Assembly: GCA_963663945.1 (NCBI GenBank)
Contig: OY760687.1
Location: 468,555 to 532,554, forward strand
Reading direction: 5' to 3'
DNA: 64,000 nucleotides
From: Dehalococcoidia bacterium
Lineage (GTDB): Bacteria > Chloroflexota > Dehalococcoidia > Lucifugimonadales > UBA3495
Shown here: positions 1 to 64,000 of the stretch, in pieces
Position numbering within the stretch: position 1 is the first letter of the stretch
Layout of the letters: each line of letters begins with the position of its first letter
The notes under the pieces: model-generated
What the model saw: only the letters and a program-made list of their open reading frames with translations
Told to the model about the DNA's origin: nothing
Database searches by the model: none
Program-made: the position numbers and the translations under genes

Positions 1-2266
1 TCGCCCACGACTCCAGGGCGGTCGGCGATATCGGCGACCCACCCGGGCCGATATCGAACCGATGGGTGGCCTCGATGCCAGACAGGTCACCGTCGAACTC
101 GGTCAGGCGGCGCTGGGATCTTTGCCGCGCCAGCCGCACTGCTCGGGCCAGAGGATCCCTCCGGGCGAAGGGATGGTCGCGCAGGTTTTGCCCATGGTTT
201 CGCCATTGCAGCAGCCGATTGAGCCGGTAATCCCGTTCGTCCGCGGGAGCGATCGCGTGGGCATTGGCGAGGGTGCGTTCGGGCGAGTCGTCCGTGGTAA
301 ACCAATCGTGATCACGCAGCCCGGGCACATCACCACTCCTTATCGGAACACCGGCCAACTCCGACGCCTGTTCCAGGAACCAGCGCGACGGGTAGGCCTG
401 CCTTTGCGATGCGGCGTCGGCGACCGGGTACGTGAGAGTGCGACGGGGCGCCGATGCGAGGGCGGCGAGGTACTCGTAGCGTTCTTCCGCCATACGCACG
501 TGGATGCGATCCTGGCCGCCGGCGGCCAGCCAGTCCGGTTCGGTCAACAATGGGTCGCGACGAGGGGACGGGGGAACCGCTCCCTCAATCATGCCGACCA
601 TCCAGACGGCATCGAAGGTCATCCCGGCCGCGCCGGCGAAGGACGAAACGAACACGCCCTCCCCGGTTGGTCCCAGGTGCCCGAAAGGAGCCTGCATCAA
701 CTCCGCAACCATCTGGCGGAACTCGGTCAGGGTGGTGCGGTTATGCACGCTGTCGGCGGCGGCAAATTCATCCAGCAGTCTTTCGATCCGCTGTCGGGCA
801 TCGTCTTCCGGCCCACTCGGGTCGATTGCCAGGTAATGGTCCAACAGGCCTTTGGCCCACGCTGCGAAATCTCTCCAGGAACTGCCATCAGCAGGCGACT
901 CCAGGTCAGCGGCGAGTTTGTCGATAAAGGTTCGGACGTTTTGTGCAACCAACGCTTCGGATCGCATGCCGCGGGCGCGGGACGCGCTGATTTCCCCGTC
1001 CGTCTCCCTCCGGTCAGCATCCGCGGTCAGGCGCTGCGCGTGGGCATCCAGCCGGTCACGCCACTGCTGCCGGCCGCCGACGATGCCAGCTTTCCTGGTG
1101 ACCACGTCCCACAGGCTGGGACTGAAGCCAGACCCCGGACCGACCGGAACGCGCACCGGACAACCGCTCAACCAGGCCATCACCTCGGATCTTGGGAACT
1201 GGCTGCCGCACATCTCCAGAAGGCCGCTCAACGCGCGGCCGGCTCCGGTGTTTGCCAGCGGCTCGCGGTCGGGCCCCGCCATCGGGATGCCGGCCATGCG
1301 CAGTTCGTCGCGGATCAACGAAGCGTACGGATCGGCCATTCGATAGAGGATTGCCATCCGGTGCAGCGTAGTGCGGTTCTCATTGAGTTCCCGGACGATT
1401 TGCCGGATGACCCATCGCAGCTCGTCGTGCGCCGTAGGCGCGACGTGAAGTCGGGCGGAGCCGGCGAGGATAGTGGTGTCTTCGACGGCGGTTGGGGTTG
1501 CGGCTGCCGGTCTCATCTTGCGGCGCAGACCGGCTGCCAATGCGAGGGTCGACTCGTCGGCGATTGCGTCCCCGGTGGCGCCCAGGAGAGCCGCGCATCG
1601 GTGGTGTTCAGTGATGGATTCCATCAACCTGACTTCGCTTGGTGAAAGCCCGTGCGGCAGGTAGAAAATAATCAGTCCCAGATCGCCCAATCCCGGAGCG
1701 GCGCCGGCGTTCACCGTGGCGGTCGCCGCCTCGGCCAGGTCATCGGCGTCGTACCATTCTTCGGCGGTAATCCGGCAAAAACCGTCGTACAGGCGCGCCA
1801 TTTCGCCCGCGACCCCGCCCCGGGCTGCCAGGGCGGATCGCAAGGTATCGTCGGTGCTGCGGAGCTGACGGAACGCGGAGCGGACACTGGATTGAGTGCT
1901 GGGATGCCCGGATACGTTCTGCAGCGGACCGTCGGTTTGGGCCAACACCTGGCGCACCACCAGGTTCTCCAGCACGGCCGTCAGCGGCTTGCGACCCTGT
2001 TGATCCAGCGCGGCCGCGCCGAGCAGTTCCGACAGGAAGGACACCGGCATGAAACGAACGTTGGCAAACCCGCTGCGTCCCAACTCTTGGCGCAAGGACA
2101 AGCCGGCGTACTGCGAAGGCGTGACCACGGTCACGGGAGCCAGCACATCGTCTCGTTTCTCTTCTGCGATGAGCCGCCAAAGTTCGTCGGACAAATGGGG
2201 AGACAGTCTTGCCACGAAAAGGCGTGACCGGTCGGGGTTTCCAGATTGATTCATGCGGTTGTCCAT
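1..2266 (-). CDS. AddB/RecB-like PD-(D/E)XK nuclease family helicase-nuclease subunit (N-terminal ~755 aa; 3' end lies beyond the window edge)
   Basis: Not in the ORF track because it has no stop inside the window. Manual translation of the minus strand from ATG 2266..2264, with an in-frame TGA 5 codons upstream, gives MDNRMNQSGNPDRSRLFVARLSPHLSDELWRLIAEEKRDDVLAPVTVVTPSQYAGLSLRQELG... The frame stays open to nt 2 and ends ...GPGGSPISPTALESWA. That ending resembles the 'SPSxLExxxxCP' entry into AddB-type nuclease domains. The track ORFs 62..1645(+) and 1740..2306(-) are other-frame artefacts. Confidence 0.6.
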   Translation of the reverse strand, partial: MDNRMNQSGNPDRSRLFVARLSPHLSDELWRLIAEEKRDDVLAPVTVVTPSQYAGLSLRQELGRSGFANVRFMPVSFLSELLGAAALDQQGRKPLTAVLENLVVRQVLAQTDGPLQNVSGHPSTQSSVRSAFRQLRSTDDTLRSALAARGGVAGEMARLYDGFCRITAEEWYDADDLAEAATATVNAGAAPGLGDLGLIIFYLPHGLSPSEVRLMESITEHHRCAALLGATGDAIADESTLALAAGLRRKMRPAAATPTAVEDTTILAGSARLHVAPTAHDELRWVIRQIVRELNENRTTLHRMAILYRMADPYASLIRDELRMAGIPMAGPDREPLANTGAGRALSGLLEMCGSQFPRSEVMAWLSGCPVRVPVGPGSGFSPSLWDVVTRKAGIVGGRQQWRDRLDAHAQRLTADADRRETDGEISASRARGMRSEALVAQNVRTFIDKLAADLESPADGSSWRDFAAWAKGLLDHYLAIDPSGPEDDARQRIERLLDEFAAADSVHNRTTLTEFRQMVAELMQAPFGHLGPTGEGVFVSSFAGAAGMTFDAVWMVGMIEGAVPPSPRRDPLLTEPDWLAAGGQDRIHVRMAEERYEYLAALASAPRRTLTYPVADAASQRQAYPSRWFLEQASELAGVPIRSGDVPGLRDHDWFTTDDSPERTLANAHAIAPADERDYRLNRLLQWRNHGQNLRDHPFARRDPLARAVRLARQRSQRRLTEFDGDLSGIEATHRFDIGPGGSPISPTALESWA

Positions 2267-2939
2267 GAGGGCTGGAGATCAGGGAAGGAGTAACAAGATA
2301 CAGCATCGAACGACGCCGGCAAACGCCGGCATCCGCGGCGGGGCAGCAACGTTTACCCCGGATATTAGCTCAATTGGTATTCGTACAGATTTCCCAACTC
2401 GGGCCGGCAACGAGTAGTGGTCCGCGAACTTCTCGCGCCGCCAGTCGGGCGCACGCCGGCCTGATGCTTACGAGCGCCGGGACCGTTGCGAGACGCGGCG
2501 CTCCTGCCCGCAATGCGGAGCCGCGCTAGATTATCGGCAGGTGCGATGGGCACGAAGTCCAGGCCCAAACGCCGTCGCGGAAAAGCGAAGTAAATACCGA
2601 ACATGCGTAGCCGTCGGTTCCAGTGGCGGCGGTCAGACTGCGACACGCGCGTCCTGCAGTCATACCACGGCGTCGATGGGGGTGTGCAGCGAGGTCATGG
2701 CGCCGGCATCCGATGTTCGCGGGATGCCGCTGGCCGTCCCTACGTATTAGGACGCCGTCGTGTGGTCTGCCCCCAATGGTTGTGCCGCGCTCTATCTTCG
2801 ATACGCCGACCAGTTCCGAGGGGCTCCTCGGGCAGGACGCTGTCCGGCGCCGGAGGAACGTGGAGCAGTTCACGGTGTCGTTGGCTGTGCCGAGCGAAGT
2901 TTCAGCGGACCTGACAAGCCGCCCTTTCCATCCAAGGCA

Positions 2940-3004
2940 GTCATTGCGGCGAAAGCCGAAATCCACAACCCTGTGGTTTGGATTTCGGCCTGCGCCGGGA
3001 TGAC
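2940..3004. repeat. REP/MITE-like long palindromic element ('gtcattgcggcgaaagccgaaatcc ... ggatttcggcctgcgccgggatgac')
   Basis: The 25-nt arms (2940..2964 and 2980..3004) are near-perfect reverse complements, and the centre (ccacaacc ctgt ggtttgg) extends the stem. It lies 45 nt 3' of the minus-strand thiolase gene. Junk ORFs across it read MDFGFRRND / MDFGLRRDD, the usual translation of this widespread repeat class. Confidence 0.6.
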
Positions 3005-3048
3005 GTGGTTACGGGCGTCCCCGAGTCTTCACTGCCTGACCGGGATTA

Positions 3049-4365
3049 TCACGAAGGGTACTTGCCCAGCATCAACCAGCCACCGCTGCTGGGCGTGGTG
3101 AAGGCGCACAGGGCGGTCTCGGCCCGCACGGTCACCTGGCGGTCTCCAGCCGTGCCCCGCAGTTGCTCGATGCTGTCGGTGTACATGGCGGTGCGGGTGC
3201 GCCCGTTGCCCAGGTTGCCGCCGCTGGAGCTGAAGGGATGGGGTCCCTTGACGCTGATGTCCCCGGCGTAGAAAGACAGGGCTTCACCCCGTTTGACTCC
3301 GTGCCACTGGAAGCCTTCCAGGAAGAACTGGGTCATTATGGAGTAGCCGTCGTAGGGGTTGAAGATGTCCACGTCGGCGGGGCCGAGGCCGGCGCCCTCG
3401 TACATGCGGGCGGCCTGCCGATCAGTCCACATCTCCACTTCGTCCAGGTCGGGCTGGGTGGTTCGGAACGCGAAGTTGTGCTGGGAATGGTTGAGCACGT
3501 ACACGGGCTGAGATTTCATGTCCTGCGCCCGCTCGGAGGTGGTGAACAGGTAGGCCGCGGAGGCGTTGACGGGACGGTCGCAGTCCCAGATGCGGAGGGG
3601 ATTCAAGATTGGCCGGGAGCCGATGTAGTCTTCCACCGATATGGGTTGGATGTTGTGGGTGGCGTTGTACCCCCACGGGGTGAGCATCCCGTTCTTGTGC
3701 TGGTTGCGGACAAAGTGGACCAGGTCCTCATGTTCGCCACCGTACTTCATCAGGTACTGACGATGGGGAAAGATGTTGATGAAGTCGTTGCCGCCGTGGT
3801 TGCCCCACGGCACGGTCCACTGGCGCGCGCCCCGGGCGTAGTCGTCGGCATTCTCGCCGCCGCGACGGTACCGGCCTTCCATGTTGCCGGTCGGATAGAT
3901 GACCAGGCAGGTGGAGCAGACGCCGTCGCCCACGGCCTGGGAGGCCATGCCCACCATCTCGCCGATGGTCGGCACGCCGGTGGGGGCAAATTTGACGTTT
4001 TTGAAGCCCATGGTGTTGATGAGCCACTGGGCGTTGATCAGAGTCAGGCCGAACTCGGAGTCGTAAGGTGGGTCGAAGTAGGGCCGGGGCGCCCACTGGG
4101 AGGCGGTCCCACCGCTACCGCCGGCGATGTGGCTGTCACAACAGACGATGCCGTCCACCTGGTCGATGGTGACGCCGGCCTGCTCCATGGCCTTTTCGCA
4201 GGCCATGATGGTGTAAGCGCCCAGAGAGGCATCCAGGTTCGTCTCATCCCACCGCCGGTCCACCGGAGAATGGCCGTAACCGACGACGGCCACCTTGCCT
4301 CGGTGTTCCCACACGCCCAACCCGTCCCGGTCCCGGCGCCACTGGAAGTCATTGCTGCTGGTCAT
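3049..4365 (-). CDS. thiolase-like (SCP-x type) protein, partner of the DUF35 OB-fold protein
   Basis: 438-aa ORF: KVAVVGYGHSPVDRRW..., C-terminal ...FSSSGGNLGNGRTRTAMY.. It sits 52 nt downstream of a DUF35 gene, the classic pairing. Confidence 0.8.
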   Translation of the reverse strand: MTSSNDFQWRRDRDGLGVWEHRGKVAVVGYGHSPVDRRWDETNLDASLGAYTIMACEKAMEQAGVTIDQVDGIVCCDSHIAGGSGGTASQWAPRPYFDPPYDSEFGLTLINAQWLINTMGFKNVKFAPTGVPTIGEMVGMASQAVGDGVCSTCLVIYPTGNMEGRYRRGGENADDYARGARQWTVPWGNHGGNDFINIFPHRQYLMKYGGEHEDLVHFVRNQHKNGMLTPWGYNATHNIQPISVEDYIGSRPILNPLRIWDCDRPVNASAAYLFTTSERAQDMKSQPVYVLNHSQHNFAFRTTQPDLDEVEMWTDRQAARMYEGAGLGPADVDIFNPYDGYSIMTQFFLEGFQWHGVKRGEALSFYAGDISVKGPHPFSSSGGNLGNGRTRTAMYTDSIEQLRGTAGDRQVTVRAETALCAFTTPSSGGWLMLGKYPS

Positions 4366-4417
4366 AGTCTGTTCCTTTATCGCTTATCCACGAATCGGCG
4401 CGAGTCTTCGGCGATGG

Positions 4418-4828
4418 TTATTCCACCACCCGCCACTCGTGTATCAACTGGCCAGGGGCCACTTCCTCGAAGGTAACCTCCACCGCCGCGCCCACAGGTA
4501 CCTCGTAGGCCGGGACGCCCGGCAGGTTGGAGTAAAAGTTCACCATAGGGTCCTGGTCCAGCGTCACCAGAGCAAGGTTGTAGGGCTGGTCCGGCATCCG
4601 GCGGTTGAGGCGGCCGTCCTCGATGACGATGTAGGCGGCGATGTGGCCGTTGCCCGCCACGTCTGTCCATTCCAGCCCGTCGGCGGAGCGGCATACCTGG
4701 CAGGTTGCCTGTGGCGGGTACTGGAGCTTGTCGCAGGCGGTACAGTTCTGGATCATCAGGCGCCGTTCGTTCACCGCGTCCCAGAAGGGCTGGCTGAGTT
4801 CATCGGGCACCGGGATTACCTTGGGCAT
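4418..4828 (-). CDS. Zn-ribbon/OB-fold protein (DUF35 family)
   Basis: 136 aa. Has a CxxC...CxxC rubredoxin-like knuckle (NCTACDKLQYPPQATCQVC) followed by an OB-fold-like segment, and lies directly upstream of the thiolase-like gene. Confidence 0.8.
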   Translation of the reverse strand: MPKVIPVPDELSQPFWDAVNERRLMIQNCTACDKLQYPPQATCQVCRSADGLEWTDVAGNGHIAAYIVIEDGRLNRRMPDQPYNLALVTLDQDPMVNFYSNLPGVPAYEVPVGAAVEVTFEEVAPGQLIHEWRVVE

Positions 4829-5291
4829 TGCTTGTCTCCAACAAATTGTTACGCGACTGGATTACAGAACCGGGTATGCCGTCGGCTGCGGCTCATCTCA
4901 TGCTCCCGGGCAGGAAGCGCACTGGTTCGGATCAGCATGTCGTGCGGATGCCGTGCGCGCCGCCAACGCAGGGTCGGGAATCGGAGTCGTCAAACCTGAG
5001 CATGGATTGAAATGCAGTGTAGGTATGCAAATCGGTCAAGGGGCAATAAAAATGTCCGCCGAGCCAAGCGTCAAGCTGACAAAATTGGTTCCAGAACCTT
5101 TCTTCAGTACATGCCCCGGTTAACCGTTCATTGAAGTGGGGACACTTTTAGATGCAAGCGCTGGCTGATTACTACCGGTCAATCATTGGCCTGCACTGCT
5201 GACAGCGCCTGGCTGCATTGGTTACTCCTGAGCGGATTTGCGTGTTCGCCATTCTACCCGCAAAACGCGGCTTCATCCACATGGAACATAC

Positions 5292-5331
5292 CGCCGATCC
5301 GGAAGCATGGGAGAAGGCTTCCGGATCGGCG
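5292..5331 (-). terminator. strong hairpin ~100 nt downstream of the giant gene stop (possible terminator)
   Basis: Perfect 15-bp stem cgccgatccggaagc (5292..5306) / gcttccggatcggcg (5317..5331) with a 10-nt loop. No clear U-tract follows on the minus strand. Confidence 0.4.
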
Positions 5332-5428
5332 CCGCGTGCTTAGCAACAATCCCAGTCCCGGGAAACGGAAGCGTATGAACGCCGTCGTACTTGTCCCACC
5401 ACCGATAGATGGTTGGTTCAGGCCTGCG

Positions 5429-8400
5429 TCAGTCGGTCACGTTCACCACAGTGACCTCCACCTCCAGGCGGCGGACGTTGCCGTTCTCATCGCTGGCCAC
5501 CACCGTGACCTCGTACACGTTGTCGCGGCCGGAGTCGGCGGGCTCCTCGTAGTCGGGCACGTTGCGGAAGGTGAGGATCCCGTCCTCGCTGATCTCAAAG
5601 GCGTTGGCGTCGTTGCCCGACAGCGCCCAGGTGATGTCGCTGCCCTCCGGATCGGTGGCCCGGTAGGTGTAGAGGGCAGCGGCGCCGTTCTCGTGGTAGG
5701 AGAAGGTGTCCTGGCTGTTGGTGCGGAACTCCGGCGCCTCGTCAACCGCTTCCACGGTCACCACCACATCAAAGCTCCCGTAGTAGCGGCCGTCGGAGGG
5801 GCGTACGGTGACCTCGTAGATGCTGTCGCGGTCGGAATCGGCGGGACGCTCGTGGTCCGGCGGGTAGCGGAAGGAGAGTTCCCCGTCCTCGGTGATGGTG
5901 AAGTCGCCGCCGTCCCGTCCGGACACGGTCCAGCGGGTGATCTCCAGGGTGGGTATCTCGGGGTCGCGGGCGGTGTAGGTGTACAAAGGCTCGTCGTGAT
6001 TCTCCTGCACGGTGATTTCGTCGCAGTCCTCAAATTCAACGTCCAATACGGTGTCAGATTCGGTTTCCGTGCAGCCGATGATCTCCGGCCCCTCGTTCAC
6101 GTCGGTTAACGTCACGGTGACATCGAGGCGGGCGGTGTTCGAACTTGCGTCCGTCGCTTCCACCGTCACCTGGTAGTCGTTGTCCTGGTCGAAATCGGCT
6201 TCCGCGTCAAAGTCCGGCGGTTCCGCGAAGGTCAGCGCTCCGCGTTCGCTGATTTCAAACTTGCTCACGTCGTTTCCCGACACCGACCACGTAACTGCGG
6301 CTCCCTCGGGGTCGGTGGCCGAGTAGGTGTAGAGGGACGATGTGCCGTTCTCCCGGTAGGTGAATGTGTCGCGGCTGCCGGACCGGAATTCGGGGGCCTC
6401 GTCCACCGCCTGGACAGTGACCACCACCTCGTAGTAGCCGTACACGGCACCGTCGGAGGCGCGCACGGTTACTTCGTAGACGTTGTCGCGGTTGGAGTCG
6501 GCGGGACGCTCGTGGTTGGGCGAGTAGCGGAAGGTGAGTTGCCCGTCGGAGTCGATGGTGAAGTCTCCGCCGTCCCGGCCGCTGGTGCTCCAGCGGGTGA
6601 TGTTGGCGCCGGTGTCCTCCGGATCGATGCCGGTGTAGGTGGCCAGCACCCGGTCGGTCGCCGTGTTCTCGTCAAAGGTCAGGCTCTGTGCGCCCGAGAT
6701 GTCCGGTCCCTCGTTGACCGCGGTGATGGTGATGGTCGCGTCCAGGATGCCCTCGTTGGACCCGTCTGAGGCCACGACCGTGATTTCGTACACGTTGTCG
6801 GAGTTGGAATCGGCGGGACGTTCGTAGTCCGGTGGGTTTCTGAATGTCAGTTGGCCGTCCGGGTTGATGGCGAAGTCGTTGCCGTCCGTGCCTCTGACCG
6901 ACCAGGTGATTACGGTACCCAGGTCCATGTCGGTGACCCGATAGGTGTACAGAGTGGACGCGGTGTTTTCGCGGAAGGTGAGGGTGCTACTACCGGTGAC
7001 AACCGGAGCCGACTCGTTCTGGTCCGTGACCGTTACCGTGACCTCCAGGGACCCGTAGTAGCGGCTGTCGGAGACCTGCACCGTCACCAGGTACTCGTTG
7101 TCGCGGTTGGAGTCGGCGGGGCGGTCGTAGTCCGGCGTGTTGCGGAAGGAGAGCACGCCATCCTGGCTGATGGTGAAGTCGCCGCCGTCGGTCCCGGACG
7201 TTCGCCAGTTGGTCACCGTGATGCTCGGGTCTTCCGGGTCGGTCGCGGTGAAGGCCGCGCCGCTGAGTTCCTGGCCCTCGAGCACGGTGTAGTTGGTCCT
7301 GCCGGAAATTTCCGGCCCCTCGTCCACTGCAGTCACGGTGACCGTGACGTCCAGGCTCGATGAGCGGCCGCCGATGTCCGTCGCCACCACGGTCAGGTTG
7401 TACTCGTTGTCACGACCCGAGTCGTCGGGATCTTCGTAGTCCGGCGGACTGAGGAATACGAGGCCGTCGCGGTCGTTGAACGCAAAGAGATGACCGTCGG
7501 TTCCTCCGGTGGTCCAGGTGATCACGTCGTCCTTGTCCTGGTCCGTGGCGCGGTAGGTGTAGAGGACCGAGGTACCTTCCTCCCGGTAGCTGAAGGACGC
7601 GCGGCTGCCGCTGCTGATGACCGGATCGTGCTCGTTCACGTTGCTGACCGTGATTGTGACGTCCAGGCTGCCGTAGGTGCGCCCATCGTAGGCCCGCACT
7701 GTGATCCGGTACTCGTTGTCACGGTTGGAGTCGGCCGGCCGGTCGTAATCCGGCGTGTTGCGGAAGGTGAGCGCCCCGTTTTCATCAATCAGGAAGTCTC
7801 CCCCGTCGCTGCCGGAGAGGGACCAGCGGGTGATGGGCTGGCCTTCAGGGTCGATGGCGGAGTAGGTGGCCAGTACCAGGGTCGAGTCGCGGTTCTCCTG
7901 TACGTCGATGGTTTGCCGACCCGTTACCAACGCTCCCTCGTTCTGGTCGGTGACGGTGACGGTCACCGGCAGTTCGCCGATATTGAAATTGGCGTCGCGG
8001 GCCTGCACCGTGACGAGGTACTCGTTGCCGTCCGCGCCGGAACCGGCGGGGAGGTCAAAGTTCGGCGGCGACGCGAAGGTCAGCACGCCCCGGCCGCTGC
8101 TGTCCGTGGTGATGGTGAAGTCGCTGGCGTCCGGCCCGCCCAGGCGCCAGGTGAAGTCGTCGTCCTCCGGGTCGGTGGCCCGGTAGGTGTAGAGGTGCGT
8201 GGTGACCGGCGTATTCTCCCGGAAACTCAGACTGTCCTGTCCGGTGATCTCCGGCCCCTCGTTCACCGCCAGCACCGTCACCGTCACGTCGAAGGTTCCG
8301 TAGTTCCGGCCGTCATAGGCGCGGACGGTCACCTCGTAGACGTTGTCCCGGTTGTAGTCCGCCGGGCGCTCGTAGTTCGGCAGGTAACGGAAGGTCAGCG

Positions 8401-11400
8401 TTCCCGTCTCCCGGTCGATGGTGAAGTCGCCGCCGTCCCGGCCCGTGACGCTCCAGGTGATGGTGGTGGCCACGCCGCCAATCGCCTCGGGATCCCGGGC
8501 GGTGTAGGTGGTACTGGACCCTGCCTGATTGTCACCCAATGCCTGGTTCTCGCTGACGGTGAAGGCGGAAGTGCCCGACACCACCGGCCCCTCGTTCAGC
8601 GCGGTGACGGTCACCGTTACAGCCAGGGTGCCCTGCAGGCCTGCCGCGTCGGTGGCCACCACCTCCAGGTTGTAGATGTTGTCCCGATCACTATCTGCCG
8701 GGTTCTCGTAGTCCGGCGCGATGGCGAAGGCCAGCAGTCCCCGGCCGCTGCTGTCGCGGGTGATGACAAAGTCCCCGCCATCCGTACCACCCGTTGACCA
8801 GGCGATGGTGTCGCCCAGGTCGGAATCGGTGGCTCGGTAGGTGTAGATGGTGGAGACGGTGTTCTCCTGAACGGTGCGGGCCGTGCTGCCGGTGACCACC
8901 GGCGCGCCCTCGTTGATATTGGTGACCGTCACCACCACGTTCAGGTAGCCGTAGGCCCGGCTGTCGTGGCCCCGGATCGTGAGTTCGTAGACGTTGTCCC
9001 GGTCCGAGTCCGCCGGCCGGTCGTAGTCCGGCGTGTACCGGAAGGACAGCGCCCCGCTGTAACGGTTGATGACGAAGTCGCCGCCGTCCCGTCCGGAGAG
9101 CGACCACTGCGGATAGACCCGGCGTCCGTCCTTGGCGTCGGTGCCGGTGTAGGTCCCCAGCGCCTGAGTGATGTCATAGTTCTCCTCCACTGTGAAGGAT
9201 GTGGTTCCCGCGATCAACGGGCCCTCGGACTGGTCGGTGATGGCGATGGTGGCCGGGACGGTGTCCCGCAGGCCCCGGTTATCGGCGGCCACCACCATGA
9301 TCTCGTAAACGTTGTCGCGGTCGGCGTCCACCGGGATCTCCAGGTCCGGCAGCCGGCGGAAGGTCAGCATCCCGTTGTAGATGGCGAAGTCGCCACCGTC
9401 CGTGCCCTCCACCGACCACCGGATTACGTCGCCAACGTCCTGGTCAGTGGCCCGGTAGGTGTAGACAGTGGACGTCGAGTTCTCCCGGATGGTGAACTCG
9501 GTGCGGCTGGTGGTGGTGATCACCGGCGCTTCATTCACCTCCGTCACGGTGACCAGCAGCGGCTCTTCCACCATGCCGTAGACCCGGCCGTCGTAGGCGC
9601 GCACCGTCACCTCGTAGGTGTTGTCGCGGTCGGCGTCGGCCGGGCGCTCGTAGTCCGGCGAGTTGCGGAACCGCAGTTCGCCCAGGGCGCTGACCACGAA
9701 GTCGCCGGCGTCCCGTCCGGTGGCGCTCCACTGGTAGATACCGGCCGTGGGGTTTTCCGGGTCCCGCGCCGTGTACCGGGCCAGGACCGCGGTGTCGGCG
9801 TAGTTTTCCGGCACGCTGGTGGTGGCTGCTCCCGCCAGCGTTATAACCGGACCCTCGTTGACGTCGGTGACGGTGATGATGAAGGACACCAGGTCGCGGT
9901 TGCCGTCAGCGTCGGTGGCCGCCACCGTCAGTTCGTAGTTGTTGTCCCGGTCCGCATCAACCGGATTCTCAAAGTCGGGCGGAGTGACGAAGGTCAGCAC
10001 CCCCCGGCCGCTGCTGTCCGCGGCGATGGTGAAGTCCAGAGCGTCGGCGCCCTGCAGGGACCAGCCGATGGTCTGCCGCTGCGGGTCGCTGGCGGAGAAG
10101 GTGTAGACCGTGGTGGTACGGTTTTCCTGGTAGGTGGACGGCGGGCGCCGCGTGCTGATGGTGGGCTCCACGCCCTCGTTGTGGTTGGTCACCGTGAGGG
10201 TGAAGGACACCCGGTCGCTGTAACCCTCCTCGTCCGTGGCCACCACCGTCAGCTCGTAGACGTTATCCCGGTCGGCGTCGGCGGGGTTCTCGAAGTCCGG
10301 CGTGCTGTTGAAGGTCAGCGCGCCCGCCTCGCTGATGCTGAAATCGCCGGCGTCGATCCCGGTCAGCGACCATGCGATCACGCCGCGCTGGGGGTCGCTG
10401 GCCCGGAAGGTGTACACCGTGGTCGTGCGGTTCTCCTGGTACGTCGGCGGCGGACGCCGCGTGCTGATGGTGGGCTGGACGCCCTCGTTGTGGTTGGTGA
10501 CCGTGACCGTGACCTCGAGTGTGGCGCTGTTGAACTCGGGGTCACGGGCCTCGATGGTGACGTCGTAGATGTTGTCCTGGTCGGCATCGGCGGGGCTCTC
10601 AAAGTCCGGCGTGCTGGTCTCCGCGAAGGAGAACCGGCCCTGCTCGTCGATCGCGAAGTGCCGGCCGTCGGCTCCGCCGGGCGTCCACGTCACCGCCCCT
10701 CCCTCCGGGTCGGTCGCCCGGAAGGTGTGCAGTGAGTAGACCCGGTTTTCCTGCTGGCTGAAAGTCGTCCGACTGGTGGTGGTGATCACCGGCGCCTCGT
10801 TGACATCCGTCACCGTCACCACCTGCACCTCTTCCAGCGTCCCCGTGTTCCGACCGTCCGACGCCCGGATCTCCACCTCGTAGACGTTGTCCCGGTTGGA
10901 GTCCGCCGGCCGCTCGTAGTCTGGCGCGTTCCGGAACCGCAGCTCGCCCAGCGCGTTCATCACGAAGTCTCCGCCGTCGCGTCCCGACGGGCTCCACTGC
11001 GTGATCCGCACGCCCGGCCGCTCCGGGTCCGCAGCCGTGTAGGTGGCCAGCACTTCGGTTGTAGGATGGTTCTCCGGCACGCTGCCCGGAGGACTGCCGG
11101 ACAGGCTACCCTGGCGTGTGATCACCGGCCCCTCGTTCACTTCGGTGACCAGCACCGTCACCGTCAGGCTGCCGGTGTTCGCCTCAGGGTCCTGGGCCTG
11201 GATGGTCACGTTGTAGACATTGTTGCCTCCTGCGTCTCCGGGGGCGTCAAAGTCCGGCGGACGGTCCTCCCGGAAGGAGAATTGCCCTCGCTCATCTATG
11301 GTGAAATGGCTGCTGTCCGCGCCGCCCACCGACCAGCTGACTGTCCCGCCCTCCGGATCCGTGGCGCTGTAGGTGTACAGCCGGGTGGCCCGGTTCTCGG

Positions 11401-14400
11401 GCTGGGTGAATGACGTACCGCTGCCGTTCCTGAACTCGGGCGCTTCGTTCACGTCGGTGACGGTGACGGTTACCGCATAGGAACCCGTGTTCCTCCCGTC
11501 GTAGGGCTGGATGATCGCCTCGTACACGTTGTCCCGGTCGGAGTCGGCCGGACGCTCGTAGTCTGGAAGGCTACGGAAGTACAGCGTGCCGCCTTGGGTG
11601 ATGAAGAAGTCACCGCCGTCCCGGCCGCCCACGCTCCAGCGGGTCACGTAGAAACCCTCGGGGTCGCGGGCCGTATAGGCGGCGCCCGACAGATTACGGT
11701 TCTCGGCGATTGTGAAACTTGCCGTCCCCGTGACCTCCGGCCCCTCGTTCACGTCCGTCACGGTTACGGCGACCTCCAGCGACGCGCTATGCGTGCCGTC
11801 GCCGGCCTGCACCGTCACGCTGTAGACGTGACCCTGTCCCGATACGGCCCGCGCCTCAAAGTCCGGCGGGCTGGTCGCGCTGAAGTAGAGCTGGCCCACT
11901 TCGTCGATGGTGAAAAAGCGGTTGTCCACGCCGGCCACCGACCACAAGATGGTTGCTCCCTCCGGATCGGTGGCCCGGTACGCGTACAGCCGCGAGGTGC
12001 GGGTCTCCGGATGCGTCATGGTCGTGGCCGAGCTGCTGGTGGTCGTGATGGTGGGGGGCTCGTTCACGTTGTTGACCGTCACCGTCACGTCGAAGGAACC
12101 GTAGTAGCGACCGTCGTAGGGCCGCACCTCCAGCTCGTAGATGTTGTCCCGGTTGGAGTCTGCCGGCCGCTCGTAGTCGGGCAGGTTGCGGAATGTGAGC
12201 ACGCCGGACTCGTTGATCTGGAAATCGCCACCGTCGGTGCCTCCCACGGTCCAGCGGGTCACCGTGCCGCCCTCCGGGTCGAAGCCGGCATAGACCGCGT
12301 TGGGCAGGTCCTGGTTTTCCTGGACTGTGAAGGCGGACTGCCCGCTGGTAACCTCCGGCCCCTCGTTCACGGCGATCACCGTTACCGTCACCGGCAGGGA
12401 CGCCGTGTTGCCACCGTCGTCCCGCACCTGGATCAGCGCGTCGTAGATGTTGTCGCCGTCCGAGTCGCCGGGCTGCTCGAAGTCCGGTGGGCTGACCTCA
12501 GCGAACGAGAATTCGCCTCGCTCGTTGATGGCGAAGAAGTCCCCATCCACTCCGCCCACCGACCACGTTACGGTGGAATTTCCCTCCGGATCCGTGGCCC
12601 GGTAGGCGTAGAGGCGGGAGGTCACGTTCTCGTTCTGGCGCAATGCCGTCGCCGAGCTGCTGGTGGTCGTAATCGTCGGCGGTTCGTTGACGGGCGTCAC
12701 AGTCACCGTCACGTCATGGGTGTCGTAATACCGGCCGTCCGAAGCCTGCACCGCGAATACGTACACGTTGTCGCGGTTGGAGTTGGCGGGCCGCTCGTAG
12801 TCTGGCGTGGAGCGGAACGTGACCTCGCCCTGTTCGCTGATGGTGAAGTCCCCGCTGTCGGTGCCCGTGAGGCGCCAGGTGGGATCCACGGTCAGGTCGC
12901 CGCCGCCCGTGGTCGAATAGGTGGCCAGTGCCCCGGCAAAGTTCTCCGCCCGGTCGAGGATGGACGGACCCGTGATCTCGCTAACATCCTCGACGGTCAC
13001 GGTGATGGAGTGGGAACCGTAGTACCGCCCGTCGTAGGGCCGCACTTCCACCTCGTACACGTTGTCCCGGTCTGCGTCGTCGGGCCGCTCGTGGTCGGGT
13101 GTGTTCCGGAAGGTGATCCGGCCCTGATTGGTGACGGAGTCATGGGTAATGGCGAAATCGCCACTGTCACGGCCACCCAGGCTCCAGCGGGTGACGGCGT
13201 TGCCCTCCGGGTCCGAGGCGGTGAAGGTCGCGCCCGACCAGTTCCGGTTCTCCTGGACGGTGAAGGCATCGCCGCCACTGGTCACCTCTGGCCCCTCGTT
13301 CACGTCGGTGACCGTGATGGTGAATGACAGCCGGTCGGCGTGGCCGTCCTCGTCGGTGGCGATCACCGTCAGGTCGTAGTCGTTCTGCCGGTCCGAGTCC
13401 ACCGGAGCCTCAAAGTCCGGCGGATTGATGAAGACCAAGGCGCCCGTGCTGCTGATGTTGAAATCGCCCGAGTCGGCGCCCTCGAGGCTCCACGTGATCT
13501 CCTGCCGCTGCGGGTCGGAGGCGCGGAAGGTGTACACCGTGGACGTGCCGTTCTCCCGGTATGTGGTGGGCGGCCCCCGGGTGCTGATGGTCGGTTCCAC
13601 GCCCTCATTGTGGTTGGTGACGGTGATCGATACGTCCACGCTGTCGGTGAGGCTCTGGTCATCGGTCACCACCACCGTGATCTCGTACACGTTGTCCCGG
13701 TCCGCGTCGGCGGGATTCTCGAAGTCCGGCGGGCTGGTGAACGTCAGCACGCCGCCGTCGCTGGTGATGCTGAAGTCGTTGGCATCGTCTCCCCCCAGCG
13801 ACCAGGTGACGGCCCGGCCCTGCGGGTCTCGGGCGCTGAAGGTGTACACGGCGCGGGTCCCGTTCTCCTGGTAGGGCGACGGGTTATTGGCGCTGGTGAT
13901 GGTGGGCTCCTCCGCCCCCGTGGAGTTGGTCACGGTCACCGTCACGGCCAATCTGGCGAAATTGAAACCGTCGTCCCGGGCTTCCACTGTGACCAGGTAC
14001 TCGTTGTCCTGATCGGCATCGTCCGGCATCTCGAAATCCGGGATTTCAGTGAAAGTCAGCACCCCCGTCTCGCTGATGTCGAAGTCGTCGTCATCCGTAC
14101 CCGAGAGCGACCACGTGATTGTTCCGAGTTCAGGGTCGGTCGCCCGGTAGGTGGCCACGGAGCGGACGTTGTTCTCGGCGTAGGACAGGCTCTCGGTGCC
14201 CGTTAGGGTGGGCGGCTCGTTGACGTCATTCACGGTGACCGTGACTGGAAGGTTGCCCCTCAGATTGCCCTGGTCGGTTGCCACCACCGTCAGCAGGTAC
14301 TCGTTGTCGCGGTTGGAATCCGCCGGCCGCTCGTAGTCCGGCGTGTTGCGGAAGGTCAGTTCCCCGGTGTCCCGGTTGATGGTGAAATCGCCGCCGTCCG

Positions 14401-17400
14401 TGCCCGAGAGGCTCCACGTAAATGTGGAAACGGCCCCCTCTGGATCGGTGGCGGAGTAGGTCCGGGAGAAGGTCGCGGTGTTTTCGTCGACCGAGAGTGT
14501 GGTGTCGCCGGTCACGGTGGGCGGCTCGTTCACGTCGGTGACGGTGACCTTTATGTCCAGGGTTCCAGTCTCGACCGGATCTCCGTCGTCGGTGGCAACC
14601 ACTCTCAGTTCATAGGCGTTGCCCAGGTTGGCCTCGAAGTCGGGAGGGTCGTTGAAGGTCAGGTAACCATTGCTGTCGATGGAGAAAAAGCCGGCGTCCG
14701 TGCCGCTCACCGACCATTCGGCGGTATCCCGTTCCGGGTCCGCGGCGGTGTAGCGGGTGACGTTTCCGGTGCGGTTCTCCTGCCATTCCACGTCCGCGCT
14801 GCCGCTGATGACGGGCGGCTCGTTCACGTTGGCAACCTCGATCTGCACCTGGATGGTGTCGGACAGCCCGTCCGGGTCTGCGACCTTGAGGTTCACCCGT
14901 TGCGTAGTTCTGCGTTCGTGGTCGAGGGTGGCGCTGGTTCCCACGCGGATCTGGCCCGTTGTATCGTCAACGGTATAGGGGCCGCCCTGCTGGGAGTTGA
15001 TCGAATAGGTCAGCGTGTCGTCGTTCAGGTCGGTGGCCTCCACCGGATCACCGACTGCAGTTCCCGACGCGGAGTTTTCAGCTACCGACCGCGTCGTGCT
15101 CGTGCCGTCGTCAAATTCGGGGGCCACGTTGTCGTCGATCACGGTGATGGTGACGGTGACGGTGGCGCTGCCGCCCTGCAGGTGCGCCGGCAACGGATCG
15201 GACCCCACGTAGGCCAGCGTCGCGGTGAAGGTCTCGTCGTCCTCGCTGCCGTCGCCGCTGGCGATGTTCACGGTGAATTCTTTGGTCGCCTGGTAGCGTT
15301 GCCCAACGTCGGTGAAATCGGACTGTCTGAAAGTCTGGCGTTGGGTCCCGCCGGTGTAGTCGCCGGAACCCGCGGTGCCGTCGGCAAAGGTAACTTCAGC
15401 GACGAAGGAGAACCCACTCTCCGGCTGCTTGTCCTTCGTGGTGGTGGCAACACCCTTCAGCACAACCTGGCCCGCGCCCTCGGCCACGGTGACCGGATCA
15501 ACGGCCCAGCCCAGGGTGACCGGCACGTGATCGTTGTCCAACGCGGTGGCCGTGTCGGAGGTATCCGTTCCCAGCGCGTAGCCCGAACCGGACCGCAACG
15601 CAACCGTGACCGTGCTGTTGTCCTCGTCCTCGGAGTCGTCGTTCAGCGCGATGTTCAACGTGGCCGTGCTTGAACCGGCGCTGAATGTCGCTGTGGTGGG
15701 CTGCCCGGACGCCAGCATCCGCCCGGTTTCGGACACGCGCACGTTGACCGTCAGGGCATCGTCCGGGACCCCAACCCGCGTGAGCCGGAACTCCAGGATG
15801 TCATCCTCAGCAGCGCTGGTGTCGACCGCCGCGATGGATACCGTCGGCCGGTCGTTGTCCTGGATGGTCACGGTGGCCGCTGCGGACCCGCCCTGTAGGT
15901 GCGGCGGGTTGGAGTCGACATAGTCCACCGTAACGGTGAAAGTCTCATCCCGCTCGTCGTCCGTGTCGTTCACGATGGGCACCGTAACGGACTTGCTGGC
16001 GCGGTAACGCCGGTTGCCGTCAACGGTCACGGCGCCGAAATCGGCTTGATTAAAGGTCACCGTCGTGGACACGTGGGTGTAGTCGTCCGTGGCGTATGCG
16101 GTGCCGGGAGAGGTGACAACCGTCGCGTCGAATGTGAAGCCGCTCTCGGGGCGCTTGTCGCTCGTGGTGGTGGCCGTGGCACTCAGCCTCACGGTGATCG
16201 AACTCTCGTTCACAGACACTGTTGCGGGATTCCAGCCGAGCGTCACCCCCACCTGCTCGTCGTCCCCGATGGTCACCGTCGCAACCGCGTTGCTCGTCTC
16301 GAAGTCGGGATTGGAGGAGTCCACGAAGGCCAGGGTTGCGGTGAACGTCTCGTCGTCTTCGTCCACCGCGTCATCGCTGATGGTGACGGTGAACTCCCGG
16401 GTGGCCTGGTGCCGGTACCCGCTGCTGGTCATCACTCGCTCGAAGTCGCTTTGATCGAACGTCAACGTGGAACTGGACGACGGCGCGTAGTCGTCGGGAT
16501 CCGTGGCCGTGACGTCGTCGGTGGTCACCGTCGCGTCGAATGAGAAATCGGACGGCAGCGCTTCGTCGCTGTCCGTGGTCACGATGGCCTTCAGGGTGAC
16601 GGACCCGCCGTCTTCGTTCACGGAAACCGAGGTATCTTCCCACTCCAGGGTCAAGCCGACGTCGGTGTTGTATGGGGTTCCGGTTTTGGTTGCGGACCAA
16701 GGGCCAGAGCCGCCGGCGTTCCAGCCGCGCATCTGCACGTCGTACGACACCCAGTTGGTCAGGCCATCGAGGGAATATCCTTCCCGGCTGGACGGCACGT
16801 TGGTTTTGAGCGTCCAGTTTGCGTCAACGGTCTCGTCTTCGCTGGACTCGATGAAACGCAGGTCGTACGACGTGACCGGATAGGGGTGAACGCTTACTGC
16901 GGAGGCCCACTGCACGGTAATCTTGTTGCCGTCAGGGTCGGCGGTAATGCTGGAGATGAAAGGCGGACCCGGCACGCCAACCACTGTGCGAGAGGCTGAC
17001 CAGGGGTGCTCGGTAGTTCCAACCACCGCTCGCACCTGGACGTAGTGCGACCTCCCGCGCCCCAGGAGTACGGTCGGCACGACGGTGTGTTCCAGAGGGC
17101 CGCCGGCCGTGGACGTCCAGATGGAATCGTGCTCGTACCAGCCGCCGAAGTTGGTGTATTGGTGCCGGAGATCGTATGACGTGATGGTCCCCAGGCTGGA
17201 ATCGGCTGGCGCCGTCCATTTCACGACGAACGTTTCATCGACACCAAAAAGGGACGTGATCGCCGGCGCATCCAGGGCGCCCGTGGTCACCGTTTCCGTC
17301 GCCGACCACTCGCCGTTGCCCAAAGCGCTCACCGCCCGCACCCGCACGTCGTACTCAGCCTCGCCGTCCAGGCTGCTGGCCGTGTACTGACGGTCGCTGG

Positions 17401-20400
17401 CCCCGGCGGTGGCGGAGGCCCATTCGCCGTCGGACTTGTCGGTGGCGTCGCTGCGTATGTGGTGAACCTGGTATCCGGTTATGGCCGATTTGCCGGGATC
17501 GGCTGGCGCTTCCCAGGTCACCGTGAAAGCGCCCGAAGACGGCTGCGCCTCGTCGATGCGCGGCGGCGCCGGCTTCGTCCCGTGGCCGTAGGCCGTGATG
17601 CTCCAGGACTCGAGGGTTCCCTGTTCGCCCGATACGTGGTCGGTGAGGCGCAGCGTCCACTCGCCGGCGGGGCTTTCGCCCAGGTGTCTGGCCGAACCGA
17701 GCCGCAGCGGGCCTGACACCCAGGAGAACGGGGTTGTTGTGTTGTACACCGATTTGTCGAAGTGAGGGGACAGTTTGGATATCGTGCCCGACGGGGATTC
17801 CACCTCCACCTCCAGGTTCACGAACTCAGGATGCGTAATATCCGGGACCACGTGGATGTACTCGATGAATTCGACATGGTCGTCCACGGTCAGCTTCTGG
17901 GTCACCGTCGTGCCGGGGGTGCTGCCCGTCGCATCTGGGATGGAGATGTTGATTTCGCCGGATTGGGCGGTGGATTTTCGCAGGCCCGGGAGGTTGGTCC
18001 AGCCGTCGGCCAGGTTCACTGCGGCCTGGGCGTCCACCACGCCGAAACCGTATTCGTGGTTGAAGTTGTACTTCCCGGTGTCGCCGTATTTGTCGGCTCC
18101 CTCCTCCCAGCCGTCGTTGTCCGCGTCGTTCTTGCGGGCGGAGGCGGCCAGGATGAGTTTCACGTCCCGCCAGGTGAGGGCGCTGTTGGCCTTGCGGACC
18201 AGCGCGGCCACGCCGGACACGATGGGCGCCGCCGCGCTGGTGCCGCCGAAACTGGTGGTGTACCGGTTGTTGGGGGCGGTGGTCGCGATGTACACATAGC
18301 GACCGTGGCTGGCAGGAGCGCACACCCACAGGTTTGATCCCGGCTCTGAGTAAAACGTTCGCACCCCATCGCCGTCCACCCCGCAGGCCGCGGTAACGGC
18401 GTAAAAGTTGGTGCGTTCGTCTCTGGACGAATGGCCTCCGGCCCGGGCGCCGTTGCCGGCCCCCCACACAAAGAAAACGCCCTTCCCGCCGTAGCCCGTA
18501 GTAACGGCGGTTTCGATGGCCTCCTCCCACAGGCTGGTCACAAGCTCGTGCCCTCCTCCTGAACCCCTGCTTCCCCAGCTGTTGTTGTTCACCGCCGTGG
18601 TATCCGCATGCAGGGATGCGGCCTTAACCTCGTCGTCCAATTCGCCTGACAACAGTAGGTTGTAACCGTAGATCGTTGCCCGCGGAGCGACGCCCCGCAT
18701 GCCTATGGCGTTGTCCCGGGCGGCTATGAGGCCGGCAACCGCTGTGCCGTGGGTTTCAAACGGATGGTATATGCCACCCTGGTTGGCAAAGTCGTGATTC
18801 TTTGCCGTGTCAACGTTCGCGGTCAGGTCCTCGTGCTGGTGGTGTATCCCGTCGTCCACGACGGCTACGGTGATACCTTCGCCCAGGTTGCCGCCGCTCC
18901 AGACCCCTTCGACGTTGATGTCCTCCGTCGAACCCGAGCCATACAACCCGTCATCCTGCAGGTGCCACTGGCAGCCGTACCAGGTGTCGGATATCCCGCC
19001 GCGCGGCACATCCTTGCACGTTTCCTCCAGCCGCGTTAATCCAAAGTCGTCGACAGCCAGGATGGTGTATTTTCCGGTGCTTCCCCCGACGCCGGTCACC
19101 TTCACGTAGTGCGTGCCAGCTTCGAGGCGGTGGAGGATGGCGAAGCTGATCCTATTTTTGTACTGGCGGGGAAAACCGTTGTTGAAGTTGGCGTCAATCG
19201 TGGTTCCCATATCGTCCACAAGCTCAGCGTCAACATCAGTGCCCGGAGTATTGGCCGCGGCCCAGATCTGCACGTAGGTCGTATCCTCCACGGTGATGCT
19301 GAAATAGTCCACGTCGGTGCTGGAGGTGATGTTGCCGCCGGCCGCCTCCTCCAACCCCAGGTTCAAGGCTTGTGCGTCCGCTATGGTGCTGCCCGGGTCT
19401 CCGGCATCGTTTACGTATATGTCGTACACTCCGAAGAGCCGTCTGCGATCGCTGTTCACCTTGAGTTCGTAGGTGCCCGCGTCGAGCAACCGGCGGATTA
19501 CGAAGCCCTCGAGCTCCGGAAAGAGGTTGCCATCGACGTTCTGGGCAAGAACGGCCCCGTCTTCGTTCAATAGCTGGCCGGTGAGGTTCGTGCCCAAGCT
19601 CCGTATGATGACGTCCGTCTGTTCCGTCAACTCCAGGTCCCAGGAGTCGGTCTCGCTGGCCGGATCGATCAGTCCGGTGACGCTGCTGCCCACTGTCAGA
19701 GTGTTGAGATCGACGGGGTCGGTGGTTCCGGTATAGATGCGGTCGTAGGTGTCGGGCCCGGTCCGGATGCGGAGCACGTATTCGCCGATGGCCGAGCCAT
19801 CCCCGCGGACCCTTATGTAGTAGGTCCCCGCTTCCAGGGTGCGCCGGATGACGAGGGCATCCGGGTTGGCCAGCTCTGAGTTGCTGCCGCTGGAGGTGAT
19901 GCTATTGCCGTGGCCATCGTACAGCCTGCCCACAGAGTCCAGGCTGCCCTCGGTGAAGAACAGGAAGCCGACGGGGTCCGGGGCCTGCTCGTCAGTGATG
20001 ACTATCTTAAAGACGTCCCAGTCCGAAGAGTGGTGGTAACCGTCAGATATGGCGCCGTCGGTTATCTTGCCCCAGAAATAGTTGTCGCCCATGGGATCGA
20101 GTTCACCGGAAGACGTGGTGGCCAAAGTAATTTCCCGGGCGTTGGCCAGGTTCGGGCCCGCATCCGCCGGCGTGCCGGTGGCGGTGTCCGACCACGACCC
20201 CGCGACGGCAAATTCCACCGCCCGCACCTGCACGTCGTATTCCGTATCGAGGGTCAGACCGGTGATGCCGTACAGCAACCGGTCATCGACGCCGGCATCA
20301 ACCACCTCCGTCCACTGGTCATCCGTCTTGTCGGTGGCGTCGGTCTGGATGTACCGCAGATCGTAGGTGGTGGAGGTGGCGGTGTCCACCAAAGTTGTGG

Positions 20401-25142: not shown

Positions 25143-25570
25143 TAGATCCTCTCGTTCAGTTCAGTCAGAGTTGCGATCAGGGCTGTGACTTCCTGATGCA
25201 ATGCAGAGGCAGCTTCGGCAGTTCTACTGGCTACCGTGTCAAAGTACTCATGGGCTGAGTCGTTCCGGCGCTCTCGAAAATAGAACCACTGCTCTGCGGA
25301 AGAAATTATGCCGTAGTTGGCAGCGGCACGCAGCACGTCTCCAATGGTCATCCTGTCAACGTCGTTCCATGCTTCGGCGTCTTCCAGGCTGCGCCGTATG
25401 AAGCCGTAGGCCAGCTCGTGAGTGAATTCGTAGCCTTTTACAACGGCGGCGCGATATATGCTGTGGTGGGAATGATTTTCGTCCAGGGCAACATAGGCCT
25501 CCAGGAACTGCCCTAACCGCGCGTTGGCCCGCTCAAGCGCGTCAATGTTGATTTGTCGTCGGGAGATCAT
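25142..25570 (-). CDS. HEPN-domain protein (HI0074-type nucleotidyltransferase substrate-binding subunit), putative toxin
   Basis: 142 aa with the R-x4-H motif in RERRNDSAHEY. All-helical. Visibly lower G+C than the neighbouring genes. Confidence 0.8.
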   Translation of the reverse strand: MISRRQINIDALERANARLGQFLEAYVALDENHSHHSIYRAAVVKGYEFTHELAYGFIRRSLEDAEAWNDVDRMTIGDVLRAAANYGIISSAEQWFYFRERRNDSAHEYFDTVASRTAEAASALHQEVTALIATLTELNERI

Positions 25571-25588
25571 CGGGGTGCGCCAATGCGA

Positions 25589-27166
25589 TTACATCGCCAC
25601 CACCCGCGCGTCGTCCACCTGCGGCAGGGCTTTGATTTCGGCCAGCACGTCCTCGCCAATGGGGTCGTCGAGACCCACGACCATCATGGCCTGGCCACGT
25701 GGGGCGATGCGGCCCACTTCCATGAAGCTGATGTTGATATTGTGGCGGCCGGCCGTGGTGCCCACCGCGCCGATGATGCCCGGTTGGTCCTGGTTGTCCA
25801 CGAACAGCATGTAGGGGGCAGACGGCGCAACGTCCATCCAGTACTCGTTGACCCGCACCAGGTGCGGCTCGTCGCGCAGGGAAGCGCCCGCGACGGTGAT
25901 GTCGTCGCCGGTGGTATGCAGGGTGGCAGTGATCAGGCTCGCGTACTCGCGGCTGTCGCCGGAAGTCTGCTCGGTGACCTGCAGGCCGCGTTGCTGCGCC
26001 AGCACCGGGGCGTTGATCATGTTGACCGCCTCTCCGCTCACCTGCCCCAGCAACCCGACCAGCGCGGCCGCCTTGAGGATGGCGGTGTTGTGCTCGGCAA
26101 TCTCGCCCTGGTACCGGATGGTGATCCCGACGAACTGGCCCCGGGCCATGCTGGTGAGCAGGCGACCCACCATGGACGCCACGGGCACATAGGGGGCCAG
26201 GATCGCGTGGACCTCGGGGGATACGAAGGGAGCGTTAACGGTGTTGCGGGCCGGCCTGCCTTCCAGCACGGCCAGCACCTGCTCGGCGGCCTCGATTGCG
26301 ACCTCGCGCTGGGCCTCCTGGGTGGACGCTCCCAGATGCGGGGTGGCGACGAGCCGGGGATGCCTTAGCAGCGGCAGATCGCCGGGCGGTTCGTTGGTGA
26401 ACACGTCCAGGGCCGCGCCGGCCAGGTGTTCGCTTTCCAGGGCATCCAGCAAGGCGTCATCGTCGACCAGTTCGCCGCGGGCGACGTTGATCAGGCGAGC
26501 GCCGGGCTTCATCTTAGCCAGTTGCGGCGTCGAGATGAGATTGGTGGTACCGGCGGTGAGGGGCGTGTGCAGCGTGATGAAATCGGCCTGGGCGAGCACT
26601 TCATCCAGCGACATCACGGTCACGCCCATGCGGGCCGCGAAATCGGGAGCGACGAATGGATCGTAGGCGATCAGGTTCATGCCGAAGCTGGCGGCGCGGC
26701 GGGCGACCTCGGAGCCGACACGGCCGAGGCCGACGATGCCCAGGGTCTTGTTGCGAACCTCGATGCCCATGAAGGCGGACCGCTGCCACTGCCCGTCCTT
26801 CATGGAGGCGTAGGCCTGGGGCACGTTGCGGGCCAGGGCCAGCATCAGGGCGACAGTATGCTCAGCGGCGGCGACCGTGTTGCCGATGGGCGCGTTGACC
26901 ACGGCGACGCCGGCGCGGGTGGCGGCGTCCAGGTCGATGTTGTCCACGCCGATGCCGGCGCGGGCGACCACCTTGAGATCGCTGCCTGCGGAGATCACCG
27001 GCTCGGTGACCCTGGTTTCGCTGCGCACCACCAGGGCGTCGTAGCCGGGGATGGTGGCGATGAGTTCGTCGGGGGAGAGGCCGCGCTTGACGTCCACCGG
27101 GACATGCTTTTTCAGCAGGTCAATGCCCTCGGCGGCAACGTTGTCGGTAATCAGTACTTTGGGCAT
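25589..27166 (-). CDS. serA: D-3-phosphoglycerate dehydrogenase
   Basis: MPKVLITDNVAAEGIDLL..., NAD site GIVGLGRVGSEVARRA, long form with a C-terminal ACT domain (..MMVVGLDDPIGEDVLAEIKALPQVDDARVV). In-frame ATGs at 27177 and 27187 are alternative starts. Confidence 0.9.
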   Translation of the reverse strand: MPKVLITDNVAAEGIDLLKKHVPVDVKRGLSPDELIATIPGYDALVVRSETRVTEPVISAGSDLKVVARAGIGVDNIDLDAATRAGVAVVNAPIGNTVAAAEHTVALMLALARNVPQAYASMKDGQWQRSAFMGIEVRNKTLGIVGLGRVGSEVARRAASFGMNLIAYDPFVAPDFAARMGVTVMSLDEVLAQADFITLHTPLTAGTTNLISTPQLAKMKPGARLINVARGELVDDDALLDALESEHLAGAALDVFTNEPPGDLPLLRHPRLVATPHLGASTQEAQREVAIEAAEQVLAVLEGRPARNTVNAPFVSPEVHAILAPYVPVASMVGRLLTSMARGQFVGITIRYQGEIAEHNTAILKAAALVGLLGQVSGEAVNMINAPVLAQQRGLQVTEQTSGDSREYASLITATLHTTGDDITVAGASLRDEPHLVRVNEYWMDVAPSAPYMLFVDNQDQPGIIGAVGTTAGRHNINISFMEVGRIAPRGQAMMVVGLDDPIGEDVLAEIKALPQVDDARVVAM

Positions 27167-27364
27167 GGGGATGAACATTCTCCGCACCGCCGTTTGCGCT
27201 GAAAGGCGCGGATTTTATGCTCGGCAGGCCGTCAATTTGCGATGCAATGACACCCTCCGGCTGCGGTGGTAGCATAACGATGGTAGCACAAAGGCTCTTT
27301 TACTGTCAGCCGCGCGGCGCGTCCGACGCGCGTGGCAGCCAGATCCGTTCACGGAGGCAATCCA

Positions 27365-28537
27365 ATGATCAAAGATTTTTCCGTGCTCTACGCCGGCCAT
27401 GTGCTGGAAGGCGACGGCATCGGGTTCGACGGTGTTCCGGCCAACGACCGGTGGTACGACAACGACCGGCTTTCCATGGCCATGGACATCGCCCGGCAGG
27501 CCGCCGTGTTCCTCGATGATCTAGGGTTCGACATCCTGTGGATGGCTGAGCACCACTTCCAGCGCGAGGGGTACGAGTGCATCCCAAACCTGCTCATCAT
27601 GAGCCAGTACCTGGCCCAGCACACCAACCGGATCAAGTTCGGCTGCGGCTTCAACATCCTGCCCATGTGGCACCCCATCCGGTTGGCCGAGGACTTTGCC
27701 ATGGTGGACATCCTCACCGGCGGTCGCGTGGTGTTCGGCATCGGGCGCGGCTACCACACCCGCGAGGTGGAGTCCTTCGGCGCGCCCATGATCGACGGCG
27801 ACGCCAACCGCGAGCTGTTTGAAGAGCAGTTCGAGATCATGATGAAGGCCTTCAACAGCGAGTCCTTCTCCCACCAGGGCAAGCACTACACCATCCCGCC
27901 GGACATCCCATACCGCGGCTACGACCTGAAAGAGGTGACCCTGGTCCCTCGTCCCAAGACCCGTCCGGTGGACGTGTGGCAGCCCATCGTCAGCGCCTCG
28001 GACCGGGCGCTGGACTTCATGGCGAAGTGGGGGATCAAGGGCGTGATACTGGGCACGGGCGAGCAGTACGTCGAGGAGTGGGTGCAGCGCTACCAGGCCG
28101 CCAACCAGCGGGCCGGCCGAGACCTGGCCCTGGGCGAGGGCCTGTGCGTCGGGCTGTGGGCCATGGTGGACGACACCACCGCCGGCGCTCGCCGTCAGCT
28201 GCAGCCGCTCTTCGAGGAGCACGTCAAGTTCGCCGCGCCTCTGGGGATGCTGCGCTACAGCGATCAGCAGATCTCGGCCACCGGACCGGGCGGCGTGGCT
28301 CGCCACATCGCGGCCGGCACCGACTTCCAGGACGTCATCGACAACCGCGCGTGGTTCGCCGGCAGCCCGGAGGACACCATCGCCTACCTGGAGGAGCTGC
28401 AGGACAAGTACCCCGGCCTCGAGCAGATCATGATCGCCTTCCCCATGGGCGCAACCACCAACCAGTTCAAGGAGCAGATGGGGCGGTTTGCGGCGGAAGT
28501 GATACCGCATTTCAAGAAGGCTCCTGCAAACAGCTGA
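27365..28537 (+). CDS. LLM-class (luciferase-like) flavin-dependent oxidoreductase, paralog 1
   Basis: MIKDFSVLYAG..., ..FDILWMAEHHFQREGYE.., ..GGRVVFGIGRGY.. Start chosen at ATG 27365 within the track ORF 27332..28537. Confidence 0.85.
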   Translation: MIKDFSVLYAGHVLEGDGIGFDGVPANDRWYDNDRLSMAMDIARQAAVFLDDLGFDILWMAEHHFQREGYECIPNLLIMSQYLAQHTNRIKFGCGFNILPMWHPIRLAEDFAMVDILTGGRVVFGIGRGYHTREVESFGAPMIDGDANRELFEEQFEIMMKAFNSESFSHQGKHYTIPPDIPYRGYDLKEVTLVPRPKTRPVDVWQPIVSASDRALDFMAKWGIKGVILGTGEQYVEEWVQRYQAANQRAGRDLALGEGLCVGLWAMVDDTTAGARRQLQPLFEEHVKFAAPLGMLRYSDQQISATGPGGVARHIAAGTDFQDVIDNRAWFAGSPEDTIAYLEELQDKYPGLEQIMIAFPMGATTNQFKEQMGRFAAEVIPHFKKAPANS

Positions 28538-28564
28538 ACGGCTCATCTCGAAGGATCCGTAACG

Positions 28565-29476
28565 ATGACTGTGCCCACCAAAAACCAACTGCATAGGGTC
28601 GTTTTGGAGATAGCTGCGGAGACTACAGTGCCGCTTTCTCGCAAGGACGTAGTCGGTTCCCTGTCCGTCCGCCTGTCTTTGACTGAGGCGGATATGACCG
28701 AGCAGTCGTCATCCGGCGTATTTCGCGCCGCAGATCGAACGGACTGGGCCATGTTTGATTTGCGCCGCGCAGGATACTTGTATCGGCCTGCCAGAGGTCG
28801 TTTTCTGATCACCGCAGAGGGCAGAGCCATCCTTGGCGCTCACCAGGGTGAGATAACGGACGCGGACTTGCGACCCGTCATCGAAGCCAGCCATCAAGAA
28901 AGCGGTACTCCAGAAACCGAACTGGTGCTCTCGGCCGGCACCGATGGTTCATGCGATGACACTCCCAGCGCAAAGTTGAGGAGCAGTTTCCACAGGTTGC
29001 AAGAAGACTTGGTTCAAGAGTTGCTGGATAGCGTCGGGGGAATATCCCCAGAACAATTCGAGCGGCTAGTGGTAGATCTGCTTGAGAAAATGGGCTATGG
29101 CGAAGGTCGAACTGTGGGTCGTAGCGGGGACGGTGGTATTGACGGCATCATCAATCAAGATGCTCTTGGCTTGGAAAAAATCTACATACAAGCCAAGCGA
29201 TACACCTCCGGTTCAGTGGGTGAGCCTGAGATACGGAATTTTGCTGGAAGCATGATTGCGCGAGGTGCGACTAAAGGCGTGTTCATAACCACCAGCGGCT
29301 TCAGCAATACCGCTAGGCAGACCGCTGCGAATGTTTCTCAACGTAATGAGACGATCCGGTTGGTGGATGGCAACGAGCTGGCTCAATTGATGATCAGGCA
29401 CGGGGTCGGTGTCGTCACTGAATACACCTACGAAATCAAGAAGCTAGACGAAAACTATTTCACAGATGAGGATTAG
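28565..29476 (+). CDS. mrr: Mrr-family type IV restriction endonuclease (Mrr_N winged helix + Mrr catalytic domain)
   Basis: 303 aa with ..FERLVVDLLEKMGYGEG..GRSGDGGIDGIINQD..IYIQAKRY..GVFITTSGFS.., i.e. D...(Q)xK PD-(D/E)XK motifs. Lower G+C than its flanks. Confidence 0.85.
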   Translation: MTVPTKNQLHRVVLEIAAETTVPLSRKDVVGSLSVRLSLTEADMTEQSSSGVFRAADRTDWAMFDLRRAGYLYRPARGRFLITAEGRAILGAHQGEITDADLRPVIEASHQESGTPETELVLSAGTDGSCDDTPSAKLRSSFHRLQEDLVQELLDSVGGISPEQFERLVVDLLEKMGYGEGRTVGRSGDGGIDGIINQDALGLEKIYIQAKRYTSGSVGEPEIRNFAGSMIARGATKGVFITTSGFSNTARQTAANVSQRNETIRLVDGNELAQLMIRHGVGVVTEYTYEIKKLDENYFTDED

Positions 29477-29514
29477 CACGCCCGCAATTGTGCACGAAAC
29501 CTGTTCTTGGAGCG

Positions 29515-29733
29515 ATGATCTGGATGGAATCGTACAGTTGGAATAGGTTCGTGCCGCCTGATTCGCAGATGATTGATGGCGTTTGGTTCCCTGGCACCGA
29601 AATTGGACACAATTGGATCCTCGTTCAGGACATCCGATCGTTGGTACGCCGGACCTTGGAACCGGAACAGGCGGAACAATTGATTGCAGAGCTTGACCAA
29701 CTTTACGAACGCAATCAGTTTCCATTGCCGTAG
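29515..29733 (+). CDS. small hypothetical protein (72 aa) downstream of mrr
   Basis: ATG 29515 is preceded by GGAG (29509..29512). MIWMESYSWNRFVPPDSQMIDGVWFPGTEIGHNWILVQDIRSLVRRTLEPEQAEQLIAELDQLYERNQFPLP. Its composition matches the mrr islet. No family recognised. Confidence 0.35.
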   Translation: MIWMESYSWNRFVPPDSQMIDGVWFPGTEIGHNWILVQDIRSLVRRTLEPEQAEQLIAELDQLYERNQFPLP

Positions 29734-29847
29734 CGTCGCGCGAAAAATTTCTCGGCCCAGGAGGAAATGATGACACGGTGGTGTATCATGGCCCCCATCA
29801 AACCCATCGACCCCCGCTCAGGCTGACCTACCGCAGGAGGCCATTCC

Positions 29848-31083
29848 ATGTTCCTGATGCGTTTTACCGAACGGGCCTACGTGAACTACACGGAGGAGGA
29901 TGTGCGCAACTCGCCCAATGAGGCGGTGCGGCTGACGTTCTCGAACTCCAACTTCAACCCGCAGGAAGGCCACTACCTCTACAACATGTACCTGGATGAG
30001 TACGAGTACTCGGAGGAAGTGGGCTTCGACGGGCTGATGCTCAACGAGCACCACAACACGCCCACCTGCCTGGGCGCGACCATGAACCTGGAAGCGGCCA
30101 TCCTGGCTCGCAACACCAAGAACAGCAAGATCGTGCTGCTGGGCAACCCCCTTCCCATCTTCGACAACCCCATCCGGCTGGCCGAGGAACTGGCCGAGAT
30201 CGACATGATCTCCGGCGGCCGCCTGGTGTCGGGGTTCGTGCGCGGCACCGGCGTGGAGAGCCTGGCCACCAACACCAACCCGTTGCACAACCGCGCGCGT
30301 TTCGAGGAAGCCCACGACCTCGTGATCAAGACCTGGACCACGCCGGGACCCTTCCGCTGGGAAGGCGATCACTACCACTTCCGCGTGGTCAATCCCTTCC
30401 AGACGCCGATCCAGAAGCCGCACCCGCCCGTCTGGATCCCCGGCACGGGCAGCCCCGAGACCCTGGTGTGGTGCGCCGAGCGGAACTACCCCTACATCTT
30501 CCTGGAAACCGACCCGCAGGGCACGCAGGACATGAAGTCCATCTATGCCGAAACCGCCCGCGAGCACGGGTACGAGCCGGGACCGGAAAACTTCGGGTAC
30601 CTGGTGCGCATCCACGTGCAGGACACTGACGAGAAGGCCTACGACGTGGGCAAGGGCTACATGGTGGGCAACATCGGCGTCGGCCGTATCCCGCTGCCCC
30701 GCGACTACGCCTCGCCCGTGGGCTACGGCAGCCGCAGCGACGACCCCCGCTTCCTGCGCCTGCGCGAGCAGATCCGTAGCGACCCCTTCCGCGTGGGCGG
30801 GCTGGACGGCGCGCAGTACGACTCCATCCTCGACTCCAAGCGGTGGATCATCGGCAGCCCCGACACCGTCATCAGCCAGCTCCGCGAGGTGCTGAGCTTC
30901 ATGCGCCCCGGCATCCTGGCCGTGTGGACCAACGACGGCTCCATCAGCCACGAGGACACCATGCGGTGCCTCGAGCTGATGGGCCAGGAAGTGCTGCCGG
31001 CCCTGCGCGAGATCGGCGAGGAACTCGAGTTGACCGATCCGTTCCAGAAGGAAGGCGTACAGCCCGGGCTTACCAGGATGTAG
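29848..31083 (+). CDS. LLM-class flavin-dependent oxidoreductase, paralog 2
   Basis: 411 aa with ..GFDGLMLNEHHNTPTC.., ..ISGGRLVSGFVRGTG.. Confidence 0.85.
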   Translation: MFLMRFTERAYVNYTEEDVRNSPNEAVRLTFSNSNFNPQEGHYLYNMYLDEYEYSEEVGFDGLMLNEHHNTPTCLGATMNLEAAILARNTKNSKIVLLGNPLPIFDNPIRLAEELAEIDMISGGRLVSGFVRGTGVESLATNTNPLHNRARFEEAHDLVIKTWTTPGPFRWEGDHYHFRVVNPFQTPIQKPHPPVWIPGTGSPETLVWCAERNYPYIFLETDPQGTQDMKSIYAETAREHGYEPGPENFGYLVRIHVQDTDEKAYDVGKGYMVGNIGVGRIPLPRDYASPVGYGSRSDDPRFLRLREQIRSDPFRVGGLDGAQYDSILDSKRWIIGSPDTVISQLREVLSFMRPGILAVWTNDGSISHEDTMRCLELMGQEVLPALREIGEELELTDPFQKEGVQPGLTRM

Positions 31084-31127
31084 GCGCCGCTCAACCGACC
31101 GTTAATGAAGCAAGGAGCTTAATCCCA

Positions 31128-31907
31128 ATGGCAAACTTCACCGAGGAAACCATCTCCGTCGCCGGCGGCAACCTTCAGGTGTACAAGGGCGGCAGCGGCG
31201 ACCCGCTGCTGGTGCTGCACGGCGCCGGCGGCAACGCTGGCCCCCGCCGTTACGCCCAGGCCCTGGCTGAGAAGTTCACCGTCTACCTGCCCTCTCACCC
31301 CGGCTACGGCAAGAGCGACCGGCCCGGCTGGGTCGAGACCATGCAGGACCTGGCCTGCTTCTACACCTGGTACCAGGAACAGGAGGGGCTGGAAAACGTC
31401 CGGGCCATCGGGTTCTCCATGGGCGGCTGGCTGGCGGCGGAAATGCTGTCGATGACTGGCCATGCCTTCAGCAAGGTGATGCTGGTGGGCGCGGCCGGCA
31501 TCAAGCCGGTGGATGGTGAGATCACCGACATCTTCATCATCAACCCCGGGCAGATCCGCGATTTGGCATACCACGATCCCAGCCAGGTCCCGGAGTGGGA
31601 CGAGATGTTCGGCTCCGATCCGACGCCCGAGCAGACCGATCAGGCCGAGTCCGACCGGGAGATGGCCATCCGGTTGACCTGGAAACCGTACATGTACAAC
31701 CCGCGGCTGCCGGCCAAGCTGGCCCGCGTCAGCGTCCCAACGCACATCGTGTGGGGCGAGAACGACAACCTCGTCCCGGTCGAGTGCGCCGACCTGTACC
31801 AGCAGACGCTTTCAGGATCCCAGGTCACGGTGATCTCCAACTGCGGTCACTCACCCCAGATCGAAAAGCCCGACGACTTCGTGCAGACGGCGCTGGCCTT
31901 TCTTTAG
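31128..31907 (+). CDS. alpha/beta hydrolase
   Basis: Start at ATG 31128 (MANFTEETISVAGG..). Has LVLHGAGGNAG and the nucleophile elbow GFSMGGW. The C-terminal catalytic His lies in ..ISNCGHSPQIE.. Confidence 0.8.
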   Translation: MANFTEETISVAGGNLQVYKGGSGDPLLVLHGAGGNAGPRRYAQALAEKFTVYLPSHPGYGKSDRPGWVETMQDLACFYTWYQEQEGLENVRAIGFSMGGWLAAEMLSMTGHAFSKVMLVGAAGIKPVDGEITDIFIINPGQIRDLAYHDPSQVPEWDEMFGSDPTPEQTDQAESDREMAIRLTWKPYMYNPRLPAKLARVSVPTHIVWGENDNLVPVECADLYQQTLSGSQVTVISNCGHSPQIEKPDDFVQTALAFL

Positions 31908-31943
31908 GCCGGCGCTCGTCGCTCCAAGGCACGGGAGGCAACC

Positions 31944-32510
31944 ATGGCAACCACGCCCATCGGCGAAAAGCTACTCACCGCCGACGAATTTCTCCAATTG
32001 TGCCAGCGGCGCCTGATTAAGGGCGAATTGGTCAAGGGGGTAATTCACGAAACCATGCCAGCAGGTGGAGAACATGGCGAGGTGGCGATGGCGTTTGGGA
32101 CGGCAATGACGTCCTACGTGCGTCCAAATCGGCTGGGACGCATAGCAGGCTCGGACGCAGGCGTGATCTTGGGGCGTGACCCGGACACGGTCAGGGAGCC
32201 AGACATCGCGTACTTTTCTGCCGAGACCCTCCCACTGGACGTCAAAGTTAGAGGCTACTATGAAGTTGTTCCGGATCTGGTCGTCGAGATAGTCTCGCCC
32301 AACGACAGCCCGCAATACGTAGCCGAGCGGGTGGCAATGTGGCTCAGCCACGGCGTTCGCCTGGTGTGGGCCGTGTACCCGGTGGCCCGCACCGTGGCCG
32401 CTCATCCCTCAGAAGGGCCGACGCTCATTTACACCGAGGACGATGAATTGGATGGCGGAGAGGTGCTACCGGACTTCCGTTGCGCTGTCCGGGACATACT
32501 CGACTGGTAG
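31944..32510 (+). CDS. Uma2-family (DUF820) putative endonuclease
   Basis: 188 aa with ..EPDIAYF.. and ..VPDLVVEIVSPND.. motifs. Confidence 0.8.
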   Translation: MATTPIGEKLLTADEFLQLCQRRLIKGELVKGVIHETMPAGGEHGEVAMAFGTAMTSYVRPNRLGRIAGSDAGVILGRDPDTVREPDIAYFSAETLPLDVKVRGYYEVVPDLVVEIVSPNDSPQYVAERVAMWLSHGVRLVWAVYPVARTVAAHPSEGPTLIYTEDDELDGGEVLPDFRCAVRDILDW

Positions 32511-32522
32511 TTGCTGGGAAAT

Positions 32523-33869
32523 TCACTCCACCGCGTGCAGCCGGCCGTCGGTGGTGCGCACGTACAACCTGCCGCCGGCGTAAGCCGGCGGCAATTCTAT
32601 GGGCCCGCCCAGGTCCACCTTCCACAACATCGAGCCGTCCGTCCGGCTCAGGCAGTACACCAGGCCGTCCCGTGCGCCAAAGTAGATGCGGTCTCCCAGG
32701 ATGATCGGGGAGCTGACAACCCCGCCATCGGCCTGGTATCTCCACAACTCGTGGTCGGTCAACCCCTCTCTGGCGTAAAACACTCCGTCACTGTCGCCGA
32801 CGTAATACACGCCATCGGCAATCGCGGGCGATGACACGATCCCCTGGGAATGCCGCTCCTCCGGGGCAAACCGCCATCGTTCCCCGCGCTGGGCGGGGGG
32901 CGGGGGTACGCCCGGGACCTGCCAGATCCACAGCTGGAACCAGGCGCGCTTGATCCAGTAGAGCCCGGGCATCCCCTTCACTCCGGTGTCGATGGCGTAC
33001 AGCGTGCCACCCGACGGGAAATATACCGTGTCCCCGGTCACCACCGGTGGACCCTCAGCCGAGCCGGCGGTAAGGAAACGGAACCGCCGCCTCCCATCAT
33101 CCGCGTCGATGAAGTACAGGTTGCCCTCGTCGTCCGTCACGTAGAGCCGATCGCCGCGCAGGGTGGGAGTGGTCTTCACGTTGCCCTTGAGCTTGTGCTT
33201 CCACAGCTGCTCGCCGGTCTGCGCGTCGAGGCCGTAGATGATGTTGCCGGCGGAAGTCACGTAGGCCACTCCACCGTGCACCAGCGCTGATGCCGAAATC
33301 GGCAGGTGCGCCTTGAAGTCCCACGCCTGCTCGCCTGTGTCCTGGTTCAGCGCCAGCATCCGGTGGTTTGTAAGGCCCACGAACACCAGGTTGTTGTTGG
33401 CGATGGTGGTGGCATGGTCCATCGGGCCGGGCGTTTCCACGGACCACAGCTGGTCTCCCGAGTCGGCGTCGAAGGCCGACACCCGGAAGTGTCCCCCGAC
33501 GAACACCTTGCCGTCGGCAACCAGGGGCGCGGAGCGGGTGTACGGCCCCAGATCCTGCGACCAGGCGATGCGGCCGGCGGGTTGCTGCTGCACCTCGGGG
33601 ACGAAGCCGTTGAGATTGGTCCCATAACCCAGCATGGACCAGCGTCCGGCGTTTGATGTGGATGATGCGGCAGCCGACGGGCTTCCCGCAAACCAGCGCG
33701 CCGGATTGGGCAGGCTGAACCAGAATATCCATCCCAGTATGGCAACCAGCAACAGTACCCCTGCCGTGATGGCCGGCTTCAATAGCCGCATCCGGTAGCG
33801 ACGTCGGGCGGTACGCTGGCTGCGTTCGACCCAGTCGGGAAACTCCGCCTGGTGATCCTGTTCTTGCAT
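32523..33869 (-). CDS. membrane-anchored PQQ-like beta-propeller repeat protein
   Basis: 448 aa. N-terminal TM helix (AITAGVLLLVAILGWIFWF) followed by repeated ..G.VYV.......Y(A/G)LDA.TG...W.. blades. Confidence 0.8.
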   Translation of the reverse strand: MQEQDHQAEFPDWVERSQRTARRRYRMRLLKPAITAGVLLLVAILGWIFWFSLPNPARWFAGSPSAAASSTSNAGRWSMLGYGTNLNGFVPEVQQQPAGRIAWSQDLGPYTRSAPLVADGKVFVGGHFRVSAFDADSGDQLWSVETPGPMDHATTIANNNLVFVGLTNHRMLALNQDTGEQAWDFKAHLPISASALVHGGVAYVTSAGNIIYGLDAQTGEQLWKHKLKGNVKTTPTLRGDRLYVTDDEGNLYFIDADDGRRRFRFLTAGSAEGPPVVTGDTVYFPSGGTLYAIDTGVKGMPGLYWIKRAWFQLWIWQVPGVPPPPAQRGERWRFAPEERHSQGIVSSPAIADGVYYVGDSDGVFYAREGLTDHELWRYQADGGVVSSPIILGDRIYFGARDGLVYCLSRTDGSMLWKVDLGGPIELPPAYAGGRLYVRTTDGRLHAVE

Positions 33870-33885
33870 GTCCGTTAAAACACTG

Positions 33886-33913
33886 GTAGGGGCGAATAAT
33901 CATTCGCCCCTAC
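33886..33913 (-). terminator. intrinsic-terminator-like hairpin after the ABC permease operon
   Basis: Perfect 12-bp stem gtaggggcgaat / attcgcccctac with a 4-nt loop, 29 nt after the stop at 33942. On the minus strand it is followed by CAGTGTTTTAAC. Confidence 0.5.
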
Positions 33914-33941
33914 ATTCTAGCCGCAAAATTGGTTTGCGTCG

Positions 33942-35042
33942 TTACACATTGCGTTGCTTGGGATCCAGACGGTCGCGCAGCCAGTCGCCGAGCAGGTTCA
34001 CCGACAGCACGGTGAAGAGAATGCCCAGGCCGGGGAAGAAGGATACCCACCACGAGTCGATGATGAGTTCGCGCCCGTCGGCCACCATGACGCCCCACGC
34101 CGGATTGGGCCGCGGGATGCCCGCGCCCAGGAAGCTGAGACCGGCCTCCAGCAGGATCACGAAACCCAACTGGAGGGTCGCCAGCACAATGATCGTATTG
34201 ACCAGGTTGGGGAAGATGTGGCGCAGCATGATACGGATCTCTGACGAGCCGGCCACCTTCGACCTGGCGACGAAGTCCTGCGTCTTCAGCGCCAGCGTCT
34301 CGCCGCGTATCAGCCGGGCGTAGCGGGACCACAGGAACAGACACACCACTATGAGCACGTTTTCGATGCGTGGACCCAGTGTCGCCGCCAGCACCAATGC
34401 CACCAGGATCAATGAGATCGACAGCGACATGTCCACCAGGCGCATCACCAGCGTATCCACCCATCCGCCGAAATAGCCGGCCAGGATGCCCAGCACCGTG
34501 CCGATCAAACCCGACACGAAGATCGCCATCATCGACACGACCAGAGCCAGCCGCGCCCCGTGCACAATCCGGCTGAATATGTCCATCCCGTTCTTGTCGG
34601 TACCAAGCAGATATTTGGCCTGGCCTCCCGGTTTGACGACAATCTGGATCTGGTCGCCCAACACCGGAGCGTCGTCTGCGGTTTTGCCCACAACGGTCGC
34701 GTCGCCGATGCGGACCGTCCTCTCGGCGTCGCTGAGTTTGATCTCGTTCTGCCGGTTGTCCCGGTTTACCCGCTCCACAACTGTGCGAACGGACAACACG
34801 TCACTGGACCAGGCCGGTGGGACAAGGCGGTCGTCCAGGTCGCCGCGCCGTGGGTTATGGGGAGCGATCAGCTCAGCGAAGACTGCCGGTATGAGCAGGA
34901 ACACCAGCAGCATCGTAACCGGGAACAGGGGCAGCCGGCGAATTTCCCCGATCCAATGACGGATCCTGGAGAGAGCGCCGGTACGTGCTGCCGCTTCTTC
35001 CGTGGTGGGGCTGGCGGGGGCTGGCGCCGCAGTGATAGCCAT
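33942..35042 (-). CDS. ABC transporter permease (peptide/nickel family, DppC/OppC-like)
   Basis: 366 aa, multi-TM, with ..[20 protein letters not shown].. typical of OppC-type permeases. Confidence 0.85.
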
Positions 35043-35109
35043 GTGTCATTCTCCACCGTTGGACATTGTTTTATCGATACTATTGCGGTTTGCTTCCGGA
35101 TGCGTTCGC

Positions 35110-36033
35110 CTACGTGTAGCGGATCCGGGGATCCAGGTACGCGTAGAGTATGTCCACGATCAGGTTGGCGAAGATGTAGATGGACGATCCGATGATTACC
35201 ACCGCCTGCAGCACCTGGAAGTCGCGCCCGCGCACAGCGCCTACCGCCAACTGACCCACGCCCGGCCACGAGAACACCGTCTCCACGATCACCGTGCCCG
35301 TGAACAGGCCGCCGATGATGATGGCGAAATAGGTCAGCGGCGCGATGAAAGCGTTGCGCAGGCAGTGCTTCCAGACGACCTTCCATTCCGGCACGCCCTT
35401 GATGCGCGCCAGTTTGACGAACTCGGTGTCCAGCACGTCCAGCATCGAGGAACGGATCAGGCGGAGCAGCGCCGCCACCTGGAAGAACCCCAGGGTGAAC
35501 GCCGGCATGATCATGTGGGACAAACCGCCCTTGCCGGACGACGGTAGCCAGCCCAGTTGCACCGCGAAGAGCCACAACAGCATGATGCCCAGCCAGAAGC
35601 TCGGCACCGACTGGCCGAGGAAGGCCACCGCCTTGCCCTGGTAGTCCAGCCACCCGTCCTTTTTTGCCGCCGTGATCACTCCCAGCGGCACCCCTAGAAC
35701 CACGGCGATCAACATGGCCAGGCCACCCAACTGCAGCGTGGCCGGGAAGCGGTCCAACACCATGCCCATGGCGGTCTGGCCGCCGAAGGCATAGGATTCC
35801 CCGAAGTCGCCCCGGACAGCGTTGCCCAGGAAGACCAGGTAACGCATGTGCAGCGGCCTGTCCAGACCCCACTTGGCCTTGAGCGCCGCGATGTCCTCTG
35901 GGGTTGCCTCGCCCATGGGCAGCATCACGGACGTTGGGTCGCCGGTGATGTTGGAGAGCATGAACACGATGATGCTCACCAGGAGCACGGCGATTATCGC
36001 CTGCCCGACGCGGAAGATTATGAAGCGCTGCAT
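35110..36033 (-). CDS. ABC transporter permease (DppB/OppB-like)
   Basis: 307 aa: MQRFIIFRVGQAIIAVLLVSIIVFML.., with ..DFGESY.. and the ..ARIKGVPEWKV.. EAA loop. Confidence 0.85.
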   Translation of the reverse strand: MQRFIIFRVGQAIIAVLLVSIIVFMLSNITGDPTSVMLPMGEATPEDIAALKAKWGLDRPLHMRYLVFLGNAVRGDFGESYAFGGQTAMGMVLDRFPATLQLGGLAMLIAVVLGVPLGVITAAKKDGWLDYQGKAVAFLGQSVPSFWLGIMLLWLFAVQLGWLPSSGKGGLSHMIMPAFTLGFFQVAALLRLIRSSMLDVLDTEFVKLARIKGVPEWKVVWKHCLRNAFIAPLTYFAIIIGGLFTGTVIVETVFSWPGVGQLAVGAVRGRDFQVLQAVVIIGSSIYIFANLIVDILYAYLDPRIRYT

Positions 36034-36131
36034 TGTCGTCTCCCGTCCGTACTGCTTTCAGTTGAGGCCGGAGCCTTGGGTTAGATCCAGTTCGTCGATG
36101 ATCCCGGTGTGTCTATGCCGCTCCGGCCGGT

Positions 36132-37952
36132 CTATCTGGCGACCTTGGCGTACTCCAGGTGCCCGAAGACCCCGGTGAGGCTGCCGAACTTGTACTCCAG
36201 GACCTCGTCTGGGTTTGCCACGAGCGTGGCGCGGATGTTGACGATGGGGATGGTCCGGTAGTTGTCATAGATGTGGTCACCCATCTCCTGGGCCAACCGG
36301 TGCCGCTCGGTGGGATCTGTCTCCCGCAGTAGCGCCTCGTAATTGTCGTCGTAAACTTTGTGCTCGATGTAGGCCACGCCGCCGCCGGGAAGGCCGGTTT
36401 CCGGATTAATCTCCCCGGTGTAGTAGTAGATGCGGGCGTTGGCGTTGATTTGCCGGATGGTCTGGCGCACTGGAAGGATGAAGTGGGCGTCGTGCAGGTC
36501 GCGGAAGGCGTCCAGCGCGCGGGCGAACTCCACCTCAACCAACTTCACATCGATGCCGATGTCCTCGAAGGACTGGGCAACGGTCTGGGCGACCTCGATG
36601 GTTTCCGGCAGGCCGGGCAGGCTGGACTGCCAGACTTCCATGTGGAAGCGGTTCTGGCCGTTGTCGCCGGGGAAGCCGGCCTCGTCCAGCAGTTCCTTGG
36701 CCCTTTCCAGATCGTAACCGTACCTCTCGTCGAACTCCTCAGCCCAACGGGGGTTCCAGCCCTCCAGGGTGTCATGGAAGATGGTGTTGTACATGGGCTC
36801 GCCGCGGCCCTTGAACAGCTCGTTGATGATCTGCTCCCGGTTGATGGCGCGGTTCATGGCTTCACGGACCAGGCGACCGGTCTCGCCGGGGGCTGCCCAC
36901 GGCTCCGTGTCGGGGTTCCAGTTGACCTGGCTCAGTTCGTACTGTCCGAAGGGCACGATGGTGAGTCCGACCGAGGGCAGCGGGCTCTCGAAGACTTCCA
37001 TCCCTTCGTCCAGGGCCTGCTGGTGCAGGACCTTGGGGATGTCCACCATGTTGGCCTCGCCGGTGAGCAGCATGGCCAGGCGGGTCAGGTCCTCGGGCGT
37101 GGTACTGATGCGGAGCCGCTTGAACTCCGGGTTCACGCGCCAGTGGTCGTACGGCACGGCCTCGTACTCGGTGTACTCCTTGAGCTCCCGGTTGACGAAC
37201 TGGAAGCCGCCGGTTCCGGACGGAGCAGTCTCGAACATGGCGTCGCCCTCGGCTGCGTGCTGGGCGGAACTGCGGACGGCGGCGCAGGGGACCACCAGGA
37301 TGTTGAACCACCAGTCGGCGACGTCAACCTGGGGCTGGGCCAGCGTCATCTTGAGGGTGTAGTCGTCGACAACCTCCGCCTTGCCGGCGTCGATCATCTC
37401 GGTCATGGAATCGAAGCCCATGAACTTCTTCAGGGGGCCCTTGCAGCCGGCGAGAGGGTCGGACATCTGCTGGTCAATGGTGAAGATTAAGTCCTTGACG
37501 GTGAACTCACCCCAGCCGTTGTGCATCTCGACCCCTTCCTGGAGGTAGAAGGTGTACTCCGAAGCGTCTGGGCTGACGTCCCACTCCCGCGCCAGTTGGG
37601 GCAGGATGGTGGAGACGCCGGTGTCGGGCGAGATGGTGGTTGGGTTCTCCCACATGGGACGGAACACCAGATGCCCGCTGCTGGTGGCCAGCCAGGGGAA
37701 GAAGGTGTCCTGGGGCAGCGGGGTAACGGCCATGTGGAGGTATGTGTCCTCGTCGGCCATGGCCGGCATGGCGGTGGGTTCAGGGGCGGCGGTGGCGGCC
37801 GCTTGAGCCGGGGCGGCCGGCGCGTCAGTCGCGGCGGGTGCGGCGGCCGGCTCCGACGCCGTCCCGCCACAGGCGACAATCACGGACAGGAATACGATAA
37901 GCGAGGGGACTGCGGCGATGCGCAACGCGTTTCGAATACTGCGAACTGTCAT
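36132..37952 (-). CDS. ABC transporter substrate-binding lipoprotein (family 5, peptide/nickel type)
   Basis: 606 aa. Lipobox ..SVIVAC GGTAS followed by an Ala/Pro-rich linker and an SBP_bac_5-like body. Confidence 0.85.
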   Translation of the reverse strand: MTVRSIRNALRIAAVPSLIVFLSVIVACGGTASEPAAAPAATDAPAAPAQAAATAAPEPTAMPAMADEDTYLHMAVTPLPQDTFFPWLATSSGHLVFRPMWENPTTISPDTGVSTILPQLAREWDVSPDASEYTFYLQEGVEMHNGWGEFTVKDLIFTIDQQMSDPLAGCKGPLKKFMGFDSMTEMIDAGKAEVVDDYTLKMTLAQPQVDVADWWFNILVVPCAAVRSSAQHAAEGDAMFETAPSGTGGFQFVNRELKEYTEYEAVPYDHWRVNPEFKRLRISTTPEDLTRLAMLLTGEANMVDIPKVLHQQALDEGMEVFESPLPSVGLTIVPFGQYELSQVNWNPDTEPWAAPGETGRLVREAMNRAINREQIINELFKGRGEPMYNTIFHDTLEGWNPRWAEEFDERYGYDLERAKELLDEAGFPGDNGQNRFHMEVWQSSLPGLPETIEVAQTVAQSFEDIGIDVKLVEVEFARALDAFRDLHDAHFILPVRQTIRQINANARIYYYTGEINPETGLPGGGVAYIEHKVYDDNYEALLRETDPTERHRLAQEMGDHIYDNYRTIPIVNIRATLVANPDEVLEYKFGSLTGVFGHLEYAKVAR

Positions 37953-38299
37953 GCGGATACCTCCGTATCAGTCAGCGGATTCCCGTTTGCCGCCAAACAT
38001 TAGCATCGGCAATACCTGATGTCAAATATTCGTTATTGCAATACTGCGCGGGGTGCAAAATGTCCAAACCTGTGCTTTCAGAAAGGGTTGTCGTTGTCTC
38101 CACGCGGTTCAAGGGCTAAATTCGCACACCAAATCACGGTTAACGGAGTTTGCGGCACCCTTTGCCGGATTGCGTCCTTTTACGTCATTTGCAGGGCTTT
38201 CGGATTGCCGTTGCGCGTACGCCGTTGCAACCATATACTCCCGCGCGGTTATCATTTGTCGCCGCGTTCTTCCAATACCGACCACCCAGTGATACACCC

Positions 38300-39514
38300 A
38301 TGTCGGCTGCACCCGATTCAATCCCGACGAACCGTCAATCACCCTCCGCGCTGGAAGGGGTCCGAGTCGTGGAGTGGGGAGAGATGGTGTCGGCGCCGTT
38401 TTGCGCGAAAGTGCTGGCGGAGTTGGGCGCGGATGTTATCAAGGTGGAGCCCCCTGAAGGCGACGCGGCTCGCCGAGCCGGGCCATTTCCCGGCGAACAA
38501 CCTCACGCAGAACGAAGCGGGTTGTTCCTGTTCGCCAACCTGGGCAAGCGGGGAGCGACCCTCGACACCAACGAACCGGACGGCGTGGACCGGCTCCACC
38601 GCCTGCTGGCTGATGCGGATATATTCGTCGAGAACCGGGCCTACCCCACACTGGCGGCGTCGGGGATAACTGCGGAGGAATTGCGGGTCCGGCATCCGCA
38701 CCTGATCACGGTTTCCCTTTCTCCCTACGGTCGCACCGGGGACTACCGGGAGTACGCCGGCTACGACCTCCAGGTGAACGCGCTGAGCGGCATGAGCTTC
38801 GGCACCGGCCACCCGCACCGTGAGCCCCTCACCACGCCGGACCGGCAGGCAGGATATCTCGCCGGCCTGGGCGGCGCCTACGCCGCCATCGTCGCTCTGC
38901 TGGCCCGGGAGTCGAACCTGGCCGGCGACTCCGGGGACGCCGGCGGGCAGTATATCGACATCGCCGATTCGGGCGTCATCAGCACGCTGCTGACGGGCTA
39001 CCATCTGCCCACCTTCATCTATCGCGGCATCGCCGGCTCCCGCTCGGGGAACCGGATGCGCCTCGGCCTGTTCCCCAACTGCGTGCTGCCCTGCCGCGAC
39101 GGCTACGTGTGCATCGACGCGCCGCAGATGGAGCAGTACCAGCGGTTCCTGCACCTGCTGGGCGACCCGGATTGGACCGAAAATCCACGGTACCGGGACC
39201 GCCGCGCCATGAGCGACCAATATCCCGAGGAGGCCGAGAACCTGATCGCGCCCTGGTTCATGGAGCATGACAAGGCGGAGATCCTGCAGCTGTGCCTGGA
39301 AAACCGCATCCCGTGCGCACCCGTGCTGACCATGGACGAAGCGCTGGAACTGTCCCACCTCCACCAACGGGACTGGTTTGTAGAATCCGAGCATCCCGAT
39401 GCCGGCGGCTATCGCTATCCCGGCGCTCCGGTGCGGCTGCACGGTTCACCATGCCGCATCGTCCGTCCCGCGCCATTGCTGGGGCAACACAACGCGGATG
39501 TGCTCGGCAGATGA
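38300..39514 (+). CDS. family III CoA-transferase (CaiB/BaiF-like), copy 1
   Basis: Start at ATG 38300 (MSAAPDSIPT..LEGVRVVEWGEMVSAPFCAKVLAELGADVIKVEPPEGD). Confidence 0.85.
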   Translation: MSAAPDSIPTNRQSPSALEGVRVVEWGEMVSAPFCAKVLAELGADVIKVEPPEGDAARRAGPFPGEQPHAERSGLFLFANLGKRGATLDTNEPDGVDRLHRLLADADIFVENRAYPTLAASGITAEELRVRHPHLITVSLSPYGRTGDYREYAGYDLQVNALSGMSFGTGHPHREPLTTPDRQAGYLAGLGGAYAAIVALLARESNLAGDSGDAGGQYIDIADSGVISTLLTGYHLPTFIYRGIAGSRSGNRMRLGLFPNCVLPCRDGYVCIDAPQMEQYQRFLHLLGDPDWTENPRYRDRRAMSDQYPEEAENLIAPWFMEHDKAEILQLCLENRIPCAPVLTMDEALELSHLHQRDWFVESEHPDAGGYRYPGAPVRLHGSPCRIVRPAPLLGQHNADVLGR

Positions 39515-40794
39515 CGGCCGCCGGTAATCCGATGCCGCTACCCCCTCTGCGTAACGTGCGCGTGGTGGACCTGGGCTCTGCATGGGCCGGGCCGATGGCC
39601 GGGCACCTGCTGGCCGACATGGGCGCGGAGGTGATAAAGGTGGAGAGCCGGGCGCGCATGGACGGCATGCGCCTTGGTCGACCCATGGTCGGCGATGATC
39701 TGGCCGGAGGAGACCGCGGGCTCTGGCCCGAATTGCAGCCGGTGTTTCACGGTCTCAACCGGAACAAGCTCAGCGTCACGTTGAACCTGCGCACCGAAGC
39801 CGGCCGCGCGATCCTGCAACGGCTGGCATCGGTCAGCGACGTGGTGCTGGCCAACTTCTCGCCCGGCGTGCTGGAAAGGCTCGGGATGGATTACGCCAGC
39901 CTGCGGTCGGTTAAACGGGACATCATCGTGGCATCCATGCCGGCGTTCGGCGACAGCGGGCCGCTGCGGGACATGGTGGCATACGCGCCCATCATCCAGG
40001 CCATGTCGGGCATGATGAGTCTGGTGGGCTATGCTCCGGATGAAGGCGAGCCCCTGGTCGGTGAGTTGCAGGCGGCGTGGAGTGACACGGTGGCGGCCCT
40101 GTGCGCCGCGCTGGGCGTGGTGGCGGCGCTGCGGCACCGCAACCGCACGGGACAAGGGCAATATGTGGAAGCCGCCCACCTGGAGGGGACAGCCGCCCTG
40201 TTGGGCGTGCCCATGCTGGATTACCAGATGACCGGCAGGATCCCGGTTCCGCCCGGCAACGACGACCCCGACTTCGCGCCGCACAACAACTATCCCTGCG
40301 CCGGCGAGGACACGTGGGTTGCCATCGCCGTGAGCACGGATCAGGAATGGCAGGCATTGGCCGGAACCTTGGACAGCGACCGGCCGGATCGTGTCCGCCT
40401 CACCACGGATGCCCGTTTCGTCGACAAATCATCCCGGTGGTCCAACCGGCGAGAACTGGATGAAGTCATCGCGGAGTGGACACGCGGGCTCAGTCCACAG
40501 CAGGTCACCGAAAGGTTGCAGACAGCGGGAGTGGCGGCCATGCCGGTGATGAACATCGCCGATCAGTTCGCCGACCCGCATCTGAACGCCCGGGACACCT
40601 ACATGGAAATCGACCATCCTCACGCCGGCGCCGAGATGGTGTACGGCGTGCCCTGGAGGTTCAGCGAGACGCCGGGAGCGGTCCGCACGCCGGCGCCGCT
40701 GCTGGGTCAACACAACGAATACGTCCTGCGGGAGTTGCTGGGCATTGACGGGTCCCGGATCGACGACCTGATCGCTCAGCAGGTGGTGTACTGA
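39511..40794 (+). CDS. family III CoA-transferase, copy 2
   Basis: ATG 39511 overlaps the upstream TGA (ATGA). MTAAGNPMPLPPLRNVRVVDLGSAWAGPMAGHLLADMGAEVIKVESRA.. Confidence 0.85.
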   Translation: MTAAGNPMPLPPLRNVRVVDLGSAWAGPMAGHLLADMGAEVIKVESRARMDGMRLGRPMVGDDLAGGDRGLWPELQPVFHGLNRNKLSVTLNLRTEAGRAILQRLASVSDVVLANFSPGVLERLGMDYASLRSVKRDIIVASMPAFGDSGPLRDMVAYAPIIQAMSGMMSLVGYAPDEGEPLVGELQAAWSDTVAALCAALGVVAALRHRNRTGQGQYVEAAHLEGTAALLGVPMLDYQMTGRIPVPPGNDDPDFAPHNNYPCAGEDTWVAIAVSTDQEWQALAGTLDSDRPDRVRLTTDARFVDKSSRWSNRRELDEVIAEWTRGLSPQQVTERLQTAGVAAMPVMNIADQFADPHLNARDTYMEIDHPHAGAEMVYGVPWRFSETPGAVRTPAPLLGQHNEYVLRELLGIDGSRIDDLIAQQVVY

Positions 40795-41014
40795 CCTGCA
40801 AAATGGGGTGAGGGCGCCGCAGAATTGAGCAGGCGCGGGTCGACCCCGAGCACCCTTTCTAGTTGCAGCAGTATGCAGCGTATGGTAATTTGACTCAGCC
40901 CAAAATCACGAGAACATAGGCCGACAGTCGATTGAGAAAGATACCCAGAATCCGTATCAAGACATTCACGACATTGGCCATGATGCCAATTACCAACGGA
41001 TAAGGAGCGTTTCA

Positions 41015-42058
<1,044 letters not shown>

Positions 42059-42125
42059 ACCGCTGAGAGGACCAACGTCATTTGCTACTGACTCGTAATG
42101 ACGGGTTCGAAAAGGGAGTTCCACG

Positions 42126-43166
42126 ATGACCACTGCTGAGATGCCCCAAACTGCTGCGACGTCGTCGTCTGCGCAAGACACGATTCTGGACGTCCGCGGC
42201 CTCAAGATGCACTTTCCGGTAACGTCGGGCATCCTGTTCCAACGGGCGGTTGCCTACATCAAAGCCGTCGACGGCGTGGACTTCACGGTCCGTCGCGGCG
42301 AGACCCTGGGCATGGTTGGAGAGTCGGGCTGCGGCAAGACCACCACCGGTCGCTGCATCCTGCGTCTCTACCGGCCCACCGACGGCCAGATCTGGTTCAA
42401 CGGCGTGGAAATCGCCCAGGCCAAGACCAGCCAGATGCGTGCCATGCGCCGCCAGATGCAGATCATTTTCCAGGACCCGTACAGCTCGTTGAACCCCAGA
42501 ATGACGGCCGGCAACATTATTGGAGAACCGCTGGCCGTGCACGGTCTGGTCAACAACAAGCGGGAGTACCGGGAGAGGGTAGCCGAGTTGCTCAACAACG
42601 TCGGCCTGAACCCCTACATGGCTGACCGCTTCCCTCACGAGTTCAGCGGTGGACAGCGGCAGCGCATCGGCGTGGCCCGGGCTCTGTCCGTTGACCCCGA
42701 CTTCATCGTGTGTGACGAGCCGGTCTCCGCGCTGGACGTGTCCATCCAGGCCCAGATCATCAACCTGCTGGAGGACCTGCAGGAGCGCTACGACCTCACC
42801 TATCTGTTCATCGCCCACGACCTGTCGGTGGTCCGCCACATCAGTGACCGTGTTGCCGTGATGTACCTGGGCAAGATCGTGGAGATCGCCGACCGCAACG
42901 CGATCTATGAGAACCCGCAGCATCCGTACACGCGGGCGCTGCTGTCCGCCGTGCCGATTCCCGACCCCGTGCTTGACGCTCAGCGGGAACGGATCATCCT
43001 TTCGGGCGAGGTGCCCAGCCCCCTGAACCCGCCCAGCGGCTGTGTCTTCCACCCGCGCTGTCCCATTGCCACGGACGACTGCTCACGGGTCGCTCCGGAA
43101 GCCCGCGAGGTCATGCCGGACCATATCGCAGCCTGTATCAACGTGCCGGGATACGGACCGTACTAG
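42126..43166 (+). CDS. ABC transporter ATP-binding protein (DppF/OppF-like)
   Basis: Walker [10 protein letters not shown], signature EFSGGQRQR, Walker [13 protein letters not shown]. Confidence 0.9.
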
Positions 43167-43242
43167 ACCGCGTGACATCAAGCCAACTGTGCCCGGGGAA
43201 GACGAAAGAACACCCCGGGCTTTTTCGACGGAGGATCGCGAG

Positions 43243-44010
43243 ATGCGACTGGAAAACAAAACCGCTATGATCACCGGCGCGAGCCGCAACATCGGCGCCG
43301 AAATCGCCCGTACCTTTGCCCGCGAGGGCGCCAACCTGATCCTGAACACCCGGCAGTCTGCCGAGGAACTGGAGGCGGTGGCGGCGGAGTGCCGTGAGCT
43401 GGGCGCCCAGACCCACACGGTCATCGGAGACGTTGCGGACCCTAACCGTGTGGCCGATATGGTCGCCGAGGGGATCGACGCACTGGGTACGGTGGACGTT
43501 CTGGTGAGCAACGTGGCCGTGCGCCCGCACAAGCCCATCCTGGATATAACGGTTGAGGAGTGGCAGAGTGTCATGGCGACCAACCTGCACTCCGCTTTCT
43601 ATCTCATCCACTCCGTCCTTCCGGGGATGATCGAGCAGCGGTCCGGCAGCATCATCGGACTGGGCGGACAGGCGGCCATCACCGGTCGCCCCGACACCGC
43701 GATCGTCACCACGGCGAAGACCGGACTGCAGGGGCTGATCCGCGCCGTTGCCGCCGAGTGCGCTCAGTATGGGGTACGCGCCAACCTGGTGAATCCCGGT
43801 TCCACCGATACCGCTCGTGCTCACCCGGAGTGGTATCCGGAGTTCCAGGATGTGGCCCGCGGTTCCGACCGGCACCTGCAGGAGATACCCCTGGGTCGCC
43901 AGGGCACGGTGCAGGACATTGCCAACGCGTGCCTGTTCTACGCCAGCGACGAGTCGTCCTACATTACCGGCGACCGCATGAACGTGGTGGGCGGGCGCTA
44001 TATCGTGTAG
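43243..44010 (+). CDS. SDR-family oxidoreductase
   Basis: Start at ATG 43243 (MRLENKTAMITGASRNIGAEIA..). The 5' part of track ORF 43042.. overlaps the upstream ATPase gene. Confidence 0.85.
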   Translation: MRLENKTAMITGASRNIGAEIARTFAREGANLILNTRQSAEELEAVAAECRELGAQTHTVIGDVADPNRVADMVAEGIDALGTVDVLVSNVAVRPHKPILDITVEEWQSVMATNLHSAFYLIHSVLPGMIEQRSGSIIGLGGQAAITGRPDTAIVTTAKTGLQGLIRAVAAECAQYGVRANLVNPGSTDTARAHPEWYPEFQDVARGSDRHLQEIPLGRQGTVQDIANACLFYASDESSYITGDRMNVVGGRYIV

Positions 44011-44052
44011 CGCGGCCGGCTGAACAACGGCCGCGCGATACTTCGCCCTGGG

Positions 44053-45033
44053 CTAGCCGCCGTAGGCGCGCTCAAGCACGGCGTCCAGTTCTCCCCTGGT
44101 GTAGCGGTACTCCTGGGTGCCGGGCTGCTGGATGGCGAAATGGGCGCAGGCCGAGCCGATCTGGGCGGCGCGTTCGAGTTGACGCAGCGTGATCGAATCG
44201 AAGCTGCCGCTTTCGTTGGCGTGAGCGGCCGCCACGGGGTGTGCGAGGCCAAGGATCAGGCCGCCGCGGAAGGCATCTCCGGCGCCGGTGGGATCAACGA
44301 CGTTGTCGGTTGGGACGGGCGGGACGATCGCCTGGCCCTCGGGGATGGTGACGCGCACTCCCTGCTCGCCCAACGTGGTGACGAGGACGCCGGTCAGTTC
44401 CAGCAGCCCAGCGTCGTCACGGCCGGTTTTCTCCGAGATGAGCGCCATTTCGTAGTCGTTGGCGATCAGCAGGTGGGAGTTGGCGATGCAGGCAGTGAGC
44501 CCATCGGCCTCCCAGGACGGGAGCGATTGCCCCGGGTCGAATATGGTGTAGATTCCGGCGGCGCAACCATTGGCGGTGAAATCGGTCATGTCGGTGGAAT
44601 TGCCAGGGCCAACGATGTTGATGGTGTCCGCTGGATTGACCGATCCGAAGTCGAAGCCGGTGGCATGCATCATGGCGCCGGGATTGAACGCCGTGATCTG
44701 GTTGTCTGCCAGGTCGGTGAAGATGAACGCTGATGCGGTCGCTTCTTCATCGACGATGCGGATGTCGCTGGTTGAAATACCGTTGTCGGCCATCCAGTTG
44801 AAATAATCGCGGTAGTCGGAACCGATGGCGGCGGCGATGCGGGGTTCCTGCCCGAGCATGGCCAGCGAGTAGGCGATGTTGCCGGCCGTGCCGCCGAAGT
44901 AGGCGTTGAAGCCGTCCACCTTGAAACTGAGATTGATCTGGTGGACTCGCTCGGGGACGATGTGGTCGCCGAAGCGTCCGTTGAAGGTCATGATGCGGTC
45001 GATGGCGAGAGAGCCGGAGACGAGTATCTGCAT
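44053..45033 (-). CDS. PfkB-family carbohydrate/nucleoside kinase
   Basis: 326 aa with ..FGGTAGNIAYSLAMLG.. and the ..DPTGAGDAFRGG.. ATP-binding motif. Confidence 0.8.
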   Translation of the reverse strand: MQILVSGSLAIDRIMTFNGRFGDHIVPERVHQINLSFKVDGFNAYFGGTAGNIAYSLAMLGQEPRIAAAIGSDYRDYFNWMADNGISTSDIRIVDEEATASAFIFTDLADNQITAFNPGAMMHATGFDFGSVNPADTINIVGPGNSTDMTDFTANGCAAGIYTIFDPGQSLPSWEADGLTACIANSHLLIANDYEMALISEKTGRDDAGLLELTGVLVTTLGEQGVRVTIPEGQAIVPPVPTDNVVDPTGAGDAFRGGLILGLAHPVAAAHANESGSFDSITLRQLERAAQIGSACAHFAIQQPGTQEYRYTRGELDAVLERAYGG

Positions 45034-45071
45034 TGTGTCGGGTTCCTTTGGTCAAGATTTAGAGCGAGTGA

Positions 45072-45731
45072 TCAGCAGCCCCATCGGCCTTCGATTTGGC
45101 CGGCGAACTGCACGGGTGCGCCCGGGACGATGCCCTGGTCACCGGCCTGACCGGCGTTGATCTCCAGGATGAAACGCACGGGGCCGGTAGATGGGTATCG
45201 CGGCAACTGGTCGCGCGGGGTGTCGAGGGGCGGATTCGGCACATCGGCGGTGACGCCGGCGACCGTGCAGTCGGACCGGATCCACACCATGTCCAGCGGG
45301 AAGTGCATGTCAGGCATCCAGAATGTGCGTGGATTGTCCTCCTCGTAGACGAACAGCATGCCGCGGTCTGTGTCGAGCGACGGGCGGCCGGACAGGCCCT
45401 GAACTCGTTCCTCTGCGGAGACGGCCAGATCGGCCACGTAAACGGCGTCCCCGATGAGCACCAGTGGAGCGTCCGGCAGGGGCGTCGCCGTGGGCGCCGA
45501 TGTATTGGTGGGGACGACGGCCGGCGTTGGTCTCGGCGTAGGCGTCGGGACCGGCGTCGACGTTGGGGCCGCCGTAGCCGTGGCGGTGGGAGATGCCGGG
45601 ACGCCGCGGGTGGGAGGCGTTGCGGTGGGCGCTGGATCTGCCGCGCAGCCCAACACAACCAAGGCCGACACCACAACCGCCATCCCTCGGGCTAAAACCC
45701 AGAGGATCCGGGTCCCTGCGTGGTACCACAC
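45072..45731 (-). CDS. DUF192-domain lipoprotein
   Basis: Lipobox ..ALVVLGC, a Pro/Thr-rich linker, then ..RGMLFVYEEDNPRTFWMPDMHFPLDMVWI.. A start at M17 (45683) is also possible. Confidence 0.7.
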   Translation of the reverse strand: MWYHAGTRILWVLARGMAVVVSALVVLGCAADPAPTATPPTRGVPASPTATATAAPTSTPVPTPTPRPTPAVVPTNTSAPTATPLPDAPLVLIGDAVYVADLAVSAEERVQGLSGRPSLDTDRGMLFVYEEDNPRTFWMPDMHFPLDMVWIRSDCTVAGVTADVPNPPLDTPRDQLPRYPSTGPVRFILEINAGQAGDQGIVPGAPVQFAGQIEGRWGC

Positions 45732-45742
45732 GTACGATTGGT

Positions 45743-46528
45743 CTAACCCAATTCAGCACGGATGTCGGTGATCCGCTGCCGCAGCGACTGGAGCAGGACC
45801 GCCGTGGGTGGAGGCGCGACGTGGGTGTAGCCCACGCCCATGGCCTGCAACTCGGATGCCGACAGGGGAAATGCGGGATGGTTCATGGGCATGGACAGCT
45901 TGGCTCCGCCGGCCGCCTTGACCTCGGCGGCCAGTTCCTCCAGGCGGGCGCGGATGACGGGGCTCTGCGGGTCGCGAATGCCCATGTACTCCGAGAAGTC
46001 GGTGGGGCCGATGGACACGAGGTCGATGCCGGGAAGCGCGGCGATCTGGCCGATCTCGCTGATGCCGCGCTCGTCCTCGGTCATGACCGACAGAATGATG
46101 TTCTCGTTGGAGGTGCGGGTATGCTCTTCCCAACTCACCGTGCCGAAACGGGCGGCGCGGGTGCCGCCGGCCCCGCCGCGGTGTCCCAGGGGAGCGTATC
46201 GCACGGCGTCCACGGCGCGCTTTGCGCCTTCAAGGCCGTCGATGTGGGGGATGATGATGCCCTGCGCTCCGGCGTCCAGCAGGCGCAGGATGAGGTTCTC
46301 ATCGTTGCCGGGAATGCGAATCATTGGGGTGACGCCAACCAGGTCCGCCGCCATGATCATCTGGCTGACCAGGCCCAGGTCGAAGGTGGTGTGCTCCATG
46401 TCGATGAAAGCTGCGTCGAATCCGGCCAGCCCGATGATCTCTACAACCTGGGGATCCGCGAAGGTCACATAGGTTCCCAGGGCCAGGCGGTTCTCGCGCA
46501 GCGCGCGTCGTACTCGGTTTTCCTGCAT
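45743..46528 (-). CDS. HpcH/HpaI-family aldolase
   Basis: 261 aa with ..GFDAAFIDMEHTTFD.., ..PMIRIPGND.., ..GAQGIIIPHIDG.. Confidence 0.85.
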   Translation of the reverse strand: MQENRVRRALRENRLALGTYVTFADPQVVEIIGLAGFDAAFIDMEHTTFDLGLVSQMIMAADLVGVTPMIRIPGNDENLILRLLDAGAQGIIIPHIDGLEGAKRAVDAVRYAPLGHRGGAGGTRAARFGTVSWEEHTRTSNENIILSVMTEDERGISEIGQIAALPGIDLVSIGPTDFSEYMGIRDPQSPVIRARLEELAAEVKAAGGAKLSMPMNHPAFPLSASELQAMGVGYTHVAPPPTAVLLQSLRQRITDIRAELG

Positions 46529-46580
46529 TTGGCGATGCTCCTGAGAGGAGATAGTTGCTTGGAGGTGCGATTGGCTGGCG

Positions 46581-47159
46581 TCAGTCTGACGTTTCGTTGG
46601 GCGCTGGGGACTGTACAGGCTTCACGCCGTATTTGGCCAGTATGGCATCGACGAATGGCTTGAGAACCTGCTCGGCCCGGTCGATGCGAATGGCCACGGC
46701 TGACGCCGGAGTAAGGTCGTCATCCTTACCATAGTGGACAATGACATCCTCGGCGATTTCCTCGCCGACCTGGCTGGCATGTCCGTTCTCGATGCGCAGA
46801 ATTTGCCCCTTCGTGTCGTATTCTACGGACGCGGGAGGCGTCTGGTAGCGCGCGCATTGGTTATGGCAAGGTCTATCGTCATTCTGGTTTGTTGCTGTCA
46901 AACGTGTGGGCTTCACGCCGTATTTGACCAGTACAGCGTCCACGAAGGGCTTGAGCACGATCTCAGCCGGCTCAATGCAAAGCGCGACGGCTGACGCTTC
47001 ATCATGCTTGCCATAATAGACCAGAACACCGTCCGCCATTTCTTCCGCATCTTCCCGCAACTGACCGTTTTCGGTATACAGCGTTTCAGTTTCGGCGACG
47101 TAAACAACCGTCGGCTTTGGCGGAGCCTCCAGTTCGAAGCGCTTTACTTTGCGAGCCAT
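46581..47159 (-). CDS. hypothetical protein made of two tandem ~85-aa repeats (DUF2283-like fold suspected)
   Basis: 192 aa. Half 1 reads ..ADGVLVYYGKHDEASAVALCIEPAEIVLKPFVDAVLVKYGVKP. Half 2 reads ..AEDVIVHYGKDDDLTPASAVAIRIDRAEQVLKPFVDAILAKYGVKP. The DNA halves at ~46617 and ~46910 align at ~293-nt spacing. Confidence 0.6.
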   Translation of the reverse strand: MARKVKRFELEAPPKPTVVYVAETETLYTENGQLREDAEEMADGVLVYYGKHDEASAVALCIEPAEIVLKPFVDAVLVKYGVKPTRLTATNQNDDRPCHNQCARYQTPPASVEYDTKGQILRIENGHASQVGEEIAEDVIVHYGKDDDLTPASAVAIRIDRAEQVLKPFVDAILAKYGVKPVQSPAPNETSD

Positions 47160-47194
47160 GCGAACCTAGTTTGAGGCCTTGTGCGCACCCACTT

Positions 47195-47287
47195 TGTCAT
47201 TGCGAGGAGCATAGCGACGCGGCGATCTCGTTGACGAAGCTACGTTGGCCACCCCGACGGGATTGCCGCGCCTCGCTCGCAATGACA
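47195..47287. repeat. REP/MITE-like imperfect palindromic element ('tgtcattgcgagg...cctcgctcgcaatgaca')
   Basis: The terminal 12 nt are perfect reverse complements, and the inner arms pair with gaps. It lies directly 3' of the minus-strand LLM gene. It shares the 'gtcattgcg' terminus with the element at 2940..3004. Confidence 0.5.
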
Positions 47288-47302
47288 ATGCGTCTAGGGC
47301 AG

Positions 47303-48394
47303 TTATGCCGCCGCGCCGGTCAGATCGGCCACCTGTGGCATGACTTTGTTGGCCAACAGGCGAGTGGAGTGTTCCCAGGCGGCGTTGTTCTCCGACTGGT
47401 CATAGACCAGCATCAGCAGGCCGCCGAATCCGCCCACGTCGCCGTACAGCCGATGGATCTTCTCGGCGACCGTGTCCGGGGACCCGATCAGCCAGAGGTG
47501 CTCGGCCATGTACTCGATGTTGACCGCTTCGTCGGGGACCTCGTCGTCATGCTTGAAGACCTTCATCAGGTCGAACTCGCGGAACAGAGGCAGCAGGTAA
47601 TCGTGCCAGACGCGGCCCAACATGCCGTTGAGCGCCAGATCGCGGGCTTCCTCGTCGGTGTCGGCGACGTAGACGTCGCGAACCAGGCGCCAGTCGGCGC
47701 GCGAGGGGGTGCGGCCGGTTCGCTGGGCTCCCTCTTCGATGGCTTCCCAATGGCTGCGGCAGTAATCGTTGTTGAGGGCCAGGCTCATGGGGATGAAGCC
47801 GCGCTCGCCGGCGATCATCAGCGTCGGGGACTTGTAGCTGACCGAGGCCACGCCGATTGGCGGGTGCGGCTGCTGGTAGGGTCGCAGGAAGAATTCGAGG
47901 GTGCCGTACATGGGCTCGGGGATGCTGACGTTCCAGTACTTGCCCTTGTACTCGAAGGGCCCGTCGTTCTCCCAGATTTTCAGGATGATGTCCAGCGACT
48001 CCCGGGTCATGTCCCGGTGCTCGCCGTTGTTGCCGTCGACGTCAAACAGCGCCCAGTCGCTGGGAAGGCCGCTGGCGCCCACGCCGAACAGGAAGCGACC
48101 CTGGGAGATGTGGTCGAGGTAGGCAACGCGATGGGCCAGTTCGGCGGGATGGTGGAAGGGCAGCAGGTGGGCTCCCGAGCCCAGCTTGATGCGCTTGGTC
48201 TTCATCAGCGCTTGGGCGATCAGCAGGTCTGGCGCAGGAATGGGCTCCCAGGGCGAGGTGAAGTGCTCGCCGATCCAGGCTTCGTCGAAGCCCAGTTCGT
48301 CGCAGAGCGCCAGGTAATTCAGGTCCCACTGGTGGGCGTCGTAGATGTTACGTTCCGGCGGATGCGACGGCATCATGAACAATCCGTACTTCAT
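47303..48394 (-). CDS. LLM-class flavin-dependent oxidoreductase, paralog 3
   Basis: 363 aa: MKYGLFMMPSH.., ..GFDEAWIGEHFTSPWE.., ..SQGRFLFGVGASG.. Confidence 0.85.
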   Translation of the reverse strand: MKYGLFMMPSHPPERNIYDAHQWDLNYLALCDELGFDEAWIGEHFTSPWEPIPAPDLLIAQALMKTKRIKLGSGAHLLPFHHPAELAHRVAYLDHISQGRFLFGVGASGLPSDWALFDVDGNNGEHRDMTRESLDIILKIWENDGPFEYKGKYWNVSIPEPMYGTLEFFLRPYQQPHPPIGVASVSYKSPTLMIAGERGFIPMSLALNNDYCRSHWEAIEEGAQRTGRTPSRADWRLVRDVYVADTDEEARDLALNGMLGRVWHDYLLPLFREFDLMKVFKHDDEVPDEAVNIEYMAEHLWLIGSPDTVAEKIHRLYGDVGGFGGLLMLVYDQSENNAAWEHSTRLLANKVMPQVADLTGAAA

Positions 48395-48530
48395 GGCTCC
48401 TCCCTAGAACAGGGTGCGCCCGGCGGCTGCGCCGGCCTCAGGCTGTAGTGATTGGCGTACCATAGCACAATTCGGGCGGGATTTGCGTCCGTGCTATAGT
48501 GGCCCATCCAGACATGGCAAGGAGGCCAAT

Positions 48531-48962
48531 TTGACCACAGCACAAACGGGTAACAGAGTAAGGGTTCACTACACGGGCCGCCTGGACGATGGGGAAGTTT
48601 TCGACTCATCGGACGGCGGCACACCAATGGCCTTCACCATCGGAGGCGGCCAGGTGATACCGGGGTTCGAGAACGGTGTCGTGGGGATGGCCGTCGGCGA
48701 TACTAAAACCGTCCGGATCCCGTGCGCCGACGCCTACGGTGAGCATCATGCCGACGGCGTCATGCAGGTGCCGCGGGGCGAATTCCCTCCGGAGATGCCC
48801 CTGGAAGTCGGAACCAGTGTGCAGGGTCAGCAGGAGAGCGGGCAGGTGGTCAACTTCACCATCATGGCGGTCTCCGACGAGGCGGTCACCCTGGACGCCA
48901 ATCACCCCCTGGCCGGCAAGGACCTGACCTTTGACCTGACGCTGGTGTCGATAGAGGGTTAG
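48531..48962 (+). CDS. FKBP-type peptidyl-prolyl cis-trans isomerase (SlyD-like, with IF insert)
   Basis: TTG start 48531, in frame with the track ORF, 5 nt after AAGGAGG (48519..48525). ..VRVHYTGRLDDGEVFDSS..FTIGGGQVIPGFENGVVGM.. ..LDANHPLAGKDLTFDLTLVSI. Confidence 0.75.
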   Translation: MTTAQTGNRVRVHYTGRLDDGEVFDSSDGGTPMAFTIGGGQVIPGFENGVVGMAVGDTKTVRIPCADAYGEHHADGVMQVPRGEFPPEMPLEVGTSVQGQQESGQVVNFTIMAVSDEAVTLDANHPLAGKDLTFDLTLVSIEG

Positions 48963-48984
48963 TCTCGCCAAACGCCGGAGGACA

Positions 48985-49800
48985 TTACACCCGCACCTGC
49001 TGCGCCAGTGTCTGGTAGGTGACCGGCGACGTGGCCACCAGGCCGGCGTCCACGGGAAGAATGACGCCGTTGATCCAGCGGGCCTCGTCGCTGGCGAGGA
49101 ACAGGGCCGCGTTGCCGATGTCCCAGGCCGTGCCCTCGGTGCGCAGGGGGGCCGAAGAGCTACGTACCTGGCGAAGGTCGTCGTCCATGCGGGGCGCGAC
49201 CATGGGCGTGTAGACCAGGCCGGGGGCGATGCAGTTGGTGCGGATGCCGTCGGGCCCGTGGTCGGCGGCCATGGAAATGGTCAGGCCGATCACCGCCGCC
49301 TTGGACGCCGTGTAGGGCGTGCTGCTGTGGGCGCGCAGGCCGGCGATGGACGAGATGTTGATGATGGAGCCGCCGCCGGCCTCGATCATTCTCGGTACGG
49401 CGAACTTGCTGGCCATGACGATGGTTTTGACGTTCACCGCCATGATGAAGTCCCAATCTTCTTCCGAGACCTCAACCACCGTGCCGCGGCGGGAGATGCC
49501 CACGTTGTTGTCCAGGATGTCCAGCCGGCCGTAGCGTTCGATGCAGGTTTCGACCATGCGCTCGCAGTCGGCGGCCCTGGTGACGTCGGCCTGCACGGTG
49601 GAGGCCACACCGCCCTCGGCCTGGATCATCTCCATGGTCTCCGCGGCCCGCTCCTCGGTGATATCGACCAGCAGGACCTTGGCTCCCTCCCGGGCGAACA
49701 GCGTGGCGGTGGCGCGGCCGTTGCCGACGCCTGGCCCGCTTGAACCGGCGCCGGTCACGATTGCCACCTTTCCTTCCAGTCGCGGGCTGCGTTCAGGCAC
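48985..49800 (-). CDS. SDR-family oxidoreductase
   Basis: 271 aa with KVAIVTGAGSSGPGVGNG.. and the catalytic YTASKAAV. Confidence 0.85.
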   Translation of the reverse strand: MPERSPRLEGKVAIVTGAGSSGPGVGNGRATATLFAREGAKVLLVDITEERAAETMEMIQAEGGVASTVQADVTRAADCERMVETCIERYGRLDILDNNVGISRRGTVVEVSEEDWDFIMAVNVKTIVMASKFAVPRMIEAGGGSIINISSIAGLRAHSSTPYTASKAAVIGLTISMAADHGPDGIRTNCIAPGLVYTPMVAPRMDDDLRQVRSSSAPLRTEGTAWDIGNAALFLASDEARWINGVILPVDAGLVATSPVTYQTLAQQVRV

Positions 49801-49827
49801 TGTCGAATCCTCCGTGATGGGCCGCCA

Positions 49828-51384
49828 TCATTCGGCGATGGGGCGCGAAATTATCCACAAACTCGCGCAAGTGTAGCACACCATCAGCACCAGCATGGGT
49901 ACCTGGCTGAGCAGTGCGGCGCGCCGGGTCGAATAGATCCGCGTCGCCTGGACATGGGCCAGGTAGACGCCGGCGATGTGGCCCACCACGATGGCGAGGA
50001 TCGAGAAGTACCAGATGAAAACGGGCGACAGGATGCCAATATTGATGATGGCGTCCGCCGTGCCGAAGAGGTCCCAGCCCCAGCCGAAGGGGTCCGATGC
50101 CAACACGATGAACCGCTGGCCGTTGATGAGCAGGAACCCAAGGAAGTGGGCGAAGTGGTAGGCCAGCGCGATGGGCAGCAGCGAAAACGTGAACCGGCGC
50201 AGCAACTGTCCGGCGTCGGGTTCGGATTGACCGGAAAGCGCGGCCATGGCCGCGCAGGTGGCGACGAACAGCAACCCGAAGACCACGGGCAATCCCAGCA
50301 CGCCGATCAGGTTGGCGATGTAGCCACCGTAGCGCGGGAACTGCAGCAGGAACTGGCCGGTGAACACCAGCCATTCCGGCGTCGCCGACAGGCCGTCGAA
50401 GGAAACGGTGGACAGCAGCAGGATGACGTGAAATACCACGGTGAGGGTCACGACCCCGAGGCGGTTCAGGCCGACGCAGGGCGGGCGCAGGTTGAACTGG
50501 CGCTGTGGTGGCGAGGCCGCGGCGTAGCACTCGTAGCAGTCGACACAGTCGGTTTCGCCAGCCGAGCATCGGCCGTCGCTGGAGCATCGCCGGCATCGCG
50601 ACGTTGGCGATCGCACCTCGGTCACCGAGAAACGGGACATGAAGCCGTAAACCACCGTGAACCCCTCGGCGTTGCGCAGCCAGACCTCGCGACCGTACAC
50701 GTACATCCCCACGAAGTTGTACAGCGTGTAGAGCACGAGTATCCGGCCCAGCGCCCGGGGCCCGGCGGTATCGGCGGCCACGGTTTCCAGGATGGCGAAT
50801 CCCACGAATACCAGCACTGCCGGCCATGGTCCGATCCTCGCGGGGTAGCGACGATGCAGGCTCAACCGGCCTCCGCCAGACACGACCGCGAACGCCATCT
50901 CAAGAAATCCCCACGCCGCTTTCCACGGATTGACCAGCGCCCAGAGGTTGCCGAAAAGCGCGGTGAAGAAACTCAGTCCCACCCAGAAGGCGACGTAAAT
51001 CGCCGCCGGCGCCGGATTGAGCGCGGCGCGTTCGTTGCCGATCAGACCCCCGACGATCACATAAACGGTCAACGCGACCGACAGGGTTTTCAGCGTGGCT
51101 GTGACTGGTGGCGATGCCAGCCAGCGCACGGGCGGCAGGCGCAGCAGGTTGTAACGGGGATAGTAGGTGTGGGTCGCGCCGGCCCGCAGGAACACCGCAG
51201 CCACGACGAAGGACAACGCAACCGCGACTGCGCCGGCGATCACGAACAGGGAAAGGGGCAACGGAAGGTCGTACCGCTCACCGAATCCGTGAGCGCGGGC
51301 GGCTACCGGAAACGCCGCGACGAGAGCCGCGACCAACGCGGCCGCGCCCAGAGTCAAGAGGATTCCAGTCGCGCGGCGGTTCAT
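49828..51384 (-). CDS. polytopic membrane protein with a Cys-rich (CxxC-x5-C-x6-CxxCxxC) loop, unknown function
   Basis: Start set at ATG 51384 (MNRRATGILLTLGAAALVAALVAAFPVAARAHGFGERYDLPLPL..), which overlaps the upstream stop (ATGA). At least 10 hydrophobic helices. The loop reads ..RCRRCSSDGRCSAGETDCVDCYECY.. Conserved-looking His pairs occur in ..AYHFAHF.. and ..VVGHIAGVYLAH.. Confidence 0.65.
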   Translation of the reverse strand: MNRRATGILLTLGAAALVAALVAAFPVAARAHGFGERYDLPLPLSLFVIAGAVAVALSFVVAAVFLRAGATHTYYPRYNLLRLPPVRWLASPPVTATLKTLSVALTVYVIVGGLIGNERAALNPAPAAIYVAFWVGLSFFTALFGNLWALVNPWKAAWGFLEMAFAVVSGGGRLSLHRRYPARIGPWPAVLVFVGFAILETVAADTAGPRALGRILVLYTLYNFVGMYVYGREVWLRNAEGFTVVYGFMSRFSVTEVRSPTSRCRRCSSDGRCSAGETDCVDCYECYAAASPPQRQFNLRPPCVGLNRLGVVTLTVVFHVILLLSTVSFDGLSATPEWLVFTGQFLLQFPRYGGYIANLIGVLGLPVVFGLLFVATCAAMAALSGQSEPDAGQLLRRFTFSLLPIALAYHFAHFLGFLLINGQRFIVLASDPFGWGWDLFGTADAIINIGILSPVFIWYFSILAIVVGHIAGVYLAHVQATRIYSTRRAALLSQVPMLVLMVCYTCASLWIISRPIAE

Positions 51385-51947
51385 CAGGCCCCGGAAGAGC
51401 GCCGGCGCAGGGTGAGCCACGTCCACGCTCCCACGGCGATGATCACGATCAGCGTCGCGGTGATCCAGATCCACTGGATACTGGCGCCGGGTTCACCCAC
51501 GTCCAGTGGGAGCACGAACGTTTCCTCGCCGCGTTCCGACTCGACCGTTACGGACACATCCCACGGGCCCGTGGTTGCGAAGGGTACGTCCACTTCGAAA
51601 TAACGTAGCGTCTGCTCGTTCAGCACCTGCCGGGGACCGAATCCTGTAGAGCCAGGAGGCCCGGACGTGACCACGGTCATGCGCACTTCGGTGTCGCGCA
51701 GCGGACGGGGATCTGCGACGTCAAATACCTGGATGGCCAGGTGAGTCTGGGGGATCACCGGCCGCGCGGGGATGATGCCCACCACCATGCGGTAGGGCCC
51801 CTGGGTGCGGTCCATGATGATGGTGGACGCGCCGTTGGCCTCGGCGGTGTCTACCGCCCACGGGCTCGCTGCAAAAGCTGTGATCACCGCTGCCACAGCG
51901 GCGGCGGCAAACGCCATGAACAACCCTGGCGACATGGTCCGAAACAA
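51384..51947 (-). CDS. secreted protein with a C-terminal TM anchor (Ig-like/YtkA-FixH-like suspected), unknown function
   Basis: 187 aa. N-terminal signal (LFMAFAAAAVAAVITAFAASPWAV), a beta-rich middle and a C-terminal helix (IWITATLIVIIAVGAWTWLTL RRR). Confidence 0.6.
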   Translation of the reverse strand: MFRTMSPGLFMAFAAAAVAAVITAFAASPWAVDTAEANGASTIIMDRTQGPYRMVVGIIPARPVIPQTHLAIQVFDVADPRPLRDTEVRMTVVTSGPPGSTGFGPRQVLNEQTLRYFEVDVPFATTGPWDVSVTVESERGEETFVLPLDVGEPGASIQWIWITATLIVIIAVGAWTWLTLRRRSSGA

Positions 51948-52119
51948 CGCTTTCCCTGCTTATCCGAGGGCAAAAATATGCCGCAACACAATAGCACGGG
52001 GTTGCGAGTAGCATCAACAGAAAGCGGCCGTTGCCATCGCTATAATGCCAGTACGCCGAATAACCCCAATGCACCGACGAACGCCTCATTGGGCGCGTCG
52101 TCGATTTCAGGAGAATGGT

Positions 52120-52902
52120 ATGCCCTTCGCAGGATTGGACTTGACCGGACGAAAAGCGCTGGTGACTGGCGCCGCACGCGGAATTGGGGCGACGCTGGCG
52201 GTGGGGCTGGCGCAGGCCGGCGCCGACGTGGCCGTCACCGACATGGCATCCGACGAATCATGGGAAGGGTTGTCAAATGTGGTGATGCAAATCCGCAACG
52301 AGGGTCAGGTCGGGCTGGCCGGCGACCTGGACGTGCAGGACGTTGCTGAAATCCGCCCGACGATCCGCCGCATAGCGGATGACCTGGGCGGGCTGGACAT
52401 CCTGGTCAACAACGCTGGCATCCGCCGTCGCGCACCCGCCCTGGAGGTCACCGAGGAGGACTGGGACGCGGTGATGGACACCAACCTGAAAGGGGCGTTT
52501 TTCTGCTCCCAGGCCGCCGCGAGGCTCATGATACCCAACGAATTCGGCCGCATCATCAACGTCGCCTCGCAGATGGCCCTGGTCGGAGCGGTTAACCGCG
52601 CCGCCTACTGCGCCAGCAAGGGCGGGCTGGCGAACCTGACCCGCGTCCTGGCCCTGGAATGGGCGCAGCACGGCATCACCGTCAATGCCATCGGCCCCGG
52701 GCCGACCACCACGCCGGGCCTGCTGGAAGCGGATGACCGGGACGCCGACGAGGTGCGAGCCGAGCTTGCGATCAAGATGCCCCTGGGCCGGCGCATGGAC
52801 CCGGAGGAACTGGTGGGCGCCGCGATCTACCTGGCCAGCGATTCCGCCGGCGCCACCACCGGCCACCTGCTGGTCGTCGATGGCGGATGGACGGCGTTGT
52901 AG
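52120..52902 (+). CDS. SDR-family oxidoreductase
   Basis: Start at ATG 52120 (MPFAGLDLTGRKALVTGAARGIGATLA..). Catalytic YCASKGGL. Confidence 0.85.
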   Translation: MPFAGLDLTGRKALVTGAARGIGATLAVGLAQAGADVAVTDMASDESWEGLSNVVMQIRNEGQVGLAGDLDVQDVAEIRPTIRRIADDLGGLDILVNNAGIRRRAPALEVTEEDWDAVMDTNLKGAFFCSQAAARLMIPNEFGRIINVASQMALVGAVNRAAYCASKGGLANLTRVLALEWAQHGITVNAIGPGPTTTPGLLEADDRDADEVRAELAIKMPLGRRMDPEELVGAAIYLASDSAGATTGHLLVVDGGWTAL

Positions 52903-52938
52903 AATTGACAGGACGCGGACGAACACGTCCAAAGGACT

Positions 52939-54075
52939 TTGGCCATGAAATTCGGGATGTTCTATGAGTTGCAGATGCCCCGTCCGTGGACGGACACCGC
53001 GGAGTACGACACGCTGTGGAACGCGGTGAAGCAGGTGCAGTACGCTGAGGAGATGGGGTTCGAACGGGTGTGGCTGGTGGAGCATCACTTTCTCACCGAG
53101 TTCGCCCACTCGTCGGCGCCGGAGGTCACGCTGGCCGTGATGGCCCAGCACGCGAAGAAAATGCGGCTTGGCTTTGGCGTGGTGCTGGCGCCGGTGCACC
53201 ATCCTCTGCACGTTGCAGCCCGCGCATCGACACTGGACATCCTGAGCGACGGCCGCGTGGACGTGGGTGTGGGTCGCACCAAGGGGCCGTATCAACTCAC
53301 TCCCTTCGGCACGGACGTGGCCCAGACCCAGAGCATGATGGTGGAGACGCTGGAGTGCCTGCCCCGCATGTGGTGTGACGAGGTCTTCAGCCACGACGGC
53401 GAGAACTGGCAGATCCCACCCCGAGAGGTGATTCCCAAGCCCTTGCAGCAACCCCATCCTCCCCTGTGGATGGCGTGCACCCAGGAGGACACCTTCCGCC
53501 TGGCCGGCCAGCTGGGCGTGGGCTGCCTGGTGAACACCCTGGGCGGCACGGACAAGACGCGCGGGCTGGTGAACGCCTACTACGAGGCCATTGAGAACCC
53601 CACGCCCGTCGGGCGATTCGTCAACCGCCAGGTGGTGGCCTCCACCATCGGGTTCTGCGACGAGGACGATGCCAAGGCACGGCAGAAGGGCGCCGAGGTC
53701 GCGGCATGGTACCTGGAGCAGAGTCGTCAGCGGTTCGTGCTGGAGTGGGCTGGCGTCGATGCCGATGCGGTGCCTGACGAGTACCGGTTCTACGTCCAGG
53801 GCGGCGCGGTGCGCGGAGGCGGGCCGTCCCGTCCGTCGGAGGACCCGCAGCAGCAGAAGCCACCGACCCCGGAGGAATTGCTGGCCGGCGGCGGATATTG
53901 CGTCGGCGATCCCGACGCCTGCATCCGAGTGATTGAGGAATTCGAGGCCATGGGCGTGGACGAGATCATGCCCATCTTCCAGGCCGGTTACGCCACCCAC
54001 GAAGAGGTGATGAACTCCATACGCCTCTTCGGCGAATACGTGATACCCCATTTCCGAGCCAAAGAGGGCCGATAG
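52939..54075 (+). CDS. LLM-class flavin-dependent oxidoreductase, paralog 4
   Basis: 378 aa: MAMKFGMFYEL.., ..GFERVWLVEHHFLTEF.., ..SDGRVDVGVGR.. Confidence 0.85.
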   Translation: MAMKFGMFYELQMPRPWTDTAEYDTLWNAVKQVQYAEEMGFERVWLVEHHFLTEFAHSSAPEVTLAVMAQHAKKMRLGFGVVLAPVHHPLHVAARASTLDILSDGRVDVGVGRTKGPYQLTPFGTDVAQTQSMMVETLECLPRMWCDEVFSHDGENWQIPPREVIPKPLQQPHPPLWMACTQEDTFRLAGQLGVGCLVNTLGGTDKTRGLVNAYYEAIENPTPVGRFVNRQVVASTIGFCDEDDAKARQKGAEVAAWYLEQSRQRFVLEWAGVDADAVPDEYRFYVQGGAVRGGGPSRPSEDPQQQKPPTPEELLAGGGYCVGDPDACIRVIEEFEAMGVDEIMPIFQAGYATHEEVMNSIRLFGEYVIPHFRAKEGR

Positions 54076-54091
54076 CGCCCGGGAGATTTCG

Positions 54092-55231
54092 ATGACTACT
54101 GTTGAGCAGTTGGGTACGTCCGCACAGCCGGCCGGAGTCCGCCGAACGGGTACACCGGTGGTGTCGGTGGTGGCCACCACGCCGGAGACAGTGCTGGAGG
54201 ATGTGGAGCGGGCCATGCGGCTGGCCGGCGCGGAGGCGGTGCTCTCGCCGGAGCGGGGAACGCTGCTGAAGATAAACATCTCGTGGCAGCACTGGTATCC
54301 CGGATGCTCGACGGCACCCTGGCAACTGGAAGGAGCGATCCGCGGGCTGCAGAACATGGGTCATCGGGATCTCATCGCCGCGCACAACGGCACTGTCGTC
54401 GTCGATTCCTTCGAGGGCGAGGTTAACAACAAGCACAAACCGGTGCAGGATAAGTACAACCTGCGCACGGTTCACCTGGACACTCCGCCGGAGCCTTGGG
54501 TCCGGTACGAGCCCAAAGCCGACATGCTGGTGCTGGACGACATCTACCCCGAGGGCATCGAAATACCCGAAATCTTTGCCGGCAAGAACATCGTCCACCT
54601 GCCCACCATGAAGACCCACGTCTTCACCACCATGACCGGCGCCATGAAGAACGCCTTCGGCGGCCTGCTGCACCGCAAGCGCCACTGGACCCACTCGGTG
54701 ATCCACGAGACGCTGGTGGACCTGCTGGCCATTCAGCAGGAGATTCACCCCGGCATCTTCGCGGTAACTGACGGCACCTTCGCCGGCGACGGGCCCGGCC
54801 CCCGCGCCATGCGATGGCATATCAAGAACCGTATCGTCGCCGGCGCCGACCAGGTGGCGGTGGACGCCGTGGTCGCGTCCATGATGGGCTTCGACCCGCT
54901 GTCGTTGCGGTTCATCCGCCTGGCCCACGAGCGCGGCCTGGGAGTGGGCGACATGCGCGACATCGAGGTGGTCGGCGACGAGCCGGACATCAGCCGCGTC
55001 AACTGGAAATTCGCCGACAACGAGAACACCTTCGCCAGCCGCGGCCAGAAGATGATCTACTGGGGTCCCCTCAAGCCCCTGGAGAACGCCCTGCTCCGCT
55101 CCCCCATCGCCGCCTGGGCCTACACCGCCAGCAACATCTACCACAACGGCTACTGGCTCAACACGATAGGCAAGGGCCGGGTGCGCAAGGCGCTGAAGAC
55201 GGAGTGGGGCAGGTTGTGGCAAGGTTATTGA
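54092..55231 (+). CDS. DUF362-domain protein
   Basis: 379 aa with ..LLKINISWQHWYPGCSTAPWQLEG.. and ..HLPTMKTHVFTTMTGAMKNAFGGL.., typical DUF362 blocks. Confidence 0.75.
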   Translation: MTTVEQLGTSAQPAGVRRTGTPVVSVVATTPETVLEDVERAMRLAGAEAVLSPERGTLLKINISWQHWYPGCSTAPWQLEGAIRGLQNMGHRDLIAAHNGTVVVDSFEGEVNNKHKPVQDKYNLRTVHLDTPPEPWVRYEPKADMLVLDDIYPEGIEIPEIFAGKNIVHLPTMKTHVFTTMTGAMKNAFGGLLHRKRHWTHSVIHETLVDLLAIQQEIHPGIFAVTDGTFAGDGPGPRAMRWHIKNRIVAGADQVAVDAVVASMMGFDPLSLRFIRLAHERGLGVGDMRDIEVVGDEPDISRVNWKFADNENTFASRGQKMIYWGPLKPLENALLRSPIAAWAYTASNIYHNGYWLNTIGKGRVRKALKTEWGRLWQGY

Positions 55232-55324
55232 CGGTTGATTGCTGCCCCATTAGGATTCTCCGTAAATATTAATGTCCGATCTGCTTGGTCAGAACTATCC
55301 AAAGCTCGGTGAAGGCGAACTAAA

Positions 55325-56722
55325 ATGCATATCGACACGATCAGACTCGGAAACGTGGCTCCATTTACAGAGGAAGTGAAGTTTGACTTCAAGGGGAAAG
55401 TTAACGTTTTCATTGGAGCAAACGCAACGGGCAAGACCACTTTATTGCAGACGATCTCGCCAAACATCGCATGGCGCGATATCAGGCAATCGTTTGATGT
55501 GGATCGGACCTTTGAAGTATTCGTGAGTCCTGATTGGCCGCCGGGTGCAGATGGGTTTGTTGACACCCGCGCCGTCCCTTGGATTTATGTGCCACCGATC
55601 CGGACCATATTGCCCGTGCTTACGGATCTTTCGACACGATTTCTTTCCAGCCGCAATGTCGCTGGCGGCGATATCAACATGGCATTGGAGGTGTTGCCAC
55701 ATAGATTCGAAGCCGAGGATGTGTACGACGCCGTTCAAATCATGACTGTGAATAGCACTAAGCCGGATGAGACTCAAATTCGGCCGATTATGAGGCGAGC
55801 ATACAGTGTGGCTAAATCAGTCTGCCGAGAAATTCTGCGGGGCGACGAACCCAAAGAGTTTACCAACCAAGTCAATCTAGGCGACGGCCCTGACGATAAC
55901 TATCTCGTTACGATTCCGCATTATGGGATGGGGGTCGAAATCGCCGACAAACCAGGAGAACCAATCTTCGCGGGCGAATTGTCTGCGGGTGTACAAAGCA
56001 TATTTTTGGTTGCCCTCCATCTATCTTTGAAAATCGTAAACGATTACAAGCAGACAGAAAGATGGAGAGACCTACCAGACAACTGGCACAGTAAACCAGC
56101 AATTCTATTGATCGACGAGATCGAAAACCATTTGCATCCCACCTGGCAACGCAGAGTGATCCCTGCACTCCTCGACCATTTCAAGGGGTTACAAATTTTC
56201 GCGACCACCCATTCGCCGTTTGTTGTGGCAGGGCTAAAAGCTGGACAGATCCATAAATTGTACAAAAACAACCGCGGGACGATTTGCACGGAACGAAACG
56301 CGGAGGACGTGGTCGGTTGGACAGTCGAGGAAATCCTACGGGAATTCATGGAAGTCTCAGATCCGACGGATGAAGCTACGGCTAAGTGTGCTTCCGTCTT
56401 GCGCTGGCTTCGATATCAACAACCTGAGGAAACGGACATTGAAAGATGGCAACATGCCAAAATCGTAGAATTGCAACGCATCGCACATCCGCATCCTGAT
56501 CAATCTGCGGCATTGCAGTGGTTATCGGAAGAAGTAAATGCTCGTGGGGATGCTTTTGAATGGTGGCGGTCTCAGATTGCGCATTTGGAAGAAATATTAA
56601 CTCCAGAGTTAGAAACCCATGGACCGATCGCCGCTCAAAATCAGATACTCATGCGGCAACTTGCAGACCTGTTGGAAGGAGATGGAGAACCAACAAGCGT
56701 TGACGGGGAGGAACCAGACTGA
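55325..56722 (+). CDS. AAA/ABC-type ATPase, Septu PtuA-like
   Basis: 465 aa. Walker A GANATGKTTLL, signature-like ELSAGVQS, Walker B ILLIDEIENHLHP, H-loop ATTHSPFV, and a helical acidic C-terminus. Overlaps the next gene by 1 nt. Markedly lower G+C than the core. Confidence 0.8.
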   Translation: MHIDTIRLGNVAPFTEEVKFDFKGKVNVFIGANATGKTTLLQTISPNIAWRDIRQSFDVDRTFEVFVSPDWPPGADGFVDTRAVPWIYVPPIRTILPVLTDLSTRFLSSRNVAGGDINMALEVLPHRFEAEDVYDAVQIMTVNSTKPDETQIRPIMRRAYSVAKSVCREILRGDEPKEFTNQVNLGDGPDDNYLVTIPHYGMGVEIADKPGEPIFAGELSAGVQSIFLVALHLSLKIVNDYKQTERWRDLPDNWHSKPAILLIDEIENHLHPTWQRRVIPALLDHFKGLQIFATTHSPFVVAGLKAGQIHKLYKNNRGTICTERNAEDVVGWTVEEILREFMEVSDPTDEATAKCASVLRWLRYQQPEETDIERWQHAKIVELQRIAHPHPDQSAALQWLSEEVNARGDAFEWWRSQIAHLEEILTPELETHGPIAAQNQILMRQLADLLEGDGEPTSVDGEEPD

Positions 56723-57462
56723 TGCACTCCGTGCCACCACAGCCGGCACCTGCATATCTGGCGGCATTCAAGCGTGCTCACCACGACCAAACCACTGGGC
56801 AATTCCGTTGGAATTTGTCACCCAACGAACATTCCGTTCTCATCGCGGACTTGGCTAGTCAATTTGGTGCCCCCCGCCGTCCGTCAATAGGTGAAAGTGC
56901 CAAACCCGATCCGGGCGAAGGTATTTGCGCATATTGCGAGCGCTCGTGTAGCAAGATTCCTGGTAGTCCCACTACCAATGAGATAGACCATTTCTACCCA
57001 CGTAGCGACTGGAACGCCTTAGTATTCGAATGGACCAATCTCATGTACGTGTGTCGGCGTTGTAACGATGCCAAGGATGACGGCGCGTTTGTCTCAAACC
57101 TGAAAAGCGACCCAGATAGCTACGTCAACCCACGCGCGCCACAAGCTGAGAATTATTTTGCGTTCCAAGTCACGGAAACTGACTGCCGGATGATCCCCAA
57201 CGAGAATCTACAATCCAAGGCAGATATCGAGAAAGCCCAACGCACGATTCGTGACTTGGGCCTAGACCGGGTGGATACCATAAGAAATAGAAATGTACGG
57301 CTTTTGAGAGCAAATTACTTGAGACAAATAGCATATGTACTATCTAAAATTCCTCAGGGAAAAAGAGAAAACTTATTACGGAGATTGAGTGATCGGAATT
57401 GCGAGTTTTCAAGCACGGTCATATGGGCTAGGGCGTGTCTACATTCAGTGAGCACACTCTAG
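56722..57462 (+). CDS. HNH endonuclease (TIGR02646-like), Septu PtuB-like
   Basis: 246 aa. The beta-beta-alpha-Me/Zn-finger motif is CAYCERSC..NEIDHFYPRS..WTNLMYVCRRCNDAKDD. Confidence 0.8.
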   Translation: MHSVPPQPAPAYLAAFKRAHHDQTTGQFRWNLSPNEHSVLIADLASQFGAPRRPSIGESAKPDPGEGICAYCERSCSKIPGSPTTNEIDHFYPRSDWNALVFEWTNLMYVCRRCNDAKDDGAFVSNLKSDPDSYVNPRAPQAENYFAFQVTETDCRMIPNENLQSKADIEKAQRTIRDLGLDRVDTIRNRNVRLLRANYLRQIAYVLSKIPQGKRENLLRRLSDRNCEFSSTVIWARACLHSVSTL

Positions 57463-57542
57463 GAACGCAACTCAGCAGGGTACCCGCCAAGACTGGCGTA
57501 CAAAAACCCCTGGCACCGCAGCAGCCAACCGCAGAAAAGAAC

Positions 57543-57575
57543 GAGCGGGCACCACACGGTGCCCGCTCTCTTTTA
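57543..57575 (+). terminator. rho-independent terminator after the HNH gene
   Basis: 11-bp perfect stem gagcgggcacc / ggtgcccgctc with loop acac, followed by tctttta. Confidence 0.7.
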
Positions 57576-57831
57576 CCAACCGCCGGTCCCTATCAACAGA
57601 ACCCGCGACACAAAGGTTGCTTTTTTTTGATCAGCGGCTTTAGAATAGCGGTGACGGCAGTTTTGCAGGCGACCGTCACCACAGCGGAGAAAGGAGTCGG
57701 GCACTTTTTTGGTGCCTCAGCGGGAAGCCCGCGCCCTCTTAAAGGGACGGGCCAACCTCCTTTCGCTGTGATTATAACACCGGGCTATCGAGGCTACTCA
57801 AGCGCCTGCTGACATCGAATGGAGGGTAACC

Positions 57832-58380
57832 ATGCCAACCACCCTTGAGGAACAAATTGCCAATTACAGGGAAGCCCGCGCCATCGTCGTAGACTCCCTC
57901 GCCGAACTTGACAACAAAATCGAGCTACTCACTAAAGCCAAACGATTGCTCGAAACTGACGTGACGCTGGCAATCAGTCATTTTAGCGGGCAAGACCACC
58001 CTAACAAATTCGTACCTACCCAAGCCCAAGTCGTGACCATCGGATTCCCTGATGTAGACACATCATCCATCGCCGGGTGCGACAGCATCCCAGAAGCGAT
58101 GGAGGCATGGGCGGAGGCAAACAACGACGAGGTCAAAGGCAAGATTCTTGGCGCGGCACTCAGGAAGATTGGGCTCAGTACAGCAAAGGACGACAATAGC
58201 GTGGCTGCCTCCATCCACAACATAGCGACGAAATCTCACGCGCAGAAATGGCAGAAAATCGGCCCCGGCCACTTCAGGCTCCGGCGCGAACTCCCGGAAG
58301 CCGAAGTCTCCCAAGACCTCAACTCCGACGTCCCGGACCTCGGAATTCAGCCCGACACTGACCCTCTCACCGACCATTAA
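57832..58380 (+). CDS. hypothetical protein (182 aa): N-terminal coiled coil + possible winged-helix (HARE-HTH-like) segment
   Basis: GGAGGG 5 nt upstream of the ATG. MPTTLEEQIANYREARAIVVDSLAELDNKIELLTKAKRLLE.. ; ..IPEAMEAWAEANNDEVKGKILGAALRKIGLSTAKDDNSVAASIHNIATKSHAQKWQKIGPGHFRLRR.. The family call is tentative. Confidence 0.55.
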   Translation: MPTTLEEQIANYREARAIVVDSLAELDNKIELLTKAKRLLETDVTLAISHFSGQDHPNKFVPTQAQVVTIGFPDVDTSSIAGCDSIPEAMEAWAEANNDEVKGKILGAALRKIGLSTAKDDNSVAASIHNIATKSHAQKWQKIGPGHFRLRRELPEAEVSQDLNSDVPDLGIQPDTDPLTDH

Positions 58381-58488
58381 CGGCCCGCCCAATACGGGCA
58401 TCCGCAATACCCAAAATCGCTCCCAAAATGACACTCTCAAGTTGCGGAGTCTGCCTATAAAACGTACAATCGTTCTCAATTAACATAC

Positions 58489-58525
58489 ATCGGGGTCGCC
58501 AGTTCTTCAGGCCGACGACCCCGAT
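58489..58525 (+). other. 10-bp perfect hairpin (atcggggtcg / cgaccccgat), possibly a terminator or an IS-end structure
   Basis: Read directly. 17-nt loop, no U-tract. It lies between the orphan gene and the IS5-family transposase. Confidence 0.3.
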
Positions 58526-58691
58526 TACGAAAGCGCCGCCCAGGACCGTCATATCCAAGGGGCTTTCGTTCTCGATTCTAACGGCGCGTGCCGCATCGCA
58601 CAACCCCCATCCGTCATGGGGGTAACCTTCAACGCGCGCCTCAACCGGGACGAAGTCCCTGCGGTTCCACGGGCGAACCGGAGGGACCCAG

Positions 58692-59612
58692 ATGCCCACA
58701 CGTTTCTACTGCACCGACCGTCAGTGGCGAAAGAGAATCTCCTCACTTCTACCAGGCCAAGAGGGACATCCAGGCTACACAGCCCACGACAACCGTGTCG
58801 ACTTCGAAGCCATGCTCGAGTCCGCTCATGAGGGCCACACCTGTCGTGGCCTCGACCAGACCTTCGGGAAATGGGGCAGCGTCTGCCAGAGAATGGACCG
58901 CTGGGAACAGCAAGGCGTGTTCCACAGATTATTCAACGAATTGGTCGCCAAGCACGGCGTGAGCTCACTCATAGTCGACGGCACCATCGTATCGGTCCAC
59001 CAAGACGCAACCGGAGCCCGTAGAGCACACGGCGACCCAGAGAGTCAAGCCATCGGACACAGCAGGGGCGGTCGCACCACCAAAATCATCGCTGCCTGCG
59101 ACGAAAGCGGCGACGTGTTCAACCTCCTCGTCGTGCCAGGTAACGACAACGAGTCGCCATACACACAACGCCTCATCAACGGCATAGAGGCTGAGTTTTT
59201 CATAGCCGACAAGGCGTACGACAGTGACAAGCTGCTCGATGCCGTCGCACAACGAGGAACCGAAATCGTGGTGCCCCCTCGGTCCAATCGCCTGGTCCAG
59301 CGCAACTACGACAAAGAGAAGTACAAAACCAGGAACTTAATTGAACGCGCCTTCCAAAAGATGAAGAGGTTCCGCGCTATCGCCACGAGGTACAGAAAGA
59401 CCGCACGGATGTATGTCGCGCTCATCATCCTCATCCTGGTGTACCTCATCACCAAAAGAGGCAAAAGCGGGCTGCGCTTCGTCCAAATCTGGCGGTACCC
59501 ACAACCGCCCACCAAGTACGAACTCTACGTTCCCGAGAACCTGCGGCAGGAATACGAGAGATTCCAACGCCCCCACCGAGCAGACTTTGCTTGGTTTGAC
59601 CCACCGACTTGA
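58692..59612 (+). CDS. IS5-family (IS427/IS1031-like, DUF4096 + DDE) transposase with an atypical ~60-aa C-terminal extension
   Basis: 306 aa. N-terminal ..TDRQWRKRISSLLPG..DNRVDFEAML..FGKWGSVCQRMDRWEQQGVF.. DDE residues lie in LIVDGTIV, FIADKAYDSD and NLIERAFQKMKRFRAIATRY. I could not identify the element ends (IRs). Confidence 0.75.
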   Translation: MPTRFYCTDRQWRKRISSLLPGQEGHPGYTAHDNRVDFEAMLESAHEGHTCRGLDQTFGKWGSVCQRMDRWEQQGVFHRLFNELVAKHGVSSLIVDGTIVSVHQDATGARRAHGDPESQAIGHSRGGRTTKIIAACDESGDVFNLLVVPGNDNESPYTQRLINGIEAEFFIADKAYDSDKLLDAVAQRGTEIVVPPRSNRLVQRNYDKEKYKTRNLIERAFQKMKRFRAIATRYRKTARMYVALIILILVYLITKRGKSGLRFVQIWRYPQPPTKYELYVPENLRQEYERFQRPHRADFAWFDPPT

Positions 59613-59760
59613 AATTGACGCACTGACAACACCACGTTGCCGCACCTTCCTCAACCGTGGGATACTGCGCCAGTGTTTCCACAACGGTACGTGGCGCCAC
59701 CTCTGAGTTGTGGTAGGTCGCCCACCATCAGGGAACAAATCGTTACCTGGGGCGCTCGAC

Positions 59761-60015
59761 ATGGCTCAACAACCCTTCGGCGGACTTCACGAACACGATG
59801 CCAACCAAGTCATCGCGGAATGGCTTGGAACATCGCGTCCTGATTGGCAGGTTTCTGGCGAAAGGACCCGCACCATAAAGGACAGCGCGGACCGTCCCGA
59901 CGTCATCATCCAGCAGGGCGTGAGGATGCCCGTCATCATCGAGTGCGAGTATGACAAGCCGGCGGTCGGCGATGCCCAAAAAAGGCTGGGCAAAGAACTG
60001 GTCAACGAGACCCGT
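59761..60015 (+). pseudogene. 5' fragment (85 codons) of a nuclease-like/N6-adenine DNA methyltransferase gene interrupted by IS21
   Basis: MAQQPFGGLHEHDANQVIAEWLG..RPDVIIQQGVRMPVIIECEYDKPAVGDAQKRLGKELVNETR. The frame then runs into IS sequence and joins in frame to 62456.. once the IS and one copy of 'cccgt' are removed. Confidence 0.65.
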
Positions 60016-60052
60016 TGTCCCGCGTCAACCATTCTTGCCGATTTATCGTCGA

Positions 60053-60871
60053 TTAGTTTTGCCGGTTCACCTCCTTGGCAGGCGCAGCGTTGGCGTCGGC
60101 CGCGGCAGTCTCGCCGCGTTGCTGTGCTGCGTCAGTCCGGTAGCTGGGGACGTCGAATTCCAGGATGACGGAGTGGTGAACCACCCGGTCAATCGCTGCG
60201 GCGGTGGCCATGGGATTGGCAAAGATGCGCTCCCACTCCGAGAAGACCAGGTTGGACGTGATGCCCAACGACCGGCGTTCGTAGCGTTCTGCGATGAGGG
60301 TGAAGAGGACCTCGGACTCCTCAGTACCCTGGGGCAGGTAGCCGAGATCGTCCAGGAGGAGGAAGTCGAAGTTGTCCAGCTTGCGCAGTTGTCGGGGCAG
60401 GTCGAAGTCACGCTTGGCGGCCAGCAGATCCTGCACCAGACGGTAGGCCGGTGCGAAGAGGACGGAGTGGCCGGCCTCCACCAGGCGGTGTCCCAGAGCG
60501 CAGAGCGCGTGGGTCTTGCCGGTGCCGGGGAGCCCGAAGGCCAGCACGTTGACGCCGTGATCCACGAAGCTGCCCTGGGCCAGTTGGTCCATCTGCTGCC
60601 GTAGAGCGAGGGGCATCCGGTGATGCTCGAAGGTCTCCCAGGTCTTGCCCGAGGGGAGCCGGGACGCCTGACGCAGCCGGTTGATGCGCCGGTGGCGGCG
60701 ATCCTCGGCTTCCTGCTCCAGCACCTCCAGGAAGGTGGACAGGGCCTCGCCGTGGCCAGCCTCGGTGAAACGGGCCACCGACTGAGCGCCCATGGTGGGC
60801 AGCTTGAATTCGCGGCAGAGCTGACCGATGCGCTCCGGGATCACGCTGGTGTCGGTGTCCATCATGCGCAC
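60053..60871 (-). CDS. istB: IS21-family helper ATPase IstB
   Basis: 272 aa. Walker A GLPGTGKTH, Walker B FLLLDDLGY. Confidence 0.9.
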   Translation of the reverse strand: MRMMDTDTSVIPERIGQLCREFKLPTMGAQSVARFTEAGHGEALSTFLEVLEQEAEDRRHRRINRLRQASRLPSGKTWETFEHHRMPLALRQQMDQLAQGSFVDHGVNVLAFGLPGTGKTHALCALGHRLVEAGHSVLFAPAYRLVQDLLAAKRDFDLPRQLRKLDNFDFLLLDDLGYLPQGTEESEVLFTLIAERYERRSLGITSNLVFSEWERIFANPMATAAAIDRVVHHSVILEFDVPSYRTDAAQQRGETAAADANAAPAKEVNRQN

Positions 60872-62364
60872 ACCCCCACCATGGCCGTACTGCTCGTGAG
60901 CAGACCGTCGTAGATCTTCAGGTCCGGCTTCCCAGAGAGGACCAGCACCGGAGCCTGGGGCACCCTGGGCTCGGCCAGTTCCCGCACCTCGGCGTAGTCG
61001 AAGGGCTGACCGGTCTCCAGCAGCAGCGACAGGGCGCTGTCCACCATGACCTCCATGGTGGTGGCCGCCAGGTGCAGGATGCGCACGTACTCCACGTCGG
61101 CGCGCTCACCGCGCCACTGCCTGAGCGCATCGTAGGCCAGCCGGAAGTGCAGGGTGGGAAAGAGCTGCTCCCTGAAGCGGTACCGGGCGAATGCTCCGGG
61201 CTTGCGCACCAGGGAATTGATCACGTGGCGGTAATTGACGTTTACTTCCCCATCACCGTGCACGCGCGCCATGCGTTCCACAAAGTGGCCCTTGTAGTAC
61301 ACTTCCACGTGCTCGGAATAGAGGCGGATCTGTACCACCTTGCCAATGAGCCGGGACGGGACGCTGTAGCTGCGTCCCGCCACCTGGATCGTACTCCACC
61401 GGCGCACCTTGGACTGGTAGTTGGCGTATTCCGGCATGGGGGCTGGCGGCAGGGGTCTTAGGCAAGCCATTTCCTGCTCCAGCTTCCCCCGCACCAGGCG
61501 GTTTCGCTTCTCCACCATCTCCCGTACGAAACCGGCGTAGTCGTCGGCGGTGTGGAAATCGCGGCTGCCGCGCATGATCAAAGCCTGGTCCACGGCATCC
61601 TTCAAACGGTAGTGAGCGTGCTCGGCAACGCCGTTTTCGTGGCTCTTGCCAGGATTGATGCGGGTGGATCGGACACCGTAGTGGTCCAGCAGGGCGGCGT
61701 AATTGTCGTTTAGCGCCCGGCCTCGGCTGCGTTTCATCTCGTGGGTGGCAGCAGAGGTATTGTCGGAACGCACCACCTCCGGTACGCCGCCCAGGGCCCA
61801 GAGCGCATTCTGTAATCCCTGCTTGAGGGCCAGGAAGGTCTCGCCGGCGGCGACCTCCGCGTAGCGCCAGCCCGAGTGGCTGAGGATCAGCTGAAACAGC
61901 AGGTGGGGGTAGGGCTCACCGGCGACGGTCACCCCCAGGGCGCTGCAGTGGGTGAAATCAAACTGGGCCTCCCGACCCGGCGGATGCTCCTGGGGGAAGT
62001 AAACCTCCTGATCCGGGCCATTCAGCGCCCGCCAGTCCTGTAATCGTCGTTGCAGGGTGCGCAGCTGGGAGGCGCTGAACTGGCCAGGATGCTGCTCCTC
62101 CAGCCATTCGATAATCGTCGTTGCCTTCAGCTTGCCCTTGGGGTCGTCCCGCAGCAGGGGCTCAATCTCCTCTTCCCACACCCCGTCGAAGGGGTCGGAC
62201 CGAGTGCGCCACCAGCGCTCCGGTTTGGTCTCCGACGGCAACGGGCCACTCTGCCATTTGCGCGCCGACCGCACGCTCATCCCAGACATGGCGGCCGCCG
62301 TCTCCTGTGTCTTGCCTTCCATACGTTTTTGCCTCAAAAGTCTGACTTGTCGGTCCTTGATCAA
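60862..62364 (-). CDS. istA: IS21-family transposase IstA
   Basis: 500 aa. N-terminal HTH (..TQETAAAMSGMSVRSARKW..), a DDE core (..QFDFTH.., ..VVRSDNTSAAT..) and a 10-nt overlap with istB. Confidence 0.9.
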   Translation of the reverse strand: MIKDRQVRLLRQKRMEGKTQETAAAMSGMSVRSARKWQSGPLPSETKPERWWRTRSDPFDGVWEEEIEPLLRDDPKGKLKATTIIEWLEEQHPGQFSASQLRTLQRRLQDWRALNGPDQEVYFPQEHPPGREAQFDFTHCSALGVTVAGEPYPHLLFQLILSHSGWRYAEVAAGETFLALKQGLQNALWALGGVPEVVRSDNTSAATHEMKRSRGRALNDNYAALLDHYGVRSTRINPGKSHENGVAEHAHYRLKDAVDQALIMRGSRDFHTADDYAGFVREMVEKRNRLVRGKLEQEMACLRPLPPAPMPEYANYQSKVRRWSTIQVAGRSYSVPSRLIGKVVQIRLYSEHVEVYYKGHFVERMARVHGDGEVNVNYRHVINSLVRKPGAFARYRFREQLFPTLHFRLAYDALRQWRGERADVEYVRILHLAATTMEVMVDSALSLLLETGQPFDYAEVRELAEPRVPQAPVLVLSGKPDLKIYDGLLTSSTAMVGVCA

Positions 62365-62455
62365 TCCGGCACCTCCGTGCCGGACGATTTACACCATCCC
62401 AACCGGCAAGAATAGTCGGCGCAAGAGGCATTCCTTATTGTCGTCTATCACCCGT

Positions 62456-64000
62456 CCTTTCACCGAAGTCATCGCAATCGGCATCGACAGTAAATGCCGC
62501 AACGATACTCGCTCAAAGTTCCGAAACAGGTTGGAAGAGAGCGAGGCCATTCTGCAGGTGCAGTTGGTCAGAGGACTGGACAGCACCAACGGCACCGTAT
62601 GGCCCTCAACGCCGCTTCCTTGCCGACCAGAAGACCTAATCGCTTACTGCGAATACGCACAGGTGCCACAGACAGTCATAGACGACCAAAGTAGGCAAAT
62701 CGCCGAGAGAATTGAAGCCGCTGGTACCAGCCTACTTACCAGCATCCGGGGTACTGGGCTACTCGCCGAACAAACACTGACCACCCTCAGAGAGCTCACC
62801 GGTTGCAAACACCCACACGAGAACGAACCCAACGCAGTTCCCCCGGAGGAACGTCCGGATTACCTTGCCTCACGGTGTCCAAACGTGTGCGACCACGATA
62901 CCCAGGCAACGCGGACCGCCTGCGCCGTCTGGCTCATTGCCATAGATTTGCAGAACGACTTGGCACAGTACAGCCGCAACCTGCAAGCGCAGAACCTCCA
63001 AAGCACAGGATCTCTGATAGGTGCCTCGATGGGCGTGCTGACGGTTTCAGACGTCCTGGCTCAGTGGAGAACCATAGCGGATGTAAATTACCTTCCCGTC
63101 GTCGAGCTCGCGATAGACACCCTGGGCGCAGGAGCGATGGGCAGCTCAATCCCTGATGTCCTGGATTACCTCCACCGGCTCAGCGCACAAATCAACGCAC
63201 TCCACGCGAAGCATGTGTACAACTTCGCAGGCGAACTTTGGCAGAGGCTGGTGACCGACCGCGAGGAGAGAGCCGCACACTACACCAAGCCAGAAATTGC
63301 TGAACTCCTGTCATCCATCGCAGCAGAGCGCTTCAACGCCCTGGGTTCAACTGCAATCGCCAGTCTCAATCTCATGGACGCCGCGTGCGGCACTGGGACT
63401 CTCCTCGGCGCCGGAGAGCGCGCCTTACGACGCAAATACACCGTCAAAGGCGGGCGCGATGCGAACCTCCACCGTAAGCGTATGGAAGAGCATATCTACG
63501 GGATGGATATAAATGGCATTGCCGGAACGCTGACCGCTAAACGACTCACGGACATGAACGTTGAGCAGGACTATGCCCAAAGCAAAATAGCAGTGATTAC
63601 CGACCAAGCGGGTTCGCTTATCTTGATGAACCCCGGGATAACCGGCGTATCTCAAGTGCTGGGATACCGCAATGTCACCCCGACCAAAGGGATTGGTGGC
63701 GAGGCAGGAATCTTTCATGTCCCGCACCAGAGCATAAACCTTTCGCTCATGAACCCTCCTTACAGCAGACCACGTAAAGGGAGAGAGCAGGCGACAAAGG
63801 GCCTTGACCCGATCCGCGCCGCAGCCAGAAAGCAAAAATATCTCATGTCCCACGGTCAAGCTGGATTGGCCAGCGATTTCAGCAACCTGAGCAACATTAG
63901 GCTTGCTTACGGCGGGGTGTTCGCGCACGTCCTACCACTCACCGCGGCACACGCTGAGACCTGGAAAAACTGGCGTTCTCAAATGGAAAAGGATTTCGAC
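62456..64000 (+). pseudogene. 3' continuation (515 codons, open to the window edge) of the IS21-split gene: helical region + gamma-class N6-adenine DNA methyltransferase
   Basis: Not in the ORF track (no stop). Manual translation in the frame starting at 62456 gives PFTEVIAIGIDSKCRND... ..AAHYTKPEIAELL.. Motif I is LMDAACGTGTLLG (~63371). ..IYGMDINGIAGTLTA.. Motif IV is LMNPPYSR (NPPY 63752..63763). No stop codon through 64000. Confidence 0.7.

Follow-up and report, generated by a model that had tools for sequence, protein, structure and literature searches.

The locus described here is a two-gene cassette of a probably sponge-associated Dehalococcoidia (Chloroflexota) bacterium, the sponge origin being deduced from relatives and record names, in which a 15.5-kb gene encodes a giant protein with a kexin-like serine protease head and a Calx-beta/cadherin tail, and a small gene directly upstream encodes a lipoprotein-type partner. 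The reading that we favor, with a probability of roughly 0.55, is that of a kexin-like protease with a split prodomain, i.e. an external chaperone/inhibitor, carried on a Ca2+-stiffened rod. Both genes lie in a window of 64,000 nucleotides, the whole stretch of DNA that was analyzed, and the positions of their features are given in Table 1.

Table 1. Features of the two-gene locus, in window coordinates; residue numbers refer to the giant protein
Feature	Position	Strand	Details or basis
Sigma-70-like promoter match	21860..21888	-	~57 nt upstream of partner start; weak consensus match
Partner gene, 282 aa	20955..21803	-	Directly upstream of giant gene; unannotated
Giant gene, 5,152 aa + stop	5429..20887	-	Start ATG at 20887; stop codon 5429-5431
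Sec-type signal peptide MTRVALFAAPLLAAALVLLGLLIPLNVAAQA	20795..20887	-	Predicted cleavage, probably between VAA and Q or between AQA and T
Two N-terminal FN3 domains, residues 32-240	20168..20794	-	Pfam, HMM segmentation
Three PPC (pre-peptidase C-terminal type) beta-sandwich domains, residues 241-617	19037..20167	-	Pfam; confident AF2 model
Subtilase S8 catalytic domain, residues 640-985	17933..18970	-	Pfam, Kex2/furin alignment, Foldseek
Codon of catalytic Asp678	18854-18856	-	
Codon of catalytic His713	18749-18751	-	
Codon of oxyanion Asn812	18452-18454	-	
Codon of catalytic Ser884	18236-18238	-	
Proprotein-convertase P-domain, residues 986-1104	17576..17932	-	Pfam E 8e-15, Kex2/furin alignment, Foldseek
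Three FN3 domains, residues 1104-1405	16673..17578	-	Pfam, HMM segmentation
Four Calx-beta-like domains, residues 1408-1922	15122..16666	-	Pfam, HMM segmentation
31 cadherin-like units, ~100-118 aa each, residues 1922-5152	5432..15124	-	Two alternating subtypes
Perfect 13-bp stem hairpin, -23.7 kcal/mol	5294..5329	-	100-135 nt past stop codon; no T-run

The giant gene is real. It forms a single intact frame within an open reading frame spanning 5429..21115 of the window (minus strand), its start codon is the one chosen by gene callers in two other assemblies, and both ends match exactly those proposed in a first-pass annotation of this DNA. That annotation had also considered the long frame as a possible artefact of repeat collapse or chimeric assembly; short-read assemblies often break at repetitive genes, and a Logan contig with 100% identity over the 3′ end of the gene, including the stop codon, itself stops within the last cadherin unit. 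Nevertheless, TRF finds zero tandem repeats in the DNA of the gene, exact repeats reach 25 nt at most, and the cadherin-like units share a mean amino acid identity of 44% (maximum 72%). A complete-chromosome MAG (L001) is collinear with the gene at 87.6% nucleotide identity over 13.7 kb, two further loci (L003 and L004) also hold orthologs of more than 4.4 kaa, and two independent ENA contigs from other samples (L085 and L086), 487 kb and 241 kb long, encode an ortholog of 5,149 aa in conserved synteny. The repeat analysis, the divergence of the units, the Logan contig, the collinear chromosome and the syntenic ortholog together rule out collapse or chimerism, an explanation that keeps a negligible probability, and the giant frame holds up against independent assemblies.

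Pfam searches and a custom HMM segmentation of the 5,152-aa protein were used for the domain calls, and the segmentation gives the order two FN3, three PPC, S8, P, three FN3, four Calx-beta and 31 cadherin-like units, with one short Calx-beta unit represented by two separate matches. In Pfam, Peptidase_S8 covers residues 669-949 (E 2e-40) and P_proprotein residues 1009-1098 (E 8e-15), and further matches are to PPC, fn3, Calx-beta and Cadherin/Cadherin_4. The proposal that a kexin-like S8 protease and P-domain lie on the same polypeptide as arrays of Calx-beta and cadherin domains is confirmed by these searches, in which both the S8 and the P-domain find support; the domain list that accompanied it was right as to the S8, the P-domain, the three PPC, three FN3, four Calx-beta and 31 cadherin units, and omitted the two N-terminal FN3 domains. 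The S8 and P domains align over their whole length with both Kex2 and furin (E 1e-47), and the motifs VVD678DG, H713GT, GN812G and GTS884AAAP, which align with the catalytic residues of Kex2, are intact, so that the protease is complete not only in its D, H and S motifs, as had been claimed, but also in its oxyanion Asn812; the substitution of catalytic residues that a proper alignment might have brought to light is not seen against either enzyme, all four being kept. The D-H-N-S tetrad is intact in 83 of the 88 S8 domains of the family as well, and the intact residues in the window protein and in these relatives rule out a reading as pseudo-protease.

The AF2 model of the PPC-S8-P module (pLDDT 87.6, pTM 0.82) is in agreement with this assignment: Foldseek with the head model returns Kex2 and furin as top matches (TM-score 0.86-0.89 over ~485 residues, 28% identity), followed by the Aeromonas protease ASP and also by the ASP-ORF2 complex. 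The intact residues and the predicted kexin-like fold suggest that the head is probably a catalytically competent serine protease. By Pfam, there is no cis prodomain, with no I9 or S8-prodomain match and just FN3 and PPC domains N-terminal of the S8; the three PPC domains fill the slot normally taken by a cis prodomain. In furin, Asp258 and Asp301 belong to the S1 pocket and its Ca2+ site. Most family members have acidic residues at the equivalent positions; the window protein has Arg/Gly and Gly there (SWGSRGSG and GGHSS), and retains the Asp-Asp of VVDDG and the counterpart of Asp306. As the first two positions are not acidic, it is doubtful that the enzyme is specific for paired basic residues, and, judged from an S1 region unlike that of furin, the window protease probably lacks specificity for basic residues.

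The partner gene was passed over in the first-pass annotation, and its presence changes the mechanistic picture. Its product starts with a signal of the lipoprotein type (LLGC lipobox, Cys26), after which come a linker of ~100 disordered residues rich in Pro and Ala and then, at about residues 128-282, a conserved C-terminal domain whose last residues are ...SMPNWRQELEAQ. In 72/80 family loci, which span several phyla, the gene immediately upstream, on the same strand, encodes a partner homolog, and the remaining 8/80 are without one; an export signal is always present, a lipobox in most Dehalococcoidia and, in Binatia and Multivorans, a signal peptide with A-x-A. Homologs of the partner number 1,028, and clusters at 50% identity 893. 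Searches of Pfam (E<=10), NCBIfam and PDB profiles identified nothing by sequence. The AF2 model of the C-terminal domain (pLDDT 85-96) has the order beta-alpha-beta-beta-alpha-beta at its end, preceded by an extra N-terminal beta-sheet subdomain (residues 133-160), and a Foldseek search with this model places the subtilase prodomains 8c4x_B, PCSK9 5vlh_A and pro-subtilisin E 3whi_B among its top matches. None of the Foldseek matches is significant (best E 0.07; best prodomain matches E 0.1-0.36 with probability 0.93-0.98), and ribosomal protein S6 and RRM domains match as well as the prodomains do, the ferredoxin-like fold being very common; a comparison of the partner domain with nine I9 propeptides by hhalign gave a probability below 1%, a weak test in view of the small reference set.

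In five proteins (P0307, P0312, P0310, P0321 and P0289), the partner domain is fused in cis, N-terminal of the PPC-S8 module, in the order SP-FN3-PARTNER-PPCx3-S8-P-...-cadherin, which is found in proteins of 3,846 aa and 5,724 aa, and K or R stands at the partner-protease junction in 4/5 of the fusions. As a separate protein, the partner has K or R as its last residue in almost every pair; in the window clade it ends in Q, paired with a protease lacking the furin Asp258/Asp301 equivalents, a coincidence seen in this one clade, and L003 and L004 break the pattern with a partner ending in Glu and acidic pocket residues retained. We propose that the partner probably acts on the protease in trans, as a prodomain-like chaperone/inhibitor. 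The 67-nt gap between the partner and the giant gene contains no terminator-like site and is compatible with one operon. The promoter scan gave one site against 0.2 expected by chance, its match being graded as chance-level, and the terminator consensus scan gave a lone weak site (5363-5350) within chance expectation; the hairpin at 5294..5329 may mark the transcript end. Among the neighboring genes, all metabolic, there is no secretion system, sortase or cohesin-like receptor.

A search for orthologous architectures, which had been proposed as a check, disclosed a family of at least 551 loci in GTDB species representatives, all with the head FN3-PPCx3-S8-P-FN3 and with varying Calx-beta/cadherin/FN3 tails, so that the combination is not the unusual one that it had been taken for. 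The head is present in 80/80 inspected loci, in proteins of 1.1 to more than 4.5 kaa. A homologous-protein search with the head gave none above 1,420 aa among the matches listed, as against genome loci whose members range from 1.5 to beyond 4.5 kaa, and the family size of 1.0-1.4 kaa first suggested by the protein matches was rejected on that account. Identities of head and tail are mosaic, and at one syntenic locus the tail has been exchanged. The absence of an assigned function, also claimed earlier, is borne out: no NCBIfam model reaches its cut-off, weak matches being to VCBS and tandem-95 repeats, and the sole named relative is just an 'S8 family serine peptidase'. The best loci are mostly from MAGs, seemingly sponge-associated and of several phyla, and relatives come from MAGs with sponge-derived names and from the Aplysina aerophoba metagenome MKWU. 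The literature searched contains no description of the S8-cadherin family or of the partner, although one may still exist; the two-gene protease-partner family is thus large, undescribed in that literature and probably one of sponge-symbiont bacteria.

The tail is predicted to form a Ca2+-binding rod. Cadherin PF00028 matches it with E 1e-77 and 2e-58, its units of ~100 aa carry the acidic linker motifs of cadherins (xEx, DxD/DxE and DxNDN-like), and the acidic columns of the Ca2+-ligand type, from which Ca2+ binding is predicted, are kept in 26-31 of the 31 units (E37 31/31, D56 30/31, D123 31/31; N145-E146 linker motif 24-28/31). The four Calx-beta and 31 cadherin-like units would form a long, Ca2+-stiffened rod, perhaps of 150-200 nm by analogy with cadherin dimensions, which would bring the protease to targets outside the cell, e.g. 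host matrix or cell surfaces, or retain it there; both the rod or adhesion role and the substrates are inferred. In the mechanism proposed, the giant protein would leave the cell via Sec, N-terminus first, with its signal peptide cleaved, and the partner would be exported as a lipoprotein whose ferredoxin-like C-terminal domain would replace the prodomain missing from the protease. The partner would bind the newly exported head, aid its folding and temporarily block the active site, an action that would resemble that of ORF2 on the propeptide-deficient ASP, to which the partner is not homologous, and, while bound, it may also keep the head at the membrane.

Part of this evidence can be read differently. 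The partner might be a dedicated inhibitor or immunity lipoprotein that guards the producer's surface, or a docking receptor, next to a protease that folds by itself, perhaps via its PPC domains, and the tight genetic linkage, the export signal and a lipoprotein tether holding the partner at the producer's membrane suit this view, as do the 8/80 loci without a partner, whose proteases presumably still fold, and the precedent of a protease with a lipoprotein-type inhibitor, mirolase-potempin (8ehe), among the Foldseek matches to the head. The cis fusions, however, put the domain at the prodomain position, and this position and the K/R at the junction are more in keeping with a pro-region that is cleaved off than with an inhibitor that stays bound for good; we regard the inhibitor explanation as unlikely, although it overlaps with the split-prodomain model because subtilase prodomains usually act as chaperone and inhibitor both. 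Less likely again is the surface adhesin suggested at first pass, held by an uncleaved signal-anchor with the cadherin stalk outward and with a protease that mainly processes or sheds its own stalk. As had been noted, the only strongly hydrophobic segment of the giant protein is N-terminal (residues 3-30), and it is rather long, at about 22 residues; self-processing is common among subtilases, and a C-terminal anchor is indeed absent. The C-terminal end ...VEVTVVNVTD falls inside the last cadherin unit with no LPXTG, SLH, CWB2 or TM, and homologs at 59% identity stop at the same point (...VTVTNLTD); this shared end, together with stop codons in all three downstream frames, rules out a truncation in which an anchor was lost. 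On the other hand, A-x-A followed by Q after a short c-region, a typical signal peptidase I pattern, is conserved family-wide, diderm lineages included, which makes a signal-anchor unlikely, and the anchored paralogs carry their anchors C-terminally (SLH in L033 and L068, CWB2 in L061, TM and a basic tail in L039 and L070), so that in them the head is the end distal to the cell. Both observations argue against the uncleaved signal-anchor. On self-shedding of the stalk as such, which may occur, the evidence is neutral. Many members of about 1.1-1.5 kaa would have little stalk to shed, and the head, with an S8 domain 98.8% identical to that of L001, is conserved beyond what self-shedding alone would seem to need.

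Without an anchor, the protein of the window clade would be either released or held via its head, and a freely released nutritional exoprotease, whose Calx-beta, cadherin, FN3 and PPC domains would bind host matrix proteins (collagen or spongin, for instance) and take no part in adhesion or in recognition of the host, agrees with the cleavable signal peptide, with the modular, swappable tails of the family (Calx-beta, cadherin, PKD, LRR), of a kind also known from secreted degradative enzymes, and with metabolic neighbors unrelated to secretion or adhesion. The conservation of the tail argues against it. The orthology between the giant protein and L001 is unit for unit (87% amino acid identity, 17 gap positions in 4,456) and holds with L004 too, and the 31 units are kept one for one at ~80% identity, with hardly any indels, in orthologs whose heads have diverged to 74%, which implies a constraint on length and on every unit beyond simple substrate binding. 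The kexin-type fold with a P-domain, in S8B proteases typically a sign of limited, specific proteolysis, also fits poorly with bulk degradation, and the exoprotease is in our view about as improbable as the signal-anchored adhesin. The split-prodomain protease on a rod can be extended, tentatively and with a low degree of belief, to a cross-phylum, laterally exchanged symbiosis module, in which the lipoprotein-tethered trans prodomain would load and hold the convertase at the surface and the rod, made of the same domain types as the sponge aggregation factor and animal adhesion proteins, would engage host adhesion molecules and so allow the bacterium to cleave proteins of host recognition or adhesion in a limited, targeted way; such cleavage could, e.g., avert phagocytosis or remodel the niche.

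FN3, cadherin, Calx-beta and LRR domains have long been read as adhesion or mimicry factors in studies of sponge-symbiont genomes. At hundreds of loci in at least five lineages, such domains are accessories of one conserved kexin-like head with a dedicated, unannotated partner, and the question therefore moves from what an adhesin binds to what the protease targets; if the symbiosis module is real, much of the 'eukaryote-like domain' enrichment in sponge symbionts would consist of accessories of one protease family, and the cassette offers a concrete object for tests of sponge symbiosis. For subtilase biology, it would represent a natural split-prodomain system, the prodomain-like module being supplied in trans by most members, in cis by some, and often lipid-anchored, and a useful counterpart to ASP/ORF2 for chaperone-assisted folding outside the cell. 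For annotation, a partner family of 893 clusters is at present without a Pfam or NCBIfam model.

Compared with kexin and furin (MEROPS S8B; 1r64, 2id4, 1p8j), the window protein likewise has the S8 followed directly by the P-domain and an intact Asp-His-Ser triad with the oxyanion Asn; it differs in being bacterial and exported via Sec, in the three PPC and two FN3 domains that come first and the ~4,000-aa tail that comes after, and in lacking the autocatalytically removed N-terminal cis prodomain of S8B enzymes. Closer in organization is ASP of Aeromonas sobria (3hjr, 3wqb), a bacterial kexin-like S8 + P protease that is propeptide-less and adjoined by a small gene for the chaperone and temporary inhibitor ORF2, whose C-terminal Lys sits in the ASP active site (PMC5638518). 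The window protease is similarly without a prodomain and adjoined by a small conserved gene for an exported protein, linked to it in 72/80 loci, and the partners in the family usually end in Lys/Arg; in contrast to ORF2, the window partner is encoded upstream rather than downstream, is a lipoprotein with a long linker, has a ferredoxin-like domain that is fused in cis in some homologs, and shows no sequence or fold match, as no PDB sequence was matched and 3wqb chain B was absent from the Foldseek matches, while ASP itself is without a giant tail. With I9 propeptides (pro-subtilisin E 3whi, PCSK9 prodomain), the partner has in common the predicted beta-alpha-beta-beta-alpha-beta fold, the position N-terminal of the catalytic module in fusions and a conserved C-terminal tail that could fill the active-site cleft, but in most members it is a separate gene product with its own export signal, and no significant I9 similarity was found by sequence, profile or structure (Pfam, hhalign, Foldseek). 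Giant repeat adhesins (RTX/T1SS LapA, MpIBP; marine cadherin-like and Calx-beta/VCBS proteins) are also multi-thousand-residue, tandem Ca2+-binding beta-sandwich rods; the giant protein differs from the RTX/T1SS type in its N-terminal Sec signal, in having no HemolysinCabind/RTX (Pfam), T1SS C-terminal signal or N-terminal retention module, and in a protease head within the same chain, LapG of the LapA-type systems being a separate periplasmic enzyme. Finally, the 'eukaryote-like' proteins of sponge symbionts, in which FN3, cadherin, Calx-beta and LRR domains are reported to be enriched and laterally transferred, involve the same domain classes and lineages (Chloroflexota, Actinobacteriota and others) and similar signs of lateral transfer (PMC8163846; PMC11706023); there, domains were counted, and the text searched mentions neither the S8 head nor the partner, whereas here the domains appear as accessories of a protease cassette.

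The window gene is an extreme, long-tailed member of a widespread yet undescribed cassette family, in which a probable split-prodomain convertase is joined to giant Calx-beta/cadherin rods. Within the longest ORF of the window, the ATG at 20887 opens a protein of 5,152 aa (N-terminus MTRVALFAAPLLAAALVLLGLLIPLNVAAQA, followed by TVPG), in agreement with the coordinates proposed by the first-pass annotation, and the same start was chosen by gene callers in two other assemblies, 67-68 nt past the stop of the upstream gene. Segmentation with HMMs made from the protein's own units gave the order signal peptide (SP), two FN3, three PPC, S8, P, three FN3, four Calx-beta and 31 cadherin-like units; every domain class named in that annotation (Peptidase_S8, P_proprotein, PPC, fn3, Calx-beta, Cadherin) is backed by Pfam, but its list was incomplete, the two N-terminal FN3 domains having been omitted. 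The sole strongly hydrophobic segment spans residues 3-30.

Features of the window and domains of the giant protein (window positions unless residues are stated)
Feature	Position	Strand	Details
Thiolase-like and ChsH2-like OB-fold genes	3049-4828	-	
Perfect 13-bp hairpin	5294-5329		Downstream of giant-gene stop
Longest ORF	5429-21115	-	
Giant gene	5429-20887	-	
Peptidase_S8	residues 669-949		Pfam E 2e-40
P_proprotein	residues 1009-1098		Pfam E 8e-15
PPC, fn3, Calx-beta, Cadherin, Cadherin_4	giant protein		Pfam matches
Partner gene	20955-21803	-	Ends 67 nt before giant-gene ATG
Eukaryotic-type (alpha) carbonic anhydrase	22360-23052	-	PF00194 E 4e-30; two genes upstream of cassette
ORF	24792-25570	-	Size and position match nucleotidyltransferase pair of ENA assembly L085 (NTase_sub_bind + Polbeta, toxin-antitoxin-like)
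Luciferase-like flavin monooxygenase	27332-28537	+	
ORF	28565-29476	+	Size and position match Mrr-type restriction endonuclease of L085; GC dip 0.576
Luciferase-like flavin monooxygenase	29848-31083	+	
Luciferase-like flavin monooxygenase	47303-48394	-	
Septu-type anti-phage pair	55325-57462	+	In low-GC stretch, ~54-60 kb (GC 0.51-0.59)
PtuA-like AAA ATPase of the pair			465 aa; PADLOC E 4.5e-36; one-base overlap with PtuB-like gene
HNH PtuB-like nuclease of the pair			246 aa; E 2.7e-21
IS4/5-family DDE transposase	58692-59612		After Septu pair
Mu-type transposase/integrase	60862-62364	-	

Judged by its motifs and predicted fold, the head is a kexin-like S8B subtilase without a prodomain in cis. 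Over its whole length the S8-P region can be aligned with Kex2 (1r64, E 1e-47) and furin, and this alignment assigns the catalytic Asp (VVD678DG), His (H713GT) and Ser (GTS884AAAP) and the oxyanion Asn (GN812G), so that the D, H and S motifs earlier read as intact are indeed matched; the four residues are kept in 83 of the 88 S8 domains of the family. An AlphaFold2 model of the PPCx3-S8-P region built with 64 sequences (mean pLDDT 87.6, pTM 0.82) found Kex2 and furin as its top PDB matches (TM-score 0.86-0.89 over ~485 residues, 28% identity), followed by ASP, the kexin-like serine protease of Aeromonas sobria (3hjr), and its complex with the external chaperone ORF2 (3wqb). No I9 (subtilase propeptide) or S8 prodomain was detected by Pfam in the giant protein, where FN3 and PPC alone precede the catalytic domain. 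In the alignment, the two acidic positions under the furin S1 pocket differ, SWGPEDDG of furin being SWGSRGSG and the 'GD' before SNLDE being 'GG', so cleavage after basic residues should not be assumed.

The partner ORF, absent from the first-pass annotation, overlaps the non-coding part that the long ORF has ahead of its ATG. It encodes an N-terminus (VEMLEPFRLGLIAGLMVALTAALLGC) with a lipobox, a Pro/Ala-rich linker and a conserved domain of ~155 aa; across 47 homologs, conservation of Cys26 is at least 90%. By tblastn and HMM, 72 of the 80 family loci have a homolog immediately upstream of the protease gene in the same orientation. Its export signal varies with lineage: most Dehalococcoidia have a lipobox, Binatia and Multivorans an A-x-A signal peptide, and some others a TM-like segment. 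The partner family counts 1,028 matches at E<=1e-5, or 893 clusters at 50% identity, and has no sequence match in Pfam, NCBIfam or PDB. AlphaFold2 models its C-domain with confidence (pLDDT 85-96), placing a small beta-sheet ahead of beta-alpha-beta-beta-alpha-beta, and leaves the linker disordered. Foldseek returned no significant match for this model (best E 0.07). The top-ranked hits include subtilase prodomains, at probability 0.93-0.98 and none significant (8c4x_B; 5vlh_A, PCSK9; 3whi_B, pro-subtilisin E), alongside generic ferredoxin-like folds, ribosomal protein S6 for example. An hhalign comparison of the domain with a small set of I9 sequences gave no signal.

Along the tail, the acidic positions of the cadherin Ca2+ sites are retained almost throughout (E37 in 31/31 units, D56 in 30/31, D123 in 31/31), and a V-N-E linker motif occurs in 24-28 of the 31; two subtypes alternate, identity at offset 2 exceeding that at offset 1. 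From cadherin and Calx-beta dimensions, a rod of roughly 150-200 nm can be estimated. The array is kept unit for unit in orthologs, and identity is a mosaic along the protein: the ortholog in L001 (OZ247427.1, a complete-chromosome Dehalococcoidia MAG) is 98.8% identical in S8 and ~82% in the cadherin units, upstream synteny with the window being absent, and that in locus L004 is 74% and 73-81% identical, respectively. In L002 (OY764869.1), the upstream neighbours are those of the window (20955-31083, 60-97% aa identity) and the protease head is ~74-84% identical, but the tail consists of eight Calx-beta domains and 585 aa of unrecognised modules, for 2,898 aa in total. Because of this synteny with a different tail, together with the mosaic identity, head and tail are considered to have had separate histories, which would fit recombination or lateral exchange, alleles and tails appearing to be swapped between lineages; the array is nonetheless conserved in length and sequence.

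The combination had been called unusual, a view that the wider survey does not support: when one genome of each GTDB species was scanned, relatives turned up at no fewer than 551 loci, and in all of the best 80 of these the head is FN3(1-2)-PPCx3-S8-P-FN3(1-3), with ORFs of 1,060 to more than 4,500 aa; across the family, tails are Calx-beta, cadherin, PKD or unrecognised modules. A head query likewise recovered 352 proteins at E<=1e-10 in which fn3, PPC, S8 and P_proprotein are combined; Calx-beta, cadherin or LRR is a frequent addition. Head relatives listed from the protein collection reach 1,420 aa, and those in genomes and the representative library 1.5-5.7 kaa; length distributions from the collection are unreliable for this family, since full-length giants seem to be absent from it or were not retrieved. 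Two complete FN3-PPCx3-S8-P heads stand in tandem in one polypeptide at seven loci (L007, L008, L010, L017, L032, L070, L079), and losses of catalytic or oxyanion residues in the first head of L007 (SR-S), L008 (DHGS) and L070 (DQNA), the second being intact, suggest a pseudo-protease and protease pair. The host MAGs are in the majority Dehalococcoidia, with Candidatus Binatia, Ca. Multivorans, Acidimicrobiia including Ca. Poriferisodalis, Ca. Spongiisociaceae, Holophagales and Gammaproteobacteria. Several of their names, and matches in MKWU, an Aplysina aerophoba metagenome assembly, point to marine sponges, from which a sponge origin of the window itself may be presumed. Two published comparisons report fn3, cadherin, Calx-beta and LRR as enriched in sponge symbionts (PMC8163846; PMC11706023), and one of them describes cadherin and fn3 genes as laterally transferred; no peptidase is mentioned in their searched text, and no prior description of an S8-cadherin family was found in the literature searched.

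Among the neighbouring genes, the alpha carbonic anhydrase is syntenic in L002 and in the ENA assemblies L085 and L086, and its family is counted among 'eukaryote-like' classes in a sponge-symbiont study (PMC11706023). The Septu pair and the transposases look like a small mobile defence island. The monooxygenase, thiolase and ChsH2-like gene content, with three luciferase-like flavin monooxygenases in 64 kb, is typical of SAR202-type Dehalococcoidia.

That so long a repetitive gene is an assembly artefact, by repeat collapse or chimera, has a negligible probability and was ruled out by repeat scan, unit divergence and independent assemblies. Tandem Repeats Finder reported nothing in window 5,000-21,500, exact DNA repeats within the CDS are 25 nt at the longest, and the 31 cadherin units share on average 44% and at most 72% amino-acid identity. 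Window 1-5652, stop codon included, is matched at 100% identity in a Logan assembly of run ERR3887496. Along 13.7 kb the gene and L001 are collinear at 87.6% nt identity, the protein alignment (87% aa) having 17 gapped positions among 4,456, and a 5,149-aa ortholog lies on two ENA contigs (487 kb and 241 kb) in the shared company of luciferase-like monooxygenases, SerA, PanE, a 160-aa ORF, carbonic anhydrase and a 280-aa gene. A truncated C-terminus was also rejected: the protein ends within its last cadherin unit (...VEVTVVNVTD), all three frames past the stop are filled with stop codons, and homologs of only 59% identity from other metagenomes, one of them MKWU, with at least 32 and at least 38 cadherin units, share the end point ...VTVTNLTD*. 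The missing C-terminal anchor, as first noted, is therefore a conserved feature. The uncleaved signal-anchor offered as one option for the other end, and with it a signal-anchored, self-shedding adhesin, is improbable: family N-termini combine a basic n-region, a 12-20-residue hydrophobic core and a short c-region ending in A-x-A then Q (gyASAQ/s, vrAQat; nvAAQAt in the window), the pattern of a cleaved Sec signal as far as sequence can tell, and diderm lineages carry it too, which argues against such an anchor.

A free nutritional protease with a substrate-binding tail is about equally improbable, and a partner that is purely an inhibitor or immunity protein is rather unlikely.

The window protein and its clade carry neither a C-terminal anchor module nor the motif described below, and many relatives end in one or the other. 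Anchors comprise SLH domains (L033, L068), CWB2 repeats (L061-L063) and a TM helix with basic tail (L039, L070), and because they are C-terminal, the head of these relatives must be distal to the cell, with the repeats as its stalk. Many Dehalococcoidia members (L007, L009, L012, L015, L016, L018, L023, L024, L038, L044, L053, L058, L064, L067, L072, L074, L078) end in a conserved EF-hand/dockerin-like motif of ~40 aa, in which helices come after a canonical EF-hand loop (e.g. DADNNEAIDRDEALATVVDYFSGSITQEEALEVVRRYFAG). The motif resembles half of a dockerin, has no Pfam match at E<=0.01, and could serve for Ca2+-dependent docking or anchoring.

Nearly all pairs have Lys or Arg as the last residue of the partner; the window (...ELEAQ), L001 and L002 have Gln instead, and the cognate proteases there have lost both acidic S1-site residues. 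A non-basic P1, possibly Gln, is predicted for this clade, and Lys/Arg for most paralogs. L003 and L004 misfit a simple P1-mimic rule, since their partners end in Glu and their proteases keep both. The strongest evidence for a prodomain-like partner comes from five representatives with its domain in cis, N-terminal of the PPC-S8 module, the place of the cleavable pro-region in classical subtilases: P0307 (3,846 aa) reads SP-FN3-PARTNER-PPCx3-S8-P-...-cadherin, P0312 (5,724 aa) has a similar order, and K or R stands at the junction in four of the five (e.g. ...NWWREVGTR/QDPGE).

The anatomy of the protein, the linkage of the two genes and the cis fusions are direct observations; from them we infer a chaperone role for the partner, a rod role for the tail and extracellular targets, in a mechanism to which we give a probability of about 55%. 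The partner lipoprotein would wait on the outward side of the membrane, and the giant protein would leave Sec with its head in front and lose its signal peptide by cleavage. The S8-P head, which lacks a prodomain, would be assisted in folding by the partner domain, blocked by it temporarily and perhaps kept at the membrane as long as the two are bound. Once activated, the protease would act on extracellular targets, riding on a Ca2+-stiffened rod or tethered by it. The giant protein differs from RTX/T1SS adhesins, whose defining features were looked for and are absent. The closest precedent for the protease and its partner is ASP, a propeptide-less kexin-like protease whose adjacent orf2 encodes a chaperone and temporary inhibitor with its C-terminal Lys in the active site (PMC5638518), although ORF2 and the partner are not homologous; the proposed split-prodomain system may resemble both ASP/ORF2 and the I9 prodomains in function, but on the comparisons made it belongs to neither family.

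Follow-up and report, generated by a model that had tools for sequence, protein, structure and literature searches.

Among insertion sequences (IS), elements of the IS1031/IS427 group of the IS5 family are small and contain a single gene. Type I Septu defence systems are composed of the ATPase PtuA and the HNH nuclease PtuB (Doron et al. 2018). Two reports describe the released Septu nuclease as cutting tRNA-Tyr or DNA in the studied systems (PMC13096335, PMC12673091). For the IS1031/IS427 group, canonical elements measure about 0.9 kb, with the transposase as sole gene, and a 3-nt target has been reported for IS1031 relatives (PMC2516522). The window analysed here is a 64,000-nt stretch of a Dehalococcoidia bacterium contig, in which positions 55232-64000 would represent the opening ~9 kb of an island of defence genes and mobile elements that a high-G+C genome gained by horizontal transfer. 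In our overall reading, which we regard as very probable, the island is a mosaic of a stand-alone Septu system, an IS5-type unit with an orphan gene, a solitary type IIG-like gene and a recent IS21 insertion. The novelty of the region is mild and concerns an IS1031-like lineage keeping an accessory gene and a type IIG family that lacks annotation.

Per-kb G+C content across positions 1-55000 is 0.60-0.68, with a single dip at 29-30 kb, and is followed by values of 0.50-0.53 (55001-58000), 0.57-0.58 (58001-60000), 0.64-0.66 (60001-62000) and 0.56-0.59 (62001-64000). The change from a core value of 0.64 to 0.50 occurs directly past the stop codon of a DUF362 gene (54092-55231; Pfam 1.9e-19), and 300-nt windows place the switch from 0.65 to 0.47 between 55050 and 55350. 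This G+C switch marks the left junction of the island, which forms the upstream region of ptuA (55232..55324, + strand); a promoter-like site, TTGACG-17-TAGGAT (55228-55256, + strand), lies ahead of this gene. Compared with 20 long core ORFs (mean 0.639, sd 0.026), ptuA has a G+C content of 0.497 (z -5.4) and ptuB of 0.498; the values are 0.554 for the orphan, 0.570 for the IS5 transposase gene, 0.554 for the type IIG-like gene and a host-like 0.641 for IS21. Thus, judged by per-gene G+C relative to the core ORFs, the Septu pair shows a sharp drop and the remainder a milder one (0.55-0.58). An earlier note on this DNA had claimed that composition falls just after the DUF362 stop, which both the per-kb and the 300-nt values bear out, and had described an accessory region of defence and mobile genes, which agrees with its foreign composition. 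All the genes it named were found in the order given (Pfam, PADLOC, NCBIfam), and the island extends past the window end, as it had proposed. Its claim of IS-mediated decay is likewise supported, since IS21 splits a nuclease-methyltransferase gene and the 3' terminus of ptuB has given way to an IS5-type unit, whereas a new defence system in the island is unsupported. The decayed IS5-type unit itself has no right end. The region is pieced together from independent modules, each with its own history.

The first module is the ptuA-ptuB pair, recognised by PADLOC, Pfam and PDB matches for both genes and, for ptuB, also by NCBIfam. The gene ptuA (55325..56722, + strand) encodes a 465-aa Septu ATPase of the ABC/AAA_15-AAA_21 type with Walker A (GANATGKT) and Walker B (LLIDEIE) motifs, which matches PADLOC PtuA (4.5e-36) together with many further PtuA models, Pfam AAA_21 (6e-22) and AAA_15 (2e-18), and, in the PDB, Septu PtuA (8ee4) and retron I-A PtuA chains. 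The start of ptuB (56722..57462, + strand) overlaps the ptuA stop, and its 246-aa product, a Septu HNH nuclease, matches PADLOC PtuB (2.7e-21), Pfam HNH (6e-8), PDB PtuB chains and NCBIfam TIGR02646 (59 bits against a cut-off of 52 bits). Like type I Septu, the locus has two overlapping genes, for an ATPase and then an HNH protein, with fitting product sizes, the Walker A and B and HNH/zinc-finger motifs, and significant PADLOC, NCBIfam and PDB matches. It differs in that the proteins are divergent, with NCBIfam equivalog scores far under the cut-offs, the PDB matches of PtuA are confined to its C-terminal half, the final 11 ptuB codons are IS-derived, and the host genome is a high-G+C one of the Chloroflexota. 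On these matches, the pair is predicted to be a complete stand-alone two-gene Septu system. By homology with characterised PtuAB, PtuA would hold the nuclease PtuB in a complex from which it would be freed upon infection, a mechanism that we infer for this pair from its family.

These matches raise the question of whether the pair and the structured RNA downstream of it are rather the remnant of a type I-A (Ec78/Eco7-like) retron, organised as ncRNA, reverse transcriptase, PtuA and PtuB, that has lost its reverse transcriptase. The effector pairs are homologous: PADLOC retron I-A models match both proteins (ATPase_I-A 2.2e-31, HNH_I-A 1.7e-18), the NCBIfam 'retron Ec78 PtuA/PtuB' models match sub-threshold, and the top PDB sequence matches of PtuA are retron PtuA chains. 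However, the Septu PtuA and PtuB models of PADLOC outscore the retron ones, a scan of the ORFs from 55232 to 58400 found no reverse transcriptase, and the place 93 nt upstream of ptuA is taken by the DUF362 gene. Moreover, retron ncRNA and reverse transcriptase normally lie upstream, whereas the upstream ncRNA is absent here and the structured region is downstream, has no Rfam match, belongs to an IS and is homologous to IS leaders at loci with no ptuAB called nearby. We give almost no credence to a retron remnant and retain the stand-alone Septu system.

The second module, the IS5-type unit, has its left end at 57428, within the last 11 codons of ptuB; these codons and the stop (57430-57462) come from the inserted unit. 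Its left terminal sequence, CTAG followed by GGCGTGTCTACATTCAG (57428..57448, + strand), was recognised as a common breakpoint and a 21-nt motif. The left flanks of the window and of loci L003 and L004 all diverge exactly at 57428, giving three different left contexts, and the 21-mer is 100% identical among the three, against some 68-70% identity in the DNA around it. The elements of loci L088 and L089 close with the motif in inverted form (16 of the 21 bases match), exactly where their right flanks begin to differ, and in the L088-type element the left inverted repeat matches in the inner 19 nt only. Such correspondence makes it probable that 57428..57448 is a terminal inverted repeat with a CTAG/TAG target before it, and an IS1031-like unit of ~2.2 kb would have inserted at a CTAG at the very 3' end of ptuB. 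On the right side, homology to L003/L004 stops at ~59596-59605. The inverted 21-mer was not found in the window, in 4.4 kb downstream on the IS21-free contig L001, or in L003 or L004. Because of this, the mobility and exact extent of the copy are unproven, and, having no detectable right inverted repeat, it is probably immobile.

From left to right, the unit would comprise the terminal repeat, a structured leader, the orphan gene, a second leader with a promoter-like site, and the DDE transposase gene. The first leader (57463..57831, + strand), which the earlier note had described as a 370-nt structured stretch, has no Rfam match and no codon periodicity and folds better than shuffled sequences (z -4.8). 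It contains a bidirectional, terminator-like hairpin (57543-57568), a hairpin followed by a T8 run (57605-57620) and a further hairpin (57650-57680); all three are kept in L003/L004, where 98.6% of cells are paired and five pairs have changed in a compensatory way. Picked out by eye, the candidate promoter of this leader, TTGCTT-18-TAGAAT (57617-57646), scores under the threshold of the scan tool; a Shine-Dalgarno sequence, GGAGGG, is also present. The second non-coding spacer, which forms the transposase leader (58381..58691, + strand), is ~70-76% identical to L003/L004, on par with the coding parts. The hexamers of its candidate promoter, TTGCGG-17-TACAAT (58442-58470), are kept in the window, in L003 and in the distant L088 lineage, and it too forms hairpins (e.g., 58522-58574; fold z -3.8). 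These leaders would insulate the element against transcription from outside and govern its expression.

The transposase (58692..59612, + strand) is an IS5-family, IS1031-like DDE enzyme of 306 aa, matching NCBIfam transpos_IS5_3 (3.4e-59; 200 bits against a cut-off of 110 bits) and Pfam DDE_Tnp_1 and DUF4096. It is 40% identical to the L088 transposase, and its closest plasmid relatives are IS5-family elements of Acetobacter/Komagataeibacter (46-47%). A comparison by codon position indicates that the orphan and transposase ORFs are coding and that both leaders are not. With the IS1031/IS427-like IS5 group, the unit shares the DUF4096 and DDE_Tnp_1 transposase and CTAG junctions, which are compatible with a 3-nt target (PMC2516522). 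In contrast to that group, it is about 2.2 kb or more in length rather than about 0.9 kb, carries a further protein gene ahead of the transposase gene as well as two long structured leaders, and lacks a detectable right inverted repeat, and its transposase has a C-terminal extension of ~55 aa.

Another important question is what the orphan gene (57832..58380, + strand; 182 aa) is. That it is coding follows from the codon-position differences of 68/45/96. The AF2 model has a pLDDT of 45, and secondary structure alone was taken from it: a long N-terminal helix (coiled coil) and a C-terminal H-H-H-beta-beta domain of ~70 aa with the signature GLSxAK...IH...W..GPGxFR. A suspected likeness to HARE-HTH or Mrr_N domains found no support in Pfam. 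L003/L004 and L088-L091 likewise have an orphan homologue ahead of an IS5-type transposase gene; only two to three independent lineages support the module. The partners co-diverge (orphan identities 51%/25%; transposase about 70% in DNA and 40% in protein), and ptuAB is absent from all these loci (in L003, across 9.6 kb of upstream flank). The structured non-coding DNA, the orphan gene and the transposase gene thus appear to be parts of one IS5-family (IS1031-like) unit.

The earlier note had singled out the orphan and the RNA region as a candidate new defence module. Taken as a free-standing, undescribed module for defence or regulation that sits between two defence systems and might co-operate with Septu, this would suit the absence of orphan matches in Pfam, NCBIfam, PADLOC, PHROGs and PDB, the significant structure of the flanking RNA-like regions, and the defence-rich surroundings of all known copies, those in L003/L004 lying beside DUF499/DUF7680 genes and that in L089 adjoining a HATPase/DNA-methylase pair. 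It agrees less well with the location of the orphan inside the terminal sequence that starts at 57428 within ptuB, or with its occurrence without ptuAB elsewhere. The gene that follows always encodes a recombinase: in two deep lineages this is a transposase of the IS5 type, and beside a more distant homologue it is a serine recombinase. The family is also extremely rare, with only two clusters in 5.8 billion proteins and 19 matches in 1.84 billion representatives. We consider a defence module very unlikely, and the claim did not stand, as the orphan belongs to the IS5-type unit and the other lineages have no ptuAB. Because the gene pair is kept in three lineages and the shared 21-nt end motif brackets it, the orphan is predicted to be an accessory or cargo gene of the IS.

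Between these two roles, the putative winged-helix/coiled-coil protein may serve the element as an accessory factor that binds DNA and would act in regulation or in target or end recognition. That it is a mere passenger, for example an anti-defence gene, a toxin/antitoxin or a regulator benefiting the host, is possible though doubtful: canonical IS1031/IS427-group elements carry the transposase only (PMC2516522), the orphan comes with a promoter-like site and a leader of its own, and one homologue resides in another kind of mobile element. However, the pair is retained at protein identities of 25% (orphan) and 40% (transposase), which argues for functional coupling over recent capture, and a coiled coil with an H-H-H-beta-beta domain, in the low-confidence model, suits a DNA-binding accessory protein.

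The third module begins at 59632, where homology to a cassette in another genome (L005) starts. Its first part (59632..60015, + strand) comprises an upstream region and codons 1-85 of a gene with its ATG at 59761, including the conserved nuclease residues D47, E61 and E63; the remainder, from codon 84 or 86 onward (62450..64000, + strand), runs off the window and encodes a helical connector and a gamma-class N6-adenine methyltransferase (motif I DAACGTG, motif IV NPPY). On the IS21-free contig, the intact protein has 989 aa. D47, E61, DAACGTG and NPPY are invariant across 33 homologues, and E63 is present in at least 90%. The N-terminal domain is nuclease-like (alpha-beta-beta-beta-alpha-beta), and the domain order would be an N-terminal PD-ExE nuclease, the connector, the methyltransferase and a C-terminal target-recognition domain. 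From the AF2 model (pLDDT 82) of a homologue sharing 79% identity, Foldseek returned BpuSI (3.8e-15) as the top match, followed by DrdV (1.3e-11), and also PglX/BrxX and CamA.

Such a protein could also be the PglX-like methyltransferase component of a multi-gene system, BREX-like or type I/III-like, with partners beyond the window; the earlier note had suggested that specificity, helicase or nuclease genes of an RM/BREX-like system may lie just outside it. The known-RM profiles in Pfam, NCBIfam and PADLOC match sub-threshold only, the best of these weak matches being PglX (PADLOC 4.9e-6; NCBIfam BREX_2_MTaseX 0.0013), and PglX/BrxX structures are among the Foldseek matches. However, on the IS21-free contig the next gene past the window is TnpB-like, the protein is self-contained, with its own nuclease-like domain carrying the invariant D47 and E61, and its top fold match is a type IIG enzyme. 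Close and distant homologues lie in unrelated contexts, with no neighbouring gene family recurring in more than 6 of the 43 homologous loci. The suggested partners thus did not materialise, and a PglX-like component is very unlikely; the protein is better described as a putative solitary single-polypeptide type IIG-like restriction-modification enzyme with a BpuSI/DrdV-like fold. It shares with type IIG/IIL enzymes (BpuSI 3s1s, DrdV 7lvv, MmeI-like) the nuclease-like, connector, methyltransferase and recognition domains in one polypeptide and the solitary gene, with several paralogues in some genomes. It differs in its identity of ~10-12% at most to any solved structure, in the nuclease motif D-x13-E-x-E instead of the canonical D...ExK, and in that this copy is split by IS21. 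Because the D...ExE motif is noncanonical and no RM profile is significant, the activity of the family is unproven. The family is widespread in Dehalococcoidia and concentrated in Dehalococcoidia/SAR202-type MAGs.

The splitting element is an IS21-family element of 2434 bp (60016..62449, - strand), identified by its IstA/IstB profiles and an empty site. It inserted after codon 85 and parts D47, E61 and E63 from the remaining protein. The genes istA (60862-62364, - strand; NCBIfam transpos_IS21 3e-61) and istB (60053-60871, - strand; NCBIfam IS21_help_AAA 7e-66, Pfam IstB_IS21 1e-49) are enclosed by sub-terminal repeats at both ends (60022-60067 and 62401-62422) and by a 6-bp target duplication, ACCCGT (60010-60015 and 62450-62455). 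Overlapping genes for the IstA transposase and the IstB helper ATPase, a length of 2.4 kb, repeats of this sub-terminal kind and a target duplication of 6 bp are all usual for the IS21 family. L001 has the empty site: on its two sides, 14,691 and 1,551 bp are 100% identical to the window, and the two matches overlap by 6 bp. Because this contig is identical to the flanks and lacks the element, the insertion is very recent and polymorphic; the element is notable only for this polymorphism between two otherwise identical sequences.

The G+C content, calculated per kilobase, is 0.60-0.68 over positions 1-55000, 0.50-0.53 over 55001-58000, 0.57-0.58 up to 60000, 0.64-0.66 over 60001-62000 and 0.56-0.59 over the remainder. 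At a resolution of 300 nt, the switch falls within 55050-55350, exactly behind the end of the DUF362 gene (54092-55231; Pfam 1.9e-19); the sharp drop that an earlier note had placed there is therefore real at both resolutions. Relative to 20 long core ORFs (G+C 0.639 +/- 0.026, GC3 0.79), ptuA and ptuB have a G+C content of 0.50 (z -5.4) and the orphan gene, the IS5 transposase gene and the large methyltransferase gene 0.55-0.57 (z about -3), while the IS21 element, at 0.64, is host-like. Every gene named in the earlier note is present in the order stated, and its reading of a low-G+C island undergoing IS-mediated decay is borne out by the G+C break, by the IS21 that splits the methyltransferase gene and by the left end of an IS5-type unit inside ptuB. 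The island itself is ordinary, in that defence genes and insertion sequences co-cluster and erode one another. No tRNA or tmRNA integration site was found across the entire window.

The ptuA gene (55325-56722) encodes a 465-aa ABC/SMC-like ATPase, which is matched by dozens of PADLOC PtuA models (best 4.5e-36), by Pfam AAA_21, AAA_15 and AAA_23, and, in the PDB, by PtuA chains from Septu (8ee4) and from retron I-A; a Walker A (GANATGKT) and a Walker B (LLIDEIE) motif can be read in its sequence. The start codon of ptuB (56722-57462) overlaps the ptuA stop codon at 56722, and its 246-aa product is an HNH nuclease (PADLOC PtuB 2.7e-21; Pfam HNH 6e-8; TIGR02646 above cut-off). Since effector models of the type I-A retron also match the pair, this identity was considered. 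However, no reverse transcriptase domain was found in the scanned ORFs of 55232-58400, no msr-msd ncRNA was found upstream, Rfam gave no match over 54000-64000 even at permissive E-values, and the upstream neighbour of ptuA is the DUF362 gene, 93 nt away. Thus, ptuAB is a stand-alone Septu pair. Characterised PtuAB proteins form an ATPase-nuclease complex, for which tRNA-Tyr cleavage has lately been reported (PMC13096335, PMC12673091); by analogy, the pair in the window may use the same complex and mechanism.

One question concerns the segment downstream, where a 182-aa orphan gene (57832-58380) lies between a 369-nt structured leader and an IS5-family transposase gene (58692-59612): does it belong to an undescribed defence system sandwiched between two modules, as the earlier note had thought possible, or to a mobile element? 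The transposase matches NCBIfam transpos_IS5_3 above cut-off (3.4e-59, 200 bits) and carries Pfam DDE_Tnp_1 with a DUF4096 N-terminal domain; its nearest plasmid-borne relatives are IS5-family elements of Acetobacter and Komagataeibacter. In both contigs that hold a 51%-identical homologue of the orphan, L003 and L004, a DUF4096 and DDE_Tnp_1 transposase follows at the same spacing of ~312 nt, and no ptuAB was called in the available upstream sequence (9.6 kb in L003, only 1.4 kb in L004). Alignment of the window with these contigs shows DNA homology from exactly 57428 (CTAGGGCGTGTCTACATTCAG) onwards, and the homology of L003 and L004 to each other starts at the equivalent nucleotide; three differing left flanks therefore share a single breakpoint. 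On the other side, homology to both contigs stops at approximately 59596-59605, at the transposase stop codon (59612).

A more distant orphan relative, P0150 (25% identity), is likewise followed by an IS5-type transposase, 40% identical to that of the window. The right flanks of its loci diverge at approximately 7296-7305 of contig L088, just after CTGAATGTCAACAGCCCCTAG, the reverse complement of which matches the left-end 21-mer of the window (57428-57448) at 16 of 21 positions. Because a common left breakpoint is paired with an inverted copy at the L088-type right breakpoint, the shared end is read as the repeat that terminates the elements of one IS lineage, and the orphan lies in their interior. 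The undescribed defence system is thus not borne out, and the case is a caution for "guilt-by-association" defence discovery: what looked like an unknown gene and a structured RNA between two defence modules is the inside of an insertion sequence. The end motif of the lineage is CTAGGG[CG][GC]TGT[CT][TG]ACATTCAG, and CTAG is present at all five junctions observed; for the IS1031 group, a target of 3 nt and one ORF per element are reported (PMC2516522). The unit begins within ptuB, so that IS sequence supplies the final 11 codons and the stop codon of that gene (57430-57462). The HNH core and most of PtuB remain intact despite the IS-derived tail, and the chimeric C-terminus may bear on the putative phage protection.

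Another question is where the unit ends on the right. No inverted copy of the left end was found downstream in the window, in the IS21-free matching contig L001, or in L003 or L004, in a search that allowed up to 5 mismatches, used the degenerate motif and aligned the left 47 nt locally with downstream sequence of the three contigs; all matches were at chance level. Such a copy is present in L088 and L089, where it forms the right end of the related elements. Homology of the downstream type IIG cassette to L005, an unrelated locus, starts at 59632, and the unit therefore ends between 59600 and 59631; the ~340-nt tail and the right repeat of the L088-type element are missing from it. The copy in the window is probably a one-ended, immobile remnant. 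In L088, 4512-4530 and 7275-7293 form a probable left and right inverted-repeat pair of the element, with 19 nt that are 89% complementary at a distance of 2.74 kb. The predicted 5' end of a 550-aa minus-strand ORF contains the left arm, whose outermost ~10 nt do not match the right end.

The DDE_Tnp_1 and DUF4096 transposase is a feature common to IS5/IS1031-like elements, but no second inverted repeat or target duplication was seen in the window copy. IS1031-like elements are compact, at ~0.9 kb, and carry the transposase only, whereas the unit in the window spans at least 2.18 kb and adds a conserved 182-aa gene and two leaders. In L003 (14751-20074) and L004 (5183-11680), the orphan and IS5-type copies adjoin a cluster of DUF499 (~930-980 aa), DUF7680 and large-protein genes that looks like a defence-type operon; L003 has an extra IS630-type insertion that is absent from L004.

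The orphan family is rare: one other 90% cluster (51% identity) was found among 5.8 billion proteins and 19 matches among 1.84 billion representative proteins, with no relatives in JGI metagenomes or IMG/VR viral contigs. Searches with Pfam, NCBIfam, PADLOC, PHROGs, PDB profiles and plasmid tblastn did not recognise it. Its members are predicted to begin with a long helix and to end in a conserved helix-helix-helix-beta-beta domain, the two being joined by a linker that varies. The C-terminal domain may resemble the HARE-HTH or Mrr_N winged helix; with negative profile searches and an AF2 model too poor for a fold search, this likeness serves as a lead. Differences between the two lineages are distributed over the codon positions as 68/45/96 in the orphan and 62/40/146 in the transposase, indicating that both are coding. 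Codon periodicity is absent from the 369-nt leader and from the 311-nt spacer, both of which fold better than shuffles (z -4.8 and -3.8, respectively). Leader hairpins at 57543-57568, 57605-57620 and 57650-57680 are kept in L003 and L004, where 98.6% of cells are paired and 5 pair changes are compensatory; as the comparison comprises two independent lineages, this conservation is suggestive. The hairpin at 57543-57568 is terminator-like on both strands. Candidate sigma-70-like promoters at 57617-57646 and 58442-58470 were read by eye and lie below the threshold of the scan tool; the latter is conserved across all three lineages.

These data raise the question of what the orphan does in the element. 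We infer that it is probably a DNA-binding factor that assists the recombinases of mobile elements and, less probably, unrelated cargo; the evidence that bears on this choice is the succession of orphan and transposase in all three lineages and the predicted domain. Tentatively, and with less than even confidence in the whole, we propose that this rare coiled-coil, putative winged-helix family is the dedicated partner of a deep-branching IS1031-like transposase, in a two-gene IS with its own DNA-binding factor and conserved structured leaders that together would regulate transposition or direct it to CTAG sites, often in defence islands, and that, in parallel, a 960-990-aa family invisible to Pfam represents a new subclass of type IIG enzymes, one that has a PD-ExE nuclease and is widespread both in Dehalococcoidia and in co-occurring marine MAGs. 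To our knowledge, a two-gene IS with an accessory factor and structured leaders is an architecture undescribed in the IS5 family, and the combination of such leaders with a conserved accessory gene in an IS1031-like lineage is mildly new. In L080-L087, a 29%-identical orphan relative belongs to a conserved cluster of small genes in another mobile element. This cluster directly precedes the gene for a 538-aa large serine recombinase and has IS630-type (DDE_3) transposase genes on its flanks.

The second insertion sequence is resolved by the Logan contig L001 (21 kb), which is 100% identical to the window over 45325-60015 and 62450-64000, with a 6-bp overlap. The IS21 therefore occupies 60016-62449 and is bordered by the target duplication ACCCGT. 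It has istA and istB, both confirmed, sub-terminal repeats at both ends, a target duplication and an empty site, as in the IS21 family. The IS21-free allele demonstrates that a nuclease/N6-methyltransferase gene is split by an element of host-like G+C, as the earlier note had read it, and catches the IS21 "in the act", with filled and empty alleles that are otherwise 100% identical. The insertion follows codon 85 and severs the segment with D47, E61 and E63 from the 910-aa remainder; a freshly polymorphic IS21 insertion that removes a nuclease segment is itself mildly new. A 910-aa ORF, P0005 (62438-64000, + strand), is publicly annotated as starting at a TTG inside the IS21 end. Its product is without the nuclease residues and keeps the methyltransferase and recognition domains; should the ORF be expressed, the insertion may have created an orphan methyltransferase; such a loss is a plausible route from a toxic RM enzyme to an orphan methyltransferase.

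The intact gene of the L001 allele encodes 989 aa and belongs to a family of at least 254 members, 50-80% identical over their full length, all without a precomputed Pfam domain; the few that are named in their sources are called hypothetical. With the 989-aa protein, Pfam N6_Mtase stayed below its cut-off (E 0.047, 13 bits against 20), the PADLOC models REase_MTase_IIG (0.002) and PglX (4.9e-6) below threshold, and a PDB profile search gave nothing significant. The AF2 model of a 79%-identical member (pLDDT 82, pTM 0.83) had as its best Foldseek match the type IIG enzyme BpuSI (E 3.8e-15, 1111 alignment columns), along with DrdV (1.3e-11), CamA and PglX/BrxX; on this model, a nuclease, a methyltransferase and a recognition domain are combined in one type IIG-like polypeptide. 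The gamma-class N6-adenine methyltransferase motifs DAACGTG (motif I) and NPPY (motif IV), which lie in 62450-64000 of the window, are invariant in 33 homologues, as are D47 and E61, while at least 90% of these sequences keep E63. The putative nuclease region has an alpha-beta-beta-beta-alpha-beta core, in which the third motif position is E, not the K of PD-(D/E)xK.

The type IIG-like gene is solitary. Three sampled genomic contexts of homologues are mutually unrelated, and no family of neighbouring genes is shared by more than 6 of 43 Dehalococcoidia loci. Some genomes hold 2-3 paralogues, and in L007, a locus of this family, a second paralogue with 44% identity is found at a distance of 9 kb. 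A BREX/PglX assignment was rejected: no PglZ, BrxC, BrxA/B or BrxL gene is linked, the downstream gene is TnpB-like and the 43 loci have no recurrent neighbour family. The 222-aa ORF downstream in L003 is unrelated to the 989-aa protein. The family (loci L010-L079) is concentrated in MAGs of Dehalococcoidia/Chloroflexota, including SAR202. MAGs of Arenicellales, Rhodothermales and 'Porisulfidus' and unclassified MAGs contain relatives with 23-31% identity, several of which match residues ~283-973 only, without the N-terminal nuclease part. This large, unannotated type IIG-like family of ~960 aa is mildly new: it is well conserved in Dehalococcoidia and invisible to Pfam, NCBIfam and PADLOC, and because its members are annotated as hypothetical, defence and RM censuses of the abundant marine Dehalococcoidia undercount it. 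In L005 (3053-4782, 15567-22772), a 78%-identical homologue has an OLD/Gabija-like AAA_15 and DUF4276 pair with serine-recombinase genes to its one side and, to the other, a type I-E CRISPR-Cas operon that is complete; this locus is another defence island.

Past the end of the window, the sequence covered is that of L001, which ends within a TnpB-like gene (17481-18623, ~1.2-2.4 kb past the window end, directly after the type IIG-like gene; NCBIfam guided_TnpB 1.3e-18, PADLOC Cas12f-like 1.5e-20). The RM- or BREX-like partner genes that the earlier note had thought possible there do not follow in this sequence. The ending of the contig inside this gene suggests a multi-copy IS605-type element. 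Within the otherwise G+C-rich core, an Mrr-type (type IV, modification-dependent) restriction endonuclease gene (28565-29476, + strand; Pfam Mrr_cat 1.4e-38 and Mrr_N) lies in a second, small low-G+C dip (0.537 for the gene, 0.524 for the 29-30 kb bin) and is a separate defence islet.
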